Source of the DNA: a virus
Reading direction: 5' to 3' (one strand)
Length of the DNA stretch: 64,000 nucleotides
Virus record (IMG/VR): IMGVR_UViG_3300017684_000001
Span: 1 to 64,000 of that record
Shown here: piece after piece, positions 1 to 64,000 of the stretch
Position numbering within the stretch: the first letter of the stretch is position 1
Layout: each line of letters begins with the position of its first letter
Program-made: the position numbers and the translations under genes
The notes under the pieces: generated by a model
The model's database searches: none
Seen by the model: only the letters and a program-made list of their open reading frames with translations
What the model was told of the DNA's origin: nothing

Positions 1-168
1 CTCGATCGCGCCGACCATCGCCGCTTCGAGGCGCTCGGCGAGGTCGACGTTTCCGGATGCGTTCGCGGCGACGGCAACGCCGATCGCGCCGACCCGAACG
101 ATCTCAGAGGCGGACTCGCGCTCGCGGCGCTGAAGGCCGACAGAGCGGAGGATACGGTCGATAGCCAT
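1..168 (-). CDS. hypothetical protein, N-terminal part only (gene runs off left edge)
   Basis: ATG at 168-166 with GGAGG about 9 nt upstream, 4 nt after the stop of 173..604. Frame is open to nt 1 (MAIDRILRSVGLQRRERESASEIV...). Too short for the ORF track. Confidence 0.35.
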   Translation of the reverse strand, partial: MAIDRILRSVGLQRRERESASEIVRVGAIGVAVAANASGNVDLAERLEAAMVGAIE

Positions 169-172
169 TCGC

Positions 173-604
173 TCAAGCCTCCGAGATCGAAGTTGCGGTG
201 TTCAGGAACGGTTGAACGTTCGTGCTCACCGAGAGGTTCGGCGTGATCGGGCCGGAGTACAAGACCGTCCCGGCACCGGAAGCGGTCGTGCCGATCGCGA
301 AATAGGTCTCGGTCTCGGATCCGCCGGTCGCCGCCGGGAAGTTGATGTTTGCGACGGGCGATACGGATCCGGCTGTCGGAACCGTCCATCCCGAAGATGT
401 CCGAGCGACGGCGACGCGAGCGTATCCGGGATAAGCCGCCTCCGATACGCTCTGGGCGCCGCCGACGCCGGGCGCAGCGGTATGAAGTGAGACGTACAAG
501 ACCGTCAGCGGCGAGGTCGTCGCGTTTTGAGCGAGGCCGGTGATCGCCGTTCCCTGAAAAAGAAGGGCGAGAATTGCGTTGTTGAGGAACGTGGACTTGG
601 GCAT
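173..604 (-). CDS. tail-fibre-module protein of unknown function
   Basis: ORF track 173..619. Start moved to MPKSTF (ATG 604) because GGAAGGA lies 6 nt upstream. Follows the fibre and chaperone-position genes. Confidence 0.5.
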   Translation of the reverse strand: MPKSTFLNNAILALLFQGTAITGLAQNATTSPLTVLYVSLHTAAPGVGGAQSVSEAAYPGYARVAVARTSSGWTVPTAGSVSPVANINFPAATGGSETETYFAIGTTASGAGTVLYSGPITPNLSVSTNVQPFLNTATSISEA

Positions 605-663
605 CTGTCGTCCTTCCAAAATCTAAGAAAATTCGAAGACAAATCTACGCCGTAGAAAAATCC

Positions 664-1095
664 TTACGGAGCCGAGGCCGACAGCAGTACGGCAGCGCGC
701 TTGTCATCGAACAAGCCTACCGCCGCATCGTGTAGCAGAGACCACATTTCGTCGTCAGACCGGAAGGTAACCGCGCTCTCGAAGATGCGCCGGATCCGCG
801 TCGGCTGATTGGCCAAGGCCGCATCAATCGCGTCGGCTTCGTCGTCCGTGCAGCGGCGGTAGAGATCGGCGCGGTAGAGGACCACGGGCAACGGCGATGC
901 CGCGGGCTCTGGCGCTGCAAGCGCAGCGATAATCTCCTCGGAAGTCGGCGGATCCTTGTCTTCTACGCGCCAGATCGGGAAACTACAGGTTCCGTCCAGA
1001 TGCATATGAGGCTCTACGAGGGGGCCATCTGCCCCTTCGTAGAGTTCGGCCACCGTTTTTCCGGTGTAGTTCGCGAGGAAGGTTGCGATCTGCAT
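664..1095 (-). CDS. hypothetical protein in tail-fibre assembly/chaperone position
   Basis: ORF track 664..1143. ATG at 1095 (MQIATF...) lies 2 nt after the fibre gene stop. Function is inferred from position only. Confidence 0.45.
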   Translation of the reverse strand: MQIATFLANYTGKTVAELYEGADGPLVEPHMHLDGTCSFPIWRVEDKDPPTSEEIIAALAAPEPAASPLPVVLYRADLYRRCTDDEADAIDAALANQPTRIRRIFESAVTFRSDDEMWSLLHDAAVGLFDDKRAAVLLSASAP

Positions 1096-1097
1096 GT

Positions 1098-2090
1098 TCA
1101 ACCAAACTTCGTAACAGTCATGGTGGCGGCGGTCACAGAACAAACATCAGTCGTTCCGGAGTTACCGAGGTAAGTCCAGCCAGCAAAAGTGCTTCCGGCC
1201 GGGAAATAGCTCGTATAGCTATTGCTTAGTCCGATACTTTGCGTCTGGTTGGTCCAGTTGATGGCTGATTGCTGGCTTAGATTGACGCCGTTGGCGTAGA
1301 TGAAAAAGATCGTAGCGTGAGAAGTTTGGGTGGATGGGGCGATTGATGACGTTGCGATCAGATTGACCGTGTAGATGCCGCCCTTGCTGACCGTCAACGT
1401 CCCGTTAGAAAATGTGCCCCAAGCAGGAGCCGTCCCAGATAAATTGATCTGGGTATTCATGTTATTAGGAATGGACTGTGTACTCGGCAGCGTAAACGTA
1501 GCGGTACTCGCCGCGGCTGGGGACGCGAGGACGTCAGAAGGAAGTGAGCCGGCCGCAGTCCATTGGCCGAGAACCGCGTCGTAAATAAAATGAGCAAACT
1601 GTCCTTGAATAAGATCTCCTGCCGTGAGCGGAAGACCATTTTTTTTAACGACGCCTTTGCTTCCAAGATTATTTAGTGAAAGATTTACTGGTCCGGTATT
1701 CGTATTCGCAACTCGAACAAAAATCCCGCGAAACCCGGTTAAGGACGGAGGAACTGGATCGAGGATGACGGTCAAAATATTAGGCGTTGCTGACTGATCG
1801 ACCGCGAATGCAACGCCGGCCAACATCGCGGCGAAAGACATTCGGAGGTTTGCTTTTAGAGCGGCAACATTTCCATCATCGAGCGCGTCGACAAGACCGT
1901 GATCGACGATGATCTGTCCGAGCGCACTCGTTCCGACAGAGCTTTGCCGCCAAGCCTTGTTCATCATCCCCGACGGGACGATTCCCTTCTGCTGACCGGT
2001 CTGCTGTTGCTGGGAGCCGTTGTAAGCAGCGTCTGACCAAACGTTCGCGCCGGCTGCGATGGCGAACGGGAGATATGAGTTCGTCGGCAT
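1098..2090 (-). CDS. tail fibre protein
   Basis: 330 aa. N-terminus MPTNSYLPFAIAAGANVWSDAAY...NKAWRQSS resembles the conserved anchor of proteobacterial myophage fibres (from memory). The C-terminal half is visibly lower in GC. Confidence 0.7.
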   Translation of the reverse strand: MPTNSYLPFAIAAGANVWSDAAYNGSQQQQTGQQKGIVPSGMMNKAWRQSSVGTSALGQIIVDHGLVDALDDGNVAALKANLRMSFAAMLAGVAFAVDQSATPNILTVILDPVPPSLTGFRGIFVRVANTNTGPVNLSLNNLGSKGVVKKNGLPLTAGDLIQGQFAHFIYDAVLGQWTAAGSLPSDVLASPAAASTATFTLPSTQSIPNNMNTQINLSGTAPAWGTFSNGTLTVSKGGIYTVNLIATSSIAPSTQTSHATIFFIYANGVNLSQQSAINWTNQTQSIGLSNSYTSYFPAGSTFAGWTYLGNSGTTDVCSVTAATMTVTKFG

Positions 2091-2158
2091 GCGCGATTCC
2101 GTCTCGGCGATCTTAAGCGATATAGTCCTAGCGAAACGATGAGGGAAACAAAAGCATG

Positions 2159-3067
2159 TCAGGCGGCGAGGAGCGCCGAGACGTAAGCCGGTGTGTTATC
2201 GGTCGCGCCGAGATCGGCCCCGGAAACGTAGGCGTTATCTATGTCAGCGCCGAAAAGGGGAGCGCCGTCAACAGTCGTAACGAGGGTCTGAACATCAGCA
2301 CCCATTGGCTTAACAGGAAGGATTCCGGCCGTCAGGATCGCAAGGTCGACGGCCGAAGGAATCTTTCCGGCGAAAGCGACGATCCATTGCATCGAGAACG
2401 AGGCAAACGGGGCACCCGCCGCGCCGTCCGGATACGCGACGCCAATATCCGCACCCGCAATCGCATCATCGGCTGCGAAATATAAAGGCGGGCTCGCGCT
2501 TCCGCTCTTATCATCGATAAATACCAAGGTCGCCGGATCGTCGAAATACGACCGCATAATTGCGAGAAGCCCGGAAACGGTCCCGTCCCAACGATTCGCG
2601 AGAATCTTCGCATACAGTAGCTTCCGATAGTACAAATCCGGAAGGTACGAGGTGCCGTAGCCGGACGCGAACGGCTGAGCAGCGTAGCCTTCGTCCGCTC
2701 CGAGCCCGGAAATATCGGCCGAGAAGTAAAGGCTTGGGAGAACGATCGGAACGCCACGACTCTGGCCGATCCACTCGCCCGTCTTATCGAGTTGATCGCC
2801 GACGGCGACGTCGAGATCAAATAAACCAGGCATGCTCGCGATCGCAGCCTGCGAATCGCAGTATGGGGCAACGTTCGCAGAGACGGTCGCGAGAAACCGC
2901 GCCTTGATCGCGTTGCTCTGCCAAGGCGTGATCGCACCGAGATAGTCGTCGACGGTCTTCGCTCGGGTGATCGAAGAAAGAGAATTATCAGCGGTGAACA
3001 GTGTCGAGTCAGCCGTAACGATGGCGCTGTCGGCGGTCAGATAATCTCGAAGATCGATTTCCGACAT
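2159..3067 (-). CDS. baseplate/fibre-attachment protein, DUF2612-like
   Basis: 302 aa. The stretch YYRKLLYAKILANRWDGTVSGLLAIM and the position near baseplate J recall DUF2612. Needs HMM confirmation. Confidence 0.55.
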   Translation of the reverse strand: MSEIDLRDYLTADSAIVTADSTLFTADNSLSSITRAKTVDDYLGAITPWQSNAIKARFLATVSANVAPYCDSQAAIASMPGLFDLDVAVGDQLDKTGEWIGQSRGVPIVLPSLYFSADISGLGADEGYAAQPFASGYGTSYLPDLYYRKLLYAKILANRWDGTVSGLLAIMRSYFDDPATLVFIDDKSGSASPPLYFAADDAIAGADIGVAYPDGAAGAPFASFSMQWIVAFAGKIPSAVDLAILTAGILPVKPMGADVQTLVTTVDGAPLFGADIDNAYVSGADLGATDNTPAYVSALLAA

Positions 3068-3117
3068 TATCAGGCTCCCGGCGAGCAGGGTGAGAGAGTG
3101 GAGGGGTGGGGGAAGGG

Positions 3118-5004
3118 TCAGTTCGGCTCGTTGCGCAGATCGACGGTCAGAAAATTCGATTGATAATCACCCTGCCCGCCAGTCGGCGCCGTGGTCAGCT
3201 CGACGAACGATCGGAACGTCGCGCCAGCCGGGACGCCTTTCAGGGTCACGGATACGAAGGCGTATCCGTTGACTACGGGCGCCCGCGCAATCCGCGTAGA
3301 CCCGTCCCTTAAGATCGACAGCGTGCCTTGAGCCCCTGGAAATGCAAAACCAGCCGAGAACGTCACCTCGCTGACCGCATAGGCCGCGGTGAAGACGCCG
3401 CCCGATTGCCACGCCGCATAGAAAGGGCACTCGTCGACCGTGTCGAGCGTGGCGAACACCATGGTCGTGCCGGACGTGGTCAGCGTCTGCCCCGACCCCG
3501 TGCCCCGGAAAACTTGTCGTCGGTCGTGGCACGCGATACCGCCGGTCGTGCCGCCAATCGGATGTTTAAAGCCTTTCCCGAAAGCCTTCTGTCCAAATCG
3601 AAACTTGGTGTTCGGCGACGTGAAAATCGCGTTCGGCTGTGTTCTTGTTCCTGGGAAGTCGAGATCGTTATTGTCCAGCCAGATCCGACCGGCGAAGGTC
3701 GCATGATCCGTAAGGAACGGCGCCGCGTTGTTGCTGACGTAGCCGGTACAATCATGCGCTGTGAACGCGCCATCAACACCGGCCGTCGAATTGATCGTAA
3801 GATTGTCCGGGTTTGTAATTGATAGGAGCGGGCTCGCCGTCTCGGCGCATACTCCGATCAGCTTGACCTCACCGAAGCGGGTGCCCTCACCGTTCGTGCC
3901 GGCCAGTGGCTGCATCTCGACGAGCACCTGGTCGGTGACGCTCGTCATGATCGCCTCGCCGCCAATCACGGTCGCGAAGCCGCCAATGCACCGGATCGCC
4001 CGACATGGCGCCGTCAGGAAGGCCGATCCGTTCGGCGCCCCGAACCGATCTCCTGAGAAGATGCAGCCGATAAAGCTTAGGTACGTCTCAACGCCGGCCA
4101 CTTCGAGCGCAACTGGGCAGCCGTAGGTCGACACATTCGTAAAGGTCGACTCCGAAATGATCCCAGACGGGTATGCCTTGCTCCCGACTCGCAGCGCAAT
4201 CAAGCAGCCTGTGATATTCAGTGCTTGAAAAAATACGTTCTGCTTTTGCTGCCCTCGGTACCAGACACCACACTTGTAATTGGTATTGTACTGCCCCGCG
4301 ACATACACGCGCCCGCTCGCCGTACAGACGGCGCTCGTCATGTCGAGGATGCAGTCGGTCGGCGTCGTTGCGTTGCCGACGAGGATGCCTGCGCCGTGGA
4401 TCACCGCACCGTCGCTCGGCTTGAACGTCGATACCGAATATGTCCCCGAGAGCGCATAGGGCAGGCTGGCGGCGGTGGCCGCTGCATCGCACGCCTGGAG
4501 TGCCGCAGTATGGTCGGCGACGCCCGCGACGGCGCCGAACCATCCAGGCCGCACCGGGCCGCCGCCGAGCGCCAAATTAAACCACGTCCCGGCGGCGTCC
4601 TGGATCGCCATTAAACCAGACGACGTGCCGAGCACGTAGCGGGCGCCCCCGCCCGCATCACCGGCCGAATAAAACCCGGTCGAGACGAAGGATCGGAACG
4701 GGATGACGCGATTGCCGATCTCACTGCGCGGCACGTCCAAGGTCGGAATGGCATCGCCGAGTTTTGCGGTGCCCCCGCCGAAGATCGGAACACTCGTCCC
4801 CGACGCATCCCCGGTCTTATCGAGCTTGCTCGAGATCGAAAGGTCGATTTGCGCCTTTAATGCCGTCAACGCCGACTGATCAACGAGCGATTGATTGCGG
4901 TCCGCGAGGAGCGCCAAATACGCATTTAGCTTTAGGCAAACGGTGCGAAAATCGTCTCCGGTATGGTCATTAGGAGCGATTCCTATGTTGATGAGGTCCG
5001 GCAC
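3118..5004 (-). CDS. tailspike / tail fibre with pectate-lyase-like beta-helix (putative polysaccharide depolymerase)
   Basis: 628 aa. N-terminal IGIAPNDHTGDDFRT motif is typical of fibre/spike anchors. GWFGAVAGVADHTAALQACDAAA is typical of the start of right-handed beta-helix depolymerases. Confidence 0.6.
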   Translation of the reverse strand: MPDLINIGIAPNDHTGDDFRTVCLKLNAYLALLADRNQSLVDQSALTALKAQIDLSISSKLDKTGDASGTSVPIFGGGTAKLGDAIPTLDVPRSEIGNRVIPFRSFVSTGFYSAGDAGGGARYVLGTSSGLMAIQDAAGTWFNLALGGGPVRPGWFGAVAGVADHTAALQACDAAATAASLPYALSGTYSVSTFKPSDGAVIHGAGILVGNATTPTDCILDMTSAVCTASGRVYVAGQYNTNYKCGVWYRGQQKQNVFFQALNITGCLIALRVGSKAYPSGIISESTFTNVSTYGCPVALEVAGVETYLSFIGCIFSGDRFGAPNGSAFLTAPCRAIRCIGGFATVIGGEAIMTSVTDQVLVEMQPLAGTNGEGTRFGEVKLIGVCAETASPLLSITNPDNLTINSTAGVDGAFTAHDCTGYVSNNAAPFLTDHATFAGRIWLDNNDLDFPGTRTQPNAIFTSPNTKFRFGQKAFGKGFKHPIGGTTGGIACHDRRQVFRGTGSGQTLTTSGTTMVFATLDTVDECPFYAAWQSGGVFTAAYAVSEVTFSAGFAFPGAQGTLSILRDGSTRIARAPVVNGYAFVSVTLKGVPAGATFRSFVELTTAPTGGQGDYQSNFLTVDLRNEPN

Positions 5005-5012
5005 GATCTACC

Positions 5013-6209
5013 TCAACTGACGTAAGAGAATGTAACGTTCGCCGGGACGCAAATCGGCGCCTCGTTGAACGCGAGAACGACGTCCGCGGCGGTCGAGATC
5101 TGTCCATCTCGCGCAGCGATGAGTGAGTTCGGAACGATCTCGAACGTCGATCCAGTCGGCTGATCGGAAAGGTCGGCCGGGACGTAAGCCTTCGAAAGCG
5201 CAACGCCGTTTCCAATTCCGAGATCGGTCGTCCAGGTTGCCAGAGAAGCCTGAATCTGAGCCTCGACGTCCGAGGTGTACCCAGCCTTCGGACGAATCGT
5301 CATCGCATATGTAATCGGAATGATCGTCGGACGAAAGAAGTTGACGTTCCGCGTGATCCCGACGTCATCGGTGATCGGAACGACGGTCGAGCCCCAAGTC
5401 CCGGCAGCGCCCTTCTTGAGCGCGATTAAGGTCGCGATCTGGATCGCGTCGCCGCCCTCTACGACGATCGAAATTCCCTTGCCCGGGATCCCATTCGCGT
5501 CGGGCTGATTCGTGTCGTTCTCGTAGGCCCGAAGACGCGTGACGCCCGAAACAGCATAGAGCGTCCCGACGAGGCCGCCAAGGAGCGTTTGCGACGGAAG
5601 AGCGACCGAGGCGGCCTGGCGCTGGCGAAGCTGGCTATCGCGCTCGACCGGGGCTCCCGGGGCCGCCGCGCTCGGGTTCGTCGCCGATTGCCAGCCGTTT
5701 TGGACGGTCGCAATCGCGCCCTTTCCGTTCGCGGTATCGACAGCGCCAGCCGAAAGCGAGATCGCGCCGATCGTCGTACACGTCCCCGTAACCAAGACCT
5801 GTCCGGCCTCTGGAATCGTAAAATCAGGGAAAGCCCACTGATAGCCCGCTGGGTCCGTGACGAGGCCGCCTGTGACCGTCGTGAACGCGCGACCGACGTG
5901 AAGGAAATCATCGGTCGAGTAGGTCGGAATTTTGCGCCGGATACCGACGTTCTTTACGATCGACGATAGCCCGGCGCCCTGGGCCGAACTCGGCGAATAC
6001 CCATTGTAGGTCGCGAGCGCGGTCCCGTTGACGTCGTCGAGCGCCTGGGCGAGGAGCGCGAGAAATTGGCCGTCCTGGCAGTCGTTCCCGAGATAGGTGT
6101 CCTGGCCGTAGATCGAGCGGTAAACGCCCTGGACGTACGCGAGGCACTCCGCGAGCGTGGGCTTTGCCGCGCCGGCTTCCGTTATCCGAAGGACTGGTGT
6201 CTGACCCAC
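5013..6209 (-). CDS. baseplate J-like protein
   Basis: 398 aa. Size, position and N-terminal region (TLAECLAYVQGVYRSIYGQDTYLGNDCQDGQF) fit the Baseplate_J family. Confidence 0.75.
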   Translation of the reverse strand: MGQTPVLRITEAGAAKPTLAECLAYVQGVYRSIYGQDTYLGNDCQDGQFLALLAQALDDVNGTALATYNGYSPSSAQGAGLSSIVKNVGIRRKIPTYSTDDFLHVGRAFTTVTGGLVTDPAGYQWAFPDFTIPEAGQVLVTGTCTTIGAISLSAGAVDTANGKGAIATVQNGWQSATNPSAAAPGAPVERDSQLRQRQAASVALPSQTLLGGLVGTLYAVSGVTRLRAYENDTNQPDANGIPGKGISIVVEGGDAIQIATLIALKKGAAGTWGSTVVPITDDVGITRNVNFFRPTIIPITYAMTIRPKAGYTSDVEAQIQASLATWTTDLGIGNGVALSKAYVPADLSDQPTGSTFEIVPNSLIAARDGQISTAADVVLAFNEAPICVPANVTFSYVS

Positions 6210-6212
6210 GCG

Positions 6213-6608
6213 CTACCGCCCGAATTCAACCTTCGTGTTCAGCCGCGCCGCCGACGGCGTCAATCCCGAACTCACGTCCGATGAATACGCGGTTTCGATC
6301 TCGACCGAAACTGTGTACTGGCGCGGCCCGGAATCATAGGCGCCGGAATAGGTTTTGATCTGTCGGACGCCGGGGGACGTCAGGATCCGAGTTTGAAGGA
6401 CGGCGTCGCGAACATTCGCTGTATAGCGGCCGAGGACGTTCTGCTCGTACGGCGTCCCGTCTGAGAGGTCCATGTACCACTGACCCTGCCAGAGGTTGAG
6501 CCGGCTCTCGACGATCTGCGCAACCGCATCCGGGGAATTGCGGAGAAACGCGACCTGATCGCCTCCGAAAACCATGTCCCCGTTCTCATCGACGCGACGA
6601 ACTCTCAT
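6213..6608 (-). CDS. small baseplate wedge protein (gpW/XkdS position)
   Basis: 131 aa ORF directly upstream of baseplate J. GAGGAGGAG RBS 4 nt before the ATG at 6608. Confidence 0.5.
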   Translation of the reverse strand: MRVRRVDENGDMVFGGDQVAFLRNSPDAVAQIVESRLNLWQGQWYMDLSDGTPYEQNVLGRYTANVRDAVLQTRILTSPGVRQIKTYSGAYDSGPRQYTVSVEIETAYSSDVSSGLTPSAARLNTKVEFGR

Positions 6609-6627
6609 TGGGTTCTCCTCCTCTGCC

Positions 6628-6781
6628 GAGGTACGGGTTCACTTTTTTGGGTCGAAAGTGGGTACGAGCCGGTTTTATATATATAATATTTCTTCTTCTT
6701 CTAAATTAGAAGTAGAATACAGGAGAGGATATAAAACGGACCCGTACCCACTTTTGACCCAAAAAAGTGAACCCGTACCTC
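6628..6781. repeat. long AT-rich hairpin element, copy A
   Basis: Two ~52 nt arms (GAGGTACGGGTTCACTTTTTTGGGTC...) are reverse complements flanking an AT-rich near-palindromic core. Differs at 2 of 152 positions from the reverse complement of copy C. Confidence 0.9.
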
Positions 6782-6792
6782 CTCCCCTCCTC

Positions 6793-7659
6793 CTACCCCT
6801 CTAGGCTTGTGTAGTCGTCTGGGTCGACTGGATCGTGTTTCGTGTGCGCCGTAAGCGCCGACAAGGCGTCCGAGAGTGGCGCGAGGGCGTCCGGCTGTAC
6901 CAGCGACTGCAAAACCCCCTGAAAGCCTGTGGCGACCCCTTCCTCGCGATTACCTTCGACATCGAAGACCGGCGGTACGGCGAGCGCACCGCCGATCGTG
7001 GCAACCGAGGCGACGAGGGTGTGATTCGCGGCCGACCAAGAGAGCGCAGCATTCGAAGCCGAGACGATCCCGTTGAGTTGCCCACCGACGCCGTCGACCC
7101 AGGCTTGCGCGATTGCCGGGGCGAGGCTCCCCGAGACGACCTGTCCGACGACTTGCGGGAGTACGGTCTGAATCGAGCCGAGAAGGCCGGACGCCGTGAG
7201 CGGTCCGGTCACGACCGACGTCGCTGCGAGATCGGGGAGCGCCGCCCCGGCCATCTGCGCAGTCGTATCGTGAGCGATCATCCCGAGGAACCCGGCGCCG
7301 CCGTTTGTCAAACCGGCAAGCGTGTCGCCGGCCGATTGAAACGCCAAGAGAGTCGCCCCTAGGCCGTTCGCGCCCGTCAACGAGGATATGAGCCCGGCCG
7401 CGCCCGAAACGCTTCCTAGGCCCGCCGCGAGGCCGGGAATCGCCGACGAGATCGCCGACGAGATCGCTGCTTGCGGATTCTGAAGAAGCGACGAGAGGTT
7501 TCCGTCCTGGAGAACCTTCTTCATCAGATCGCCGGCCGCGCCGCCGTCGAGCCGTTTCGTGATCGAGAGCTTCTCCGCGAAGACGCTACCGACCTTCAAG
7601 AGCGGAACGCCGCCGATCAGTTGGAGCGCTTGGGGGAGGGGAACGAAGCCGCCGGCCAT
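6793..7659 (-). CDS. Gly/Ala-rich baseplate-module protein, unknown function
   Basis: 288 aa ORF between the spike and wedge genes. Low-complexity G/A/S/L-rich sequence. Confidence 0.5.
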   Translation of the reverse strand: MAGGFVPLPQALQLIGGVPLLKVGSVFAEKLSITKRLDGGAAGDLMKKVLQDGNLSSLLQNPQAAISSAISSAIPGLAAGLGSVSGAAGLISSLTGANGLGATLLAFQSAGDTLAGLTNGGAGFLGMIAHDTTAQMAGAALPDLAATSVVTGPLTASGLLGSIQTVLPQVVGQVVSGSLAPAIAQAWVDGVGGQLNGIVSASNAALSWSAANHTLVASVATIGGALAVPPVFDVEGNREEGVATGFQGVLQSLVQPDALAPLSDALSALTAHTKHDPVDPDDYTSLEG

Positions 7660-7660
7660 A

Positions 7661-8302
7661 TCAGCAATTCATCAGGATCTTGGACGCGATCTTTTGGATC
7701 GTCATTCCATCGTTGAGGATGCTCGCGCCGCCTTTTTGAAGCCGAGCCAGCGCATCGGTGACTTGTGCGACGGAGGTTCCGCGAACGCTCGTTACGCCTT
7801 TATCGCCGACGTCGTGAACCGTCTGCTTATCGTCCGTCCGGGTCTGGGTCGAATCCTTCGAGACGCCCTTGAGCTTACGCGGATCCGAGCGGACGCCGGG
7901 CATGTAGACCGCGTCCGACATCGCGTGAGAGAGCGTATCAGGCGGGGCCTGGACGCCGCCTTGTTGGTGCCAGGCATCGATCGAGGCGTCAGAGACGATG
8001 ATCCAGCCTTCGTCGCCTTGCTTGTGGGCGTGCGTCATCGTCGTGCCGCCACCGCCGATGTGATGGATCGGGATATCCGGAAGGACAGGGAGCGTCACAG
8101 CCTCCGTCGTCCCATCCGGTTTCCGAACGATCGCCTTAATCAGCGGCTGGAGCTTTACCGTGTGACCATCCTCGGAATCCTCGACGACCGAGACCGGGAT
8201 CGAAGTTCGTGTCTGCTGACGAACGGCGTCCTTGATCGTTTCTAGAAGCTCATCGGGATCCGCGAAGCGGGTTCGAAGGTCGAGCGCGCCTTTATCGGAC
8301 AT
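7661..8302 (-). CDS. baseplate central spike protein (gpV / Gp138-N-like)
   Basis: ORF track 7661..8443. ATG 8302 (MSDKGALDL) lies 1 nt after the upstream stop. VKLQPLIKAIVRKPDG...LPDIPIHHIGGGG fits a spike OB-fold N-domain (from memory). Confidence 0.55.
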   Translation of the reverse strand: MSDKGALDLRTRFADPDELLETIKDAVRQQTRTSIPVSVVEDSEDGHTVKLQPLIKAIVRKPDGTTEAVTLPVLPDIPIHHIGGGGTTMTHAHKQGDEGWIIVSDASIDAWHQQGGVQAPPDTLSHAMSDAVYMPGVRSDPRKLKGVSKDSTQTRTDDKQTVHDVGDKGVTSVRGTSVAQVTDALARLQKGGASILNDGMTIQKIASKILMNC

Positions 8303-8303
8303 A

Positions 8304-9314
8304 TCAGTTCCCCGTCGGAGAAGAATCGGGAAGCGGCACCATCCGCGACGCGAGCGCTGGATTTGCGAGCGCGCCCTTCCGGATGCAGACGATCGCCGTC
8401 TCGAACACGCCGCCACGGGTGTCGCCGACATGCTCGACGACATAGACCTTATAGATACCGTCCGTGGCGAGGCGAGCGGAATCGAGATAGTAGTTCTCGT
8501 TCGCGGAGCCGTAGGCCGGCGAGAAAGACGATTGCTGGATGATCTTCGAATCGATCGAGACCATCGAGCCGACGACGATGTTCCCGTTCAATTGGATCCG
8601 CGCTTCAACGCCCTGGATCGTCTGAACCGGAAGTCCGAGAAGCCCCGTATCGGCGCGGAGCGGGATCACGCCTCCCGGGAGCCCCTTTCCGTTCTCTAGG
8701 ATCTGCGCCTTTCCGCGCTGGATCGAGAAGCTCGTGTTCGTCGCGGCGCAAGTTGCCCGAAGGATGTCCTTCGCCATGCCGAACAGGGCAATCCCGCGTG
8801 GGAACTTCGTCTTCGAGAGCGCGGCAGATGCGATGTAACCCAGACCGACGCCCTGCGCCTTCATCGCATCGATACACGCCATCACGCGATCAGCGTGGGT
8901 GTGACCGGCCGAGAGCGTCTTGTTCGCGACGGCGAAGTTCCGAGCGATCCCGGAATCGGTTGCGAGGATCACGAGCGCCGTGTTCGGGTCGTCCGGCCGG
9001 TCACGAACGTTCGTCCGGGCCTGAATCACCTGACCCTTGAAGATCTCCGCGACCTGTCCGGCGTATCCGGCCGAGATCTTGACCTCGGCGCCACGAACGA
9101 GCGCCGACGCTGCTGCTTTCTCCGAGACGTTGAAGATCCGGATGTTCGCATAGTTCGGTGTCGACGAATCGCGCTGGTGGGTATCGAAGCTGATTCGGAG
9201 ACCGGGGCCGTCACCGCGCCCGTCAGCGAGGTTGTCCGGGATCGTCCCATCGTAGGTGAATTTCGTCCCGCCGACCTCGATCTCAACGGCGCGCAGAAAA
9301 TGCTCACCCATCAC
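8304..9314 (-). CDS. baseplate hub protein (gpD/XkdQ-like position)
   Basis: 336 aa. Size and order (after the tape measure and two small genes, before the spike). Confidence 0.45.
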   Translation of the reverse strand: MMGEHFLRAVEIEVGGTKFTYDGTIPDNLADGRGDGPGLRISFDTHQRDSSTPNYANIRIFNVSEKAAASALVRGAEVKISAGYAGQVAEIFKGQVIQARTNVRDRPDDPNTALVILATDSGIARNFAVANKTLSAGHTHADRVMACIDAMKAQGVGLGYIASAALSKTKFPRGIALFGMAKDILRATCAATNTSFSIQRGKAQILENGKGLPGGVIPLRADTGLLGLPVQTIQGVEARIQLNGNIVVGSMVSIDSKIIQQSSFSPAYGSANENYYLDSARLATDGIYKVYVVEHVGDTRGGVFETAIVCIRKGALANPALASRMVPLPDSSPTGN

Positions 9315-9631
9315 GCGTTGTCCGAGATGTAGAACAGGTGTGCGACAGAACCGAAGTCATCAAAACCAGGGACCTCTCCGGATCCTCGATCGGTCGTCAC
9401 GATCAGGCCGCCCGGAAAGCCGAGGTAGCGATACTGCGCGAGTAGATCGTCGCCCGAGACGAGCGGAACCCCTGCCAGGATCAGGTTGAACGCTGCGTCG
9501 GCGATATCGAGGATCCAGCACGCGCTCTGGGTGCAGTACGTCATCCGAAAGTTGTACCCGATCTCGTCGAGCGTGATCGAGAAGAACGTCGGATTCGACG
9601 GCTGAAGCGGGATCTCGTACGCGGTCTTCAT
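9311..9631 (-). CDS. small tail/baseplate assembly protein
   Basis: 106 aa. ATGA-type overlap with the downstream gene. Position only. Confidence 0.45.
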   Translation of the reverse strand: MKTAYEIPLQPSNPTFFSITLDEIGYNFRMTYCTQSACWILDIADAAFNLILAGVPLVSGDDLLAQYRYLGFPGGLIVTTDRGSGEVPGFDDFGSVAHLFYISDNA

Positions 9632-9634
9632 CGT

Positions 9635-10444
9635 CTACGTTCCCCCGAAGGTGCCGGTTGCGAACGGGTTATACCCTGGAGAAGCCGGAACCGTCGAAAC
9701 GACGTTACCGCCAGGTCCGGTTGCAATCAGCTCGCCGACGTCAGTCGAAACGAGCGGCGGCGCCGAGAGACCAGACAGCCCCGAGCCGACCGCGCCGAAC
9801 GACGAATCGCCGATCGAACCCGGCGCCGCCGCGCTCCCGGGATTTAGGTTCGACCCGGGGCCGTACGCGCCCGCGAACGACTGAGCATCGACCGGCCTTG
9901 CCTCGATCGTGCCGGAATTCGAGACACCGGCCGTCGAGGATGGGTTCGCTTGATCCGCTTGGCTTGCTGCCGGGCTCGCGGTCGTCGGGTCGCTCGCGGC
10001 GGATGCTGTCCGGACGATGTTGATGTTCACGCAAATCGCCGTGAACATTAGAACATTCTCGGACCGCGAATCGGTCGTCACGGCGATCGCTTGGATCACC
10101 ATGTTCTGATAGCCGCGCTTCCCTGTCGAGAGGAAGAACGGCCTCTTCGACGCTTTCAACTTAAGCAGCGCCTGATACTGCTCCTGGACATAACCGACGT
10201 ATCCCGCCGACGAGTTTGAGAACCCGCCGCGGATCTCGACACTCGGGGGCCGGTCGAAGATGTGGTCCGTGACGATCGCGCCGCCTTGGACCGGCTCGGC
10301 GGTAACGATCGATTCGTCGCGGTGCCCCTCCTCGATCACGACATCGGGATAGATCTCGCCGATCGAGCGACCGATCGGTTGAATCGAGGCGATCGCTCCG
10401 GACAGGGCGTTGATCGCAGGGCCGACAAGGTCTGTTAAGGCCAT
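9635..10444 (-). CDS. tail/baseplate protein following tape measure
   Basis: ORF track 9635..10483. ATG 10444 (MALTDLVGP) chosen because the tape measure gene stops at 10455. Confidence 0.5.
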   Translation of the reverse strand: MALTDLVGPAINALSGAIASIQPIGRSIGEIYPDVVIEEGHRDESIVTAEPVQGGAIVTDHIFDRPPSVEIRGGFSNSSAGYVGYVQEQYQALLKLKASKRPFFLSTGKRGYQNMVIQAIAVTTDSRSENVLMFTAICVNINIVRTASAASDPTTASPAASQADQANPSSTAGVSNSGTIEARPVDAQSFAGAYGPGSNLNPGSAAAPGSIGDSSFGAVGSGLSGLSAPPLVSTDVGELIATGPGGNVVSTVPASPGYNPFATGTFGGT

Positions 10445-10454
10445 CTCTGCGTCC

Positions 10455-12887
10455 TCACGCGATCGCCGACTGAGCGTTTTCAAGGCTCATTTGGTGGACG
10501 TTACGAAGGCTGCTCTCGACGACCTTCGCATGATCGGCCGGCCGCTCGACGCCGGAGATCTTCGTATCGTTGTGGATGTGCTGCGTGATCGAGCGCGCGT
10601 CGGTGGAGCTTGAATTCGAAGTCGCCCCTGGTCCAACTCCGGCCGGCATCGAAGGTTTGATCGAGTTCGGGTCGAAACCAGCGGGTGACATATTCGGCTT
10701 ATCGGATTTTGCGACGGGCGTCGCATCGCCCGCCTTCGGAACCGTTGGCGTCGGAGTAGAATTACCCGCCTCCCGCTTTTTCTCTTCTTCAAGCCACGGA
10801 CGGGTGCCGTTCCACTCGAAGTGCATCGGATCCTTCCGGCCCTTCCAATCCATGCCCCAAATCAGGCCGTATTTCTTTGCGAGTTTACGGACGTTGTCAG
10901 GAAGATCCGTGATCTGCGTTCCAAGCGGGTTCTTACCCGGGTTGAGATCGATCGCATTCCCGTAGGCGTGCTGAGACTTCCGATCGCCGCCGCGAACATT
11001 GCGATCATTGAAGCCGCCGAAGTCTTTGATGTTGTAGCCCTGCCCTTCAAGCTCCTTGATGAAGCCTTCGAACGAAGGCGCCGACGCCTTGTTGACGGAA
11101 GCGGAAAGACCGCTCTGGGTCCGAAGCTTGGTCAGGTTCTCGCCGGGCTGACCGTACTGGCCGTTCATCAAATTCGCTCGGACCGGTCCGCTCGTCGTCA
11201 AATCCGATTCGGCCGTTCCAGGCGTCCAACCCTCCTTCCGCTGTTGCGCATCGAGCAAACGGCCGCGCTGCTCCGTGTTCAGCGACGCGAGCGGCGTATC
11301 AACCGGGACGCCGGCCGCCTTCGCGAGGAGCTGTGCATACCCGTTCGGATCGTTGCCATCGCTCGCTGGCGCCCAGGTCTTGATCGCCTCGGCAATCGTC
11401 TTGTCCTTGTAGTTCTTACCTTCAAACAGGAGCTTCTCTTGGGCCTTCCTGCCGGCATCGTACGACGGGAATTTCGCGAAGCCCTTGTCGTCGGCCTCGG
11501 TCGCGCCGAGGCTTCGGGCCAAATCGCCCATCTTGATATTACCGGGGTTGTTGTTTCGCCACGCCCGCGAGCCGTCACCGGCTGCCGGAGCGTCCTTGCC
11601 ACCCATCGACTTCGGGAGGATCTTCTCCATGACCGTCCGGTCGTCCGGCGGAACGGCATTCCCAGTGTTCGCTCCTCCCGGTCCATTTGGCGCGACGGTT
11701 CCGCCCGAGAGCGCGTTCAGGGCCGCGACGGTCCGATCCGACGAGCCGAGGACGGTCTTCGTGTCGGAGAGGAGGTGAAGCATCTTCATGAGCTTCTCGA
11801 CCCCGTAGACGATCCGCTCGATCGTCTCCGCGAACCGAACCACGCGCGCCGTGAACGCGTCCCACTTCTTGATGAACCCGTCGCCGTCGTCGCCCGTGAT
11901 CGAGGCGATGAACTTCGCGATCCCTTCGGCGACCGCGATGATCGCATTCGAGATGTTCGTCAGGATCTTATCGAGCGCGCCGGGATTCGCCTCGACCCAA
12001 GCCTGAAACCGGTCGACGATCGCCGTGATCGCCGGGGCGAGCGCAGTCAGAAGCTTCTCGGCGAGAATACTGACCGTCGCACGGAGTTTACCCATCGCGC
12101 GCTCGAACTTGACCGAGTTGTCCGCGGCCTTCTCGGTATCGAGCCCGAACGTCTTCAGAAGTCCGTCGTACTGCGTCTTGTACGCCTTGATCGCGTCGCC
12201 CTGGCGCAGGAATTGGTTATAATTCTCCTCCGAGATCCCGAGCATCTCGGCGTACTGAACGCCGATCTCCTTTGGCTGTTTTCTCAGCGCGTCGAGCGTC
12301 GCGATGTACTTGTCGACGCCCTGAAGCTTGTCGTCGACGCCGAGTTCGCGGACGAACTGCCGAAGTCCGGGGTTATTGCGGATCTTGGTCGTGAACGAAT
12401 CGACCGAAGCTTGAGCCTGCTGTGCCGACCCTCCGGTCTGGGAGAACGCGTACCCGATCGCCTTGAGCGATTGAACAGACGTCCCGGCGCGTTCGGCCTG
12501 GAAGTACAGGTTGTCGAATGCGCCCGAGATCTTCGAGAGGGCGTACCCGATCGCTGTCGCCGCAGCGGCAGCCGCGATCGCGAGCTTCTCGAAGCCCTTG
12601 ATCAGGGCGGCGGCATCCTCCTTCCGCTTTTTCGCGAGTTCGTCTTCCTGCTTCTTCGCGTCCGCGGCCTTTGCCAACGCCTCGCGGGCGAGTTTTAGGT
12701 TCGTCTCGCGCGTGAGCTTCGCGATCTCTTCCTGGGTCTGCGCGCCGGCCCAGCGCGCGTCCTCGATCGCCTTCTCGGCGTCGACGACGGCCTTCTCGTA
12801 GTCCTTGAGAGAACGCTTGAACTCGGACCCGCCTTTCGTGGCGAATCCGAGCGAGATCAGGTAAGACTTGAGGACGCTGTCAGCCAT
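10455..12887 (-). CDS. tail tape measure protein with C-terminal M15-type peptidoglycan peptidase domain
   Basis: 810 aa. N-terminal coiled-coil/hydrophobic regions. KSQHAYGNAIDLNPG ... DPMHFEW (about 10810-11060) matches the zinc-ligand pattern of VanY/M15 peptidases. Confidence 0.85.
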   Translation of the reverse strand: MADSVLKSYLISLGFATKGGSEFKRSLKDYEKAVVDAEKAIEDARWAGAQTQEEIAKLTRETNLKLAREALAKAADAKKQEDELAKKRKEDAAALIKGFEKLAIAAAAAATAIGYALSKISGAFDNLYFQAERAGTSVQSLKAIGYAFSQTGGSAQQAQASVDSFTTKIRNNPGLRQFVRELGVDDKLQGVDKYIATLDALRKQPKEIGVQYAEMLGISEENYNQFLRQGDAIKAYKTQYDGLLKTFGLDTEKAADNSVKFERAMGKLRATVSILAEKLLTALAPAITAIVDRFQAWVEANPGALDKILTNISNAIIAVAEGIAKFIASITGDDGDGFIKKWDAFTARVVRFAETIERIVYGVEKLMKMLHLLSDTKTVLGSSDRTVAALNALSGGTVAPNGPGGANTGNAVPPDDRTVMEKILPKSMGGKDAPAAGDGSRAWRNNNPGNIKMGDLARSLGATEADDKGFAKFPSYDAGRKAQEKLLFEGKNYKDKTIAEAIKTWAPASDGNDPNGYAQLLAKAAGVPVDTPLASLNTEQRGRLLDAQQRKEGWTPGTAESDLTTSGPVRANLMNGQYGQPGENLTKLRTQSGLSASVNKASAPSFEGFIKELEGQGYNIKDFGGFNDRNVRGGDRKSQHAYGNAIDLNPGKNPLGTQITDLPDNVRKLAKKYGLIWGMDWKGRKDPMHFEWNGTRPWLEEEKKREAGNSTPTPTVPKAGDATPVAKSDKPNMSPAGFDPNSIKPSMPAGVGPGATSNSSSTDARSITQHIHNDTKISGVERPADHAKVVESSLRNVHQMSLENAQSAIA

Positions 12888-13122
12888 TTTTCATCGCCAC
12901 GCGGAGGCGTCCCTGATTCTCGTTCGCGATCGAGATGTAGTCGTTGATCTCCGCGATATCCTCGATCAGAATCGTGCCGTCTTTAAGCTGAGGATACGTA
13001 TAAAAGCCGAGATCTATCGGCTTCATATACCATTCCTCACCATTCGGCATGTAAACGAAGTCTACATTCGGAACGTCTGAGTCGCCCCGCCGGAGAAACT
13101 CGACAGGGCTTCGCGAAAAAGC
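12880..13122 (-). CDS. -1 frame extension of the tail assembly chaperone (candidate G-T type fusion) or an independent 56-aa ORF
   Basis: ORF 12880..13275 is in the -1 frame relative to 13062..13490 and overlaps its 3' end. It lies between the tube and tape measure genes. An alternative ATG is at 13050. Confidence 0.35.
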   Translation of the reverse strand, partial: AFSRSPVEFLRRGDSDVPNVDFVYMPNGEEWYMKPIDLGFYTYPQLKDGTILIEDIAEINDYISIANENQGRLRVAMKNG

Positions 13123-13490
13123 GGTTCGAAATTGAACCCCATAACCCGCGCCGCGATCGCCAACATGAGATAGGCGTCGTCGCCGATCTCGTCGTACATG
13201 AATTCGAGTCGGTCGACCGAGGCGAGGATCTTCGGCCAGCCGCCGTCGCGCTTCACCGAGACGACCGAAAGACACTTCGTCAGAACGTACTCGGTCGAAG
13301 CGTCGTCGAGCTTCGACATATTCGCGATGATCTCTTCGACGAGATCGTCGTGGATCCCGTTCTTTGCCGCCGCAACGAGGGGCGAGATCGCCGGCCCGGC
13401 GCGACGGAGAACGTGGACCTGAACGATCCCGCTCATCTTCTTACACCGGTACGTCTCGCCCCGGATTTCGAACTCGTGCTCGGCGCTCAT
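13062..13490 (-). CDS. tail assembly chaperone
   Basis: 142 aa ORF between the tube and tape measure genes, overlapped by a -1 frame ORF. Confidence 0.55.
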   Translation of the reverse strand: MSAEHEFEIRGETYRCKKMSGIVQVHVLRRAGPAISPLVAAAKNGIHDDLVEEIIANMSKLDDASTEYVLTKCLSVVSVKRDGGWPKILASVDRLEFMYDEIGDDAYLMLAIAARVMGFNFEPLFREALSSFSGGATQTFRM

Positions 13491-13502
13491 CTTCGACCTT
13501 CG

Positions 13503-13961
13503 TTAGGTCGCCAGCGTCCCGTCTCCGAGCACGGTGTCGACCAGAATGAAATTCATGACCCATTCCAGGATACCGCCTTCTTTCGCCTTCGTAAAATCGG
13601 GCTGTTTGACGAAAGCGCCGTACTGACAGATGTGGTCGTCGCCCCAGACCGGATTCGAGACGATCAAGGTGTTCTGGCCGGTCCGGGCCGAGGACTCGGC
13701 CTGGAAATTGTACATATCGTTGATGCGCTTCCGATTCGGCGAGTTCTGAAGGATCCGGATTGTGACCCGGCCGGCCTTCGCGGCGTGCAGCGAGTGCATG
13801 CCGTCGCCCGAGGCGCCCGTCACCATAGAGGTCTTGTCGTCGATCATCGCGACGGTGATTCCCTCGTCGGCGACGCCCTGGTCGGAAAGTGAGAACGCCC
13901 CGCCCGGACCCTTGATCGTGGCGGAGATATCCTTGAACGAGTAGGCGATAGGCGCGGTCAT
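13503..13961 (-). CDS. tail tube protein (DUF3277-like)
   Basis: 152 aa directly after the sheath gene. Sequence recalls DUF3277 tube proteins (from memory). Confidence 0.6.
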   Translation of the reverse strand: MTAPIAYSFKDISATIKGPGGAFSLSDQGVADEGITVAMIDDKTSMVTGASGDGMHSLHAAKAGRVTIRILQNSPNRKRINDMYNFQAESSARTGQNTLIVSNPVWGDDHICQYGAFVKQPDFTKAKEGGILEWVMNFILVDTVLGDGTLAT

Positions 13962-13987
13962 GTCGGGATCCTTAAATCGGGTTGGCG

Positions 13988-15502
13988 TTAGCGATCGAGG
14001 AACGCCGACATATTGATGATGTGGACGGCATCGGCGAGCTTAACGCAGATCTGGAACGGGACCGAGATCCGCGCAGCCCGATCCGAATCCGACAACTGAG
14101 CGACGTCCGGCGCGTAGATGTAGAAACCGGTCGACAGCGTGTCGCCGGTCTTGAGCGTCCCGACCGGAGGGCCGGTCCAGATCCCGCCGGCCGCAAACAG
14201 GCCGTTGTTCACGCCGATCTGGCATGCCGCCGCGATCGTCGTCTTGATCTGGGTCATCCCGTCATTAGTCTGCGGGATCTTGGTCGGTGTCGTGTAGAGG
14301 AGGTTGTAGCAGTCCGTCTGAAGCCGGTTCTGGAACCAGTCCATCCCGACGCGCTCGTCGATGTAGTCCCCGTTCGCCATGATACCGGGGAACACGACCT
14401 GCGTCCCGTTCCGAACCCGAGCGAAGACGTTGCAGTTCTTCGACTTCAGCGTGACGAACTGATTCTCGTTGATCCCGTCGGGGGCGACGCCGGGCTCTTG
14501 CTTGTAGGCGAGGGTAATTGCGGTGTTCGAGCCCTCGTAGTTGACGGTCGCGATCCGAGCGAACAGCGACGCCGCGGCGTACGCGCTTGATCCGGAATAC
14601 TGCGACAGCGTCCGCGCGAGCCCGAGGGACTGGAAGGTCGAGGCGAGGTCCGACGAGGTCGTCCCATCGAGAACGTTCGCGTTGACGATCGTGTCGGCGA
14701 AAATCTTCGCCTGCGAATCCGACAGCGCCTCGATCATCGAAGCGACCGCGATCTGATCCGAATCGGTCGGCGGGGTGACGGCGGCCGGGATCAGGGCGTA
14801 CCAAGCGTTCGAGATCGCGGCGAGCGCGGCGACGGCCGAAAGGAAGCTCTCGGCCGGAACGCCGACGACGGGCGCTGAGGCGTCGAGCGTCGTCAGGTGA
14901 AGAAGTGGACCGAGATCGGTTCCGCTGGGGGCGACCGTCGCGTAACCGACCGAGGATCCTGACCCGCTGGTTCCGGAGGCGACTTCGAAGCGCCGATACG
15001 AGGCGTTCCAGAGAACCACCGCGCCGGGGTTCAGGGCCTGGAATGCCGTCTGAACCGCCGCGGCGACGCCGTTCAGATTGAGCGCGGTCGTCAGATTGAT
15101 CCCGGTCAGGTTCCGCGCCGTACCATCGACGAGGATCGAGAGCGCACCGTTGGAAATCGTGTTGAAGTTCGAAAGCTGCGACTGAACGCCGTTCAGCGTC
15201 GCGCCGCGGATATGGCCCTTCGTCGCGGTCTGCGCCCAACGCGCGATATAGAGGTCGCCGGGCTGCGGGCGCTGCGAGAAATAGATCGTCGCGGCGGCGA
15301 CCTCGGGCGAGTTGACGGGAAAGTCCTGCTGAACGCCCGTCAGATCCGAATAGTACCGGAGACGCTCGGCAGTATCGATCACGGACGGGGTCGAACCGAT
15401 GATCGCGGCGACGCCGAAGTTTCGGTAGAGAGCCGCGGAGGGCGATAGCGTTACGGAGGTCCGGACAAAGTCCGAAACGTTCAGGCCGTCGTTCGCGAGC
15501 AT
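13988..15502 (-). CDS. contractile tail sheath protein (DUF3383-like)
   Basis: 504 aa. Position before the tube gene. N-terminus ...VRTSVTLSPSAALYRNFGVAAIIG recalls DUF3383. Confidence 0.65.
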   Translation of the reverse strand: MLANDGLNVSDFVRTSVTLSPSAALYRNFGVAAIIGSTPSVIDTAERLRYYSDLTGVQQDFPVNSPEVAAATIYFSQRPQPGDLYIARWAQTATKGHIRGATLNGVQSQLSNFNTISNGALSILVDGTARNLTGINLTTALNLNGVAAAVQTAFQALNPGAVVLWNASYRRFEVASGTSGSGSSVGYATVAPSGTDLGPLLHLTTLDASAPVVGVPAESFLSAVAALAAISNAWYALIPAAVTPPTDSDQIAVASMIEALSDSQAKIFADTIVNANVLDGTTSSDLASTFQSLGLARTLSQYSGSSAYAAASLFARIATVNYEGSNTAITLAYKQEPGVAPDGINENQFVTLKSKNCNVFARVRNGTQVVFPGIMANGDYIDERVGMDWFQNRLQTDCYNLLYTTPTKIPQTNDGMTQIKTTIAAACQIGVNNGLFAAGGIWTGPPVGTLKTGDTLSTGFYIYAPDVAQLSDSDRAARISVPFQICVKLADAVHIINMSAFLDR

Positions 15503-15510
15503 TTCGAATC

Positions 15511-15526
15511 CGCCGGCCGACCGGCG
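15511..15526 (-). other. GC hairpin just upstream of the sheath start codon
   Basis: CGCCGG-CCGA-CCGGCG, 6 bp stem, in the 53 nt gap before ATG 15502. No U-run. Confidence 0.4.
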
Positions 15527-15555
15527 CCCCTTATCTGAGTGAATATGTCTTTACG

Positions 15556-16221
15556 TTACGAGCCGCCACTGGTCGAGGGAGATGGTAGGCGGGTCTTGAA
15601 CGGTTGAATTTTCGTGTCCGGATCTTCCGGCGGTCCGTTGGCAGAAACAACAGCCCCGCGTGCGCCAAGAATATTGCGGATAAGATACACACGCTCGATC
15701 GACTGCACGAGACGGAACGAAAGATCCGATCGACGCCGGATCCCGGCCGCTACGAGACCGGGAACCTTCCGAATTGGCTCGACGTCGAGAAAATTGAGCC
15801 CGAGGGCGCGAAGAGCGAAACGGTTCTGATCGATATCGAACGCATCGAAAATAAGGCGCGCAATGCCGTTGCTCTTCGGTCCGTAACAGGACACGAGGAC
15901 GTCAAGTGTGTAGTACTGGTGAAGTGCAGTCGAGCCATCACCGTCCGAATTGTGCGCCTGAATCGCTCGGGTCGACATCGGCGTTGACGTCATGACCCCG
16001 ACAGAAACCCAGTTGTACTGGACGTCGGGCTCGCGAAAGCCCGAGCCGGGCTGATCACGAGGGATCACGAGCGACTGATCCATGCCCGTGATCCCGGCAA
16101 TCACGGCGGCAAGCGCCGAATCGAGCGCGAGATCGTCGAGAACGTTCGGAGATGCCGGACCGAGCGGCCCGGGGGACGCCGAAGAGTTCGTCGGGTTCCC
16201 GATCGGGATGTTATTGATCAA
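15556..16221 (-). CDS. neck / tail terminator-position protein
   Basis: 221 aa ORF between connector-type genes and the sheath. Position only. Confidence 0.4.
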   Translation of the reverse strand: MINNIPIGNPTNSSASPGPLGPASPNVLDDLALDSALAAVIAGITGMDQSLVIPRDQPGSGFREPDVQYNWVSVGVMTSTPMSTRAIQAHNSDGDGSTALHQYYTLDVLVSCYGPKSNGIARLIFDAFDIDQNRFALRALGLNFLDVEPIRKVPGLVAAGIRRRSDLSFRLVQSIERVYLIRNILGARGAVVSANGPPEDPDTKIQPFKTRLPSPSTSGGS

Positions 16222-16666
16222 GGAACCCTCCCGACGCGGGAGGGAGCGAGGGCGTCGTATCGCCGGCCGGTGTCTCGGGAACCGGGTTGATCGAGGTCAT
16301 CTTCGCCTGAGCTTTCACCCAGCCAGATCCGTAGAGGTACGGTTTGACCGAGATCACGCGATACTCACGTCCGGCATATCGAACGAGGTCGGCCGTGTAG
16401 CCTGTCCCACCGAGCGAGAGCGGGAAACGGGTGATGATCTTTATGTCAGCCTGGATCCCGACGCCATTCGAGGAGATGACGAGATCGCGGCCCGGGTCGG
16501 GCGTTACGATCGCGTTGACGACGACGCCGCCTGGAACCGTCGCGGTCACGAGCGCGAGACCGCCGGGGCCGATCTGTTCAGTCGAGCGGAGGACCGCGAT
16601 CGGCGTGATGAAATCCGGATCGTCGATGACGTCCGAGGCCGGATCGAAGGCGGCGTAGACGCTCAT
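16211..16666 (-). CDS. head-tail joining protein (position-based)
   Basis: 151 aa. Overlapping start/stop with neighbours. Confidence 0.4.
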   Translation of the reverse strand: MSVYAAFDPASDVIDDPDFITPIAVLRSTEQIGPGGLALVTATVPGGVVVNAIVTPDPGRDLVISSNGVGIQADIKIITRFPLSLGGTGYTADLVRYAGREYRVISVKPYLYGSGWVKAQAKMTSINPVPETPAGDTTPSLPPASGGFLDQ

Positions 16667-17184
16667 ACGCCTCTCCGCGCGACGACGTAGGTCACAGCCT
16701 GCCGGAATTGTCCGCTGTCGATAAGCGGCTTGGTCGACGTCCGGCCGCGCGATAGGCGAGCCTTGATCGTCCGATCGGCGAGCGGCGCGAACGTTCCGTC
16801 GGTGATCTCGGCACGAACCGACGCCTGTCCAATGAGGCCGGCCGCCGCGAGACCGGCATCGACGCCCGCCGAATCGCCTGAGATCGCAGCGATCGCCGCC
16901 TTCGCGAGTTGCTTCTCGATTCGCTCAGAAGCCTTCTCGATCCCGGGAACGAGCGTCGGCCGGGCCGGCATGTTCTTGTCCGGGGCGCCGGTCTCCATGA
17001 GATAGCCGATCAGGGCATTCGACGGAGGCGTGCCCTCTTCGCCGTCCTCGGGCTGGCGCTCGGCGCCAGTGTCCGGAATGCCGATCAGGACGCGCGACTT
17101 TACTAGGGCGTCGATATCCCGGAACAACTCGGACGTCGCATCGGTGACGATCTTCAGGGTCACTACAGCCTCCGCGGTCCGCAA
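16663..17184 (-). CDS. head-tail adaptor-position protein
   Basis: 173 aa. An alternative GTG start at 17163 overlaps the upstream TAG by 1 nt. Confidence 0.4.
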   Translation of the reverse strand: MRTAEAVVTLKIVTDATSELFRDIDALVKSRVLIGIPDTGAERQPEDGEEGTPPSNALIGYLMETGAPDKNMPARPTLVPGIEKASERIEKQLAKAAIAAISGDSAGVDAGLAAAGLIGQASVRAEITDGTFAPLADRTIKARLSRGRTSTKPLIDSGQFRQAVTYVVARRGV

Positions 17185-17597
17185 GGGAATGCGCGCGGCG
17201 AGACCCGATACAGCGGTCCGGTATTCGCACCCTGAAGCATCTTATAGAGCCGCTGACCGTACGACGTCGCGTTCCAGGGGCCAGCCCCGGAAATCGCCAC
17301 GAGGCCGTTGTCGTACGACTTCGAGATGCCATCGACCGCCTTGGATGCGACCGGGGCGAGAGATACGGCCGCGGCCCCGCCGGGGGCGATCGCTTCTGCG
17401 CGTTTCGCGGGGACGGAGAGGGCGAGGTTGTGGGCTGCGAACAGCATGATCGCGAGATCGATCTGGCGCCCGAACCGAGCGGGCGCCAGAGAGAGCGAAG
17501 CTTGATTGATCCAGAACGCGACTTGGGCGTCCGGGTACGTATCGACGTTCCCGAACTCCGGGAACGCGACGACGAGCGCGTCCCTGTCGACGGTCAT
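17163..17597 (-). CDS. head-tail connector protein, DUF4054-like
   Basis: 144 aa. VVAFPEFGNVDTYPDAQVAFWINQA...LFAAHNLAL recalls DUF4054. Confidence 0.5.
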   Translation of the reverse strand: MTVDRDALVVAFPEFGNVDTYPDAQVAFWINQASLSLAPARFGRQIDLAIMLFAAHNLALSVPAKRAEAIAPGGAAAVSLAPVASKAVDGISKSYDNGLVAISGAGPWNATSYGQRLYKMLQGANTGPLYRVSPRAFPCGPRRL

Positions 17598-17606
17598 CTC
17601 GACCCC

Positions 17607-18089
17607 TTACTTCTTCGCGGGCTCGCCGACGGGAGCGACAGTGGCGCCGGTCTTCGGCTCGGCCTCGCCGGGCTGGGAGGCCTTGCGGGGCTCGCCAGGG
17701 CCGTCGTTCGGCTTGCCCGGACCCTTCTCGGTCATGTCCTGAGCCTTGACCTTGCCGGCCGAAGCCTTCTCGGTCGAGCCGGAACCCTTGGCGCCCTTCA
17801 GGAACGCCTCATGGCCGAACTCTTCCTCGCCCTGGGCTTCGTCGCCGACGGAGATGACGCCGGAGCGCATCAGGTCGCCGTTCTTGTTCTCCTTGGCCCA
17901 AGCCTCGAACGCCTCGGCCTCGTCGCCGGTCAGTTCGGTCACGGCAGCGACGCCGGGCCGGCCCGAAGAGGCGAGGGTGAAGGAACGCAGAGGAGCCGCG
18001 TCGCCGGGCTTATCCGGGTTCGGGTTCGGCTCCATCAGGGTCAGACCGGTGTGAGCCGTGCTGCTGACGAAAATCGACTTCTTGGACAT
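17607..18089 (-). CDS. capsid-module protein, unknown (charged, Pro/Gly/Lys-rich C-terminus)
   Basis: 160 aa ORF in the head gene block. Confidence 0.45.
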   Translation of the reverse strand: MSKKSIFVSSTAHTGLTLMEPNPNPDKPGDAAPLRSFTLASSGRPGVAAVTELTGDEAEAFEAWAKENKNGDLMRSGVISVGDEAQGEEEFGHEAFLKGAKGSGSTEKASAGKVKAQDMTEKGPGKPNDGPGEPRKASQPGEAEPKTGATVAPVGEPAKK

Positions 18090-18099
18090 GGGTCGCGCC

Positions 18100-18543
18100 T
18101 CACTTCTTCTCGTCGGGCTTGATCTTCCCTGAGAACTCGGTCGGAAGATCGGTCATGCGGATGCCTTCGAGGCCGGAGAACCCGGCCGCGCCCTCACGGG
18201 CGTATCCCTTCGCGCGAGACTCGCTCTCGAACGCCGCGACGAGGCCGCGCTTGATCGGCTCCCAGTCCTCGTTGTCCCGGAGGAACGCGTCCCAGAGATC
18301 CTTCGGGACGTCAGGTGTGATCCCGTAACCGGCGACCACGGTCTGACGCTCGGTCTCGTCGGCCGGATCTCGGGAGACCGCGAACCCCGCCACCCGGAAT
18401 TTCTGGCCGGTATAGCGCGAACGCTCCACCTTCCGAGACGGGTCCGACTGCGTCGGCTCCGCGACGGCGAATCGCTCCTGCGCTTGCAGGACGAAGCCGT
18501 GAGGAAGCCGACAGGCAATGGCGACGGTGTTCGAGGTTCCCAT
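18100..18543 (-). CDS. capsid-module protein, unknown
   Basis: 147 aa ORF directly after the major capsid gene. Confidence 0.5.
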   Translation of the reverse strand: MGTSNTVAIACRLPHGFVLQAQERFAVAEPTQSDPSRKVERSRYTGQKFRVAGFAVSRDPADETERQTVVAGYGITPDVPKDLWDAFLRDNEDWEPIKRGLVAAFESESRAKGYAREGAAGFSGLEGIRMTDLPTEFSGKIKPDEKK

Positions 18544-18549
18544 AGGATC

Positions 18550-19593
18550 TTAGACTCCGAGCATCTGAGAGACGGCGACAGGGTAACGAATGATCGCGCC
18601 CCAGGTGCCGCTGGTCTTCTTCTGGCGGTAGGCCGACAGGTCCCGAACGATCTGGTGATCCCGGAGCTTCTCGACGAACGCACAGATCCCGGTCTTATTG
18701 CCCTGGAATCGATCCGCCCACAACTGAACGACGTTACCCGCAGAGGTCGCGTACCGGTACGATGTGACGATCTTCAGATTCGGGTAGTTTTCCTTCAGGA
18801 GCGCGTAGACGTTGATGCCGTAGACGTTGGTCGCGGTCAGAGCGACGCGCGCCTGGGGAGGCATCACGAGGGTCGCGGCGTCGCCTTCCTTGAACAGGCC
18901 GGCCGAACGGGTGACAATATCGAGGAGCAGAGCCTGGATATCGGCGTAGATCTCGTTCGCGGTCGCGACGATGGCGCCGTTGTTGATCCACTTCGAGCCG
19001 CCCGCGGCCTTGACCGACGGGACGAGCGCCGCGGGAAGCGACGGGTCGTTCAACAGGCCGTAGTTCATCAGGCCGGCGATACCGAAGTGGTAGGAATAGT
19101 CGAGGAACTTGTCGAGCGTCAGCGCGGCCGACGTCTGAAGTTCGCCGACCCAGTTGAGGCGGGCGAGGCCGGCCCGGTCGACCTGAAGGTCGCCGTACTC
19201 GACGATCGTCTGAAACAGGTAGCTCTGGCGGTTCGTCCAGGTGACGTTCGCGTCGGAGCGACCGTTCGTGTTGAAGTCGCCGTAGGGACCGACGAAGCCG
19301 GTATTCTCGACGACCATGAAGGTCGCGGTCTGGGTGGTCCAGTCGCCTTCCTTCTGCTCGCCGAGGATCTCGGCGCCAGCGTTCGGGGCCTGAAGGACAC
19401 GAATGACCTCCGGGTCGACGAAGGTCGAGAGCCAGAACGGGATACCCGAAGACGCGGTCGTCACGAGCGACGGCTGAGCGTCGGTCGCGAGTTCGAAATT
19501 GCGCTTCATTCCCGGCTCGATGAGCTGGGAATCGGCCCCGAGCATGATGCCCCAGGTCTCTTCGAGGGTGGGACGGATGAGTTCGAGCTTCAT
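18550..19593 (-). CDS. major capsid protein (DUF2184-like)
   Basis: 347 aa. Position after the protease/scaffold and decoration-position genes. Overall resemblance to DUF2184-type capsid proteins (from memory). Confidence 0.75.
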   Translation of the reverse strand: MKLELIRPTLEETWGIMLGADSQLIEPGMKRNFELATDAQPSLVTTASSGIPFWLSTFVDPEVIRVLQAPNAGAEILGEQKEGDWTTQTATFMVVENTGFVGPYGDFNTNGRSDANVTWTNRQSYLFQTIVEYGDLQVDRAGLARLNWVGELQTSAALTLDKFLDYSYHFGIAGLMNYGLLNDPSLPAALVPSVKAAGGSKWINNGAIVATANEIYADIQALLLDIVTRSAGLFKEGDAATLVMPPQARVALTATNVYGINVYALLKENYPNLKIVTSYRYATSAGNVVQLWADRFQGNKTGICAFVEKLRDHQIVRDLSAYRQKKTSGTWGAIIRYPVAVSQMLGV

Positions 19594-19616
19594 GACGGTT
19601 CTCTTTCCCTTCCGGA

Positions 19617-20129
19617 TCAGCCGATCGGCGTGTCGGACATGCCGACCAACTCACCGGGGAGACCGGTTCCGCCATTGATGAGAGAGACGCAGTACCACTT
19701 CGTCTCGGTCGAGCCGGCAACGGTGGCGCCCGCATTTGCGAACGAGATCGTTCCGTTCGTGTTGTTCGCGAACGCCTTCTGGCCGACGACCGCGGTCGTC
19801 GAACCGGCGTTCAGGACCTGGAAGTCGCCGCCGTTGAAGGCGCCGCCGACCCGCTGACCAGCGGGAATCGTCATGCCGAACTCGGCGAGGTAGGTCGTGA
19901 TATCCGCCGCCATCTCGCGGTGCATGAAGCACGACGGGGCGCCGGTTCCGGAGTTGTTGAGCAGGGTGCCGTCGGCATTCTGCCAAGCGAACAGGCCGAC
20001 GGTCAGACCGTTCGGGCCGGCCTGGAGCGTGCCGGCCGCGGCCGGCTTCGACGAACGCGGGTTCGCCGTGAGGAAATCGCCCGCGACGCCGGGCGCCTGA
20101 ACGAGGTTGACGGAACGCTGGAAGGTCAT
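19617..20129 (-). CDS. head decoration / cement-position protein
   Basis: 170 aa ORF between the scaffold/protease and capsid genes. Confidence 0.45.
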   Translation of the reverse strand: MTFQRSVNLVQAPGVAGDFLTANPRSSKPAAAGTLQAGPNGLTVGLFAWQNADGTLLNNSGTGAPSCFMHREMAADITTYLAEFGMTIPAGQRVGGAFNGGDFQVLNAGSTTAVVGQKAFANNTNGTISFANAGATVAGSTETKWYCVSLINGGTGLPGELVGMSDTPIG

Positions 20130-20144
20130 AACGGTGCGGCCCCC

Positions 20145-21614
20145 TTAAGCCGAGATACGGTTCATGTTCGGGAACAGAGCCGAGACCTCGGAGGTCGCGG
20201 CGGCGTCCATGGCGACCCGCTTCGGGGCCGGCTTGGCGTCGCTCGGCTTCGTCTTCATCTCGATCAGGGTCTTCAGCGCCGAAGCGTGAACGCCGCGATG
20301 CGGGATCTTCAGGACATCGCAGGCACCGCGATAAACGTCCTCGGCCGAATCCATCGCCGGGAGGTTGCCGGCGAACGGGCGGACGAACGCCTCGGCCTCG
20401 CGCAGCGCCTTCGCGTTCTCGCGCTCCTCGGCGCGGGCGGTCGCGATCGCAGAATCGAGGGCGGGCTTCGTGACGAGATTGGCGGGGAGCTTCGGAGCGA
20501 CGGTCTTCGCCGGAACGACGATCGCGGCATCCTTGCCGAGTCCGAGACCCTTGGTCAGGTTCTTCGCGCCGGTCGCGACGTCCTGGGCCGGGGGCATCGG
20601 ATTCTCGTCCGGACCGTCGAGCATCTCCTTCACCTTCGCCATGTCTTCCTCGGACAGCTTGCCGTCGAGGAAGGAAATCAGTTCGGCGTTGGTGGCATCG
20701 TCCTCGGCGCCGGGCTCGCCCTCGGGCGCATCGCCCTTCGCGTCGTCGACGGCGTCGGAGAGATTCTCGACCGCAACCTCGATCTGATCGACGAGCGACT
20801 CGACGTCGGCCATATCCTCATCCTTCGCGAGGCCGTGAAGGCTGCCCTTCATGCCGAGAACGAGGAGCGGCTTGCGGCCAGCGAAGTTCTTCTTCGTCAG
20901 ACCCTCGAAGATCGGGGCGACGTCGATTGAGGCATCGGTCGCGATCTTCGTGCGAGCGAACTGGGAGGCGAAGCCCTGCGCGAGGGCGGAAACGACGGTC
21001 GGCTTCTTCATGATCTTGATCTCGATCCTATGCGAGGGGCCGGCGATCGCCGAATCCGCTACAACTACGTCGGGACCCGCCCGACCCTTCTTAACGAGCG
21101 AGACGTGATTGCAGCGTATATTACGCATCACGCCGTCGTAAGCTACACCCTCGAATTCTCCGGGGGTCATGTCGGCGTCGTATCGGTAAGCCGACGAGAT
21201 CTCTTTCTGACTTCCGTCGTCGATCTTCTTGATCGCCGGGCCGGACCAGCAGGCGAGATCGGCAAACAAGTACGGATGCTCGAACTCGGGATTCGATAAC
21301 CCGCCGACGGTCCGGTCGTGGTCGTGAGCGTCAGCCGTCACCGGGTTGTGGTCGAAGAGCAGCGGCTTGTTGTTGAAGGTCGAGGCCGCCTTCTTCAGTT
21401 CTTCTGGATCGCGAAGAAGCTTGTAGCGGCGGTTCGGTTCGAGGCCAAGTTCTTTGCCGCGCGGGATCTCCGAACCGAGATACTCGTTCACCGCAGCTTT
21501 CGAGATCGGCGTCCGCTTGACATGCAAATGGCCGTCGTCATCGTAGGACCGCGCCGAGCCGGCGAAGTCGAGGGCGATACGATCCTGATCCTTGACGCGG
21601 AAGATTTCGGTCAT
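20145..21614 (-). CDS. prohead protease/scaffold protein, DUF2213-like
   Basis: 489 aa. N-terminal region (KPLLFDHNPV...ISSAYRYDADMTPGEFEG...CNHVSLVKKGRAG) recalls DUF2213. The C-terminal half is acidic/Ala-rich and scaffold-like. Confidence 0.6.
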   Translation of the reverse strand: MTEIFRVKDQDRIALDFAGSARSYDDDGHLHVKRTPISKAAVNEYLGSEIPRGKELGLEPNRRYKLLRDPEELKKAASTFNNKPLLFDHNPVTADAHDHDRTVGGLSNPEFEHPYLFADLACWSGPAIKKIDDGSQKEISSAYRYDADMTPGEFEGVAYDGVMRNIRCNHVSLVKKGRAGPDVVVADSAIAGPSHRIEIKIMKKPTVVSALAQGFASQFARTKIATDASIDVAPIFEGLTKKNFAGRKPLLVLGMKGSLHGLAKDEDMADVESLVDQIEVAVENLSDAVDDAKGDAPEGEPGAEDDATNAELISFLDGKLSEEDMAKVKEMLDGPDENPMPPAQDVATGAKNLTKGLGLGKDAAIVVPAKTVAPKLPANLVTKPALDSAIATARAEERENAKALREAEAFVRPFAGNLPAMDSAEDVYRGACDVLKIPHRGVHASALKTLIEMKTKPSDAKPAPKRVAMDAAATSEVSALFPNMNRISA

Positions 21615-21705
21615 CGTGATTGGGAATTAACCTATTGACGGGAGGGCCGTCTAGGGAGTTGTCCGGAGGCCGATTTCTTTCGGATCAAAAAAAACGGCTT
21701 CGTTC

Positions 21706-21771
21706 GAAAAAGAAGCTTTTCTTTTCCGTCGGGATGTGGCTATATCTCTGGGCGGCCGGGAGACCGCACCC
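21706..21771 (+). promoter_or_regulatory. early-type promoter cassette 1
   Basis: GAAAAAGAA A-tract. GCTTTTCTTTT box at 21715-21725. CTATAT at 21740-21745. Hairpin GGGCGG-CCGGGAGA-CCGCaCCC at 21750-21771. Same architecture at four other plus-strand sites. Confidence 0.55.
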
Positions 21772-21796
21772 TTCCTCTCTCCCCTCGGAGGCTTCA

Positions 21797-22072
21797 ATGC
21801 CCTTCTCCATTCCCACCCTCGGCACTCCGGCCCGCGAGGCCCTCGGCGCCGACCTCTCGGCGGTCGCCGAAATCCTCAACCCGGCGAACGCCGCTCGCCT
21901 GCCCGTCCGCTTCGAGGCGAAGCGCAACGCGCGCCGATTCTTCAAGGCCAATCCGGCCGCGAAGGCGATCTTCGTCATCGTCATGAATTCGTCGAACGAC
22001 GAGCGCCATCTCGTGAAGATCGGCCCGCGTGGCGGGTGCACAAAAGTTTGGAATTTCGGCGACGGGCAATAA
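21797..22072 (+). CDS. moron-like small protein, opposite strand to the late genes
   Basis: Part of ORF 21620..22072. ATG 21797 (MPFSIPTLG) with GGAG 6 nt upstream. Own promoter cassette and own terminator. Confidence 0.55.
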   Translation: MPFSIPTLGTPAREALGADLSAVAEILNPANAARLPVRFEAKRNARRFFKANPAAKAIFVIVMNSSNDERHLVKIGPRGGCTKVWNFGDGQ

Positions 22073-22079
22073 GCGCCCA

Positions 22080-22108
22080 GACCTCAACAGAGGCCCTCCG
22101 GGGCCTCT
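22080..22108 (+). terminator. rho-independent terminator
   Basis: AGAGGCCC-TCCG-GGGCCTCT followed by a run of about 9 T. Confidence 0.75.
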
Positions 22109-22127
22109 TTTTTTTATGAATAACGCC

Positions 22128-22940
22128 TCAGTCTTTTATAATCGGATCTGCCGTGCAACGGCAGTTCCAAATTCCTCCAGGCAAAGCTCTATGACCCGGA
22201 TCGCATTCCGGCGGGTCATCCCAGCGAAAAACCTTTCCATCTAGCTTTCGATGCGACGGCCTGACGTCGGAATCCTTTGCCGTACGCCAAACGAAGTGCG
22301 TAGAACCAACGTGCATCGCCCGCGCCTTGGTGAACTCGGTGGCCGTCCGGCTGACCTCCGTGCGTGCGATCAGTGTCGCGCGCGCCTTCGAGACGTCGCC
22401 AGTCTTCAAGATTTCCTTGGCGATCTCGTCGTACCGCTTACCCTTCGCGATTCCGTCGATCGTCAGTTTGTGGACTCGCTCGGCGGCATCGCGCGGGATC
22501 GATGTGATCAGGTCGACCTGGCGCGCAAGCGCATCTTGGGTCGCGCGGCCGGTCGGGGCGTCCGAGATCTCCCGGGCCAGTGGCCTGCCGATCTCCCCGG
22601 CGATCTTGCGCCAACCGGTCCGGTCCGCGGCGCCGACCTCGGCGATCATACGCTCTGAGACCTTGCGCGCCCAGGGTCGGAGAATCTCGGCATATCGACG
22701 AAGCGCGTTTCCGAGCATCGGCGCGACTTCGGGCGGATTCGAGAGGTCGAAGCCCGAGACGATATGCGCGATCGTCCGCGCGATGCCCCGGAGGCGCTGA
22801 GCGTACTGAAGTTCGAGCCGACGTGCGCGTTTCAGGGCCGAGCGGGGCGAGATCGAAGCGCGATCCTGAGCGATTCGCGGGCGCGGAACCCGCTTCGTCC
22901 GGGCGCGGGCGTAGACGGCCTTCGGATCATGATACGTCAC
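22128..22940 (-). CDS. head morphogenesis protein (SPP1 gp7 / Mu F family)
   Basis: 270 aa after the portal gene. C-terminal ...RTAKDSDVRPSHRKLDGKVFRWDDP...WNCRC is typical of the family. Confidence 0.75.
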   Translation of the reverse strand: MTYHDPKAVYARARTKRVPRPRIAQDRASISPRSALKRARRLELQYAQRLRGIARTIAHIVSGFDLSNPPEVAPMLGNALRRYAEILRPWARKVSERMIAEVGAADRTGWRKIAGEIGRPLAREISDAPTGRATQDALARQVDLITSIPRDAAERVHKLTIDGIAKGKRYDEIAKEILKTGDVSKARATLIARTEVSRTATEFTKARAMHVGSTHFVWRTAKDSDVRPSHRKLDGKVFRWDDPPECDPGHRALPGGIWNCRCTADPIIKD

Positions 22941-24589
22941 GCGGCGACCCGCTCCTGTTCGTCCTCGCGATCCTGGGCGTCTTCATCGCGCTCGTCTTCC
23001 GGCAGCGGCGGCAGGTTCTCCCCGTCCGCCTCTTCATTCTCGTCGGCCGGCGGCGCGATCTCGATCGTCAGGTCGAGACCCGGATACAGCGATCCCTCAT
23101 CGCCTGCGAGCCGGGCGCGCTCCTCGTCTGGCAGGATGACGCCGCCGTCAATGTAGGTCGTCGCGGTCTCGGCATCCAACTTCCGGATCTCGGCCGCCTC
23201 CTTCTCGCTCGGGGTCCAGAGCGGCTCGAACACGAATCCGATCTCTGGATAAACCTCGCCGAAGAGATCGAGTTGGATCACGCCGAGAACGACTTCGAGG
23301 TTTGGCCGAAAGAACCGCTCCTGGTACGCGAGGACGGTGTCGTAGAAGGTTCGAACCTCGCCGTCGGACGACGCATTGAGGCCCGACGGCGTCACGCCGA
23401 GGAGCTTCACGAGCGGGATCCCGCAGATCGAGGCCATCTGACCCTGAACCTGATCCTGAAGCTCGGCGAGCCCAGAGAGCGGGGTCGAGACGTTGAAGAA
23501 CTCTTCCGCCGGGGTCTCGCCGCCGCCCTTGTCCAGAACCATGCAGTTCCGGTTATCCCGGAGCGCGACGAACGCGTCGATCCGGGCCGAGAGCAGCGCG
23601 CCGCCCTCTTCCGTCAGAGCATCGGTCAGGTTCGTCGTGAAGCCCGACACCGAGAACGACTTGATCAGGTCTGAGATCGAACGCCGGGTCCTGATCCAGT
23701 TGTCGACGTACGGCTTCACCATTTGCGACATCGACAGGCCGCCGAACGCATACAGCGGCTTGAACAGGTCCGGGACCGGCCGGCCGACGAAGGTCAGCAG
23801 CCGCGTCGAGTGGATCGCCGTCCCCATCGAGAGCCAGGACTGCGGGTTGTACCAGTTCGGCGCGAGTGGGTTCGTCGTGTTGTAGTCGCCGCCGCGCGGG
23901 TAGGTCCAAACCGGCTCGACCGTCCGGAAGCCTTGAAGCTTCCCCTTCTCGACCTTCAGCTTCGACGTGGAATCGCGACCGTTTCCAAGCGGGGTCTTGA
24001 GTTCCTCGACGTCATCGGTGCAGCCGGTATCGATATAGAGGTGAGCCCGACCGAAGAACGAATCCTGCTCCGAGAGCTTCCGGAAGATGTCGCGGACGCA
24101 ATGCTTCTTCAACGCGTCCTCGATCAGCTTGATCTCGTTCGACCGATCGATATCTCCGGTCGTCGTGATCTTGATCCAGTGGCGCGTAGCCTCCTGCGCG
24201 AAGACCTCCGCGATCCGGCGGTACTCAGGCCGCTGCGCGAGTTCGGCGAGCGATGGGAAGCCGAGGAACGCCTCGAACTCCAAGTCTTCGCCGTAGCACT
24301 CCTCGGCCCAATCGAGCGCGACTTTGATCTCGGCGTCCTGCGCGATACCGTCGCTCTCGGGGACGACGCCAGGCGGCATGCTCGGGACGACGAATCGCTC
24401 GCGCCCCTCGGGCTTCTTCTCGCCGCCACGCGCCCAAGACGCGATCGAGCGCCAGAGATGAGCGAGCATCGGTCGGCCGGCCGGTCGCGGTGCTTGGACC
24501 GTACCAGCGGAGACAGCCTCGGCGCGAATTTCGGCTGAGCGTTCGGCCTTCTGGATTCGCGCGCTGCGACGTTCGCGGGACGTGGTCAT
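22937..24589 (-). CDS. portal protein (DUF1073-like)
   Basis: 550 aa directly after the large terminase gene. Acidic C-terminus. Confidence 0.75.
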   Translation of the reverse strand: MTTSRERRSARIQKAERSAEIRAEAVSAGTVQAPRPAGRPMLAHLWRSIASWARGGEKKPEGRERFVVPSMPPGVVPESDGIAQDAEIKVALDWAEECYGEDLEFEAFLGFPSLAELAQRPEYRRIAEVFAQEATRHWIKITTTGDIDRSNEIKLIEDALKKHCVRDIFRKLSEQDSFFGRAHLYIDTGCTDDVEELKTPLGNGRDSTSKLKVEKGKLQGFRTVEPVWTYPRGGDYNTTNPLAPNWYNPQSWLSMGTAIHSTRLLTFVGRPVPDLFKPLYAFGGLSMSQMVKPYVDNWIRTRRSISDLIKSFSVSGFTTNLTDALTEEGGALLSARIDAFVALRDNRNCMVLDKGGGETPAEEFFNVSTPLSGLAELQDQVQGQMASICGIPLVKLLGVTPSGLNASSDGEVRTFYDTVLAYQERFFRPNLEVVLGVIQLDLFGEVYPEIGFVFEPLWTPSEKEAAEIRKLDAETATTYIDGGVILPDEERARLAGDEGSLYPGLDLTIEIAPPADENEEADGENLPPLPEDERDEDAQDREDEQERVAA

Positions 24590-25986
24590 CGGCGGCGAAT
24601 CCCTACCATCCCGCGAGCGGGCTTCTTCGGCGCGAGGCGCTGGATCAGTTCGGGCGTGAACTTGATCTCACGCGGCTGCTCATCGAGCATCAACTCCGTC
24701 AACGCCCAGACGAGCGCATCGACGCGGTTCGGGGATCCCTCGCCCGTGAACCCGTCGCGCGTCATCTGACACATCTCGTCTTCGAGTTCGTCGAACGGCT
24801 GAACGTGGGTGACGCGCCCTTGCTCGTACAAGGCCGAGACCGGCTCCGCACGAACGACCTTACCCCGAGAGGCGTGGACCTCGGAATAGGGAACCTTCGC
24901 GTCAGCGGTCCTGATCGTGCTCTCGACCATCGCCCCGCCGTAGTTCGTCTCGGCGACGATCCGATCGGCCTCGAATGCCCGGTACGCATCGACTGCCCGA
25001 CGCGCCCATCCATTCGGGGAGAGCTTACAGGTCCGGTCCGAGAGCACGTACGCGCGCCCATCGATGCCCTTCCCGGCCACGACGATGCCGATCGCGTCGC
25101 CGTCGTCCTGGTCTTCGCCACGCGTGCCCGAGGGGTCGACCGCGACGACGACCCGCTTCATGTCGGGGATCGTCCGCTTCGCGTTCGCCTTCTCGATCAT
25201 CTCCCGATCCCAGAGCGCACCGGGGGTGTCTTCGAGGACGATCGCGTCGAGTTCCTGTTTGCCGAGCCGGGTCCCGGCGTAGCGCTTCTTCAGCTTGTCG
25301 AGAAATTGCTTCGGGAGGTTGCCGGCGTTGTCGAAGGTCGATCCGCGCGTGACCTCCGTCGTCGGATCCTTGATGATCTCTTTCAGGACCGGGATCGGAC
25401 GCGGCGTCGTGGTCACGAACACGCGAGGATCGGGACCCGAGCGCATGGTGAACATGAGCATGTCCCAAAGCTCACGAGCGTAGCGATACTTCGCCAACTC
25501 ATCGACCCAGGCGGTATCGAACTCGGGTCCGCGAAGCTGATTCGGTTCGGTGCCGTTATAGCCGTACGCGATCGCCCCATTCGGCCACATCAGACGGACC
25601 GGCTTGTACCGAACGGCCGGCGCTTCGTCAGGCGGATAGATCGAGACGAGGCGCTTCACCATCACCTCTTCGAGATCCTTCTGAGTCTCGGCGACGAGCG
25701 CGATCATTCGGGCGCCGTTCTCGACCCGTTGGCGGATCCACTGCGCCCCGGCCTCGGTCTTTCCGAATCCGCGTCCGGCGAGTGCGAGCCATGTCATCCA
25801 GTCGCCGCGCTCGTCGTCCTGATCGCGGACCGGGGCGAGTTGATTCGGGCGAGCCCAGAACTTCCAGTCATGGAGGAGTTCGGCCGCCTGATCCTTCGTC
25901 AGGGATCCGAGGAGTTGCGCTCGATCCTCAGGGGAGAGCGCGGCGACGTTCTGAGCGAGGGATCGATTCGAGATCGGGGCGCCCAT
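24586..25986 (-). CDS. terL: terminase large subunit
   Basis: 466 aa. Walker A-like LAGRGFGKTEAG. Nuclease-half acidic motifs. Position before the portal gene. Confidence 0.9.
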   Translation of the reverse strand: MGAPISNRSLAQNVAALSPEDRAQLLGSLTKDQAAELLHDWKFWARPNQLAPVRDQDDERGDWMTWLALAGRGFGKTEAGAQWIRQRVENGARMIALVAETQKDLEEVMVKRLVSIYPPDEAPAVRYKPVRLMWPNGAIAYGYNGTEPNQLRGPEFDTAWVDELAKYRYARELWDMLMFTMRSGPDPRVFVTTTPRPIPVLKEIIKDPTTEVTRGSTFDNAGNLPKQFLDKLKKRYAGTRLGKQELDAIVLEDTPGALWDREMIEKANAKRTIPDMKRVVVAVDPSGTRGEDQDDGDAIGIVVAGKGIDGRAYVLSDRTCKLSPNGWARRAVDAYRAFEADRIVAETNYGGAMVESTIRTADAKVPYSEVHASRGKVVRAEPVSALYEQGRVTHVQPFDELEDEMCQMTRDGFTGEGSPNRVDALVWALTELMLDEQPREIKFTPELIQRLAPKKPARGMVGIRRR

Positions 25987-26433
25987 CTAGGCGTCCCCGT
26001 CTTCGTCCTCGGTCTCTTCCGGCTCAGGCGCCGGGGCGAGGCGTGCCAGCCGCGCGGTGAGAAGCTCGCGCGCGCTCGTGGTCTTCATCTCGATCGGAGC
26101 GCCGCCCGGACCAGAGACTTCCTGTTTCGTGAGATCGGACCACTCGCCCTGGCCGGTGTTGCGAAGGCCGAAGGTGATCATCGTCGCGCGTGATCCAGCG
26201 CCGCCGTTCGCGGCGACGTCGAGGGCGGCCTTCTCCCAATGCAGAAGGCGTTTGGCCTGCGCACGGTCGATCGCGGCCCGGAAATCGGGGTACGTTTTCG
26301 CCCAGTGCGAGATCGACGCCTTGGAGACGCCGATGATCCCGGCGACCGCCGTGAACGAGAAACCCTCCCCCATCTTCTCTTCGATGAGGTCGCAATATTC
26401 CGGGCGATAGAGAAGGGTGTTGCCGCCGGCCAC
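25987..26433 (-). CDS. terS: terminase small subunit (HTH)
   Basis: 148 aa. N-terminal HTH (FTAVAGIIGVSKASISHWAK), acidic tail, abuts terL. Confidence 0.6.
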   Translation of the reverse strand: MAGGNTLLYRPEYCDLIEEKMGEGFSFTAVAGIIGVSKASISHWAKTYPDFRAAIDRAQAKRLLHWEKAALDVAANGGAGSRATMITFGLRNTGQGEWSDLTKQEVSGPGGAPIEMKTTSARELLTARLARLAPAPEPEETEDEDGDA

Positions 26434-26434
26434 G

Positions 26435-26647
26435 TTATGCGGCCTTCTCGACAGCGACGGCCGCGCTCAGCGCCGAGTTCTGATCGGCGAGAACGTTGAG
26501 TCGGTCTTCGACTGCGGACAGGCCGCCGAGGAACTTCGCCGGGAGACCGGCACGACGGAGCTTGATCATCTCGGCATGGATCTCGCCGACCGTCTTCGCG
26601 ATATCGAGGGCGAGATCGGCGGCGGTCTTCTCGGGCGCGTCGGACAT
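26435..26647 (-). CDS. hypothetical protein
   Basis: 70 aa ORF, 1 nt upstream of terS. Confidence 0.45.
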   Translation of the reverse strand: MSDAPEKTAADLALDIAKTVGEIHAEMIKLRRAGLPAKFLGGLSAVEDRLNVLADQNSALSAAVAVEKAA

Positions 26648-26691
26648 TTGGCAGGGCTCCGGGGTCGGTGGTCGTCGAATTGAGACGTTCG

Positions 26692-26721
26692 ATATAGGCC
26701 GAAACGCGCGAGAGCGAAAGC
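26692..26721 (-). promoter_or_regulatory. candidate promoter upstream of the packaging genes
   Basis: Minus strand reads GCTTTCG-N17-CTATAT in the 78 nt gap. Weak resemblance to the early box geometry. Speculative. Confidence 0.25.
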
Positions 26722-26725
26722 GGCC

Positions 26726-26974
26726 CTAATCGTCGTGCGCTGGCGGCGCCTTCGGGACGACTTTCTTCGGGACGGCGTCGTACAGGAGGCTCGCGATCCG
26801 TGAGGCGTCGGCGAGGAGCCGTACCGCGTCCTCGTCGTACCGATTTTGCGCGACGCGAGTTCCGAGATCGCCGGCCGCACGGCAAACCGCCTTGAACAGG
26901 AGTTCGGCTTGGGCGCCCGAGAGCATCTCGCCGCCGATCGAGACGACCTTCAGCGGTGCAGGCTCGTCCGCCAT
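26726..26974 (-). CDS. hypothetical protein
   Basis: ORF track 26726..27130. ATG 26974 (MADEPAPLK) has GGAGGGG upstream and lies 1 nt after the upstream stop. Confidence 0.45.
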   Translation of the reverse strand: MADEPAPLKVVSIGGEMLSGAQAELLFKAVCRAAGDLGTRVAQNRYDEDAVRLLADASRIASLLYDAVPKKVVPKAPPAHDD

Positions 26975-26975
26975 A

Positions 26976-27206
26976 TCACACCCCTCCGCTTGCGATTCGA
27001 TCGAGCGCCTCAGCGAGATCGTCGGCGCGCTTCTTCTCGGCGTTGATCGCCTTGAGGATATCTTGTTCAAGAAGGAATCGAGCATGATCGCGCGAGTTCC
27101 GGGCGGACGCACTTTTCGGAAGCATGGCAACGTCGCGCTCGAACGTGAGAAGTGCCGACAGCCGCGCTGAAACGATCTCGGGAAGTTGATTCTTCTTCGT
27201 AGCCAT
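26976..27206 (-). CDS. hypothetical protein
   Basis: ORF track 26976..27431. ATG 27206 (MATKKNQ) forms an ATGA overlap with the upstream ORF. The upstream part of the ORF is an Arg-rich artefact. Confidence 0.45.
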   Translation of the reverse strand: MATKKNQLPEIVSARLSALLTFERDVAMLPKSASARNSRDHARFLLEQDILKAINAEKKRADDLAEALDRIASGGV

Positions 27207-27397
27207 CACGAACCCCCGAGCAAAAACACCAGGATCGTCCCGATCAGGGCGAGGACCGCGATCCCGATTCCGAGTATGACGAAGATCGCGCCGCCGACGG
27301 CGACGTCTGGGGAGACGTCGGTCCGATCCATCTCGCGGACACCGATCAAGGCGAAGAACGCAGCGACGCCGAAGGCGACGAGGATGAGGATCTTCAC
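27206..27397 (-). CDS. small membrane protein, two predicted TM helices
   Basis: 63 aa. MKILILVAFGVAAFFALIGV ... GGAIFVILGIGIAVLALIGTILVFLL. Confidence 0.5.
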   Translation of the reverse strand: MKILILVAFGVAAFFALIGVREMDRTDVSPDVAVGGAIFVILGIGIAVLALIGTILVFLLGGS

Positions 27398-27918
27398 TTC
27401 TGCGGATCCTTCTTCGCGACGAACGCGGCATGGTTCGCGCGCAACTGCGCCTTGAACTCGGGCTCGGAAAGGATCGCCGGCTTTACAGCGGGAGCGAACG
27501 CCGCCGTAAAGAGGTCGAGGGGCGGACGGAGCCTGGGGAAGGTCGAGTGAAAGAGATTCCCTGCGAGAGCGGCGATCTGCTCAGGTGTCACGCCGACGAC
27601 GCCGCTTCGATTGATCGCCTTCTGAATGGCCCTCGCGAAGTCGTCGACCGTAATGGTCGCCGGGATCAAGACGTTGAACCGAGGCGAGCGACGCGCCTTT
27701 CGATCCTCTTCGGAAAGCGGCGCGGCCTCGATCTTGATCGCCTCATCGGACGCTGACGATAATTCCATCCCGCCGAACGAGAGCGAGACATCATCGAACG
27801 TGTACGGCCGCGCATTCTCGATGGCGACCGTCGCGGGTGCGGTAACCTCGGGTTCCGGCGCGACGGCCTTAGCCTCCCCGAGACGCAGGACCGGGCCGGT
27901 ATCGAACAGGCCTCTCAT
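27394..27918 (-). CDS. hypothetical protein
   Basis: 174 aa ORF with overlapping stop/start on both sides. Confidence 0.5.
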   Translation of the reverse strand: MRGLFDTGPVLRLGEAKAVAPEPEVTAPATVAIENARPYTFDDVSLSFGGMELSSASDEAIKIEAAPLSEEDRKARRSPRFNVLIPATITVDDFARAIQKAINRSGVVGVTPEQIAALAGNLFHSTFPRLRPPLDLFTAAFAPAVKPAILSEPEFKAQLRANHAAFVAKKDPQK

Positions 27919-28277
27919 AACTTAACTCCAACTTCGATACGACGGATCAACTCGGAAGCGAGCTTATCCTCAGACGACCAAGCGTTCCTGTTCTCCGCGC
28001 GTTTGCGAAGTGCATCGAGATAAACCGCACGGTCGTACTCCTCCGGCTCGAACTGACCTTCCAGGCCGTAGCAAGAGCAATGACCGCCCGTGACCTCGTA
28101 AATCTTGTCGCCATTCCGATAGACGACGATCGCGTCGCCCGAATAATCCTCGTACTCATACGCAGCGAGATAGACCTGTTCGGGCTCCGGTACATCGGTT
28201 ACGAACTCGCTTTGCACATCTGTCCAACCGTCACGGAATAAATCGAAATAGATCGCATCTGAATTTACGGTCAACAT
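27915..28277 (-). CDS. hypothetical protein with GGHCSCYG motif
   Basis: 120 aa, acidic. Conserved-looking Cys motif. Confidence 0.55.
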   Translation of the reverse strand: MLTVNSDAIYFDLFRDGWTDVQSEFVTDVPEPEQVYLAAYEYEDYSGDAIVVYRNGDKIYEVTGGHCSCYGLEGQFEPEEYDRAVYLDALRKRAENRNAWSSEDKLASELIRRIEVGVKL

Positions 28278-28278
28278 A

Positions 28279-28551
28279 TCAGCCTCCTAAAACAGTAAAT
28301 CGATTCGAAATTAAATTGGGCAATAAGTAGACCCCTTGAGCAAGTTTAATTGTAACAGGACCAGATCGATCGAGATTATTTATCAATGAGATTGCTTCCT
28401 GAATTGTACGAAAATAACCATTGGCGCCACTCGAATCAACGTAAATCGTAATTGACGGATCGAGAGGCTTTTCTGGGAGAATGTCCAACGTCGCTGCTGC
28501 TAAGGCTGTCGCCGATGATCCAAGGAAAAAACGCCGAGACATCCGGTTCAT
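28279..28551 (-). CDS. small Tat-signal protein, possibly a truncated beta-helix enzyme
   Basis: 90 aa. MSRRFFLGSSATALAAA twin-arginine signal, then YFRTIQEAI, typical of pectate-lyase-fold N-termini. The ORF ends after about 55 mature residues. Marked low-GC patch. Confidence 0.5.
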   Translation of the reverse strand: MNRMSRRFFLGSSATALAAATLDILPEKPLDPSITIYVDSSGANGYFRTIQEAISLINNLDRSGPVTIKLAQGVYLLPNLISNRFTVLGG

Positions 28552-28555
28552 TGGA

Positions 28556-28714
28556 TCAGCCTCCGATGGCGACGAGCGTCCCCGCGAGGACCAGGAAGCC
28601 CGGGACCGCGAGAATGAGGACGAACGGCAGAAGCGCGAGCGCGAGCAGCGCGGCGAAGAACCCGTACCGGGCGATGAACGAAGCCGCGAACAGCGCGGCG
28701 ATGAGCCAGACCAT
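28556..28714 (-). CDS. small hydrophobic membrane protein
   Basis: ORF track 28556..28744. ATG 28714 (MVWLIAALFAAS...) preceded by AGGAGG. Almost entirely hydrophobic. Confidence 0.4.
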   Translation of the reverse strand: MVWLIAALFAASFIARYGFFAALLALALLPFVLILAVPGFLVLAGTLVAIGG

Positions 28715-28724
28715 GACGCGACCT

Positions 28725-28740
28725 CCTAAAAGAAAAGCGC
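28725..28740 (-). promoter_or_regulatory. orphan copy of the early box
   Basis: Minus strand GCGCTTTTCTTTTAGG is identical over 16 nt to cassette 2 (41302-41317). It lacks the A-tract, -10-like element and hairpin, and overlaps the RBS of 28714. Confidence 0.4.
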
Positions 28741-28779
28741 ACAATCCCGTAGATACGAAAACCGCGGGCGCGTCTAGCC

Positions 28780-28995
28780 CTACAGCTTCGCAACCTTGTA
28801 ATATCGCCGCGCGCGGATCCCGGCGACCTCGGAAACGATATCGCCGGTCTGTTCGAGGCGCGCGAGCGCGATCGTGACGTCGACGATCGATTCGCCGAGA
28901 TGCCCCTTGATCTCGTTCGCCGACAGCGGGAGCCGGATCTTGCGGAGAAGCTCGACGATGCGATCCGAGAGGTCGTTCGATTCCTGGGTCGTCAT
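28780..28995 (-). CDS. small winged-helix-like DNA-binding protein
   Basis: 71 aa. RIVELLRKIRLPLSANEIKGHLGESIVDVTIALARLEQTGDIV looks like a wHTH. Confidence 0.45.
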   Translation of the reverse strand: MTTQESNDLSDRIVELLRKIRLPLSANEIKGHLGESIVDVTIALARLEQTGDIVSEVAGIRARRYYKVAKL

Positions 28996-29258
28996 TTTCC
29001 GTCCGTCAGGTAGGCAAGGATTCGATTCGAGACATTGATCAGGTCCGGAAATTGAAATTCTTCGGCCTGATCCGACTGCCCTGCGAGCTTCATCGCGAGT
29101 TCGAAGGCGCGGGCGCGGGCATCGACGAGTTCGGCGCGCGAGAGCGGTGGTTTTTTGACGGCAGGTTCACCGGACGGAGGTTGAGGCAATATCGTTCGAG
29201 GATGCTGTCCGTATCCAAGATACTCAGCGCGACCCACGGTGATTCGATCTTCGCTCAC
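28992..29258 (-). CDS. hypothetical protein
   Basis: 88 aa ORF with overlapping stops/starts. Confidence 0.45.
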   Translation of the reverse strand: MSEDRITVGRAEYLGYGQHPRTILPQPPSGEPAVKKPPLSRAELVDARARAFELAMKLAGQSDQAEEFQFPDLINVSNRILAYLTDGK

Positions 29259-29512
29259 GACAATCCTCCTCCGGTTCTTGGGTCGACGCGCACGGTGTTG
29301 ATCTCGCGCATCACCTCGACCCGCTCTGGCATCTCCATGAGGCCCATCGCCTCGGAGAACGCTTCGGGCGAGACCCCGCGCCGAATTGCGACGGTCTTCA
29401 CCTTCGCCATGGTGCGCTCGACGAGGGCCGATTGCTCATCGCGCGGGTAGAACGGGTTCAGCGGCCGGAAGTGCTGCGCGATGAACGCCTCGACCTCCTC
29501 GGCGTCGGTCAT
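29255..29512 (-). CDS. hypothetical protein
   Basis: ORF track 29255..29665. ATG 29512 (MTDAEEVEAF) forms an ATGA overlap with the upstream ORF. Confidence 0.45.
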   Translation of the reverse strand: MTDAEEVEAFIAQHFRPLNPFYPRDEQSALVERTMAKVKTVAIRRGVSPEAFSEAMGLMEMPERVEVMREINTVRVDPRTGGGLS

Positions 29513-29718
29513 AGCCCATTCGCCAACTTGCGGACGTCCTCGGGCCGGAAGTCCGGGGGAAGGCCGTTCACGAGATTGCACCGGACCTCGAACGATACCG
29601 TGACCCCATCTGTCGAGATCCGATTGACCTCGCACGAGACCGATTCGTAACCGAACGCCGCCCATCGGCGCTCGATCCGACGGGCGAGCTTCGTCGCCTC
29701 GCGCTCTTCGCCGATCAT
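29509..29718 (-). CDS. hypothetical protein
   Basis: 69 aa ORF. Confidence 0.45.
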   Translation of the reverse strand: MIGEEREATKLARRIERRWAAFGYESVSCEVNRISTDGVTVSFEVRCNLVNGLPPDFRPEDVRKLANGL

Positions 29719-30515
29719 CGCTGGCCTCCGCCCATCGGCAGGTTCGCGAGCTTCCGGAGATCCGGCGCCAGGCCCGGCATCGGGTCGATCCCGAACTTCG
29801 CCGTCAGCGCGTCGATCGAGATGATCTCGGGGGTCGCGTCCTCGGCGTTGTCGACGACATAGGCGCCCGCGAGGGTCGGCGCGTTCGTCGAGGGGTCGCC
29901 GGGGATGTAGACCGCCTTCCAGAGCCGGGCCGGGACCGCGACGCGCCCCTTGAGCTTCGTCGTCAGACCGGAATACGCCGGGCCGGTCACGATCCAGCCC
30001 TCGCCGCCGATCCGCAGGACGACCTCGCGCCGGACCCGCTCCTCGATCCGGGACCAGACGCCCCGGTTATTGTTCGGGATCTGCGGGACCATGTTCGAGA
30101 GCGCGAAACTCTCACGCTGCGCCGAGGCGGTCGGCATGTCGCCGGCCGGGGCCATGTGGCCGCGATCGTATGGGGCGCCCTTGTAATCGTTCATCTCGGC
30201 GCGGAATTCGATCGGCACCTTCGCATCGGCGTGGAAGGCATCGACGCGGTCGAGGTGATTGGCGGCGATCAGGCCGGCGACCGTGAGATGCTCGGCGGCG
30301 TAGGCCGGTCCGTACGACCACGGCGAGACCGCGTTCGCGAATGCCTGGTTGCAGATCTCCAACGAGCCGACGTCCGCGGGCGGGAGATCGGGGGCCTTCC
30401 CGGCGAGGTAGTGCGCGGGACAGGCGGTGTCCGCGGCGTATGCGGGGAGGCGATCGAGGCCGAATAGAGCCGAGGCCGCGAGAATCATGGCTAGGACGGG
30501 CGAGACGGGCTTCAC
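29715..30515 (-). CDS. secreted DNA/RNA non-specific endonuclease (NucA/EndoG beta-beta-alpha-Me family)
   Basis: 266 aa. Sec-type signal MKPVSPVLAMILAASALFGLDRLPAYA. Catalytic-type motif YDRGHMAP ... SNMVPQIPNNNRGVW. Confidence 0.8.
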   Translation of the reverse strand: MKPVSPVLAMILAASALFGLDRLPAYAADTACPAHYLAGKAPDLPPADVGSLEICNQAFANAVSPWSYGPAYAAEHLTVAGLIAANHLDRVDAFHADAKVPIEFRAEMNDYKGAPYDRGHMAPAGDMPTASAQRESFALSNMVPQIPNNNRGVWSRIEERVRREVVLRIGGEGWIVTGPAYSGLTTKLKGRVAVPARLWKAVYIPGDPSTNAPTLAGAYVVDNAEDATPEIISIDALTAKFGIDPMPGLAPDLRKLANLPMGGGQR

Positions 30516-30630
30516 GCGGGGAATCCTCGGGATTGAACGGGTCGGGCTTCTGCGGGGCGTTTCTGACGATTTCGGTTTTAACGGCTGATTGCGGGCTGTG
30601 GGAAGGGGTCGGAGGGAAGAAATCTGAGTA

Positions 30631-30803
30631 GGGGAGGGGGAGGTACGGGTTCACTTTTTTAGGTCAATTCTGGGTACCGCCCCGTTTTAAGTATATATAT
30701 ATTCTTCTTCTTCTTAAATTAGAAGTAGAATACGTAGGAGAAGAAAAAACGGACCGGTACCCAGAATTGACCTAAAAAAGTGCACCCGTACCTCCCCCTC
30801 CCC
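30631..30803. repeat. long AT-rich hairpin element, copy B (divergent, G/C-extended stem)
   Basis: Same architecture and plus-strand orientation as copy A. The stem is extended by GGGGAGGGGGAGG / CCTCCCCCTCCCC. Four arm substitutions relative to A/C are each compensated in the other arm. Confidence 0.9.
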
Positions 30804-30827
30804 CTCCCCCTTTGTCGTGTATTTTTC

Positions 30828-31247
30828 TCACTTTATCGCTGCGGAACAGTCACTTACGATTTTCCCCATGATCTTGCCCCACGTTTCGGGGTCCTCGGCG
30901 TCCCAAGTCTCGGCCTGAAAAGCGAGCGCTGTCTCTCGCTTGATCAGAAGCGGGTCGCTCGTCACGAAAAGTCGGGTGCCGTAGCCGACGAGAAGGCCGA
31001 CCCGAGCCCAGGCCCCCCGGAGATTTCGGATCTCGCGGTTCTGCCCCGGACGCATCTTCCAGGTCAGTCGACCGGTTCCGGGATCGAAGTCGCCGTTTTT
31101 CAGTTCGAGCCACGCCCCGCCCATATCCGCGACCCAAACATCCGGCGTCCCGACCGTCGAGCCCCGGGTCGGCTCGATCCATTGTGGGGCGGTCGCCCAA
31201 GCCTTGACCCACTTTCGGACGTCGGCTTCTGAAGCGAAGGGCTTCAC
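30828..31247 (-). CDS. PD-(D/E)xK nuclease, VRR-NUC-like
   Basis: 139 aa. GTPDVWVADMGGAWLELKNG ... MRPGQNREIRNL resembles the VRR-NUC core (from memory). Confidence 0.45.
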   Translation of the reverse strand: MKPFASEADVRKWVKAWATAPQWIEPTRGSTVGTPDVWVADMGGAWLELKNGDFDPGTGRLTWKMRPGQNREIRNLRGAWARVGLLVGYGTRLFVTSDPLLIKRETALAFQAETWDAEDPETWGKIMGKIVSDCSAAIK

Positions 31248-31489
31248 TCCAATTCTCCGTTCTCAAACGACGCGTTCAGTCGGCTCGTCGCGACGAACGC
31301 GAGACAGACTCCACTGACCGCGAATCCACCGACGTCAGTCAGAGCCGTTAAGATCCCTTCGATCAGGGCGATCGCGTAGAGCAGGACCGCCCATCGCAGA
31401 TCGAGCCGTCGCTCACGGCGGAAGGCCCGACGCTGATCGTCGATGCGCCTCTTCCAGCCGGCGTCGTCCCAACGATCCGTATTTTCCAT
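31244..31489 (-). CDS. small membrane protein
   Basis: ORF track 31244..31519. ATG 31489 (MENTDRWDD) forms an ATGA overlap with the primase-helicase stop. Two hydrophobic segments. Confidence 0.4.
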   Translation of the reverse strand: MENTDRWDDAGWKRRIDDQRRAFRRERRLDLRWAVLLYAIALIEGILTALTDVGGFAVSGVCLAFVATSRLNASFENGELE

Positions 31490-33741
31490 CACATCTCTCC
31501 GTCGATGATCTCGCCGCACTTCGTCATCCGGTCCCGGATCAGGGAGTTTTGTCCGACCTCCTTCAGCCGATCCCGTTCCTTCTTCTCCATCTCCGGAAAC
31601 TCACGGTCCTTCGCATCGCCTAAGGCCCGAAGCTCCTCGACCAACTCGGCGTTGACGATCACGTACTGCAACCGCCCGTTGACCTTGATCCGTCCGCCCC
31701 AGGCGAAGACCCCGCAATCGACCATCGCCTTCCGGATCTCGTAGTCCGAATCGAACACGCGCCCCTGCGCATGAGCCCTGACGAAACCGACCACGTCCTT
31801 CAGCGCCACGGCCGCCGGCCGCTTCAAATCCCGCAACGCCTCGGCGACCGCGGCAGCCTCCGATTGGCCCTCGGACCGCGAGCCCTCGATCATCTCCTTC
31901 TTCCGCTCGGTCATCGGCGCTTGTTCGGCCGGCTCAACGTAATCCCCAAACTCATGGGCCCACCGTTTAACTATAGAAAGCCCTCCGGCCTCGATCCATT
32001 CGCGAAAATAATTGAACTGCTTTTTCGTCCAAGGTATTTCCGTGACTTCTGGATAGAACCATCTCCGGTCGTCATTTTCCATTTTCAGGGCGCGCATGGA
32101 GTTACTACACGCCAAAACGTGGCACCAATTATCAATAACGTATTGCCGTGTATATTTTTGATTTACCATCACCTCTTTATCTGTGATGACAGACTTAAGC
32201 GCGTTGTAAGCTTTCCAACTTGAACCGGAATATATTTCGTTAACGACGGCAAGACGTTTATGAGCGACCCATTCATTGAACGTCGCCGTCACATCGTTCT
32301 CGCCCGGATATCCGACGTTCGAGACCCCGACCAAGGGAGCCAGGATCCCGGCCCCGAGCGTCGTCTTTCCGACGCCCTGCTTCTCCGAGATCAGCAAGAG
32401 TCCGTAGCTCATCCGGATATCTGGCCGCGCGATCAGCGTGGCGCACCACCGCTCGACCTCGCGCCGCTCGCCTGCGTTCGGAAACAGGTACGCGAGGAAT
32501 TCGAGGAACGGCTCGACGTTTCCCGGGGCGGGCTTGATCGGTCCCGGGACGTGGAGGTTGATCGCCGAAGAGCCCCGGAACGTGACCGACAGCCCCTCGT
32601 GATCCGGCCGGTAGCACAGCCGGGTCGCGCGCCCCTGATACGCCTTGACGATCAGCCGCGAGGTCTCGTTCACATGCGAGAACGGCGCGAGCATCTTGTT
32701 CAGGATCGCTTCTGCACGGAGGATCTCCGGCATCTCGCGACAGACGAACAGATCGGCCTCCTCGACGTAGGCCCACATGTTCCGGAAGCTCTCGCGCAGG
32801 ACCGTGACCGGTCGCCCCTTGCCGTCGGCCGGCGGGATCTGATCCGTCGCCCAGGTCGCGGGATGCTGGCATTCCCGGAACGCCGGCCCGGTATAGTACG
32901 CCCCGCCGAACATCTTCTCCGGGAACCGGTCGGCGAGATCGAAGCTCGACGGGAACTCGTCGGTAAACTGGATCGTGAACGTCGCGCAGCGCAGCGCCTG
33001 GGCGATTTTCGGGACCGCCGAGCGACCGGCTTCGTCGTTGTCCGCAACGATGAACGCCCGCGTCACCCCGGCCCGCTTCAGCGCGCCCCAGTCCGTCCGC
33101 GCCGGGCTCATCGCCCCGCCGATCCAGCCGAGGTGGACCGCCCCGCTCAATTCCGCGCCCCACGGGTGGGCCTTCAGCGCGTCCCGGTCCTCGCGCGTCT
33201 TCCCGTCGACGAGGCGCTGAATGTAACGGGCCGCCTTCGCACCCTCGTGGATGAACACCGTCGATGATCCCTTCAGCAGATGGGCGTTGTAGATCGGCAA
33301 CGGCCCGTCGGGCTCGGCGCAGCGCCACTGGTCGTCGTCCCAGTACGTCCACGGGACGTAGGCCCGCTCGCCGTCGCGCTCGATCCGAACCTGGACCATG
33401 ACGACGTCGTTCGCCTCGTCGCGAAACTCGTAGACGTCTTTCGGGTCGGCCTCGCGGATCATAGGCGGCGGATCGGCGACGACGCTGAGTTTCTTGATCT
33501 GCGGCCACGTGTACCCGGCGCAGTCCTCGACGATCGCGGCGAGTTCCTTCTCGGTCGGCGCGTACTCGGTCGGCGCGTCGATCGCCCCGTTCGGCGCGAC
33601 CCGGATCACGGCGAGGTCACGCCAGTACTTCCCCGAGACCTCCTTGACGACCGCGGTGCGGAGCGACCGCGGTTCGGCGCCGATCCGGGAGAAGTAATCC
33701 CGCAGCGCCGGGACGTCGGTCAGGATCTTAAGTCGGTTCAT
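31489..33741 (-). CDS. DNA primase/helicase (Toprim-like N-half, D5/P4-type SF3 NTPase C-half)
   Basis: 750 aa. FIHEGAKAARY...FIVADNDEAGR is Toprim-like. Walker A is LLISEKQGVGKTTLG. Walker B-like motif is LAVVNEI. Confidence 0.75.
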   Translation of the reverse strand: MNRLKILTDVPALRDYFSRIGAEPRSLRTAVVKEVSGKYWRDLAVIRVAPNGAIDAPTEYAPTEKELAAIVEDCAGYTWPQIKKLSVVADPPPMIREADPKDVYEFRDEANDVVMVQVRIERDGERAYVPWTYWDDDQWRCAEPDGPLPIYNAHLLKGSSTVFIHEGAKAARYIQRLVDGKTREDRDALKAHPWGAELSGAVHLGWIGGAMSPARTDWGALKRAGVTRAFIVADNDEAGRSAVPKIAQALRCATFTIQFTDEFPSSFDLADRFPEKMFGGAYYTGPAFRECQHPATWATDQIPPADGKGRPVTVLRESFRNMWAYVEEADLFVCREMPEILRAEAILNKMLAPFSHVNETSRLIVKAYQGRATRLCYRPDHEGLSVTFRGSSAINLHVPGPIKPAPGNVEPFLEFLAYLFPNAGERREVERWCATLIARPDIRMSYGLLLISEKQGVGKTTLGAGILAPLVGVSNVGYPGENDVTATFNEWVAHKRLAVVNEIYSGSSWKAYNALKSVITDKEVMVNQKYTRQYVIDNWCHVLACSNSMRALKMENDDRRWFYPEVTEIPWTKKQFNYFREWIEAGGLSIVKRWAHEFGDYVEPAEQAPMTERKKEMIEGSRSEGQSEAAAVAEALRDLKRPAAVALKDVVGFVRAHAQGRVFDSDYEIRKAMVDCGVFAWGGRIKVNGRLQYVIVNAELVEELRALGDAKDREFPEMEKKERDRLKEVGQNSLIRDRMTKCGEIIDGEM

Positions 33742-33892
33742 GAATCGCTCGCTCGGAACGTTAATGCTTCATCGGATAGTTTAGGGAGAAGGCGCCGGAA
33801 AGCGTACTCGGTCGCGGGCGGCGGCGCTAGTCTACCAAGGAGACCTCGGCATCGGCTGCTGTCCTGCGAGGGGGGGCTTAGGACTCTCGCGG

Positions 33893-34144
33893 TCATGATG
33901 CCTTCTCCCGGGACAGGGCCTGGCGGCCGGCGGGCAGATGCCCGAGAATGACGGCCTCCAAGGCGATCCGAGCATCGTCCCACGTCGTTCTTGCTCGATG
34001 GAGAGCGTTGCCGCTGATCCCCTCGCTTGCCTCTCGGCTATGCTCGATCGCGGCATTCTCTAGCGCCTCGATCGCATCGGAGATGGCATGGGGCAGTTTC
34101 CCGCCCCGCCCCTCTGCTGCGGTGGATGGTGTATCGGACTGCAT
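33893..34144 (-). CDS. hypothetical protein
   Basis: ORF track 33893..34258. ATG 34144 (MQSDTPST) lies 1 nt after the upstream stop. Confidence 0.35.
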   Translation of the reverse strand: MQSDTPSTAAEGRGGKLPHAISDAIEALENAAIEHSREASEGISGNALHRARTTWDDARIALEAVILGHLPAGRQALSREKAS

Positions 34145-34145
34145 G

Positions 34146-34331
34146 TCATGTCTCCGGGGTGAGGGATGTCGTTTTCCTGATCGCTTCGAAGGTCGCCCTG
34201 CTGAGGCAGACCACATCACCCGGCCGATAGTGATCCGACAGGTTGCCGACCGGCCCAACCATCACGACGCTGCCATCGCGGACCAAAGCGTAGCGGCCGA
34301 CTGGGATCAGATCGCTGCCGTGGATCTTCAT
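34146..34331 (-). CDS. hypothetical protein
   Basis: 61 aa ORF. Confidence 0.35.
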   Translation of the reverse strand: MKIHGSDLIPVGRYALVRDGSVVMVGPVGNLSDHYRPGDVVCLSRATFEAIRKTTSLTPET

Positions 34332-34341
34332 GGCTCAGGTC

Positions 34342-34578
34342 TTACCTGTTAGTGCCCACAGGATGAGGCGCACTGGTCGATCCAGTGGGCTCCTCTCCGG
34401 CGGGCTGTGGTTGATGGGTTAGAGATGGCTCCAGAGCGAACGCGGCCCTCAGAGCCGCAGCCATCGCGTGAACGTCGGTCACTTCGAACGGCTCGCGTGC
34501 GAGGGCTTCCCAGCTACGCTTGTTGAACGCAGCGACTGCGGCTTCAATCTGCTCATTCGTTGGTTCAAAGCTGCTCAT
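34342..34578 (-). CDS. hypothetical protein
   Basis: 78 aa ORF. AAGAGGG upstream of the ATG. Confidence 0.4.
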   Translation of the reverse strand: MSSFEPTNEQIEAAVAAFNKRSWEALAREPFEVTDVHAMAAALRAAFALEPSLTHQPQPAGEEPTGSTSAPHPVGTNR

Positions 34579-34636
34579 GGTGCAGCCCTCTTAGTGCCTC
34601 GCCGGATGTGGCGGTTCGGTTGATCCAGGGCGCCCA

Positions 34637-34756
34637 TCACAGCTTTCCGTTGCTGACGACCCACATTGCAATGCCAGCCAAGGCCAAGCACGCCCCGGCC
34701 AGCTTAAGTAGAATGAATGCCTGCGATAAATCGCTGAAAGGTATGAAATTGTACAT
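34637..34756 (-). CDS. 39-aa hydrophobic peptide (candidate)
   Basis: Hand-translated: MYNFIPFSDLSQAFILLKLAGACLALAGIAMWVVSNGKL. Below the ORF-track cutoff. Lies in a lower-GC gap after dnaE. Confidence 0.25.
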   Translation of the reverse strand: MYNFIPFSDLSQAFILLKLAGACLALAGIAMWVVSNGKL

Positions 34757-34983
34757 CTTATGGGTCGCCTATTCGGGCCGATCCGCAGGGCACGGGAAAC
34801 CATTACCGCTCATCTCAGTGCTCCATGTTCTTCCGAGCTTCGCGTCTCTCATGTCGATAAACCCAATCCCCAACGTAAGGCAGAAGCGCAAAGCTCAGCC
34901 AATGCAAAGGCGCGTGCAGCTCGTTCTCTCCTAGATGGCCTTGAAGGTTCAGCCGGGGTCTGTGCCGCGCCCGACCTGTGTGT

Positions 34984-37869
34984 TTAAACGGCATTCGTCG
35001 GCGCCAGCGTCACGTCCTCACCGACGTCGCCGATGTAGCGGATCGCCTTGACGTTGATCATCCGGAAATCGTCCGATCCCCAGACGGTCCCTTTCACGGC
35101 GTAGAGCGAGCGCAGCCCTTTGCCGCGCTCGATCACGGGCTTTCCCATCGTCTCGAAATCGTAGCGGCCGATCTTCGCAAAGATCGTGTCCGTGTCGTCC
35201 TGGAGGAACAGCCCCAGGCTTGTGGTCGGCCCCTCGAACACCCGGCCGCCGCGGCGATCGACTTTCGCCGGGTCGTTCTCGTCGCCGGGATTGATCTTCG
35301 CGAGGACGCAGAAGACCATGACCTGAGCATCCGATCCGTCGGACTGGATGGTGACGATCGGGACCGGCTCCGTGCGGATGTTCCGCTCCCGCGGATCCGG
35401 CATCACCCGTGCGAACGCATCCCGGATCGGCCACAGCGAATCGATCGCGGTCTTGGGTTCGGTCAGGAGCTTGCGCGCCCGGTCCGTGAGCCGCTCGCCG
35501 CGGGCGCGGGCGCCGATGATCGTCGAGATCATCTTCGGGCCGATGCCCTTCACGACCGAGAGCGGACCGACGAGGACGCGCTTCCCGTCCTTGGCGCCGA
35601 CGGTCCATTTCTCGCCCGACAACTCGGGATCGATCGGGACGTAATCGTACCCTTCGGTCGACATCTCGCGCAGGATCTTGATCTGCTTGTCCGGATCCGG
35701 CTCGTGCGAGAGCGTCGCCGCGGCGAACTCGAACGGGTGGTAAGCCTTCAGCCACAAGCACCAGTACGAGACGATCCCGTACGCGACGGAATGGGCGAGA
35801 TTGAAGCCGTATTGCCCGAACGCGACGAGATCGTTCCAGACCTTGTCCGCCGTCTCCTGATCGAGACCCCGCTCCAGGGCGCCGGCCTTCCACGGGATCT
35901 CGAACCGGCTCAACGCCTCACGGCCCATGGTCTTCGACATCATCTTTCGGAGCGCGGTGACATCCTCCCACGACATGCCGCCGATCTCGCGACCGATCGT
36001 CATGATCTGCTCTTGGAACACGAGAATCCCCAGGGTGTCCTTCAGGAGCCCTTCGAGGAGCGGGTGCGGGTAAGTGACCGCCTTCGCGCCCGTGCGCCTG
36101 TAGACCCATTCCTGCGCGCCGCCAGACTGCATCGGGCCGGGGCGGGCGAGTGCCGTCACCGTGACGATGTCGTTGAAGCACGTCGCGGTAAATTGCTTCG
36201 TGATCCCCTGGAGGGCGCCTCCGTTGAACTGGAAGATCCCAGACCACCGACGCGCGTTAAGGATCTCGAACGCCGCCGGGTCGTCGAGCGGGAGCTTCTC
36301 CAGCGTGTCACGGGGCAGGCCTGCGAGTTCGAGCGCGTCCTCGAACACGGACAACTGGGTCAGCCCGAGCGCATCGATCTTCAGGAGCCCGTAGCCGTCC
36401 TCGGCATCCTTCTTGTCGCACATCGTCGCCCCGGTTCGGCGGTCGATCGCGACGGTCTCGATGATCGGCCGCTCGGAGATGACGACGCCGGCCGCGTGGA
36501 TGCCAGCGTGCCGCGGGTGCCCCTCGAACCGTGTCGCGATCCGCATCTCCGGATTCGTGCGCATCAGGTCCCGGCCGACGGACGTCGTATCGAGGGTGTC
36601 GGCCAGGGTGTCGAGGGCGCGGGCGTCACCGGCCGGCCGGACGATGAGCGAATCGGCGACCGGTTCGGTCTTGTAGCGCCCCACCCGGAGCGCGGCCCCG
36701 CATTCCTGAAGCGCCGAGCGCGGCTTGAACATCGCGACCGTCCCGAGCCGGGCGACGCGCTCCGGGCCGTAGGTGTTGCGCAGGTATTCAAAGACGAGGT
36801 CTCGTTGCTGATCGCTGAAGTCGATGTCGACGTCCGGCATGTCGAATCGGTTGACGTCGATGAACCGCTCGAAGATCAGACCGTACGGGATCGGATCGAC
36901 GGTCGTGATCTTCAGGAGGTAGCAGACGAGCGAACCGCACGACGACCCGCGCGCCGGCCCGACGATCATCCGGGCGCGCGCCCACTGGCAGAGGTCCGCG
37001 ACCAGATAGAAGTAATCCTCGAACGCCTTGTCGGCGATCAGGGCGAGTTCCCGATCGAGCCGGGCGGCGTAGTCCGGCCGGGTAAGGTCGCACCCGAGAT
37101 CGGCGGCGCCCCGGACGCACATCTCCCGCAACGTAGCCGGCCGCGGAGGCGCGACGAGAACAGCACGGGTGAGATCGGCCGTCGAACCGCGGCGCACGGC
37201 GTCAGCGGCCCCAATCGCGTCGTACGTCACCGAAACCGGCAGATTGAGTCGCACTATCGATCGCTCCCACTCGTCGAATGAGAGAATGTGCTGCGGGTAG
37301 GTCTGCGTCTCGGCGTTCCGGCCGGTCAGGACCTCGTAGAAACCGCGGTCGGATTCGCGCGGGTAGCGATTGTCCGACGAGGCGATAAACGGGATCCCGC
37401 GCGCGATCGCGAGCCTGGCGAGCCCGAGCGGCGTCGACGGCCCGAGGGCGAGGAATGTGTCCGGCGGCGGCTCTAGGTCGGCGATCTGGGCGCGGTGGCC
37501 CAGGATCCGATAGACCCCCTCGGCCGCGTACGCCTGGACGTCCGTGAGCAACGGGCGATACCGGAACTGCGAGGTCGCGAGTTCGACGAGGCGGTTGATC
37601 GGCGCGAGGCTGTCTTTCGCGACGAACGTGACGTGATCGAAAGTCGGCTTCTTCTCGTTGAGCGACCGCGTCACCGCGAGTTCGACGCCGAAGATCGGCC
37701 GGAGCCCGGCTTTCTTCGCCGCCTTGCTCCACCGGTAGAACCCGAATGTGCTTGCGCGGTCGGTGAGCGGCGCCTCGGTCATCCCGATCTCGACGAGGCG
37801 CGAGAGGACGTCGTCGATTGAACCGGCGGCTTCCCGGAAAGAGTAGCCCGAGCGGCAACGAACGGTCAT
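34984..37869 (-). CDS. dnaE: DNA polymerase III alpha subunit-like replicative polymerase
   Basis: 961 aa. N-terminal PHP-type region. LLKIDALGLTQLSVFEDALE and the following palm/fingers-like blocks are typical of DnaE. Confidence 0.85.
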   Translation of the reverse strand: MTVRCRSGYSFREAAGSIDDVLSRLVEIGMTEAPLTDRASTFGFYRWSKAAKKAGLRPIFGVELAVTRSLNEKKPTFDHVTFVAKDSLAPINRLVELATSQFRYRPLLTDVQAYAAEGVYRILGHRAQIADLEPPPDTFLALGPSTPLGLARLAIARGIPFIASSDNRYPRESDRGFYEVLTGRNAETQTYPQHILSFDEWERSIVRLNLPVSVTYDAIGAADAVRRGSTADLTRAVLVAPPRPATLREMCVRGAADLGCDLTRPDYAARLDRELALIADKAFEDYFYLVADLCQWARARMIVGPARGSSCGSLVCYLLKITTVDPIPYGLIFERFIDVNRFDMPDVDIDFSDQQRDLVFEYLRNTYGPERVARLGTVAMFKPRSALQECGAALRVGRYKTEPVADSLIVRPAGDARALDTLADTLDTTSVGRDLMRTNPEMRIATRFEGHPRHAGIHAAGVVISERPIIETVAIDRRTGATMCDKKDAEDGYGLLKIDALGLTQLSVFEDALELAGLPRDTLEKLPLDDPAAFEILNARRWSGIFQFNGGALQGITKQFTATCFNDIVTVTALARPGPMQSGGAQEWVYRRTGAKAVTYPHPLLEGLLKDTLGILVFQEQIMTIGREIGGMSWEDVTALRKMMSKTMGREALSRFEIPWKAGALERGLDQETADKVWNDLVAFGQYGFNLAHSVAYGIVSYWCLWLKAYHPFEFAAATLSHEPDPDKQIKILREMSTEGYDYVPIDPELSGEKWTVGAKDGKRVLVGPLSVVKGIGPKMISTIIGARARGERLTDRARKLLTEPKTAIDSLWPIRDAFARVMPDPRERNIRTEPVPIVTIQSDGSDAQVMVFCVLAKINPGDENDPAKVDRRGGRVFEGPTTSLGLFLQDDTDTIFAKIGRYDFETMGKPVIERGKGLRSLYAVKGTVWGSDDFRMINVKAIRYIGDVGEDVTLAPTNAV

Positions 37870-38406
37870 CTACACGTACCCCAATCGCCGAAGTTCGAGG
37901 AAGCAGCGGGTCAGCGCCTCGACGTCGACCCGTGCGCGGTGGGCTCCGGCGAACTTCTCGCCGAAGAGGTGTTCGTGCAGCGCGCCGAGCGAGAGCCGGT
38001 AGCCTTTGATCCACTCGGTCGCCTCGACCGTGCAGATCCGGCCGGCGGGCCATGGCACGACGAGGCCGCATCGTTCGAACTCGACGTCGATCATGGCGAC
38101 GTCAAAGCTCAGGTTATGGGCGACGACCTCGTCGGCGCGCTGCACGATCCTCGATAAATCGGGCGCATGAGCCGAGAACGGCTTCGCGCCCTTCAACATC
38201 TCGTCTGTGATACCAGTTATAGACGAGATCTTAGGCGAGAGCTTCTCGCCGGGGTTGGCAAAGAATTCTATCTCGTCGACCTTCCGGCCGTCTTCAAGAA
38301 GACAGCCATATAATTCTGTGACTTTAGGTTGGTGTTTTAGTGGAAGAAGACTTGCGCCAACGAGATCTGTGGTTTCCGTATCCGCGATAAATGAATAGAT
38401 ACTCAT
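37870..38406 (-). CDS. DnaQ-like 3'-5' exonuclease (DEDDh)
   Basis: ORF track 37870..38526. ATG 38406 (MSIYSFIADTETTDL = ExoI). AHNLSFDVAM = ExoII. HRARVDVEAL = ExoIII. Abuts the dnaE start. Confidence 0.8.
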   Translation of the reverse strand: MSIYSFIADTETTDLVGASLLPLKHQPKVTELYGCLLEDGRKVDEIEFFANPGEKLSPKISSITGITDEMLKGAKPFSAHAPDLSRIVQRADEVVAHNLSFDVAMIDVEFERCGLVVPWPAGRICTVEATEWIKGYRLSLGALHEHLFGEKFAGAHRARVDVEALTRCFLELRRLGYV

Positions 38407-38413
38407 TTTCGGA

Positions 38414-38863
38414 TCACCTAACCGGGAAATCATACGTCGGTTCACGCCGCGGCACGACCGGCTCGATCTCGACTTCCGGCTTCCAAGGCGGGGCCGTTTT
38501 GGGACTCTGAGCGAGCGGTCCGCCATCTTTGAAAGCCCAATCGATCGGATCTAACTTGTCGATTTTGTCTTGAGATTCCGCATCGAGTTCCCGCAGCATC
38601 GCCGCGTAGGTCGAAAGGTCGAGAAGCGAATCGTCGTGGCCGCCTGCCTCGAACTGGTTGGCGTACCGAACGATCTTCATGACGATCTGTGTGAGGACGC
38701 CGAGGCGGTTCGCGTCCTCGATGTTCCGGATCGCGAAGCCATTCGGCCGAAGCGCCATGAGCACATGGCCGAAGTTCTTATACGCGTCGCCGTAGACCTT
38801 TCCGCGCTCCTCGAAAACGTCGGCGCTCTCGCGTAGGGAATCTTGGGGTTTCATTTTCACCAT
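38414..38863 (-). CDS. all-alpha NTP pyrophosphohydrolase-like protein (uncertain)
   Basis: ORF track 38414..38908. Starts possible at 38863 or 38854. ERGKVYGDAYKNFG...KIVRYANQFEAGGHDDSLLDLSTYAAM recalls MazG-like phage proteins. Confidence 0.4.
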   Translation of the reverse strand: MVKMKPQDSLRESADVFEERGKVYGDAYKNFGHVLMALRPNGFAIRNIEDANRLGVLTQIVMKIVRYANQFEAGGHDDSLLDLSTYAAMLRELDAESQDKIDKLDPIDWAFKDGGPLAQSPKTAPPWKPEVEIEPVVPRREPTYDFPVR

Positions 38864-39333
38864 CCTGTCGCTTGAACCTGCCAACAGCAGTATCCGAGAT
38901 TGCGCCACGCCTCGACGACCTTGTCTCGGTCTTCGAGGATGAAGGCGACGTCTGGCCTTCCATCGTAAAAAAGTGATTTATCTTCTAGAAACTTATCCAG
39001 CATCGCCGGCTTAACCTCGACGTCCGGCCTCCAGTCGCCGTCCGACCGCATCAGGATCGTGTCGAAGACCGCTAGATCATGCTTGATCAGCCATTCAAGC
39101 GTCGTTTGGCGGTATCGCTCGTTCCGGCCGGTACAGGCGACGAGGAGGATCTTGTCGAGGACCGACCACCAGCAGAGGACGGAGAGAAAGAACGCCACAT
39201 CCGACCGAGGCCGATCGTCCTTGGCCGCTTGATGAAATTGATCCCATTCTTTAGCTTGTGCGAAATGATCTCTATGCGAAGAATCACAAAGAGTTCCGTC
39301 TAAATCGACCACTATGACTTTCACGAGGTACAT
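38857..39333 (-). CDS. HAD-superfamily phosphatase (nucleotidase/polynucleotide phosphatase-like)
   Basis: 158 aa. Motif I VVDLDGTLCD. Motif II-like LLVACTGR. C-terminal acidic motif ILEDRDKV. Confidence 0.6.
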   Translation of the reverse strand: MYLVKVIVVDLDGTLCDSSHRDHFAQAKEWDQFHQAAKDDRPRSDVAFFLSVLCWWSVLDKILLVACTGRNERYRQTTLEWLIKHDLAVFDTILMRSDGDWRPDVEVKPAMLDKFLEDKSLFYDGRPDVAFILEDRDKVVEAWRNLGYCCWQVQATGW

Positions 39334-39727
39334 CCTTCTGAGTTCTAGTTAAGCCTCTTAATTTATGATCTTTTTCTTCTTTTGTCATTTTATCCCAACT
39401 TAATTTTATTCCCTTAGATACGTTTAATCTCCAATTATGATTTCTTAAAACTCTTTCAATCGTATTTCTTTTCGAAGACCCAATGGAGAGATGATCTGGG
39501 TTTATGCACCATCCATTATCACAACTATGCAGGACCAATCCCTCTTTCAGATTAGGAGGACGACAAGGAATGTCTTCGCAATTAAGCCTATAGCTAAGAC
39601 GATGAGCAAACCAATTTTCTCCTCTCCACCTAAGTTTCTTTCGATTAGTAAGACGAGGAGCATCTACTTCGATGCAATCACCAACTTGTTTAAGAGGAAG
39701 AGGGAAAATAACGTTCTTAATATCCAT
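39284..39727 (-). CDS. HNH homing endonuclease
   Basis: 147 aa. AHRLSYRL...VLHSCDNGWCINPDHLSIGSSKRN is HNH_3-like. Strongly AT-rich island 39335-39760. The 3' end overlaps the HAD gene by 50 nt. Confidence 0.75.
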   Translation of the reverse strand: MDIKNVIFPLPLKQVGDCIEVDAPRLTNRKKLRWRGENWFAHRLSYRLNCEDIPCRPPNLKEGLVLHSCDNGWCINPDHLSIGSSKRNTIERVLRNHNWRLNVSKGIKLSWDKMTKEEKDHKLRGLTRTQKDVPRESHSGRFRRNSL

Positions 39728-39765
39728 TTGAACGGTCTTTCATCTCTCCACCCACAACCCGAGAG

Positions 39766-39785
39766 CCCCGGCGCGTGCGCCGGGG
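39766..39785 (-). other. GC hairpin at the upstream border of the HNH island
   Basis: CCCCGGCG-CGTG-CGCCGGGG, 8 bp stem, no U-run. Confidence 0.4.
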
Positions 39786-39803
39786 TCCGTCATCGGTTCG
39801 AAC

Positions 39804-40361
39804 TTACTTCTTGATCTTGGCGACGCGGCCGGTGAAAAGCCCGAGAACCTCGGGATCGATCGGGTCGCCGTTCCGGATCCGCTCGCGGGCGAACGCGCAC
39901 AGCGTTTGCGAGTGGACCGATTCGGCGACCTTCGGAGACAACCCGGCCTCCCGCAGCGTCGCCGCCGTCGAGAGCGCCTCGTTGTGCTCCGAACGGCCGA
40001 ACTCGACCTCGACCGCGGTCTTGATCAGGTCCGAGCCGCCGTTCTCGACGAGCCAGGACACCGCCGCGGCCCGCCGGACCGGATCGCTTGGGATCGATCC
40101 CGAGACGAACGGCTCGATCGAGATCATCCGCCCTTTGAACTTGAGCGCGTCGACGCCGAGTTCGGCCATCTTGTCGGGGACGGTCGCGGTCTTGAGCCGC
40201 TGTAGGAGGTTCTTCGCCGCCTTCAGGTCGGCGTCGAGATTGGCCACGATCTCTTCTTGCCGAAGCATCTGGTCGAGGAGACCGTTAAGCTCGGAGAGAT
40301 CGGAGGCCGGCGCCGCTGCGGCGCCGACATCGAAGTCGGAAGCGTTCGCAGTGCCGGCCAT
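39804..40361 (-). CDS. coiled-coil protein in recombination-module position
   Basis: ORF track 39804..40550. ATG 40361 (MAGTANASDF) lies 2 nt after the upstream stop. The upstream extension is Arg/Gly-rich noise. Confidence 0.5.
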   Translation of the reverse strand: MAGTANASDFDVGAAAAPASDLSELNGLLDQMLRQEEIVANLDADLKAAKNLLQRLKTATVPDKMAELGVDALKFKGRMISIEPFVSGSIPSDPVRRAAAVSWLVENGGSDLIKTAVEVEFGRSEHNEALSTAATLREAGLSPKVAESVHSQTLCAFARERIRNGDPIDPEVLGLFTGRVAKIKK

Positions 40362-40363
40362 GA

Positions 40364-41161
40364 TCACATCGCCCCTTCGGTGGAGGCCGCGCCCTGGAGA
40401 TCGGTCTCCGAGTTGTCGGCCCGAACCTCGCCGGCCTGAAGCGACACGAGGAACTTCGCCGCCTCCTCCTTCACGACCTTCCAGTCGAACCCGAACGGCT
40501 CGCCAAGCTCGGGGAGCGTCGGGCCGCGGTTGATGACCCAGTTCGCCCACTCGCCCTCGGCGTTGCTCTCGGTCCCGGTCGTGAGGTTGTAGCCGCGATA
40601 GAAGAACGGCGGCGAGAACTCCGATCCGTCCGCGCGCTTGAGGCGCTCAGAGGTAGCGATCGTCATCCACTGCCGGCTCTTCTTCAGCGCAGTCGAAGCC
40701 ATCGGAATGAAGCACTTCCGGCGGTCGGCCGTCAGGTTCAGGCCGAACCACTGCGCCGTCTCGGCGATGTAGTTTCCGTTCGGGAGGACGTCCTTCTTCC
40801 GGTCGTCCCGCTTGGTCTGCTTCATGATCTCCGGATCGGTGTGAACGGCGATCAGGCCCTTGCCCGACGAGCGCGGCGCCCATTCGAGGTAGTCCTTCCG
40901 GTAGTACACCGGCAGGAACAGAACCCCGTTCGGGAACATCTCGCCCGTACCAACGTCGACAATGGTGCCGATCTCGGCGCCGTCGATGAACTCGGCCTTC
41001 TTCTTGTTGAGTTGTGGTGAGAGCGACTGAAGGATGGTCAGTCGGGGGATGAGAACGTCGTTCGATCCGACGTTTTCGAGTCCGGCGCCTGCGAACTCTT
41101 CGAACCCATCCCCGGAGATCGCGGGGAGATTCGCGGAAGTCTTCGTGACTTCTTTAGCCAT
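40364..41161 (-). CDS. first gene of leftward operon, possible ssDNA-binding/annealing protein (uncertain)
   Basis: 265 aa. NDVLIPRLTILQSLSPQL motif and acidic C-terminus. The functional guess rests on position only. Confidence 0.5.
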   Translation of the reverse strand: MAKEVTKTSANLPAISGDGFEEFAGAGLENVGSNDVLIPRLTILQSLSPQLNKKKAEFIDGAEIGTIVDVGTGEMFPNGVLFLPVYYRKDYLEWAPRSSGKGLIAVHTDPEIMKQTKRDDRKKDVLPNGNYIAETAQWFGLNLTADRRKCFIPMASTALKKSRQWMTIATSERLKRADGSEFSPPFFYRGYNLTTGTESNAEGEWANWVINRGPTLPELGEPFGFDWKVVKEEAAKFLVSLQAGEVRADNSETDLQGAASTEGAM

Positions 41162-41222
41162 GATGTCTATTCCCTTTCGGTTCGCCGAATTCTTGAGACC
41201 GACGGCGAGACGGTGGACCCCG

Positions 41223-41261
41223 ATCTAAGCCGATCCGGCCGCAAAAGGAAAGCGATTTTTT
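41223..41261 (-). promoter_or_regulatory. leftward early-type promoter (box variant)
   Basis: Minus strand reads AAAAAATC-GCTTTCCTTTT (10/11 match to the box), T at offset 10, TTAGAT at offset 15-20. About 60 nt upstream of ATG 41161. Confidence 0.4.
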
Positions 41262-41294
41262 GTGCGTTTCGGCAGAAAAAATGTACCTCGATTT

Positions 41295-41358
41295 GAAAAG
41301 GGCGCTTTTCTTTTAGGCCAGAATGCTATCTAAAGGTGTGGGGCCGGAGACGAGGCCC
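41295..41358 (+). promoter_or_regulatory. early-type promoter cassette 2 (rightward)
   Basis: GAAAAG. Box at 41304-41314. TATCTA/TCTAAA at 41327-41334. Hairpin GGGGCC-GGAGACGA-GGCCC at 41340-41357. ATG of the XRE gene at 41376. Confidence 0.55.
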
Positions 41359-41375
41359 GCCCGGAGACAATTTTA

Positions 41376-41729
41376 ATGAACGCCAAAACCGCCCTCCCCG
41401 CCGACGCCCAGATCGGCGCGCGCGTCGCAGCGATCCGCCGGGCTCACGGCCTGTCGCAGGACGCCCTCGGCGCCGTTCTCGGCGTCTCGTTCCAGCAAAT
41501 TCAGAAATACGAGACCGGTAAGAATCGGATCTCGGCCGGCCGCCTCGTCGAGATCGCAAAGCGGTTCGGCATCTCAGTCGCACAACTTTACAGTGATGAG
41601 AGCGGCTATAACGATCCGCTCGCCCTCGAACTCGCTGCGGTGTTCGCGTCGATCCCGGACGTCGCGACCCAACGCAAGATCCTGGGCGTCGTCAAGGCGA
41701 TGGTCTCCGACGATGGGAAGGATTCGTGA
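41376..41729 (+). CDS. XRE-family HTH transcriptional regulator
   Basis: 117 aa. IGARVAAIRRAHGLSQDALGAVLGVSFQQIQKYETGKNRISAGRLVEIAKRFG is a canonical HTH_3. Confidence 0.8.
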   Translation: MNAKTALPADAQIGARVAAIRRAHGLSQDALGAVLGVSFQQIQKYETGKNRISAGRLVEIAKRFGISVAQLYSDESGYNDPLALELAAVFASIPDVATQRKILGVVKAMVSDDGKDS

Positions 41730-42070
41730 ACCGCCTCGAACCCAGGAAGCTCGGCGCGAGCCCGACCTATCGCCAGATTTGGCGCGTCGTCGATGGAGCT
41801 GTCGATCTAGCCCTTTCGGCGCATCCCGAATATATTGCCCCGGGTAAGAACCCGCGCACGGTCAGAAACTCGATCGTGAAACGCGTGGTCGGGGCGATTG
41901 TCGGATACCAGTCCGAAAAAGAGCCTCGGAGTGAAATTAAATGTTCGACCTCGCAAGAGGGCGAAGTCCGGTCCGAGTTTAGCCCGGCGGACGAAGAAGC
42001 CGGTCCCTCGGCTGTCACAGGGCCGGCCGCTGATGGCACTGCCTCCGCGTGCGATCAGCAATCCGAGTGA
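41726..42070 (+). CDS. hypothetical protein
   Basis: 114 aa. GTGA/ATGA-type overlap with the XRE gene. Confidence 0.45.
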   Translation: MNRLEPRKLGASPTYRQIWRVVDGAVDLALSAHPEYIAPGKNPRTVRNSIVKRVVGAIVGYQSEKEPRSEIKCSTSQEGEVRSEFSPADEEAGPSAVTGPAADGTASACDQQSE

Positions 42071-42117
42071 CCGTGCATCACTCGGATGGCGGGAGGGGCG
42101 GCTAGGCCCCTCCCGCC
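42062..42117 (+). other. tandem GC hairpins overlapping/after a stop codon
   Basis: TCCGAGTGA-N7-TCACTCGGA (42062-42086), then GGCGGGAGGGGC-N6-GCCCCTCCCGCC (42088-42117). No U-run. Confidence 0.6.
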
Positions 42118-42143
42118 TCTCCCAAAACCCCGGAGAATCACAG

Positions 42144-42377
42144 ATGACCAACGCGCCCCGTCCCGATCTCGTCGGCGAGCCGATAAGCCTTGAAAACATG
42201 ACCCGCGACGAGCCCAGAAAGGCGACGCCGAAGCCGCGGCCGACGAAGCCATTTCCGGACGCCGACCGGCTCGACGAGACAGAGAAGGTCGAGGTCGTCG
42301 TGACGAATTTCGATGGAGATCCTCTTTACGAAAAGGACAAGGGGAAGCTCCCGTCGAAAACGGAGGACGGACGATGA
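42144..42377 (+). CDS. hypothetical protein
   Basis: Part of ORF 41898..42377. ATG 42144 (MTNAPRPDL) with GGAG upstream. Confidence 0.45.
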   Translation: MTNAPRPDLVGEPISLENMTRDEPRKATPKPRPTKPFPDADRLDETEKVEVVVTNFDGDPLYEKDKGKLPSKTEDGR

Positions 42378-42463
42378 GCCTCGGAAACCTCGCAGTCATC
42401 GTGTCGTTGGCATCGCTCGCGCTGCTGATCTTCGACGAAATCTCGCGCGGATTTGGGGAGTGA
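42374..42463 (+). CDS. 29-aa single-TM peptide (candidate)
   Basis: Hand-translated MSLGNLAVIVSLASLALLIFDEISRGFGE. ATGA overlap with the upstream gene. Confidence 0.3.
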   Translation: MSLGNLAVIVSLASLALLIFDEISRGFGE

Positions 42464-42468
42464 TCGGG

Positions 42469-42624
42469 ATGCCCTTCGTCTTCGCCGCGCTGATCGTCTC
42501 CGGGTTCGTCCTGGTCCTCGCCTTGCTCGGGGTCCGCGCGATGAACGCCGTGCTATTCGTGCTCATGGCGATGCCGTTCGCCTACGTCCTCGCGGTCCTC
42601 GCGCGGATGGTCTTGGCTCAATGA
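42469..42624 (+). CDS. 51-aa two-TM peptide (candidate)
   Basis: MPFVFAALIVSGFVLVLALLGVRAMNAVLFVLMAMPFAYVLAVLARMVLAQ (tail of ORF 42313..42624). Confidence 0.4.
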   Translation: MPFVFAALIVSGFVLVLALLGVRAMNAVLFVLMAMPFAYVLAVLARMVLAQ

Positions 42625-42791
42625 TCACCTACCTCGCTGTCTCGCTCGGGCTCCTCGCAGCGCTCTGCGTGACGGCGTCGATCGAGAGCCGGGCCGAACA
42701 GCGTGCGCGGCGTAACCTCGACCGGCTCCGGCATCTCGCCGGGGTCGATGGACATGGGGCCGAGCGGTATGGCCCAAGGATTCTGCTATGA
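42621..42791 (+). CDS. 56-aa N-terminal-TM protein (candidate)
   Basis: MITYLAVSLGLLAALCVTASIESRAEQRARRNL... (tail of ORF 42453..42791). ATGA overlap. Confidence 0.4.
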   Translation: MITYLAVSLGLLAALCVTASIESRAEQRARRNLDRLRHLAGVDGHGAERYGPRILL

Positions 42792-43042
42792 TTGGCAGAG
42801 GGGAAATCCGCCGGCAGGGCGCGGGAGGCGTGATGCAGTGGGATTATGACATGGCCGGAGCGCCAAGAGACGGGACGCCGATCCTAGTATTTCGGGACAA
42901 CGGATGCGGCTTTGACTACTATGCCGTGTGGTGGAGCAGGCATGATGCCGAGTATCCATGGCGCGAGGAAAGCGGCAACGCTTATCCGGCCGACCGCTTC
43001 GACGGTTGGACCTCGATTAAGCCGCCAGCCGCCACGGATTGA
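42788..43042 (+). CDS. hypothetical protein
   Basis: 84 aa ORF. Alternative start M16 at 42833. Confidence 0.45.
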   Translation: MIGRGEIRRQGAGGVMQWDYDMAGAPRDGTPILVFRDNGCGFDYYAVWWSRHDAEYPWREESGNAYPADRFDGWTSIKPPAATD

Positions 43043-43047
43043 GGGCT

Positions 43048-43166
43048 AGAATGTGGGGCAACGGCATCCGCCATTTTACCCCACATTTCCGAGGCGGCGA
43101 CAGAGCGTGCAGGGCCATCGGGCGGCATCCGTCCAGCCCGCGCAAATCGTGGGGCAGAATGTGGGG
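43048..43166. repeat. AGAATGTGGGG repeat cluster in a non-coding gap
   Basis: Direct copies at 43048-43058 and 43156-43166. Inverted copy CCCCACATTTC at 43079-43089. Degenerate AAATCGTGGGG at 43144-43154. GGCATCCG occurs twice (43063, 43123). Confidence 0.7.
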
Positions 43167-43223
43167 TGAGGCCGTTTTTCGGCCCTCCGCGACGCCCTGA
43201 AATGACGGCAGAGGGGGCAGGGT

Positions 43224-43433
43224 TTGACGATGCAGAACGAGAGACTTGAACCCCGCGAGGGCTGGCGGATCAACCCGCTCCGGCGGTGTTACGAGCGAGG
43301 CCCGGAGGAGGAGCCAATCCGGGTTTACCCCATCGCAGGCGAGTTCGTGGCGTCGGTTTTTGGTTGCTGGATTGAGGGTGTCTGGTCGACGTTCGAAGAG
43401 GCCACTGCGGCGGCCGAGAAGGAAGCCAGTTAG
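43224..43433 (+). CDS. hypothetical protein
   Basis: 69 aa ORF. Confidence 0.45.
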   Translation: MTMQNERLEPREGWRINPLRRCYERGPEEEPIRVYPIAGEFVASVFGCWIEGVWSTFEEATAAAEKEAS

Positions 43434-43450
43434 GTTCCGGGGGCAGAAAC

Positions 43451-43619
43451 CATGTCGGTTCAAACGAACGTTTGGGACAGAAATTGCGAATGGATGAAAG
43501 ACAAGGATAAGTCGTGCTGCAATCCTATAGGCTGCCACTGTAAGGAAATATCGAAGTTGCGATCGCGCGTTCGCGATCTCGAAAAGAAGGTTTCGCGGGC
43601 TCGCGCTATTCTTGAGTGA
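43451..43619 (+). pseudogene. small Cys-rich/coiled-coil ORF interrupted by a frame change (or non-coding)
   Basis: Frame 0: MSVQTNVWDRNCEWMKEQG-stop at 43508. The +1 frame continues KNKDKSCCNPIGCHCKEISKLRSRVRDLEKKVSRARAILE-stop at 43617. Lower-GC 215 nt gap. Confidence 0.25.
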
Positions 43620-43648
43620 GCGGAAGGGGGGGGGGCAGGAGCTGGGTC

Positions 43649-43819
43649 ATGGATTATCGCGCGATCCTACAACGATACATGAGACTTATTATCAGCGAGG
43701 AGGGAACAGCTTTCCTTGAGTTTGCGGATCCTGACCTTTTTATAGAGGCAGAAGTACTGGATCTTGAAGCCATAGCGCGAGAGATTTTTAACGACCGTGC
43801 GCGGGCAAAGCCTGAGTAG
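43649..43819 (+). CDS. hypothetical acidic protein
   Basis: Part of ORF 43616..43819. ATG 43649 (MDYRAILQ) preceded by a G10 tract and AGGAG. Confidence 0.45.
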   Translation: MDYRAILQRYMRLIISEEGTAFLEFADPDLFIEAEVLDLEAIAREIFNDRARAKPE

Positions 43820-43851
43820 CGCGGAGGGGGGGGGCATCCACTTGTTCTCTA

Positions 43852-43916
43852 ATAAAACGCTTTTCTTTTACGAGAAAATGGCGCATACCTCCGTCGGGGC
43901 CGGAAACGAGAGCCCC
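43852..43916 (+). promoter_or_regulatory. early-type promoter cassette 3
   Basis: ATAAAAC. Box at 43859-43869. CATACC at 43884-43889. Hairpin GGGGC-CGGAAACGAGA-GCCCC at 43896-43916. GGAG RBS and ATG at 43932. Confidence 0.55.
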
Positions 43917-43931
43917 GACGGAGAGCCCGCG

Positions 43932-45419
43932 ATGACCCCGACCGCCCAGCAGACCGCCTTCCTCGAAGCCCTGACCTCGACCCGCTCGAACCTCGCCCTC
44001 GTCGCCCGCGCCGGTTGCGGGAAGACCTCGACGATCCTACTCGGGGTCGACGCCGTCCGTCGGGCCAATCCGCGCTCCGAGGTCCTGGTCTGCGCGTTCA
44101 ACAAGGCGATCGCCGACGAGGTCTCCGAGAAGCTCAAGAAGGCCGGCCACGCCGACTGGCGCGCCGTCCAGGCCTCGACCCTCCACGGCCTCGGCTTCGG
44201 CCTCCTGAAATATGCCTTCAAGCCAAAGGTCGACGAGAAGAAGGTCCCGATGATCGTCGACGGCGCGAACAAGGAGATTTTCGCGACCTACCGCTCGCAG
44301 ATCATCGCGCTCGTCAAGTACGCGAAGCAGGCCGGCTTCGGTTTCTTCCCGGACCTACCGATCAACGACGATCGCCCCTGGTTCGATCTCGCCGACCACT
44401 TCGACGTGAACGGCTTCGAGGAGACCGACGACGCGACTGACGTCGTCGCCGCGGCCCGGTTCGTCTACAAGGCATCGCTCGCCCAGACCGACGTCGTCGA
44501 CTTCGACGACATGATCCTGTTCCCGCTCGTGAAGAACCTCGTCGTCAAGTTCGGGAAAGACGTCGTCTTCCTCGACGAGGCCCAGGATCTCTCCCGCGCC
44601 AGACAGGCGCTCGCCCGGAAGTTTGTGAAGCGCGGCGGCCGGATGGTCGTCGTCGGCGACGACCGACAGGCGATCTACGGCTTTTCGGGCGCTGATGCCG
44701 CGGCGCTCCCGAACCTGATCGAGAGCCTCGATGCGACCGTCCTCCCGCTATCTGTGACTTGGCGTTGTCCGAAAGCCGTCGTCGAAATCGCCCGGACGCT
44801 CGTCCGAGATATCGAGGCGGCCCCCGGTGCGCCCGAGGGTAAGGTTTCCCGGGTTGGTAAGCTCCCGGGCGATCTTGGACCCGGCGACGCGATCCTCTGC
44901 CGGAATACCGCACCGCTCGTGAAGACCGCATACGCTCTGATCCGCTCGGGTAAGCCGGCGAAGGTCGAGGGCCGGGCAATCGGCGACGGCCTGAAGGCGC
45001 TCGCGTCGCGCTGGAAGGTCTCGACCGTCGACGCGCTTCTCCGGAAGCTCGACGACTACCGCGAACGCGAGATCCAGAAGGCGATGGCGAAGGGGAACGA
45101 GGCGAAAGCCGAAGAGGTCGAGGATCGGGTCGGGACCCTGGTCGAGGTCTGTGCGGCCTGCCTCGCTGCTGGGAAGACGAGCGTCGCCGACGTCAGATCG
45201 TTCATCGATGCCTTGTTCGCCGATGACGCGAAGGGAGCGATCGTCCTCGCGACCTATCACCGCTCGAAAGGCCGTGAGTGGCCACGGGTTTACCTGTTCG
45301 AGCATGCCCTACGGTGCCCGTCGAAAGCGGCTAAGAAGGCTTGGCAGTTCGAGCAAGAGGCGAACCTCGCCTACGTCGCCTTTACCCGCGCTCAATCCGA
45401 ACTGACGTTCGTCGGTTGA
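43932..45419 (+). CDS. UvrD/Rep-type SF1 DNA helicase
   Basis: ORF track 43797..45419. ATG 43932 chosen downstream of the cassette. Motifs ARAGCGKTST, VVFLDEAQDL, VGDDRQAIYGFSGAD, TYHRSKGREW. Confidence 0.85.
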   Translation: MTPTAQQTAFLEALTSTRSNLALVARAGCGKTSTILLGVDAVRRANPRSEVLVCAFNKAIADEVSEKLKKAGHADWRAVQASTLHGLGFGLLKYAFKPKVDEKKVPMIVDGANKEIFATYRSQIIALVKYAKQAGFGFFPDLPINDDRPWFDLADHFDVNGFEETDDATDVVAAARFVYKASLAQTDVVDFDDMILFPLVKNLVVKFGKDVVFLDEAQDLSRARQALARKFVKRGGRMVVVGDDRQAIYGFSGADAAALPNLIESLDATVLPLSVTWRCPKAVVEIARTLVRDIEAAPGAPEGKVSRVGKLPGDLGPGDAILCRNTAPLVKTAYALIRSGKPAKVEGRAIGDGLKALASRWKVSTVDALLRKLDDYREREIQKAMAKGNEAKAEEVEDRVGTLVEVCAACLAAGKTSVADVRSFIDALFADDAKGAIVLATYHRSKGREWPRVYLFEHALRCPSKAAKKAWQFEQEANLAYVAFTRAQSELTFVG

Positions 45420-45430
45420 AGATCAAACCG

Positions 45431-45450
45431 CCGGGGCCTTCGGGCCTCGG
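45431..45450 (+). other. UUCG-loop GC hairpin after the helicase gene
   Basis: CCGGGGCC-TTCG-GGCCTCGG, 8 bp including one G-T pair, no U-run. Confidence 0.45.
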
Positions 45451-45468
45451 CTATCAGAGGATAATCCA

Positions 45469-45777
45469 ATGAACGAAAACGACCAAAACGGAGAACGAGC
45501 TTTGCTCGAAATCTTCTCCGACCCGGCTACGCTGATGATGATCGAAGGAGGGGTTCTGGCTGAGAAAGAGTTTTTTCTCGCCCGCAATTACGTAACCGAG
45601 GCAATCGCCTCGTTCCAAAGCGATCCGGCCGACAGCGACTTTCAACGCGGCTATCTCGCGGCCCTCGAAGTCGTCGGGAAAGAGGCGCTCGGGATGGACA
45701 TCGACCTAGGCCCGAAGGATTCCGAGATCGAGATCCGTGAACGTCGGGCCATGTTTCGCCTCGTAGAAAAGGATTGA
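45469..45777 (+). CDS. hypothetical protein
   Basis: 102 aa ORF. Confidence 0.5.
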   Translation: MNENDQNGERALLEIFSDPATLMMIEGGVLAEKEFFLARNYVTEAIASFQSDPADSDFQRGYLAALEVVGKEALGMDIDLGPKDSEIEIRERRAMFRLVEKD

Positions 45778-46238
45778 CCGACATGTCTTTGAACATCCCG
45801 AACCTCGACAAGCTGATCGCGCATCTAGAGGCGCAGCCGCCGGAGCGGATCAATATGGCGTGGGCCTTCTTCAAGAAAACGCCTCTTTACGGGGAATGCG
45901 GCTGTATCATCGCGCACGCTAACGAAGTATTCCCAGGAAATCACATATCACCCATCTTCGGCGACAAACGAATTAGTGATGCTCTATTCATGCCTCCTCA
46001 CTACTATGATGAGGATGAGATTTTACAGAAGCGTTACCCCGCCCACCGCGTCATCGCCACCCTCAAGCGCCTCCGCGACCGGTTCTTGGCGACGGGCGAG
46101 ATCGTCGTAGATTGGGGAGCTGAGCCGGGATCCGAGCCTGCGCAGCCCTGGGCCGCCCCGCGCGCCGTCGAGATCACGCCGCCGGCCCTGCCCGAGACGC
46201 TGACCCGTCTCCTCACCGCCCAGCGTGAGGAGGCCTGA
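45774..46238 (+). CDS. hypothetical protein, Cys-motif paralogue 1
   Basis: 154 aa. ...INMAWAFF...YGECGCIIAHA ... LRDRFLATGE. Shares motifs with 51755..52276. Confidence 0.5.
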   Translation: MTDMSLNIPNLDKLIAHLEAQPPERINMAWAFFKKTPLYGECGCIIAHANEVFPGNHISPIFGDKRISDALFMPPHYYDEDEILQKRYPAHRVIATLKRLRDRFLATGEIVVDWGAEPGSEPAQPWAAPRAVEITPPALPETLTRLLTAQREEA

Positions 46239-46241
46239 GCC

Positions 46242-46910
46242 ATGGCCGAGAACGTCCATTGCGCGGCCGAGTCCGCATCCGAGAACATGGCGCTCCTGAA
46301 GCGCGAGAACGCCGAGTTGCGCGCCTACCTCAAGGCGTTCTGCGTGGCGACGATCGACCCCGAAGACCTCGGCCGGGACGTGGGCGCGCACGAGGCCAAC
46401 CCGTTCATCACCTACGCCTTCCAACTCGTCGAGGAGGGCGACCCCCAGGCCGATCGTGCCATCTCAGGCGGCCAGGTTCGGCGCGCCATGGAGCTGGTCG
46501 GGTTCGACAAGCTCAAGATCCAGCCGTCCGACCAGACCATCGCCGACGAGCTGACCGAGGCGCGCGATCTGCGGCGCGCGGTCAAGGACTTCTCTGCGAG
46601 CGTCACCATCCCCGGCCCCGGCGACGAGGAGCGCGACTTCTGGCTGATGGCGGCCGAGCAGCACGGCTTCCAGGAGGCGGCCGACGGCTCGCTCTATACC
46701 GCCGACCCGGACGAGGTGCTGAAGCTCATGGCTGCGGCCCGGGAGCAGGGGCGCAAGGACGTGCTCGACGCGCTCGCGACGGAAGCTGCCCGTGACGACG
46801 TGAAGTGCCATTGCGTCAGCGTGTTCGGGCCGAACCCGGAATGCGGGGCCTGCGGCGGATCGGGATGCGTCTCGGAGACCACTGTCAGCACCTCCGGAGC
46901 CGCCCGATGA
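46242..46910 (+). CDS. hypothetical protein with C-terminal Cys cluster
   Basis: 222 aa. ...KCHCVSVFGPNPECGACGGSGC. Confidence 0.5.
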   Translation: MAENVHCAAESASENMALLKRENAELRAYLKAFCVATIDPEDLGRDVGAHEANPFITYAFQLVEEGDPQADRAISGGQVRRAMELVGFDKLKIQPSDQTIADELTEARDLRRAVKDFSASVTIPGPGDEERDFWLMAAEQHGFQEAADGSLYTADPDEVLKLMAAAREQGRKDVLDALATEAARDDVKCHCVSVFGPNPECGACGGSGCVSETTVSTSGAAR

Positions 46911-47308
46911 CGGACCTCACCCTTGAGGAGAAGGTTTCCGGCGCCGAACAGCGCGCACGCGAGCTCGCGGCCGAGAAGCACTTCTACGCCGCCGCCCAGC
47001 CGTTCTTTCCGCTCGGATTTTCGGTCAACTACCGCAATCCAGGCCACTGGGACGTGATGGCGGAACAGTGCCCTGGCAGGCTCTCGGCTTGGCAGCACGC
47101 CAACCCAGGCGGCCGGGCGAGCGGCGGAGATGGCGGCATAGAGCGCGCCTTCCGCATCCGCGGCGAGCCGGGCCGCGTGACCATGCTCGACGAACGCTGG
47201 GATCCGAACCGGCCGCACCCACGCGAGACCCTGACCTTCCGCAGCGTCACCGGCGCGATGCTCTGGATCGTCGAAGAGCTGATGCAGGAACCGGAGTCCG
47301 CCCGATGA
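46907..47308 (+). CDS. hypothetical protein
   Basis: Part of ORF 46805..47308. ATG 46907 forms an ATGA overlap. Confidence 0.45.
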   Translation: MTDLTLEEKVSGAEQRARELAAEKHFYAAAQPFFPLGFSVNYRNPGHWDVMAEQCPGRLSAWQHANPGGRASGGDGGIERAFRIRGEPGRVTMLDERWDPNRPHPRETLTFRSVTGAMLWIVEELMQEPESAR

Positions 47309-48009
47309 CGAATCCCATCACCCCACCCACCACGGACCTGGCCGCACGCTTCGAGGCCAAGCGCGAGGAGTGCTGGAAACTCGCGGCCATCGGCGAAGGC
47401 AGAAACGGCGTCGACTTTTGGGCTGGCGGTGCATCCGCCTTCGCCGAAGCCAGGGACATGGCCCGCGCAGGTGCCGCCGGGGGAGCGGATGGCTTCGTGC
47501 TGGTGCCGCGCGAGCCGACGCCGAAGATGGTCGCATCGACCTGGAATGACCATGTCGACGCGAACGGCGGGATCGAGAGCCAGAACGCGCGGAACAAGCG
47601 GATCTACCGCGCCATGATCGCCGCCGCCGCCCCCGCCGCTCCGCCCCCTCCCGCCCAGCAAGTGGACAAGCAACGGCGCGACGAAGACGGCTTCGTCTGC
47701 GAGTACGACCAGGGCTGCAAGCCAGAGACCGACACCTACACGATCTGCTGGGATGGCGGCGCGCGCTGGCTCATCGTGGACCGTCACGGCCTGATCACCA
47801 TAGGCCAGTCCCCTGCTGACGACCGCCCGGTTCAGCAGACGACGTGGCAAGCCCTCATGTCGCCCCCTCCCGCCCAGCAAGGATCCTCGCCCCCTCCACT
47901 CACCGCAGAGCGGGTGGATCTGCCACCTCCGCTCACCTCGTTGAAAGCGATGGTGCGGGAGCGCCTGTCCGAGATCAAAGAAACGACCTCCAGCGATGCA
48001 GATCGATGA
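47305..48009 (+). CDS. hypothetical protein (Pro/Ala-rich linkers)
   Basis: Part of ORF 47068..48009. ATG 47305 forms an ATGA overlap. Confidence 0.45.
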   Translation: MTNPITPPTTDLAARFEAKREECWKLAAIGEGRNGVDFWAGGASAFAEARDMARAGAAGGADGFVLVPREPTPKMVASTWNDHVDANGGIESQNARNKRIYRAMIAAAAPAAPPPPAQQVDKQRRDEDGFVCEYDQGCKPETDTYTICWDGGARWLIVDRHGLITIGQSPADDRPVQQTTWQALMSPPPAQQGSSPPPLTAERVDLPPPLTSLKAMVRERLSEIKETTSSDADR

Positions 48010-48012
48010 GAC

Positions 48013-48753
48013 ATGGGGGATTGGCTCTGGGCCCAGTTGATGGACTGGTGCAAGAAGCGCGGCGTCGCGCCCGCAAACTACGACGACCTGTTCGACATCG
48101 TCAGGGGTATCCGCCACCTCGTCCCCGCATCTCTCCCAGCAGGAACGGGATCGGCCGATGAGGGGACGGGACTGGGCGCGCCGGCTGTTGCGCAGACTGG
48201 ATGGCACCGCACGGCGACAGACGGAAAGCCCCGATACAATGGCGAGTGGGGCGAAAGATATCTTCTGACGTGGAGCGAAAGGACAGCTACGGCCGACATC
48301 AACTGTATCGACGGGGAATGGGAGCACGGCCAGGCGATCGCCCTGACCGGCATGGACTGGTGGTGCTGGCTCGACGCGCCGCCGTATTCTGACGCTGAGG
48401 GCGATAGCGCTGCTGCCGAAGGTCAGGCTCCCGGCATTTTCGTCGAAGGCTACCTGAACGACCTCTGCCTTGCGGGGAAGCATCCTGCGCAACAGCAAAC
48501 GCCCACCTCCCCTCAGGAGGTTGAGGTCAAGTCGCCCACCCCCGATCCTGTAGGGGAGGCAAAGGCGCTGCTGGAGGGGCTACCGAAAAATCGCACACCG
48601 GAGCAGCACATCGCGTCTTTCCGCAGGGCCTCGCTCGGCATGACGAGAGTCGAGAATGCTGACAAGTGCCTCGCCAAGGCCGACGCCATCGAAGCCGCTC
48701 TAGTCACCCTCCATGCGAGCCAGGATCAGGCCGGGGAGGTGCGCCGTGGATAA
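48013..48753 (+). CDS. hypothetical protein
   Basis: 246 aa ORF. Confidence 0.45.
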   Translation: MGDWLWAQLMDWCKKRGVAPANYDDLFDIVRGIRHLVPASLPAGTGSADEGTGLGAPAVAQTGWHRTATDGKPRYNGEWGERYLLTWSERTATADINCIDGEWEHGQAIALTGMDWWCWLDAPPYSDAEGDSAAAEGQAPGIFVEGYLNDLCLAGKHPAQQQTPTSPQEVEVKSPTPDPVGEAKALLEGLPKNRTPEQHIASFRRASLGMTRVENADKCLAKADAIEAALVTLHASQDQAGEVRRG

Positions 48754-49171
48754 CCAGCGCATCGCCACTGCCGTGCTAGGCTCTAGCGAAATCGACATGG
48801 AGAAGGTCTGGGACGCCGTTCGCGGCTCACCTGCGGACCTTCGTGCCAAGGGCTGCACCGTCGCCGTGCATAACGACTACCGGCTCGGCGGGAAGGCAAT
48901 GACCTTCTGGTTGCTGACCTACGATACCGGCAAGCAGGACACCTTTGGCCGGCCGATTACCCGCTCGTTCAAGGGCGAGGGCGAGACCGACGCGGAGGCG
49001 CTGGACAAGGTGAGAGCCGAATTCGCTGCCGTCACCGACAACCACAAGCACGCTCCGATGTGCCCGGCCAATCACTACCACGGCGCCCGCGCACCTACTG
49101 GTTCTTGCACCTGTGGAGCCATCCGTATCGGCGTGTTCATGTACGGAAAGCGGGAGAACACCTGTGGCTGA
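48746..49171 (+). CDS. hypothetical protein
   Basis: ORF track 48713..49171. GTG 48746 with GGGGAGG 6 nt upstream, overlapping the previous stop. Confidence 0.45.
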   Translation: MDNQRIATAVLGSSEIDMEKVWDAVRGSPADLRAKGCTVAVHNDYRLGGKAMTFWLLTYDTGKQDTFGRPITRSFKGEGETDAEALDKVRAEFAAVTDNHKHAPMCPANHYHGARAPTGSCTCGAIRIGVFMYGKRENTCG

Positions 49172-49997
49172 ACCCGCCCCCGTTACTGCCGATCAGGAAG
49201 AGGCCCTGCGGGAGGACGAAGCTGAGTTCCGACAGCCAGCGCCGCCCCCGATCCCAGTCCGCAAGCGCTACTACATCACCGAGTGCGAGCACTGCGCATG
49301 GGTCGGCTCATCCGAGCAGTGCGGAAGCTACGACGACAGCATGTCCTGCCCGGTATGCTGCTCGGAGATGTGCGGCGACGAACCGGATGAGGCTGAGATC
49401 GCCAAGCATGGCGAGGCCGTCATGCAGCGCATCATCGCCACCGAAGCCAAGGTCGACCAGCTCGCCTCCGAACTGCGCGAGGCACGGGAAGAGCGGCACG
49501 GCATGATCGACGACTACGCGGCGCTCGTCATGAGAAAGGTTGAGCAGAGACTTCGCGCGGAAGCCGCCGAAGCCAACCTGATTGACCTCGCCAAGATGTA
49601 CGGCGAGGCGTGCGGCAGACTTGCTACGGCGCGATACGAGCGGTTCCGTACAGACCGTCGCATCCGGCTTCAGCGGTTCGCCCTCCGAGAGGCCAACAAG
49701 TACACCGACAAGGGCACCGGAAGCCGAGCCTACGTCCACCTGTTTCAGTACGCGCAGAAGATGTCTCGGCGCGCTCACTCGGCCGCCGCCGAGATCGCCT
49801 CTCTGCGCTCGGCTACCGGCGACGGGGGCGAGGCGAAGGAACCCCACGACTACGAGGTGATCGGCACGACCTACGACGGCGTGAAGGTGCTTCGCGCGAT
49901 CAGCGAGCCGACGAACTTCACCCGGGAGGAGATTCGGGCCGCCGTGGAGGCCGCCCTTCAGCCCCGCTCCACGAAGATCGAGGGGGCGGGCGAATAA
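49164..49997 (+). CDS. zinc-ribbon plus coiled-coil protein
   Basis: ORF track 49113..49997. GTG 49164 with GGGAG upstream. CEHCAW...CPVCC motif, then a long helical region. Confidence 0.45.
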   Translation: MAEPAPVTADQEEALREDEAEFRQPAPPPIPVRKRYYITECEHCAWVGSSEQCGSYDDSMSCPVCCSEMCGDEPDEAEIAKHGEAVMQRIIATEAKVDQLASELREAREERHGMIDDYAALVMRKVEQRLRAEAAEANLIDLAKMYGEACGRLATARYERFRTDRRIRLQRFALREANKYTDKGTGSRAYVHLFQYAQKMSRRAHSAAAEIASLRSATGDGGEAKEPHDYEVIGTTYDGVKVLRAISEPTNFTREEIRAAVEAALQPRSTKIEGAGE

Positions 49998-50011
49998 AAA
50001 CGTATCTCGTC

Positions 50012-50078
50012 TTTAAAAACGCTTTTCTTTTTAATCAATCTGGCGTCTTATGGCGGCGGGGCCGGAGACGATCGCCCC
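50012..50078 (+). promoter_or_regulatory. early-type promoter cassette 4
   Basis: TTTAAAAAC. Box at 50021-50031. TCTTAT at 50046-50051. Hairpin GGGGC-CGGAGACGATC-GCCCC at 50058-50078. ATG at 50104. Confidence 0.55.
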
Positions 50079-50103
50079 ATGCTTAAACCGAGGAACGAAA
50101 GCC

Positions 50104-50910
50104 ATGTCAAAAACCGGAATTCAAGGGATCTCAACCGGGCGATCGGACACGTTCCGGATCAGCCTTGACGATCTCTATGTTCGAGAAGGATGGAACGCGC
50201 GCGACGTCGACTTCAACCCGAATGATGAAGACGATCTGGCTCTCGCTCAGTCGATCGCTGAAGTCGGCGTCAAGGAGACGATGACGGCGATCTGGGAGGA
50301 CGGGCGGGCCTACATCACGAACGGACATCGTCGCCGGGCCGCCGCTCTCTACGCCCGCGACGTCCTAAAAGCCGAGATCAAGTCCGTCCCGGTTCAGACC
50401 GAGCCGCGGTATTCGAGTGAGGCCGAACACGTCCTCTCTCAGATCGTCCGGAACGCCGGCAAACCGCTTACCCCATTCGAGAAGGGCAAGGTGTTCAAGA
50501 AACTTCTCGACCTCGGCTGGAGCGAGACGGAAATCGGTCAGAAGACCGGGATCACCCGTACGCGCGTCGTGCAACTTCTCGAAGTCCAATCGGCCCCGGA
50601 GCCCGTCAAGGCGATGGTTCGATCGGGTGAGGTCTCAGCCGATCTTGCCATGAAGACGATCCGAGCAGCCGACGGCGACACCGGAAAGGCCGTCGCCGAT
50701 CTCGCAGGCGCGATCGGCACGGCGAAGAAGGCCGGGAAGACCCGAGCCACGGCCAAGCACGTCGAGGGCGGCGAGCCTCGATCATCTCTCAAGAAGACCG
50801 CCGGGGAATTGCTCCGCGTTTCCGAGGTTGAGATCTCAGGCGACGACGTGGTCACGCTGACCATGCCGAAAAGCTACTTCGAGCAATTCAAGAAGGCCGC
50901 TGGGTACTGA
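50104..50910 (+). CDS. ParB/Srx-fold N-terminal domain protein with HTH
   Basis: ORF track 50050..50910. ATG 50104 (MSKTGIQG). ITNGHRRRAAAL is a ParB GxxRxxA-type box. GWSETEIGQKTGITRTRVVQLLEV is an HTH. Confidence 0.75.
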   Translation: MSKTGIQGISTGRSDTFRISLDDLYVREGWNARDVDFNPNDEDDLALAQSIAEVGVKETMTAIWEDGRAYITNGHRRRAAALYARDVLKAEIKSVPVQTEPRYSSEAEHVLSQIVRNAGKPLTPFEKGKVFKKLLDLGWSETEIGQKTGITRTRVVQLLEVQSAPEPVKAMVRSGEVSADLAMKTIRAADGDTGKAVADLAGAIGTAKKAGKTRATAKHVEGGEPRSSLKKTAGELLRVSEVEISGDDVVTLTMPKSYFEQFKKAAGY

Positions 50911-50911
50911 A

Positions 50912-51496
50912 GTGCCGATCGAGGATCTCGCAAAAGCCGCTCTCTCGACGTGGGAGATGGATCGCCTCGTCGAGATCCTTATCGGGCGAGATATCGAGCC
51001 GACCGCAGACCGGCTCTCATCGCTTCATCGGTTCAAGAACACGATCAACACCCTACTGCCGGATATCGGAGAGGAGGTCGGAAACGAGATCCTACGGACG
51101 CGGCCGTTCAAAGAAGCAGAAGCGCTGACGGAACTGGCTCTCATGGCCTCGAAAGTTCCGAAAGAACCGATTCGCTTCGATTTCCCGCTTCCAGTCATGG
51201 CCAATCTGAAGACGACCAAGCAGAAAGGCATTCTGAAAAGGAAAGGGAGCGGTAAGCCAAAGAACCGCCCGTACAGACCAGACGGTACGAAAAGAGGAAT
51301 CCTGTCGCAGTATGCCGGCATGAGGCTCTATCCGGTCAAAGGCGCGAGACCTTCATCCCCTGGGACTTTGGACGCGCTTTCCCTTGAGATCGTCACGCAA
51401 AATCCAGGGATCACATACCGAGAGTTTAAAGAGAAGGGAGGTCAGGGGAGGCGACTTACCAGAGAAGTCAAAAACAAACGTATCCGTGTGAAGTGA
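50912..51496 (+). CDS. hypothetical basic protein
   Basis: 194 aa, GTG start, Lys/Arg-rich middle. Confidence 0.45.
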   Translation: MPIEDLAKAALSTWEMDRLVEILIGRDIEPTADRLSSLHRFKNTINTLLPDIGEEVGNEILRTRPFKEAEALTELALMASKVPKEPIRFDFPLPVMANLKTTKQKGILKRKGSGKPKNRPYRPDGTKRGILSQYAGMRLYPVKGARPSSPGTLDALSLEIVTQNPGITYREFKEKGGQGRRLTREVKNKRIRVK

Positions 51497-51514
51497 TGTG
51501 AAAAGGAAAACGAC

Positions 51515-51742
51515 ATGCCACCCTGGATCCTCATCATAACGACCCTTGCGTCGAACTCAGCGAACATATCAACGACGAATCCATCGATCGAGACCGCGAC
51601 CGTTCGCCTTGCGAACGAGATCACTTGCCGGACGATGGAGAACGATCTGACATACGACCGGACGCTGAATGGCGTCCGCATCACCGGCCGGGCGCGCTGC
51701 TACCTCGATGCGCCCGACGTCGCCCTTCCCGGAAGACCCTGA
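51515..51742 (+). CDS. small protein with N-terminal hydrophobic segment
   Basis: 75 aa ORF. Confidence 0.4.
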   Translation: MPPWILIITTLASNSANISTTNPSIETATVRLANEITCRTMENDLTYDRTLNGVRITGRARCYLDAPDVALPGRP

Positions 51743-51754
51743 AAGGAACGAACT

Positions 51755-52276
51755 ATGAAGACGCATATCGAACTCGGAATCTCGAAAAGTGAATATGACG
51801 CCCTGATCGCGACGGCGGCGTATCTCCGCGCGGATGAGGATTTATGGATCGACGAAATGGAAGTCGACGATGGAATCGAAGAAGAACGAGAGAGACCGTT
51901 TTTTAATATGCTCCACACTTGCGAAGGCTATGCTTGTGGAACCGTAGCTTGCATCGGCGGACACGTTTCGATCTTCCAAGAACTAGGTCGAATTCCGGAA
52001 TACGTCGAAGCGGACGTCCGCGATCGCGCCGACAAATACGTCTCAAAGAAGAACTTCCAGGACTATATGGACTCGGGAGAGGTCGCGCGGGAGAGGTACG
52101 AAGCAGCCTCCGGTCTCGCTAAGCTCTTCTACCCAGCCCCAATCTCGAATTGGAATGGCTTAACCCCGGTCGTCGCGGCCGACGCGATCGACCGATTTCT
52201 CGCGACCGGCGATCCGGGTTGGGTCGAGATCGCGAAAGAAAAAGGGTTTGTCCTCGCACCAGGGTGGAATCGATGA
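51755..52276 (+). CDS. hypothetical protein, Cys-motif paralogue 2
   Basis: 173 aa. FFNMLHTCEGYACGTVACIGGH ... AIDRFLATGD. Confidence 0.5.
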   Translation: MKTHIELGISKSEYDALIATAAYLRADEDLWIDEMEVDDGIEEERERPFFNMLHTCEGYACGTVACIGGHVSIFQELGRIPEYVEADVRDRADKYVSKKNFQDYMDSGEVARERYEAASGLAKLFYPAPISNWNGLTPVVAADAIDRFLATGDPGWVEIAKEKGFVLAPGWNR

Positions 52277-52554
52277 GCGCCAACGACGGCGGCCCGACAA
52301 TCCGAGTCTCGCGCGCGCCGGTCGATCGGCCGCGGATCCCGCGCGGAATCGTATCGGTCCCGGTGTGCCCCTCGGAGTGCGAGAATAGCCCTGTAGCTGG
52401 CGAGCGCGCCGATTTCAGCCTCCGGGTCATCGACGACGCCGGACGGGTCTACGAGGCCCACTATCACGGCGCGCGGGCCGTATCCATCGAGGATGGGGAT
52501 CGCGCGCTCTTCGAAGTCGGCCCGGAGGTCGTCGTGACCTGGGATCCGGCATAG
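52273..52554 (+). CDS. hypothetical protein
   Basis: Part of ORF 52150..52554. ATG 52273 forms an ATGA overlap. Confidence 0.45.
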   Translation: MSANDGGPTIRVSRAPVDRPRIPRGIVSVPVCPSECENSPVAGERADFSLRVIDDAGRVYEAHYHGARAVSIEDGDRALFEVGPEVVVTWDPA

Positions 52555-52566
52555 GGGGGAGTGGAG

Positions 52567-52720
52567 GAGGTACGGGTTCACTTTTTTGGGTCAAAAGTGG
52601 GTACGGGTCCGTTTTATATCCTCTCCTGTATTCTACTTCTAATTTAGAAGAAGAAGAAATATTACATATATAAAACCGGCTCGTACCCACTTTTGACCCA
52701 AAAAAGTGAACCCGTACCTC
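52567..52720. repeat. long AT-rich hairpin element, copy C
   Basis: Reverse complement of copy A with 2 substitutions in 152 nt. About 53 bp outer stem (1 mismatch, 2 G-T pairs) plus an inner TTCTACTTCTAA/TTAGAAGAAGAA stem. Confidence 0.9.
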
Positions 52721-52741
52721 GCCAGAGAAGGAGAAGCAGTG

Positions 52742-53341
52742 ATGGAATGGGACGCATACCTCTACGGATTCGCGGAACACGCCGCTAAGAAATCGAAGGA
52801 CTCGACCCAGGTCGGCGCCGTCCTCGTCGCCCCGAACGGCCGCAGCGTCCTGCTGACGGCGTTCAATGGCCCGCCGCCCGGCGTCCTCGATCTCCCGGAA
52901 CGTCGGGAGCGGCCGGAGAAGTACCGCTACGTCTGCCACGCCGAGCGCAACTTGATCGCGACAGCGGCCCGCCACGGGATCCGCACGGATGGGACGACGG
53001 TCTACTGTACCCACCGATGTTGCTCGCCGTGTGCCGCGGAGATGATCGCCGCTGGCGTCCGGACCTTCGCCTACGGCCCCGGCCGATTCGTCGGCGACGG
53101 TGAGCAGTGGGAGGCTTCGGCGACGATGTTCGCAGAAGCTGGCGTCAAGACTAAAGAAATTATCGCGAGGGCGCCCGCGGATCCTGATCGCGATTGGTGC
53201 GAAAGAGCGTTCGCTCTTTTCCGGTCTCTGGCGCCTCACCGTCCTCTCACGCCGACCGACGATGCCGAGCTTCTCGTTGGGCTCGAACTGAAAGAAGAGC
53301 CATCAAAGACCGTTCTCCGCATTCTTAAGGTCCGTCCATGA
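52742..53341 (+). CDS. dCMP (deoxycytidylate) deaminase
   Basis: ORF track 52706..53341. ATG 52742 after AAGGAG. Zinc motifs CHAERNLI and CSPCAAEM. Confidence 0.8.
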   Translation: MEWDAYLYGFAEHAAKKSKDSTQVGAVLVAPNGRSVLLTAFNGPPPGVLDLPERRERPEKYRYVCHAERNLIATAARHGIRTDGTTVYCTHRCCSPCAAEMIAAGVRTFAYGPGRFVGDGEQWEASATMFAEAGVKTKEIIARAPADPDRDWCERAFALFRSLAPHRPLTPTDDAELLVGLELKEEPSKTVLRILKVRP

Positions 53342-54975
53342 TCCTCGAACTCACCGATACCTCCGCGCTTCTGCGGACGTCCGCCAGCCCCGACGTCCTC
53401 CTCGTCGCGTCCGGACTAGAGGGGCGGCGCCGATGGAGCCCAGCGGGACTGCATTTCGAACCTACGGGGCACAACCTGTCCCGGGTCCGCGCGCTCCGGC
53501 CCGAGGAGCCCGAGCCGACGCCCGAGGTCGAGGCTTTCGAGGAAGTCCGCGAGCCGTACGCGTCGAAGACGGTCGCATTCCCGCACCAGGACGAAGCAGC
53601 CCGGCGGATGACCGACCTGTTCGCGCTGTTCATGGAGCAGGGCACGGGGAAGACGAAGGTCGCGATCGACCGCGCCGGGCGATTGTGGGCCGCCGGCCGG
53701 ATCGATGCCGTCCTCGTCGTCTCGAAGAAGGGGCCGCATCGGCAATGGATCGAGGAGCAATTCCCGACGCACTTCGGCTCGGATCGGTACGACGCCGCGT
53801 TCTGGCCGGTGAAGCGGATCCCCGAAACGCTCCTGAACAAGGACGGCCGGCTCAAGGTCTTCTCGATCAACTACGACGGCGCGAAGGCCGAGAAGGGGAA
53901 GCGCGCCGTCCTCGATTTCGTCCTCGCGCACCGAGGTCGGGTCTTCACGATCCTCGATGAGAGCCAGGAGATCAAGAACGTCGCCTCGGCGCGCTGGAAG
54001 GCGATGAGCGAGATCAAGGCGAAGGCCGGGACCGAGATCCGGGCGCTCCTGACCGGAACGCCGATCGCCAAGGATCTCACCGACGAATGGGCGCAGTTGA
54101 AGTGGCTCGACGAATCGATCCTCGGGATCCGATATGTGACGACCTTTCGGGCGCGGTATTGCCAGATGGGTGGATACGAAGGCCGCGAGGTCGTCGGCCA
54201 TAAGAATCTCGATGAGTTCCGAGCGGCGACCGCGCCGGTCTCGTACCGCGTGACCCAGGAGGAGATCGGCCTCGTGCCGCCGGTCTTCGAGGAATGGGCG
54301 TTCGACCTCGATCCGCGGCAGATCGCGGCGATGCGCGCGCTCAAGACCGAGCTTCTCACGGAACTCGATTCCGGCGCCCTCGTCACGGCGGCGAACGCGG
54401 CGGTCGCGATCGCGAAGGTTCAGCAGATCTCGAACGGCTTCATCCTCGACGAGGACAAGCGCGTTCACCAGATCGTCGAACCAGCGAACAACCCCAGGCT
54501 CGCGGCACTCGAAGAATACGTCGACGCCCATGACGGCCGAAAGATCATCGTCTGGGCTCGGTTCCGGGCGGATATCGCCCTGATCGCCGAGCGGCTGGAG
54601 CGGATGGGCGTCAGCCATGTCGAGTACCACGGCGGCGTCTCGGACGCGGCGCGGGCCGAGAACGTCGCCTCGTTCCTCGCGAAAGGTGGCGCCCAGGTCT
54701 TCCTCGGGAACCCGCAGTCCGGCGGGACTGGGCTGAACCTTCAGGGCGGCGGATGCCTCGCGGCTCTGTACTATTCGAACGGCAACAACGCGATCGACCG
54801 GTGGCAGTCACAGTTCCGGATCCAGCGGATCGGGACGAACGGTCTCGTCACCTACACCGACCTCGTCGCGCGGAAATCGGCCGACCGCGGAATCCTCGCG
54901 AATCTTAAAAGAAAAAAGAGTATATCCGATCTCGGGATCGGCGAGATCCGCGACCTCCTGGAGGCCATACCGTGA
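53338..54975 (+). CDS. SNF2-family (SF2) helicase/translocase
   Basis: 545 aa. MEQGTGKTKVAI (motif I), TILDESQEIKN (DExx), C-terminal helicase lobe (LGNPQSGGTGLNLQ, QFRIQRIGT). Confidence 0.85.
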   Translation: MILELTDTSALLRTSASPDVLLVASGLEGRRRWSPAGLHFEPTGHNLSRVRALRPEEPEPTPEVEAFEEVREPYASKTVAFPHQDEAARRMTDLFALFMEQGTGKTKVAIDRAGRLWAAGRIDAVLVVSKKGPHRQWIEEQFPTHFGSDRYDAAFWPVKRIPETLLNKDGRLKVFSINYDGAKAEKGKRAVLDFVLAHRGRVFTILDESQEIKNVASARWKAMSEIKAKAGTEIRALLTGTPIAKDLTDEWAQLKWLDESILGIRYVTTFRARYCQMGGYEGREVVGHKNLDEFRAATAPVSYRVTQEEIGLVPPVFEEWAFDLDPRQIAAMRALKTELLTELDSGALVTAANAAVAIAKVQQISNGFILDEDKRVHQIVEPANNPRLAALEEYVDAHDGRKIIVWARFRADIALIAERLERMGVSHVEYHGGVSDAARAENVASFLAKGGAQVFLGNPQSGGTGLNLQGGGCLAALYYSNGNNAIDRWQSQFRIQRIGTNGLVTYTDLVARKSADRGILANLKRKKSISDLGIGEIRDLLEAIP

Positions 54976-55211
54976 AGCTGACCAAGTCTGAGGAGAAGAT
55001 CCGGGAGGCGCTCGAAGCCGGCCCCCTCGACGCCGAGGGGATCGCGGCGATCCTGTACGTCGACCGCCCCCGGCCGGCGTTCTGGCGCTCGTCGGTCTCG
55101 GCGATCATGCGCTACCTCCGGGTGAAGACCATGAACGATTCAAAGCCGGTCGTTCGATCCTCCGCGCTCGGGCGCGGGCGGAAGGCCGAGTACGCACTGG
55201 GGGAGCGATAA
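54972..55211 (+). CDS. small wHTH-like protein
   Basis: 79 aa. GTG start overlapping the SNF2 stop. Confidence 0.45.
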   Translation: MKLTKSEEKIREALEAGPLDAEGIAAILYVDRPRPAFWRSSVSAIMRYLRVKTMNDSKPVVRSSALGRGRKAEYALGER

Positions 55212-55226
55212 AATCGCTCTCTGATC

Positions 55227-55266
55227 GAAAAAGACGCTTTTCTTTTCGGTCGGAATAGGGTCTACT
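55227..55266 (+). promoter_or_regulatory. early-type promoter cassette 5 (no +1 hairpin)
   Basis: GAAAAAGAC. Box at 55236-55246. TCTACT at 55261-55266. AGGAG at 55284 and GTG at 55296. Confidence 0.5.
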
Positions 55267-55295
55267 CACTCTCGTACCCAACCAGGAGAACGACA

Positions 55296-55403
55296 GTGGC
55301 TCCCGAGATCCTCGCCTTCCTCTGCGGCGGCGCCGCGATGTCCCCCGCCATCGCCTTCTGGGCGGTGTTCAACTTCATCGACAACCGGGGAAACGCGCGA
55401 TGA
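55296..55403 (+). CDS. 35-aa hydrophobic peptide (candidate)
   Basis: Hand-translated VAPEILAFLCGGAAMSPAIAFWAVFNFIDNRGNAR. AGGAG 7 nt upstream. ATGA overlap with the next ORF. Confidence 0.3.
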   Translation: MAPEILAFLCGGAAMSPAIAFWAVFNFIDNRGNAR

Positions 55404-55609
55404 GCCGCCGTGAGATCGACGAAGCCGACGCCCTCGCCCTATCGTACGAGGCTCAACAAGCCGCCGACTACGCCGAGGAGGTCGCGATGCTCGATGCGAT
55501 CTACGCCGCGACCGAACGGCTCCTCTCGAGCGGCGACCCGGCGCTCTCGAACCGGGACGCGGTCGTCCGCCGCGTCCTCGCGAAGCTCGACGAACTTGGG
55601 ATGGAGTAA
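55400..55609 (+). CDS. hypothetical acidic protein
   Basis: 69 aa ORF. Confidence 0.45.
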   Translation: MSRREIDEADALALSYEAQQAADYAEEVAMLDAIYAATERLLSSGDPALSNRDAVVRRVLAKLDELGME

Positions 55610-55614
55610 GAACC

Positions 55615-56001
55615 ATGAACAAAGAATTCGCGGACCGCTGGGTCGCCGACCTTCGCGACCCGAACAATAAGCAGTGCCAGTCCGTCCTTCACGACGGCGT
55701 CGGGTACTGCTGCCTCGGCCGGGCGCTCGTTGTTGGCGGGTTTAAGCTCGTGCAAATCGACGAAAGTTCGTTCGTTATCGAAGGATCTCAGGACCCTGAG
55801 GAAGGGGGTGGCGAGTACGAGACCCTCGATGAGCGTACAATGGCGGCTCTGGGATTCTCAGAGACCGACGGCTCTCCGAGTGAAGGGAAGGTATGTATCG
55901 AAGGTCGCGGTACGTTCGAAGGTCTAGCCGACGCGAACGATAAAGGCGCGACCTTCGCCGAGATCGCCGACTGGGTCGAGAAAAATTGGGAGCGCCTTTA
56001 A
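55615..56001 (+). CDS. hypothetical protein with GYCCLG motif
   Basis: 128 aa ORF. Confidence 0.5.
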   Translation: MNKEFADRWVADLRDPNNKQCQSVLHDGVGYCCLGRALVVGGFKLVQIDESSFVIEGSQDPEEGGGEYETLDERTMAALGFSETDGSPSEGKVCIEGRGTFEGLADANDKGATFAEIADWVEKNWERL

Positions 56002-56003
56002 TC

Positions 56004-56354
56004 ATGATCCAACTCAGCCCCGAAGACCACACCGCCGCCGCGGCCCTCGCGAACCGGATGAAGGCCGAGTTTCCCTCGGTCACGCCGAAGATCGCGATCG
56101 CAGCGGTCCACATGTTGAACCTCGAAATCGCCGTGCAGCTTTCGATGGGGAAGAAGAAGGCCGCGCTCGATTACCTCAAGGCCATGGCCCATGACGGCCG
56201 GGACTCGATCCGGCGGTATTTCGCCGCGGTCGAGGAGCGGTCGAAGGCGAAGGCTGAGGAATCCGCGGGTCGGGTCGTTCTCGACGAAGCCTCTTCGATC
56301 TCGCCCCATGTCCTCGATCAGATCCAGAACCGCGTGAAGGAGATCGTATCGTGA
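56004..56354 (+). CDS. hypothetical protein
   Basis: ORF track 55986..56354. ATG 56004 (MIQLSPED) lies 2 nt after the previous stop. Confidence 0.45.
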   Translation: MIQLSPEDHTAAAALANRMKAEFPSVTPKIAIAAVHMLNLEIAVQLSMGKKKAALDYLKAMAHDGRDSIRRYFAAVEERSKAKAEESAGRVVLDEASSISPHVLDQIQNRVKEIVS

Positions 56355-56587
56355 TCAAGTCGACAGCAGTCGGAAATACCCGACAACCACAAGATTTCCC
56401 TAAATTAATGGTTTCTAAAACCGGAGGGATGATTGTTCTTTTTGATCGATCTGAACACGGAATCGTCATTGTCCCAGATTCTTCCCCCGCATTGTCTGGA
56501 TACGGAGGATTTGGATATAAATCGGCGTCTTGGGATATGGATTGCTTCGAGCCATGGTCCGGTAAAGTCGTGATCGAGCAGGATTGA
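56351..56587 (+). CDS. hypothetical protein (lower-GC ORF)
   Basis: 78 aa, GTG start. Confidence 0.4.
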   Translation: MIKSTAVGNTRQPQDFPKLMVSKTGGMIVLFDRSEHGIVIVPDSSPALSGYGGFGYKSASWDMDCFEPWSGKVVIEQD

Positions 56588-56592
56588 CTACT

Positions 56593-56970
56593 ATGAAGCC
56601 CCTCTTTCAGATCGTCACCGATGTCTCTCTCGCAGCCCTCCGGGTCGCAAATCTCGCGCGTCAGAAGGAATGGTGCGCCACAGGCGATTCGGAGCCAGAC
56701 CTGACGTTCCGCGGGGTCGAACTCGGCGGCGAGACCGGTGAGGCGCTCAACGTGATCAAGAAGCTCGAACGTGAGCGGCACGGTTGGCGCGGCTCACGGG
56801 CGACGAAACAGGATCTCGCCGATGAACTCGCCGACGTCGTCATCTGCGCCGACCTCGCTGCGATGGCAGCCGGGATCGATCTCGCCGAAGCCGTCGCCCG
56901 GAAGTTCAACGCGACCAGCGAGAAGGTTGGTCTCGCGACCCGGCTCGAATTGAACGAGAGGGTTACGTGA
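56593..56970 (+). CDS. MazG-like nucleoside triphosphate pyrophosphohydrolase
   Basis: ORF track 56584..56970 (TTG). ATG 56593. GVELGGETGEALNVIKKLER and LADELADVVICADL fit the EExxE/ExxD helices of MazG. Confidence 0.65.
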   Translation: MKPLFQIVTDVSLAALRVANLARQKEWCATGDSEPDLTFRGVELGGETGEALNVIKKLERERHGWRGSRATKQDLADELADVVICADLAAMAAGIDLAEAVARKFNATSEKVGLATRLELNERVT

Positions 56971-57254
56971 CGCTCCTCGAACGCCTTCTCGACGGCGCCC
57001 CGGCCCACGAACCGGAATTCGAGGCGTGGATCTACGATTTCCTCGGTCGGCTTGTCGCGATCCTTCCGATGGAGAAGACGGCCGGCGTTCACTATCGATC
57101 GGAGGTGTATGCTGGACCGGCGCTTTTCGGGATCGTCGCCTTGGTCCGCGATGGGGCCGATTCGCAGATCCTGTTCCGCGGCTTCGAGATCAAGCCCGGG
57201 TACTCGGTCGGCGCCGATATCCCGGAGCCGAACGTACGGATCTGGAAGCCGTGA
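56967..57254 (+). CDS. hypothetical protein
   Basis: 95 aa. GTG start overlapping the previous stop. Last gene of the rightward block. Confidence 0.45.
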   Translation: MTLLERLLDGAPAHEPEFEAWIYDFLGRLVAILPMEKTAGVHYRSEVYAGPALFGIVALVRDGADSQILFRGFEIKPGYSVGADIPEPNVRIWKP

Positions 57255-57262
57255 TAGCTCGC

Positions 57263-57296
57263 AAAAAACCCGCCGGGAGCGCCCGGCGGGAGTTTA
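57263..57296. terminator. convergent-operon terminator (strong for the minus strand)
   Basis: CCCGCCGGG-AGCG-CCCGGCGGG with A6 on the left, which is a U6 tail for minus-strand transcripts. It sits between convergent genes. Confidence 0.75.
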
Positions 57297-57357
57297 GGGG
57301 AGGAAACGGTCCGAGAGGATCGTCCAGCACGTTCTAGACCGGTTTCTCGCGATTCGT

Positions 57358-58362
57358 CTAGTTGCACCACGCCTCGATGAAAACGGTCGGTGTCCCGGTC
57401 GTCGCGAGATTGAGCGACAGGACGCCGAGAAGCGAGACCGTCGCCGCCTGCGAGACGTTCCCCGATACCGTCGTCGTCGTCACAGTCGAGACGTTTCCCA
57501 TCCGGACGCCAGCCGCGGTCGCGTCGACGCCCTGGGCCTGAACCTGGACGTTGTACGGCGCGGCGGTACACCCTGCCGAGGCGATCGATACGGACCAGAG
57601 CCCGTTCGTCGCGACCGTTGATCCGACCCAGACCTTTGCCCCGGTGCGCGCGCCGGACGGCCCGTAGACCGGAATGGATCCTGCGGGTCCGATTGCGCCA
57701 GTTAGTCCCGTCGGCCCCGTTGGGCCGGCTGGCCCTGTCGCTCCAGTCGCACCTGCGGAGCCCGTGGCCCCCGCATCACCCTTCGTCCCGGTCGCGCCTT
57801 GCTGACCCGTCGCTCCAGCAGGACCAGTTGCTCCAGCAGATCCCGTGTCTCCCTTCGCGCCCTGAATACCCTGAGGCCCTTGGGCACCTGTTGAGCCCGC
57901 ATTTCCCGTCGCCCCCGTTAAGCCTTGAGGCCCGCTCGGACCCGTCGCTCCCACCGGACCAGGATTACCCTGCACCCCTTGAGCGCCAGCCGGTCCAGTA
58001 GGCCCGGCGACCCCTGTCGCTCCAGTCGGGCCAGGCTGGCCCTGTAATCCTCGATCGCCCTGAGCGCCCTGCGGCCCCGTAGCTCCCGTTGCTCCGGTGT
58101 CCCCCTTCGGCCCAGCATTGCCCGTCGCTCCCTGGATTCCCTGCGGGCCTGTGGCCCCGGCCGCGCCCGCATCCCCCTTCGGCCCCTGAACGCCCTGGCT
58201 TCCCGCCGGCCCCGGGGCTCCGTCTGCGCCGGGGTTGCCTGGCGGCCCAACACCATTCTGCCGGATGTAGGCGAGCGCCGGCCCCGTTCCGAAGTCGGGG
58301 ATCGCTTCGAGACTGAGAAGCCCGAGCGCGAGCGAGAATGCGATCCTACTGACCGAAGCCAT
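57358..58362 (-). CDS. collagen-like (G-X-Y repeat) protein with N-terminal hydrophobic leader and globular C-domain
   Basis: 334 aa. About 60 uninterrupted GXY triplets ([19 protein letters not shown]...). N-terminus [18 protein letters not shown]. Confidence 0.85.
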
Positions 58363-58777
58363 ACGACCACTCCAATGGCGCGTAAGTCGTCGAGCCCGTT
58401 ATCGGAAAGTTCGGCATCGAGACCGCGAGCGTCGAACCGCAAAGCGGGTACTGGGTCGCGAATACCGCGGTGAAGCCCGGCGGAACAAGCCAGCCGGTCG
58501 TCGGCGTCACGTTCAGGTTCGCGCAGTCGGAGGCGGTGCTGTAGCCCTTGAACCGGACGTAGACCGAGTTCGGGTTGATGACGTAGAAGCTCGTCAGCTT
58601 CTGGCCGCTCTTCGGATCCTTGAGCGAATCTTGCGGCACCATCGTCGTCCGCGCGGTCGGGCCGACGGCCAGTTGAACCGGCTCGCTCATCCGTCGAAAT
58701 GGAATCCCCTGGGTGCTCTGCGCGAGCGCCGGGCCGGAGGCGATCAACAAGAGGAAGAGGGCGAGCGCGCGCATCAT
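58346..58777 (-). CDS. Sec-signal secreted protein, unknown
   Basis: 143 aa. [21 protein letters not shown]. Confidence 0.55.
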
Positions 58778-59478
58778 TGATATCCGAGTTGGAACGCCGT
58801 GATCGCCCCGGCGTCGATCCCCGTCCCGTCGCTATCGTCCGGAGACGCCCCGAAAGCGTAAACGAGACCGTTCACGACGGAAATCCCGGACATGCCGGCG
58901 AAGTTCGTCGAGGCGACGCAATTGTTCGGAGGGAAGGCGTATGGGCCGGCGTAGACCGGTGTCGTTCCGGGCGTCACGGAATCAGTCGTCGCGGCGTCGT
59001 AGATCTTCAGGAACAGCGTCGTCGCGGACGTATTGCAGCCTTGGTACGAGTACGCGCGTGTCGGCCCTGACTTGGCGAGCATGGCGCTGTTTCCGGCTGC
59101 CGACGACGGGAGCCGGGAGAGCGACATCGGCATATTGAACGCGCCGCTTCCGGCAGTTCCCGAGGCGACCACGCCCGTCCCGGGAATCGATCCGACCGAA
59201 GATCCGGCAGAGATCGCCCGCGCGTAGACGTGCGACCCCGACGAGGTGTTTGGGAAGAGGCCGTTCTCGGGCGTCCAACCGATCGCCGGAGCATCGATCG
59301 AGGCCGGCGGCGCCGTTCCGATGAACAACCCGGCGATTCCGGATAGGACCGAAACCGAACATGGCGCCACGCAGACGTCGACCCAGGCCGACTGAGAAAG
59401 CGGCGTCCGCGTCGTCTGCGCGAGCGCTGCGTCAGTGAAGAAGAGTGAACAGAGGAGAAGGAACGCTCGTCGTTTCAT
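58774..59478 (-). CDS. Sec-signal secreted protein, unknown
   Basis: 234 aa. MKRRAFLLLCSLFFTDAALAQT. Confidence 0.55.
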   Translation of the reverse strand: MKRRAFLLLCSLFFTDAALAQTTRTPLSQSAWVDVCVAPCSVSVLSGIAGLFIGTAPPASIDAPAIGWTPENGLFPNTSSGSHVYARAISAGSSVGSIPGTGVVASGTAGSGAFNMPMSLSRLPSSAAGNSAMLAKSGPTRAYSYQGCNTSATTLFLKIYDAATTDSVTPGTTPVYAGPYAFPPNNCVASTNFAGMSGISVVNGLVYAFGASPDDSDGTGIDAGAITAFQLGYQ

Positions 59479-60118
59479 AGCGGGAAACTCCCGGCTCCGA
59501 GGGGCCTAAAGAGGACGAACGTCCGGGAACGAACAGCGACCCGGTTCGGAAGGTGTCGATCGTCCACTTTGGCAGACTTTCGATCGCGGGTCTCAGATTC
59601 GGCTTGTAGGTGACGAGGGCAGCAGCGAGCGAGAATGCCACGATCAGGGTAATCCCGAGGCCGTAACGCGATGGGGCCGGGACGCTCTCCCTCCCGTCGC
59701 GCTGAATCGCTCCGGCCGCAACGACATGGCAGATCGCCGCGAAGATCGTAAAGATTTTTACCCACCCGAAGAACTCGGAATTGAGCCACATGGGATCGAA
59801 AGCTGACAGGCGCGACACGACGCTTCCCGCGGCTCGGCCGGACTGCGTCAGCCACGACAGAAACACGCCGACGATCAGGAAGCTTCCGGAATCGGCCTCG
59901 CCCGAGAAGATCGCGAGCGTCGACTTGACCGAATATTTTAGGACGACGTAGAGCGATAGAACAAAGATGATGGCGTCGAGGGCGATGTTGACATCGTTGT
60001 TCGCGAAGAACGCGTTGAACGCGACGTACGCGAATCCCATCAAAAAACAGGACCAGATGATCGTCGAGCGGACGTTCGCGCGCTCGTTATATTCGCCAGC
60101 GTATCGGTTGACCCACAT
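59432..60118 (-). CDS. polytopic membrane protein, unknown
   Basis: 228 aa with about 5 hydrophobic segments. Lower GC than neighbours. The 3' end overlaps the next gene by 47 nt. Confidence 0.5.
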   Translation of the reverse strand: MWVNRYAGEYNERANVRSTIIWSCFLMGFAYVAFNAFFANNDVNIALDAIIFVLSLYVVLKYSVKSTLAIFSGEADSGSFLIVGVFLSWLTQSGRAAGSVVSRLSAFDPMWLNSEFFGWVKIFTIFAAICHVVAAGAIQRDGRESVPAPSRYGLGITLIVAFSLAAALVTYKPNLRPAIESLPKWTIDTFRTGSLFVPGRSSSLGPSEPGVSRYETTSVPSPLFTLLH

Positions 60119-60139
60119 TTCGTCCTCGACCCTTGCCGC

Positions 60140-60421
60140 TCAGTGCTTCTGAACGCGTTCGAGAGCGGTCCGAGCGAGCCGGAGGACGTCCCCTGTTCGC
60201 GGCTCACTGAAGGTGCACTTTTCCTTTTCGGTAATCTGCTCGATCTCGTTCCGAATAGCTTTTAACCGCTCGCTGCTCGCATCGGAAGCCACTTTGACTT
60301 TCCGCGAAGAGACCACGCTTCGCGCGTGCGCCTCAATGTTTTCCGCGAATAGTTTCTCGACCTCCGCGAGCTTTACTGCCGCAGTTCGTCCGAGAAAAAG
60401 GTCCATTGCGCGCTTCCACAT
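60140..60421 (-). CDS. helical soluble protein, unknown
   Basis: ORF track 60140..60505. ATG 60421 (MWKRAMDLF) lies 1 nt after the upstream stop. Confidence 0.4.
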   Translation of the reverse strand: MWKRAMDLFLGRTAAVKLAEVEKLFAENIEAHARSVVSSRKVKVASDASSERLKAIRNEIEQITEKEKCTFSEPRTGDVLRLARTALERVQKH

Positions 60422-60422
60422 C

Positions 60423-60827
60423 TCAAGTGCGCCCCCCGCCGCGTCTCTCGTATTCGATAAGACGAACGAAGGATTCTTGGGCCTGAGCAATATTGCCAAA
60501 TCCATGGGTCATTTTCTCGGAAAGGATCTGGACGCGGGTCGAGAGTTCAAGGACGGCGGCGTGCCTCTGGTCGAGGTTCGCGATCAGGCTTTTTTGTGAT
60601 TCTTCAAGATCTTCGCTCGACTGCTTGCTCGATTGAAGCTGCGTCGAAAGCTGACCAAGGAGGCCGATGTATGCTTTCTGACTGTCTTGTAAGAGCTTGA
60701 AGAGAAATATCACGACGCCGCAGAGCAGGGCACAAAAGCCCGTAAGCCCGTACTCTTTTATCAACCCTGCTATATCGAGCGGCGTCATGAAGTTACTTTT
60801 TCGCGTCGTCGCGGGGTCCGACGACAT
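60423..60827 (-). CDS. N-terminal TM plus coiled-coil protein
   Basis: 134 aa. TM segment GLTGFCALLCGVVIFLF, then Q/S/E/L-rich helix. Alternative ATG at 60788. Confidence 0.45.
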   Translation of the reverse strand: MSSDPATTRKSNFMTPLDIAGLIKEYGLTGFCALLCGVVIFLFKLLQDSQKAYIGLLGQLSTQLQSSKQSSEDLEESQKSLIANLDQRHAAVLELSTRVQILSEKMTHGFGNIAQAQESFVRLIEYERRGGGRT

Positions 60828-61125
60828 TGCTCGGAAGCTTGTCTGCCGTCGCCTGATCCGAGACGATGATGACGCCGTCGGATCCGATCGCCCGAGACGC
60901 GGACTTCAGGATCCCGGTCTTGCGCCGGGACCAGAGAACCCAGGCGAAGGCGACGAGAAGCGTCGCGAGACCGCTGACGATCTCGTTCATCGAGCCCTGG
61001 TCGCTGTAACCGCGATTCACGAGCCATCCGCCGGCCGCGCCGAGGATCAGCCGAAGCGTCCCCGAAGCTTGGCTCATCGTCGCCTGTTCAAAGGCGCTCG
61101 GGGTCGGGATATCGTCGTCGGACAT
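60793..61125 (-). CDS. holin-like two-TM protein (tentative)
   Basis: ORF track 60793..61173. ATG 61125 (MSDDDIPT). TM segments LRLILGAAGGWLV and GLATLLVAFAWVLW followed by a basic RRK. Confidence 0.4.
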   Translation of the reverse strand: MSDDDIPTPSAFEQATMSQASGTLRLILGAAGGWLVNRGYSDQGSMNEIVSGLATLLVAFAWVLWSRRKTGILKSASRAIGSDGVIIVSDQATADKLPSNVVGPRDDAKK

Positions 61126-61138
61126 GGGAGGCCCTTGA

Positions 61139-61369
61139 TCAGAGGTGAGGGGTGAGCTTCGCCCAGAGGTCATCGGGGATGCCGTCGAAGTCGGCCTTCG
61201 AGAAGCTCTCCTCGTGGAAGAAGCTACAGGCTCGAAGCTTCGCGACGAGCTTCGGTTTCAGCCGAGGGAGAGCGTCGTGAACTTCCTTCGAGTTGAGGGC
61301 CGCGCTGACGAGCGAGCCCTTGAGGCCGGTCACGACGAACGGGAACGCGATCGCGTATTTGCGGGCCAT
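61139..61369 (-). CDS. hypothetical protein
   Basis: 76 aa ORF. Confidence 0.45.
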   Translation of the reverse strand: MARKYAIAFPFVVTGLKGSLVSAALNSKEVHDALPRLKPKLVAKLRACSFFHEESFSKADFDGIPDDLWAKLTPHL

Positions 61370-61382
61370 CGTTCGGGCTCCT

Positions 61383-61622
61383 TTACGCGGTGATCGACTT
61401 GACGGCCCACATGACCGCCTCTTCGACCTTCGTCTTCGCGAGCGAGTTCTCGCGGGTTGGCTTCAGCGTTCCGAGGAGATCGAGAAACTCGGCGCCCTTG
61501 TCCTTCACGGCGACCATGTTCGCCTTTTCCTGATCATTCAGGGTTCGGTAGTTGTGCCGAACGGTATCCGGACCGTTGTTCACGGTCCGAGCGTCCGAGG
61601 CGGAATCGACTTTATCGGTCAT
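61383..61622 (-). CDS. small helical phage protein with R-x-N-S-L-A-K-T-K-x-E-E-A-V-M-W-A-V-K signature
   Basis: 79 aa. YRTLNDQEKANMVAVKDKG...RENSLAKTKVEEAVMWAVKSIT. I recall this signature from a widespread small phage protein family. Confidence 0.55.
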   Translation of the reverse strand: MTDKVDSASDARTVNNGPDTVRHNYRTLNDQEKANMVAVKDKGAEFLDLLGTLKPTRENSLAKTKVEEAVMWAVKSITA

Positions 61623-61634
61623 CGAGATCTCTCC

Positions 61635-62144
61635 TTACTTCTTGACGCCCGGAACGACGATCGTCCGGCCATTCACGTCGACGAATCCTTCGACTTCCTG
61701 GCCGGGGGCAGGCTCGGGCGCAGCATCCTTCTTCGGGGCGGTCTTGGCGGCCGGCTTCTTCGGGGCTTCGAGCGCGCTGTACGCCTTCAGGGGCGTCGCA
61801 GCGATCCGATTCTTGTAGGCGGTGCAGGCGAGGCCAGCAATTTTCGCGACCGAGATCGCAGGCGAGGCCGGGGGATAGTACGCGGCGACGAGCGCGGCGA
61901 TTCCCTCGAAGCTCGGCTCGAACGAACAGGCCAGCGTCGCGGTCGTCTGGACCTTCGTCGCGAACGCCGCGGCTTCCGGCGAATCGATCCCGATCGACTG
62001 GAGATTGCCGGGGGTCAGGGAGCCTACGACGATTGCCGCCGGGGTCACGGCTGCCTGGGCGGCCTGTTGGCCGGCCGTCAGGTTACAAGCCCCGAGCGAA
62101 AACCCGAGGGCGACGAGCGCGGCGAGACGGAAGCGGTTCATCAT
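61635..62144 (-). CDS. lipoprotein (lipobox LGAC), lysis-cassette neighbour
   Basis: ORF track 61635..62204. ATG 62144 (MMNRFRLAALVALGFSLGAC). Ala/Pro/Lys-rich C-terminal part. Confidence 0.55.
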   Translation of the reverse strand: MMNRFRLAALVALGFSLGACNLTAGQQAAQAAVTPAAIVVGSLTPGNLQSIGIDSPEAAAFATKVQTTATLACSFEPSFEGIAALVAAYYPPASPAISVAKIAGLACTAYKNRIAATPLKAYSALEAPKKPAAKTAPKKDAAPEPAPGQEVEGFVDVNGRTIVVPGVKK

Positions 62145-62155
62145 CGGTGCGGTCC

Positions 62156-62278
62156 TTAGATCAGACTTGAGAAAACGAAGAGAAGGATCGCGGCGATCGC
62201 GCAACTCCAGCCGAACAGAAACGTCGCCGCGAAAAGGTACTGAACGAAAGCCTTACGATCGCCTCGATCGTCGATCAA
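62156..62278 (-). CDS. 40-aa single-TM peptide (candidate, TTG start)
   Basis: Hand-translated (L/M)IDDRGDRKAFVQYLFAATFLFGWSCAIAAILLFVFSSLI. In frame with the lysozyme gene, one codon after its TAG stop. Confidence 0.3.
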   Translation of the reverse strand: MIDDRGDRKAFVQYLFAATFLFGWSCAIAAILLFVFSSLI

Positions 62279-62281
62279 CAG

Positions 62282-62854
62282 CTATGCCCTTTTTCGAGTC
62301 CGTGGCTTATGGGTCGTGACGGGGTGCGCCTTCGCCACGACTTTCTTCGCAGCGACCTTCAAAGCCGGACTTTTCGCTGCGGGCTTCACGGCCGCTTTAG
62401 CAGGCGCGGCCGACGATCCGGTTCGGATCGTGTATGCCTTGTGAGCGAGCGCGACGCGCTGGCCCATCGCCTTGACGCCCGCGCCCTCGTACAGCGTCTC
62501 GACGGTCGTCGTCGCGCTCTCGATCGTCTTACACTTCTTGACGGCGGTCACGACCGACTTGTAGGCGCCGTGAAGCTCGACAAGGACGTACGCATACGAC
62601 GACGCATCGGCCTTCGGATCGAGTTTATGCGCCGTGCAGTACCCGAGGAAGGCGACCCGGCGCGGCCCGGTCCACTGCGCCCATCCGCGTCCGCCGGTAT
62701 TCGCTCGGCTTCCGATCTCTTGGTAGTGCTGGAATTCACCGGTTTCTCGGGCGAAATTGCCCCAAAAGCCCGAAGCCTGAATCGTCGTAAACCCGAACTC
62801 TTTTTCGAGCATCGGGCCGTAGGTCGAAACAACCTGGACGAACTTGGCGGTCAT
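62282..62854 (-). CDS. phage lysozyme / muralytic enzyme (phage tail lysozyme-like fold)
   Basis: 190 aa. GFWGNFARETGEFQ...GGRGWAQWTGPRR...AYVLVELHG recalls the Phage_lysozyme2 pattern. Basic Ala/Lys-rich tail. Confidence 0.6.
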   Translation of the reverse strand: MTAKFVQVVSTYGPMLEKEFGFTTIQASGFWGNFARETGEFQHYQEIGSRANTGGRGWAQWTGPRRVAFLGYCTAHKLDPKADASSYAYVLVELHGAYKSVVTAVKKCKTIESATTTVETLYEGAGVKAMGQRVALAHKAYTIRTGSSAAPAKAAVKPAAKSPALKVAAKKVVAKAHPVTTHKPRTRKRA

Positions 62855-62923
62855 ATCGGGAAGCCTTCGGCAGATTTCGTTCTCTGTCCGCTATAACCGC
62901 TTTTTTCTTTTCCCGAAACCGGA

Positions 62924-63352
62924 TCAGGCCGCGGCTTCGAGTGTCGCGAACGACGGCTCGATCGAGAGTTGACCCTCCTCGATCGTCGTCGGCTCGCCGT
63001 TCGGGTCGTACACGATCGCCTGCTGCCAGTACGGACGCACCGTGAGGCCGATCGTCTCGGCCTTTACGATTGTAAAAGCGAGCCGCCAGATTCCGGCGAC
63101 TTGGACGATAGCGAGGCTGCCTGCATCGGTCGACTTCTTCAGAATGATCCGCGGCTTCGCGTACGATGCGCTCTCGATATTGAGACGCTCTGGGTTCGAC
63201 GGAATGCCGAAAAACCAGGTCGCCGAGAACCCGGACAGGTCGCGATTCGGGACGGATATCGTCCAGACCTTCTTGTCGCCCGCGCGCATACTCCGCTTCG
63301 CTTGGCGAACGCCGGGCTCGCTCGACGGCTCTACGTTCCAACCCGCACTCAT
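62924..63352 (-). CDS. hypothetical structural-module protein
   Basis: 142 aa ORF. ATGA-type overlap with the upstream repeat protein. Confidence 0.5.
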   Translation of the reverse strand: MSAGWNVEPSSEPGVRQAKRSMRAGDKKVWTISVPNRDLSGFSATWFFGIPSNPERLNIESASYAKPRIILKKSTDAGSLAIVQVAGIWRLAFTIVKAETIGLTVRPYWQQAIVYDPNGEPTTIEEGQLSIEPSFATLEAAA

Positions 63353-64000
63353 TGCGATCCCCCGCTCCCGGAAACGATCTCGACCCGATCGTCGTATGCC
63401 CCGATGAGATCGACGTTATCGTTAAAGACGCCCGAGATCTCTACATCGGCCTTCGCGAGTCGAACACCGGCCGAGCCGACGACCGACGAGGAACCGAACG
63501 ATGACCCCATGGCGCCGATCGCCGCCGCCGCGGTTTGCCCAGAAACAGTGCTAACGCCGGACGCTGATCCCGTCGCACTCGATCGAGCGGACGCCAAACC
63601 CGCCACCGCCGCGGATCCTGCGGAAGACCCGGAAGCCGAGGTTCGCGCGCCGGGGGCAGCGACCGCCGTGCCGATGCCGCTGGCCGACCCCGAAGCCGAA
63701 GTGAACGTTCCGGCTGTCGCGGAAACTGTCGCGCTACCGATCGCGGAGCCCGAGGCGCCGAGGGGGATCGTATTCGCCGCGGAGGCCGCCGCCGTACCGG
63801 CACCGGATGCCGTGCCCGATGCGCCTGCCGTCGATCCGCTCGGAGCAAAAGTAGTCGCGGATCCTGACGTTACACCGGTCGCGCCGACACGAGTTCCGCC
63901 AGAGGCCGACACGGTCGAAGAGCCGTCCGCCGCCCCGGAACCGATTGCGGGGGCCGTATTGGACGCCGAGGCATTGGCCGCGCTCGCGCCAGAAGCCGTG
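63349..64000 (-). CDS. Ser/Ala/Gly-repeat fibre-like protein, C-terminal part (5' end beyond right edge)
   Basis: ORF track starts at GTG 63912, but the frame stays open to nt 63999 (TASGASAANASASNTAPAIGSGAADGSSTV...). Many SASG/SATG-type repeats. Confidence 0.6.
   Translation of the reverse strand, partial: TASGASAANASASNTAPAIGSGAADGSSTVSASGGTRVGATGVTSGSATTFAPSGSTAGASGTASGAGTAAASAANTIPLGASGSAIGSATVSATAGTFTSASGSASGIGTAVAAPGARTSASGSSAGSAAVAGLASARSSATGSASGVSTVSGQTAAAAIGAMGSSFGSSSVVGSAGVRLAKADVEISGVFNDNVDLIGAYDDRVEIVSGSGGSQ

Follow-up and report, generated by a model that had tools for sequence, protein, structure and literature searches.

Long single-strand gene arrays under host RNA polymerase need internal signals that set the ratios in which proteins for replication, head, tail and baseplate are made, and to our knowledge such internal operon signals are mostly unknown outside T7-like phages. 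In T7 and T3, RNase III sites such as R0.3 and R1.1 are intercistronic hairpins that punctuate operons within long polycistronic phage mRNAs, and the early mRNA of Bacillus phage SP82 contains three near-identical RNase III sites. Among enterobacteria, ERIC/IRU and YPAL elements are imperfect palindromes of ~127-170 nt that are transcribed in operons and whose effect on the stability of flanking mRNA depends on orientation. Repeated intergenic motifs in one orientation are also found in mycobacteriophages, as SAS/ESAS in Cluster K and as stoperators in Cluster A. Correia elements (CREE/NEMIS) of Neisseria, in which inverted repeats enclose a conserved core, are reported to be capable of binding IHF and creating promoters, and RNase III can either cut or protect them (PMC2649163). 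Viral MITEs (vMITEs), which are rare (0.01% of viral sequences), are small, carry terminal inverted repeats but no genes, sometimes occur in several copies per phage genome, and are defined by target-site duplications and by links to host MITEs (Nadal-Molero et al. 2024, PMC11602168).

Here we describe a palindromic, non-coding cassette of roughly 155-185 nt that shares traits with each of these systems. Like the T7/T3 and SP82 sites, its copies are paralogous, intercistronic and co-oriented, share sequence within a genome and leave the next SD free. Those hairpins, however, are about 50-60 nt long with specific internal loops, whereas the cassette has a predicted stem of 55-70 bp and an AT-rich conserved centre, its arms turn over completely between relatives, and it has no sequence similarity to the T7/T3/SP82 sites. 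Correia elements are comparable in length (about 100-155 nt), in carrying inverted repeats round a conserved core, in intergenic position and in being co-transcribed, but they occur in hundreds of copies at variable sites of bacterial chromosomes with 26-bp repeats and a TA duplication. The cassette instead occupies three fixed phage junctions, its arms are 53-58 nt long, and it shows neither a duplication nor any similarity in sequence. Searches of plasmids, phages and species genomes gave no nucleotide match pointing to Correia or ERIC similarity, and no TA duplication was seen. ERIC elements lie in both orientations in bacterial chromosomes, while the phage-borne cassette has a uniform one; vMITEs differ in their duplications and host links, since for the cassette we found no host counterpart and its junctions are conserved and orthologous. 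SAS/ESAS motifs and stoperators are likewise co-oriented and are placed inside operons or a short distance ahead of start codons, but they are motifs of 13-17 bp (ESAS being short inverted pairs) rather than a hairpin of 155-185 nt.

By analogy, the T7/T3 and SP82 RNase III sites would be the closest known counterparts in function and the Correia element the closest in form. The cassette is a new family among known palindromic intergenic repeats and phage intercistronic hairpins, with a candidate function only. It is unusual in its three fixed junctions, its SD-bearing stop-to-start layout, the turnover of its arms, its copying between sites and the swapping of its types between phages. A recognisable cassette that marks the same three junctions in an uncultivated phage clade can be searched for by covariance model, and it makes testable the question of whether such hairpins are RNA processing sites, promoters or passengers.

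Three Copies of the Cassette Lie Between Genes of One Phage

The window, the 64,000-nt stretch of DNA analysed here (positions 1 to 64,000 of IMG/VR record IMGVR_UViG_3300017684_000001), makes up the greater part of a metagenomic contig of 65,697 nt (ENA ERZ27250440 k141_369820) from a contractile-tailed phage. Structural and packaging genes include those for sheath, tape measure, baseplate hub and wedge, major head protein, portal and terminase, and replication genes encode a DNA polymerase, a D5/P4-type primase (31489-33741), two helicases and a ParB-like protein; family scans of the window proteins found no RNA polymerase gene. From about 1 to 41 kb genes run on the minus strand, and from about 41 to 56 kb on the plus strand. 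A His-Me-finger homing-endonuclease-like ORF at 39284-39727 sits in a low-GC island, and we found no link between it and the element.

Core A (6628-6781, minus strand) is the reverse complement of core C (52567-52720, plus strand), with 152/154 positions identical in pairwise alignment; the two substitutions are exactly those given in the preliminary description (ATATTAyATAT and CACTTTyGAC). Core B (30640-30794, minus strand) matches A at 129/156 positions (83%). A repeat search of the window returned an inverted pair of 181 nt, 97% complementary (6613-6793/52555-52735), as well as inverted arms within each copy, which measure 53 nt in A and C and 58 nt in B, where they are lengthened by GGGGAGGGGGAG/CTCCCCCTCCCC. 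Within copies the arms are 92-95% complementary and flank an asymmetric AT-rich centre of ~48 nt, and no ORF or family match lies inside (Table 1). A and C fill the space between one gene's stop codon and the following gene's SD, and both sit, as first described, directly upstream of a GGAG-type SD and start codon (ATG 52742 for C; ATG 6608, minus strand, for A).

The copies are not an assembly artefact, since they are present in independent assemblies (ENA, JGI/IMG, Logan). Logan short-read contigs of these phages repeatedly break off inside the cassette, which is where the ends of short-read contigs are expected to fall if the cassette is a dispersed repeat. These contig ends are an independent confirmation of multiple copies, and the cassette in turn explains why short-read assemblies break at exactly these points.

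Table 1. Positions of the cassette copies, their parts and neighbouring genes in the window, and of filled junctions in related phages (gp25 identities in percent)
Feature	Position	Strand	Remarks
Stop codon TAG of upstream 93-aa gene (52273-52554)	52552-52554	+	Directly before cassette C
5′ purine tract GGGGGAGTGGAG of C	52555-52566	+	Part of copied variant-1 cassette; A-site-type flank
Left inverted arm of C	52567-52619	+	Starts with family-wide conserved terminus GAGGTACGGGTTC
AT-rich asymmetric centre of C	52620-52667	+	CCTCTCCT, mini-hairpin, then ATATTACATATATAAAAC
CCTCTCCT in centre of C	52620-52627	+	Unpaired in minimum-energy fold
Mini-hairpin in centre of C	within 52620-52667	+	Pyrimidine tract/purine tract TTCTACTTCTAA/TTAGAAGAAGAA
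Right inverted arm of C	52668-52720	+	Conserved terminus GAACCCGTACCTC at end
3′ tail GCCAGAGAAGGAGAA of C	52721-52735	+	SD AAGGAG at 52728-52733; same tail in L001 A-site copy
dCMP deaminase gene, cistron downstream of C	52742-53341	+	ATG at 52742
Copy A cassette	6613-6793	-	Core 6628-6781; between 288-aa tail gene and gp25-like gene
288-aa tail gene upstream of A	stop 6793-6795	-	
gp25-like baseplate-wedge/sheath-initiator gene, downstream of A	6213-6608	-	ATG at 6608
Copy B	30627-30807	-	Core 30640-30794; in 312-nt non-coding gap; no SD directly after
139-aa gene, neighbour of B			Downstream of primase
Secreted Endonuclease_NS gene, neighbour of B	29715-30515		
gp25-site element, IMGVR_UViG_3300034069_000634	L009 2819-2986		
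dCMP-site element, IMGVR_UViG_3300034069_000634	L018 2808-2973		
Primase/nuclease-site element, IMGVR_UViG_3300034069_000634	L047 9727-9894		
gp25 junction filled	L001		gp25 92% identical
gp25 junction filled	L028		gp25 82%; right arm only, at contig end
gp25 junction filled	L033		gp25 76%
gp25 junction filled	L032		gp25 75%
gp25 junction filled	L029		gp25 71%

Gene calls based on GC3, together with family scans, assign A and B to gene arrays on the minus strand and C to one on the plus strand, in agreement with the gene identities and strands originally assigned, and all three copies therefore present one and the same strand to the mRNA. That orientation follows transcription had been claimed for the window; it extends to every copy found in the window and in DNA of related phages, ~380 kb in total. 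Copies opposed to transcription, named beforehand as grounds for rejecting the claim, were looked for throughout those ~380 kb and none was found. The sense model outscores the antisense model by 20-80 bits in nearly all copies and ties with it in the B-site copy of L048. Only three orthologous junction classes are involved, so that the pattern amounts to ~3 independent orientation events with a chance probability of ~0.25 (1 in 4), and the statistical weight of co-orientation is small.

Even spacing of the copies was considered as a feature and rejected. A spacing of 22-24 kb had been reported; on the contig of 65,697 nt the three gaps are about 24.0, 21.9 and 19.7 kb, and in a 68-kb relative they are about 18.8, 23.1 and 26 kb. 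Conserved gene order explains the gaps, and there is no ruler.

The Same Junctions Are Filled in Related Phages

Relatives were recovered, from metagenomes only, by scanning for exact patterns, retrieving loci anchored on proteins and looking up contigs. The carriers are a clade of uncultivated myoviruses with genomes of about 66-68 kb. The key relative is IMGVR_UViG_3300034069_000634 (68,037 nt), whose proteins are 80% (gp25), 69% (dCMP deaminase) and 63% (endonuclease) identical to those of the window and which carries the element at all three of the same junctions (gp25, dCMP and primase/nuclease). At least six further phages, with gp25 67-92% identical, have a filled gp25 site, and L043/L044 (deaminase 83% identical) and L045 carry an element at the dCMP junction.

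Other relatives lack a copy at the gp25 site. The gp25 junction of P0009/L030 (gp25 69% identical) holds a 67-aa Cys-rich ORF and no element, and in the same phage type the primase/endonuclease junction (L048) is occupied by a strong element (-108 kcal/mol). In distant phages (gp25 at most 53% identical) stop and start codons are tight or overlapping at the gp25 junction, with no element between them. The comparison with related phages suggested at the outset thus revealed empty sites in distant relatives, but neither the TA or GTAC duplication envisaged for the element ends nor any other target-site duplication. Weaker look-alikes with 19-30-nt arms and the same centre, a pyrimidine tract followed by a purine tract, lie downstream of primase in L037, L039 and L040 (primase 59-63% identical), and the one in L039 directly precedes a signal-peptide gene, as B does. 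Because the primase-side site is also filled in a phage without a gp25-site copy, it is probably the oldest, ancestral site, and the gp25 and dCMP copies would be later additions in a sub-clade.

Beyond this clade the element was not recovered. Scans of 185,579 bacterial and archaeal species genomes with exact 20-base arm patterns yielded no real copy; the single match lies inside an ABC-F ATPase gene and is due to chance. Plasmids and cultured phages gave no nucleotide match, and the best gp25 match among cultured phages is <50% identical. A first metagenome pattern scan had no match. Five viral-contig matches to a central-region pattern (L002-L006), all in AT-rich coding sequence, were set aside as chance, as were three metagenome matches to a paired-termini pattern, which are GC-rich, lack arms and an AT-rich centre and are about as many as expected.

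A Long Hairpin Persists While Its Arms Are Replaced

The predicted RNA fold of the cassette is a single long hairpin (-102.5 kcal/mol for C and -126.1 kcal/mol for B; z = -12 and -15 against shuffles), with predicted stems of 55-70 bp and dG of -85 to -127 kcal/mol across the copies folded. In the window, a covariance model built from seven copies has three matches only (E-values 1e-26 to 1e-28), and given these E-values and fold z-scores of -12 to -15 the copies are not due to chance. Across the family the termini are conserved as GAGGTAC(G/C)(G/A)GTTC...GAAC..GTACCTC and the layout of the centre as (C)CTCC..TATATTCTTaTCTT..AGAAGAAGAATATATA..TAAAAC. Between these fixed parts, arms of 45-58 nt are fully replaced from one variant to another (for example CACTTTTTTGGGTCAAAAGTGGGTAC, CAATTTACGCCAGGGATCCTGAAACTC and GTAATCGCCCCCAGGATCCTGGGAGTT) and remain paired despite the replacement: in a seven-sequence alignment 92.8% of cells are paired and 21/38 pairs are altered on both sides. 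None of 500 shuffles reached any observed value, and slid controls paired at most 51% of cells. The left terminus, GGTACGGGTTC, resembles the gp25 start (GATGCGGGTTC in L012), a likeness too short to tell from chance.

Whether the pairing is maintained in RNA or in DNA is less clearly marked. Pair changes are mostly from one Watson-Crick pair to another with few G-U intermediates, and sense and antisense strands fold nearly equally well, both of which are also expected of a DNA-level inverted repeat. Sense RNA is predicted to be more stable than antisense in 8/12 distinct variants, most of all in L039 (-48 vs. -35 kcal/mol) and in the B-site copy of L047 (-61 vs. -46 kcal/mol), and G-U pairs number 48 in sense and 32 in antisense (P = 0.09; Wilcoxon test of ddG, P = 0.08; 12 variants). 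As a test of RNA-level selection, these values give a non-significant lean to the sense strand. Two copies have partly decayed arms (the C-site copy of L043, dG -70, and the B-site copy of L047, dG -66), and a long perfect stem is therefore not indispensable. Rfam returned no match at the gathering threshold in the window, and its sole match on related loci is a chance resemblance to a miRNA precursor (E = 0.7). An intrinsic terminator was also rejected, since a scan for a GC-rich hairpin followed by a U tract found none at A, B or C (3′ flank GCCAGAG...).

We tentatively favor, with a little less than even confidence, an intercistronic punctuation hairpin of the RNase III processing/stability type. 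Under this model the cassette would be transcribed as part of a long polycistronic mRNA and fold into a hairpin of ~55-70 bp, which would loop the insert out and hide the SD-like GGAGG at its 5′ base, while the true SD of the next cistron would stay single-stranded just beyond the 3′ base. A long perfect double-stranded RNA stem is the type of substrate that host RNase III would be expected to cut, and upstream and downstream mRNA segments might thereby be separated or differentially stabilised, as at T7 RNase III sites. Copies would be homogenised by non-reciprocal copy-paste between sites. Like the T7-type sites, the cassette is an intercistronic, co-oriented hairpin with at least 20 bp of predicted double-stranded RNA. 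Several observations argue for a cis-acting role rather than a passenger: the three junctions are filled in genomes with 63-80% identity between flanking proteins, many lineages have retained the element, its orientation is uniform, and the hairpin survives the turnover of its arms and spans stop codon to SD. A plain double-stranded RNA substrate would not account for the fact that centre and termini are conserved in sequence.

Cassettes Are Copied Between Sites and Swapped Between Phages

The cassette is more alike between phages than the genes around it. Between the window and L001 the element is 98.7% identical and the flanking genes 90% (third codon positions 76%), and between L009 and L033 it is about 98% identical vs. 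74% for gp25. Variant type is incongruent with the gp25 tree: variant 2 occurs both in L009 and in L033 (gp25 76% identical), and L032 and P0004, which are closer to L009 (82-83%), bear a different variant.

Flanking sequences point to copying within a genome as well. A native 5′ flank of the C site, ..AACCCGACC(CC), is common to L043 and the 68-kb relative, each of which has its own SD region. The flanks of window C are instead of A-site type (5′ TAG-GGGGGAGTGGAG, 3′ GCCAGAGAAGGAGA), and the 3′ tail GCCAGAGAAGGAGA is that of the L001 A-site copy, so that the tail travels with the cassette. The whole stop-to-start unit of ~185 nt has therefore been copied between the A and C junctions, in the direction from A site to C site, and the three copies are probably kept alike by such non-reciprocal copying. 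The 5′ purine tract reported ahead of each copy is indeed present in the window but is not conserved in the family: the relative's dCMP-site copy and L043 carry CCCGACC(CC) where variant 1 has the purine tract. The cassette is thus a non-coding element that undergoes concerted evolution and type-swapping within virus genomes.

One possibility is that the element is a selfish MITE-like palindromic repeat without phage function that spreads between junctions and between co-infecting phages and would survive only at positions and in an orientation that make it harmless, with its hairpin looped out of the mRNA and its 3′ tail supplying an SD. We regard this as unlikely, although it deserves serious weight. 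The element is small, non-coding and AT-rich in a genome of ~62% GC, with long terminal inverted repeats, and MITEs are rare but present in viral genomes (PMC11602168). Its discrete variants remain ~98% identical where flanking genes are only 74-90% alike, against the gp25 tree, and a variant that is near-identical across phages with gp25 74% alike also fits a mobile element. The boundary of high identity falls at the cassette ends, the 15-nt SD tail is common to non-orthologous copies, junctions in distant relatives are tight and empty, and the gp25 site of L030 is likewise without the element. Other results speak against this reading. No target-site duplication flanks the termini of A, B, C, L001, L009, L018, L032 or L043 (an 8-mer, AGGAGGAG, found on both sides of A has a 5-nt offset and is inexact in C and L001), and no transposase is among the window proteins scanned. 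The element is thus MITE-like in its inverted repeats and lacks the target-site duplication and the partner transposase. The copied unit reaches past the inverted repeats, unlike a cut at transposon ends, and the scans of 185,579 species genomes (exact 20-base arm patterns), plasmids and cultured phages recovered no copy. Spread of a selfish repeat also sits poorly with a restriction to three sites, the same three in two complete genomes.

Base Composition and a Possible Role at the DNA Level

The three elements rank among the genome's lowest-GC stretches of 120 nt, and their centre is conserved in sequence, with TATA[T/A]AA in 7/12 variants. Together with the strict Watson-Crick complementarity and scarcity of G-U pairs noted above, this would suit a cis site acting in DNA, either a portable promoter/operator cassette, with its AT-rich centre acting as promoter and its arms as binding sites, or a cruciform or protein-binding site (for example for the ParB-like protein or primase-helicase) serving as an origin or in recombination. 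Since genes and replication forks run in the same direction, such a site would be oriented along with transcription. We consider this rather improbable. In its favor, a ParB-like gene lies at 50050-50910, and the probably ancestral copy occupies a 300-430-nt non-coding gap beside primase, at the boundary between replication and packaging genes. The arms contain local palindromes, centred on GGATCC in variants 2, 3 and 5, of the kind favored by dimeric DNA-binding proteins; yet arms that differ wholly between close relatives would demand a co-varying protein.

As for a promoter, a sigma-70-like TTAAGA-16-TATACT inside B points toward the downstream gene, as judged by the sigma-70 consensus. Neither A nor C has a promoter-like match (-35/-10 hexamers at 16-18 nt spacing), and C reads TATTAC where A reads TATTAT. 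A conserved sigma-70 promoter is not favored, its match being confined to B. Extremes of cumulative GC/AT skew at about 21.7 and 41-42 kb lie away from the elements, and a replication origin was rejected on this measure; A and C abut the next SD, which would be an odd location for an origin.

The cassette could also be a self-copying, transcription-oriented intercistronic module that a phage lineage uses as portable operon punctuation. Or else it could be a transcription-coupled DNA site next to the primase in which an AT-rich centre that unwinds comes after a G-rich tract of RNA, and so an origin or recombination hotspot of R-loop type present three times per genome. Either version seems to us a long shot. 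If true, it would add a class of phage cis-element not described before, with lineage-specific arm types swapped between phages independently of the flanking genes.

The Downstream SD and the Pyrimidine-Rich Loop

The preliminary description proposed that the internal loop CCUCUCCU, by pairing with the SD-like tracts, might control how the next cistron is translated. In 7/12 variants the 5′ side of the centre contains CUCCU/CCUCC, and six contiguous pairs with AGGAGA of the downstream SD can be read from the sequence. The SD is, however, unpaired in every minimum-energy fold, and the CCUCUCCU loop would sit ~50 bp (~13 nm) up a stem of -100 kcal/mol, whereas the SD is 8 nt from the base; by A-form geometry the loop should be unable to meet the SD unless the hairpin melts. 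The CUCC motif is absent from 5/12 variants (r2, L047-B, L048-B, L039 and L040), two primase-side copies among them, the purine tract is missing from native C-site flanks, and B has neither SD nor start codon after it. On these grounds the gate is unsupported and, in our judgement, very improbable. The SD that follows A and C is nevertheless real, and relatives keep one of similar kind at these junctions, 2-25 nt past the right terminus.

The palindromic element and the gp25 junction

Short-read (Logan) assemblies of these phages end within the palindromic non-coding element, as seen in contigs SRR6988717_1314 (loci L025/L027), SRR10605995_494 and SRR10605995_3428 (L028, L046), SRR30758787_57455 (L029), SRR29668712_222046 (L033) and SRR32938296_402412 (L045). 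One Logan contig, 19.6 kb long, spans exactly the interval from copy A to copy C of the element. Assembly breaks inside the element can serve as an indirect detector for further copies.

At the junction 5′ of the gp25-like baseplate-wedge gene, one relative (L030) lacks the element, whose place is occupied by a Cys-rich ORF of 67 aa (CSYCRFWKK...) joined to its neighbors by tight TAGATG and GTGATG overlaps. We also observe that the element's left terminus, GGTACGGGTTC (window 52569-52579), is similar to the gp25 start of relatives, GATGCGGGTTC (L012 2995-3015), which encodes M-R-V-R. This likeness could reflect an origin by inverted duplication of the gene start, or could be due to chance.

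A second repeated motif and other genes

A second repeated motif, GAAAA(A/G)GnnGCTTTTCTTTT, has five copies in the window, and in 2/5 of these a common GC-rich hairpin, GGGGCCGGAnACGAnnGCCCC, follows the motif. Since the copies sit at the edges of gene arrays, for example in the divergent region at ~41 kb and at the GC-skew maximum at ~21.7 kb, a role as promoter, operator or terminator is possible.

The large terminase is 727 aa long in the 68-kb relative UViG_3300034069_000634 (L047) vs. 466 aa in the window; this greater length, together with Hint/intein-splicing matches within the protein, suggests that the relative's terminase contains an intein. HNH ORFs lie on either side of its packaging genes. 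Precomputed annotation of the relatives, which lists PHP, DNA_pol3_alpha and finger domains, assigns the phage DNA polymerase to the bacterial Pol III alpha type. Next to the polymerase of the 68-kb relative is an ORF of 214 aa that shares its domain with the window's His-Me-finger ORF, which itself lies in a low-GC island (38300-40300, with GC as low as 25% in 120 nt).

The tape-measure protein contains endolysin/lysozyme-like segments (PHROG matches, residues ~440-750), and a collagen-like Gly-X-Y repeat forms a 9-nt periodic family (D1, 14 copies) within an ORF whose product is probably a fiber or decoration protein.

Coordinates of features in the window and in related phages
Feature	Sequence	Position	Strand
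Cys-rich ORF	L030	9798-10001	
Second-motif copies	window	21686-21735, 41275-41324, 43854-43916, 50016-50078, 55207-55256	
Large terminase	window	24586-25986	
Large terminase	L047	14997-17180	
HNH ORFs	L047	14662-15027, 20273-20767	
DNA polymerase	window	34984-37869	-
DNA polymerase	L047	2029-4923	
DNA polymerase	L048	2861-5779	
PNKP-type phosphatase-domain ORF, in low-GC island	window	38857-39333	-
His-Me-finger homing-endonuclease-like ORF (PF05551, E=7e-7)	window	39284-39727	-
214-aa ORF	L047	1388-2032	
Tape-measure protein	window	10455-12887	-
334-aa ORF with collagen-like repeat	window	57358-58362	-
Collagen-like repeat	window	57716-58248
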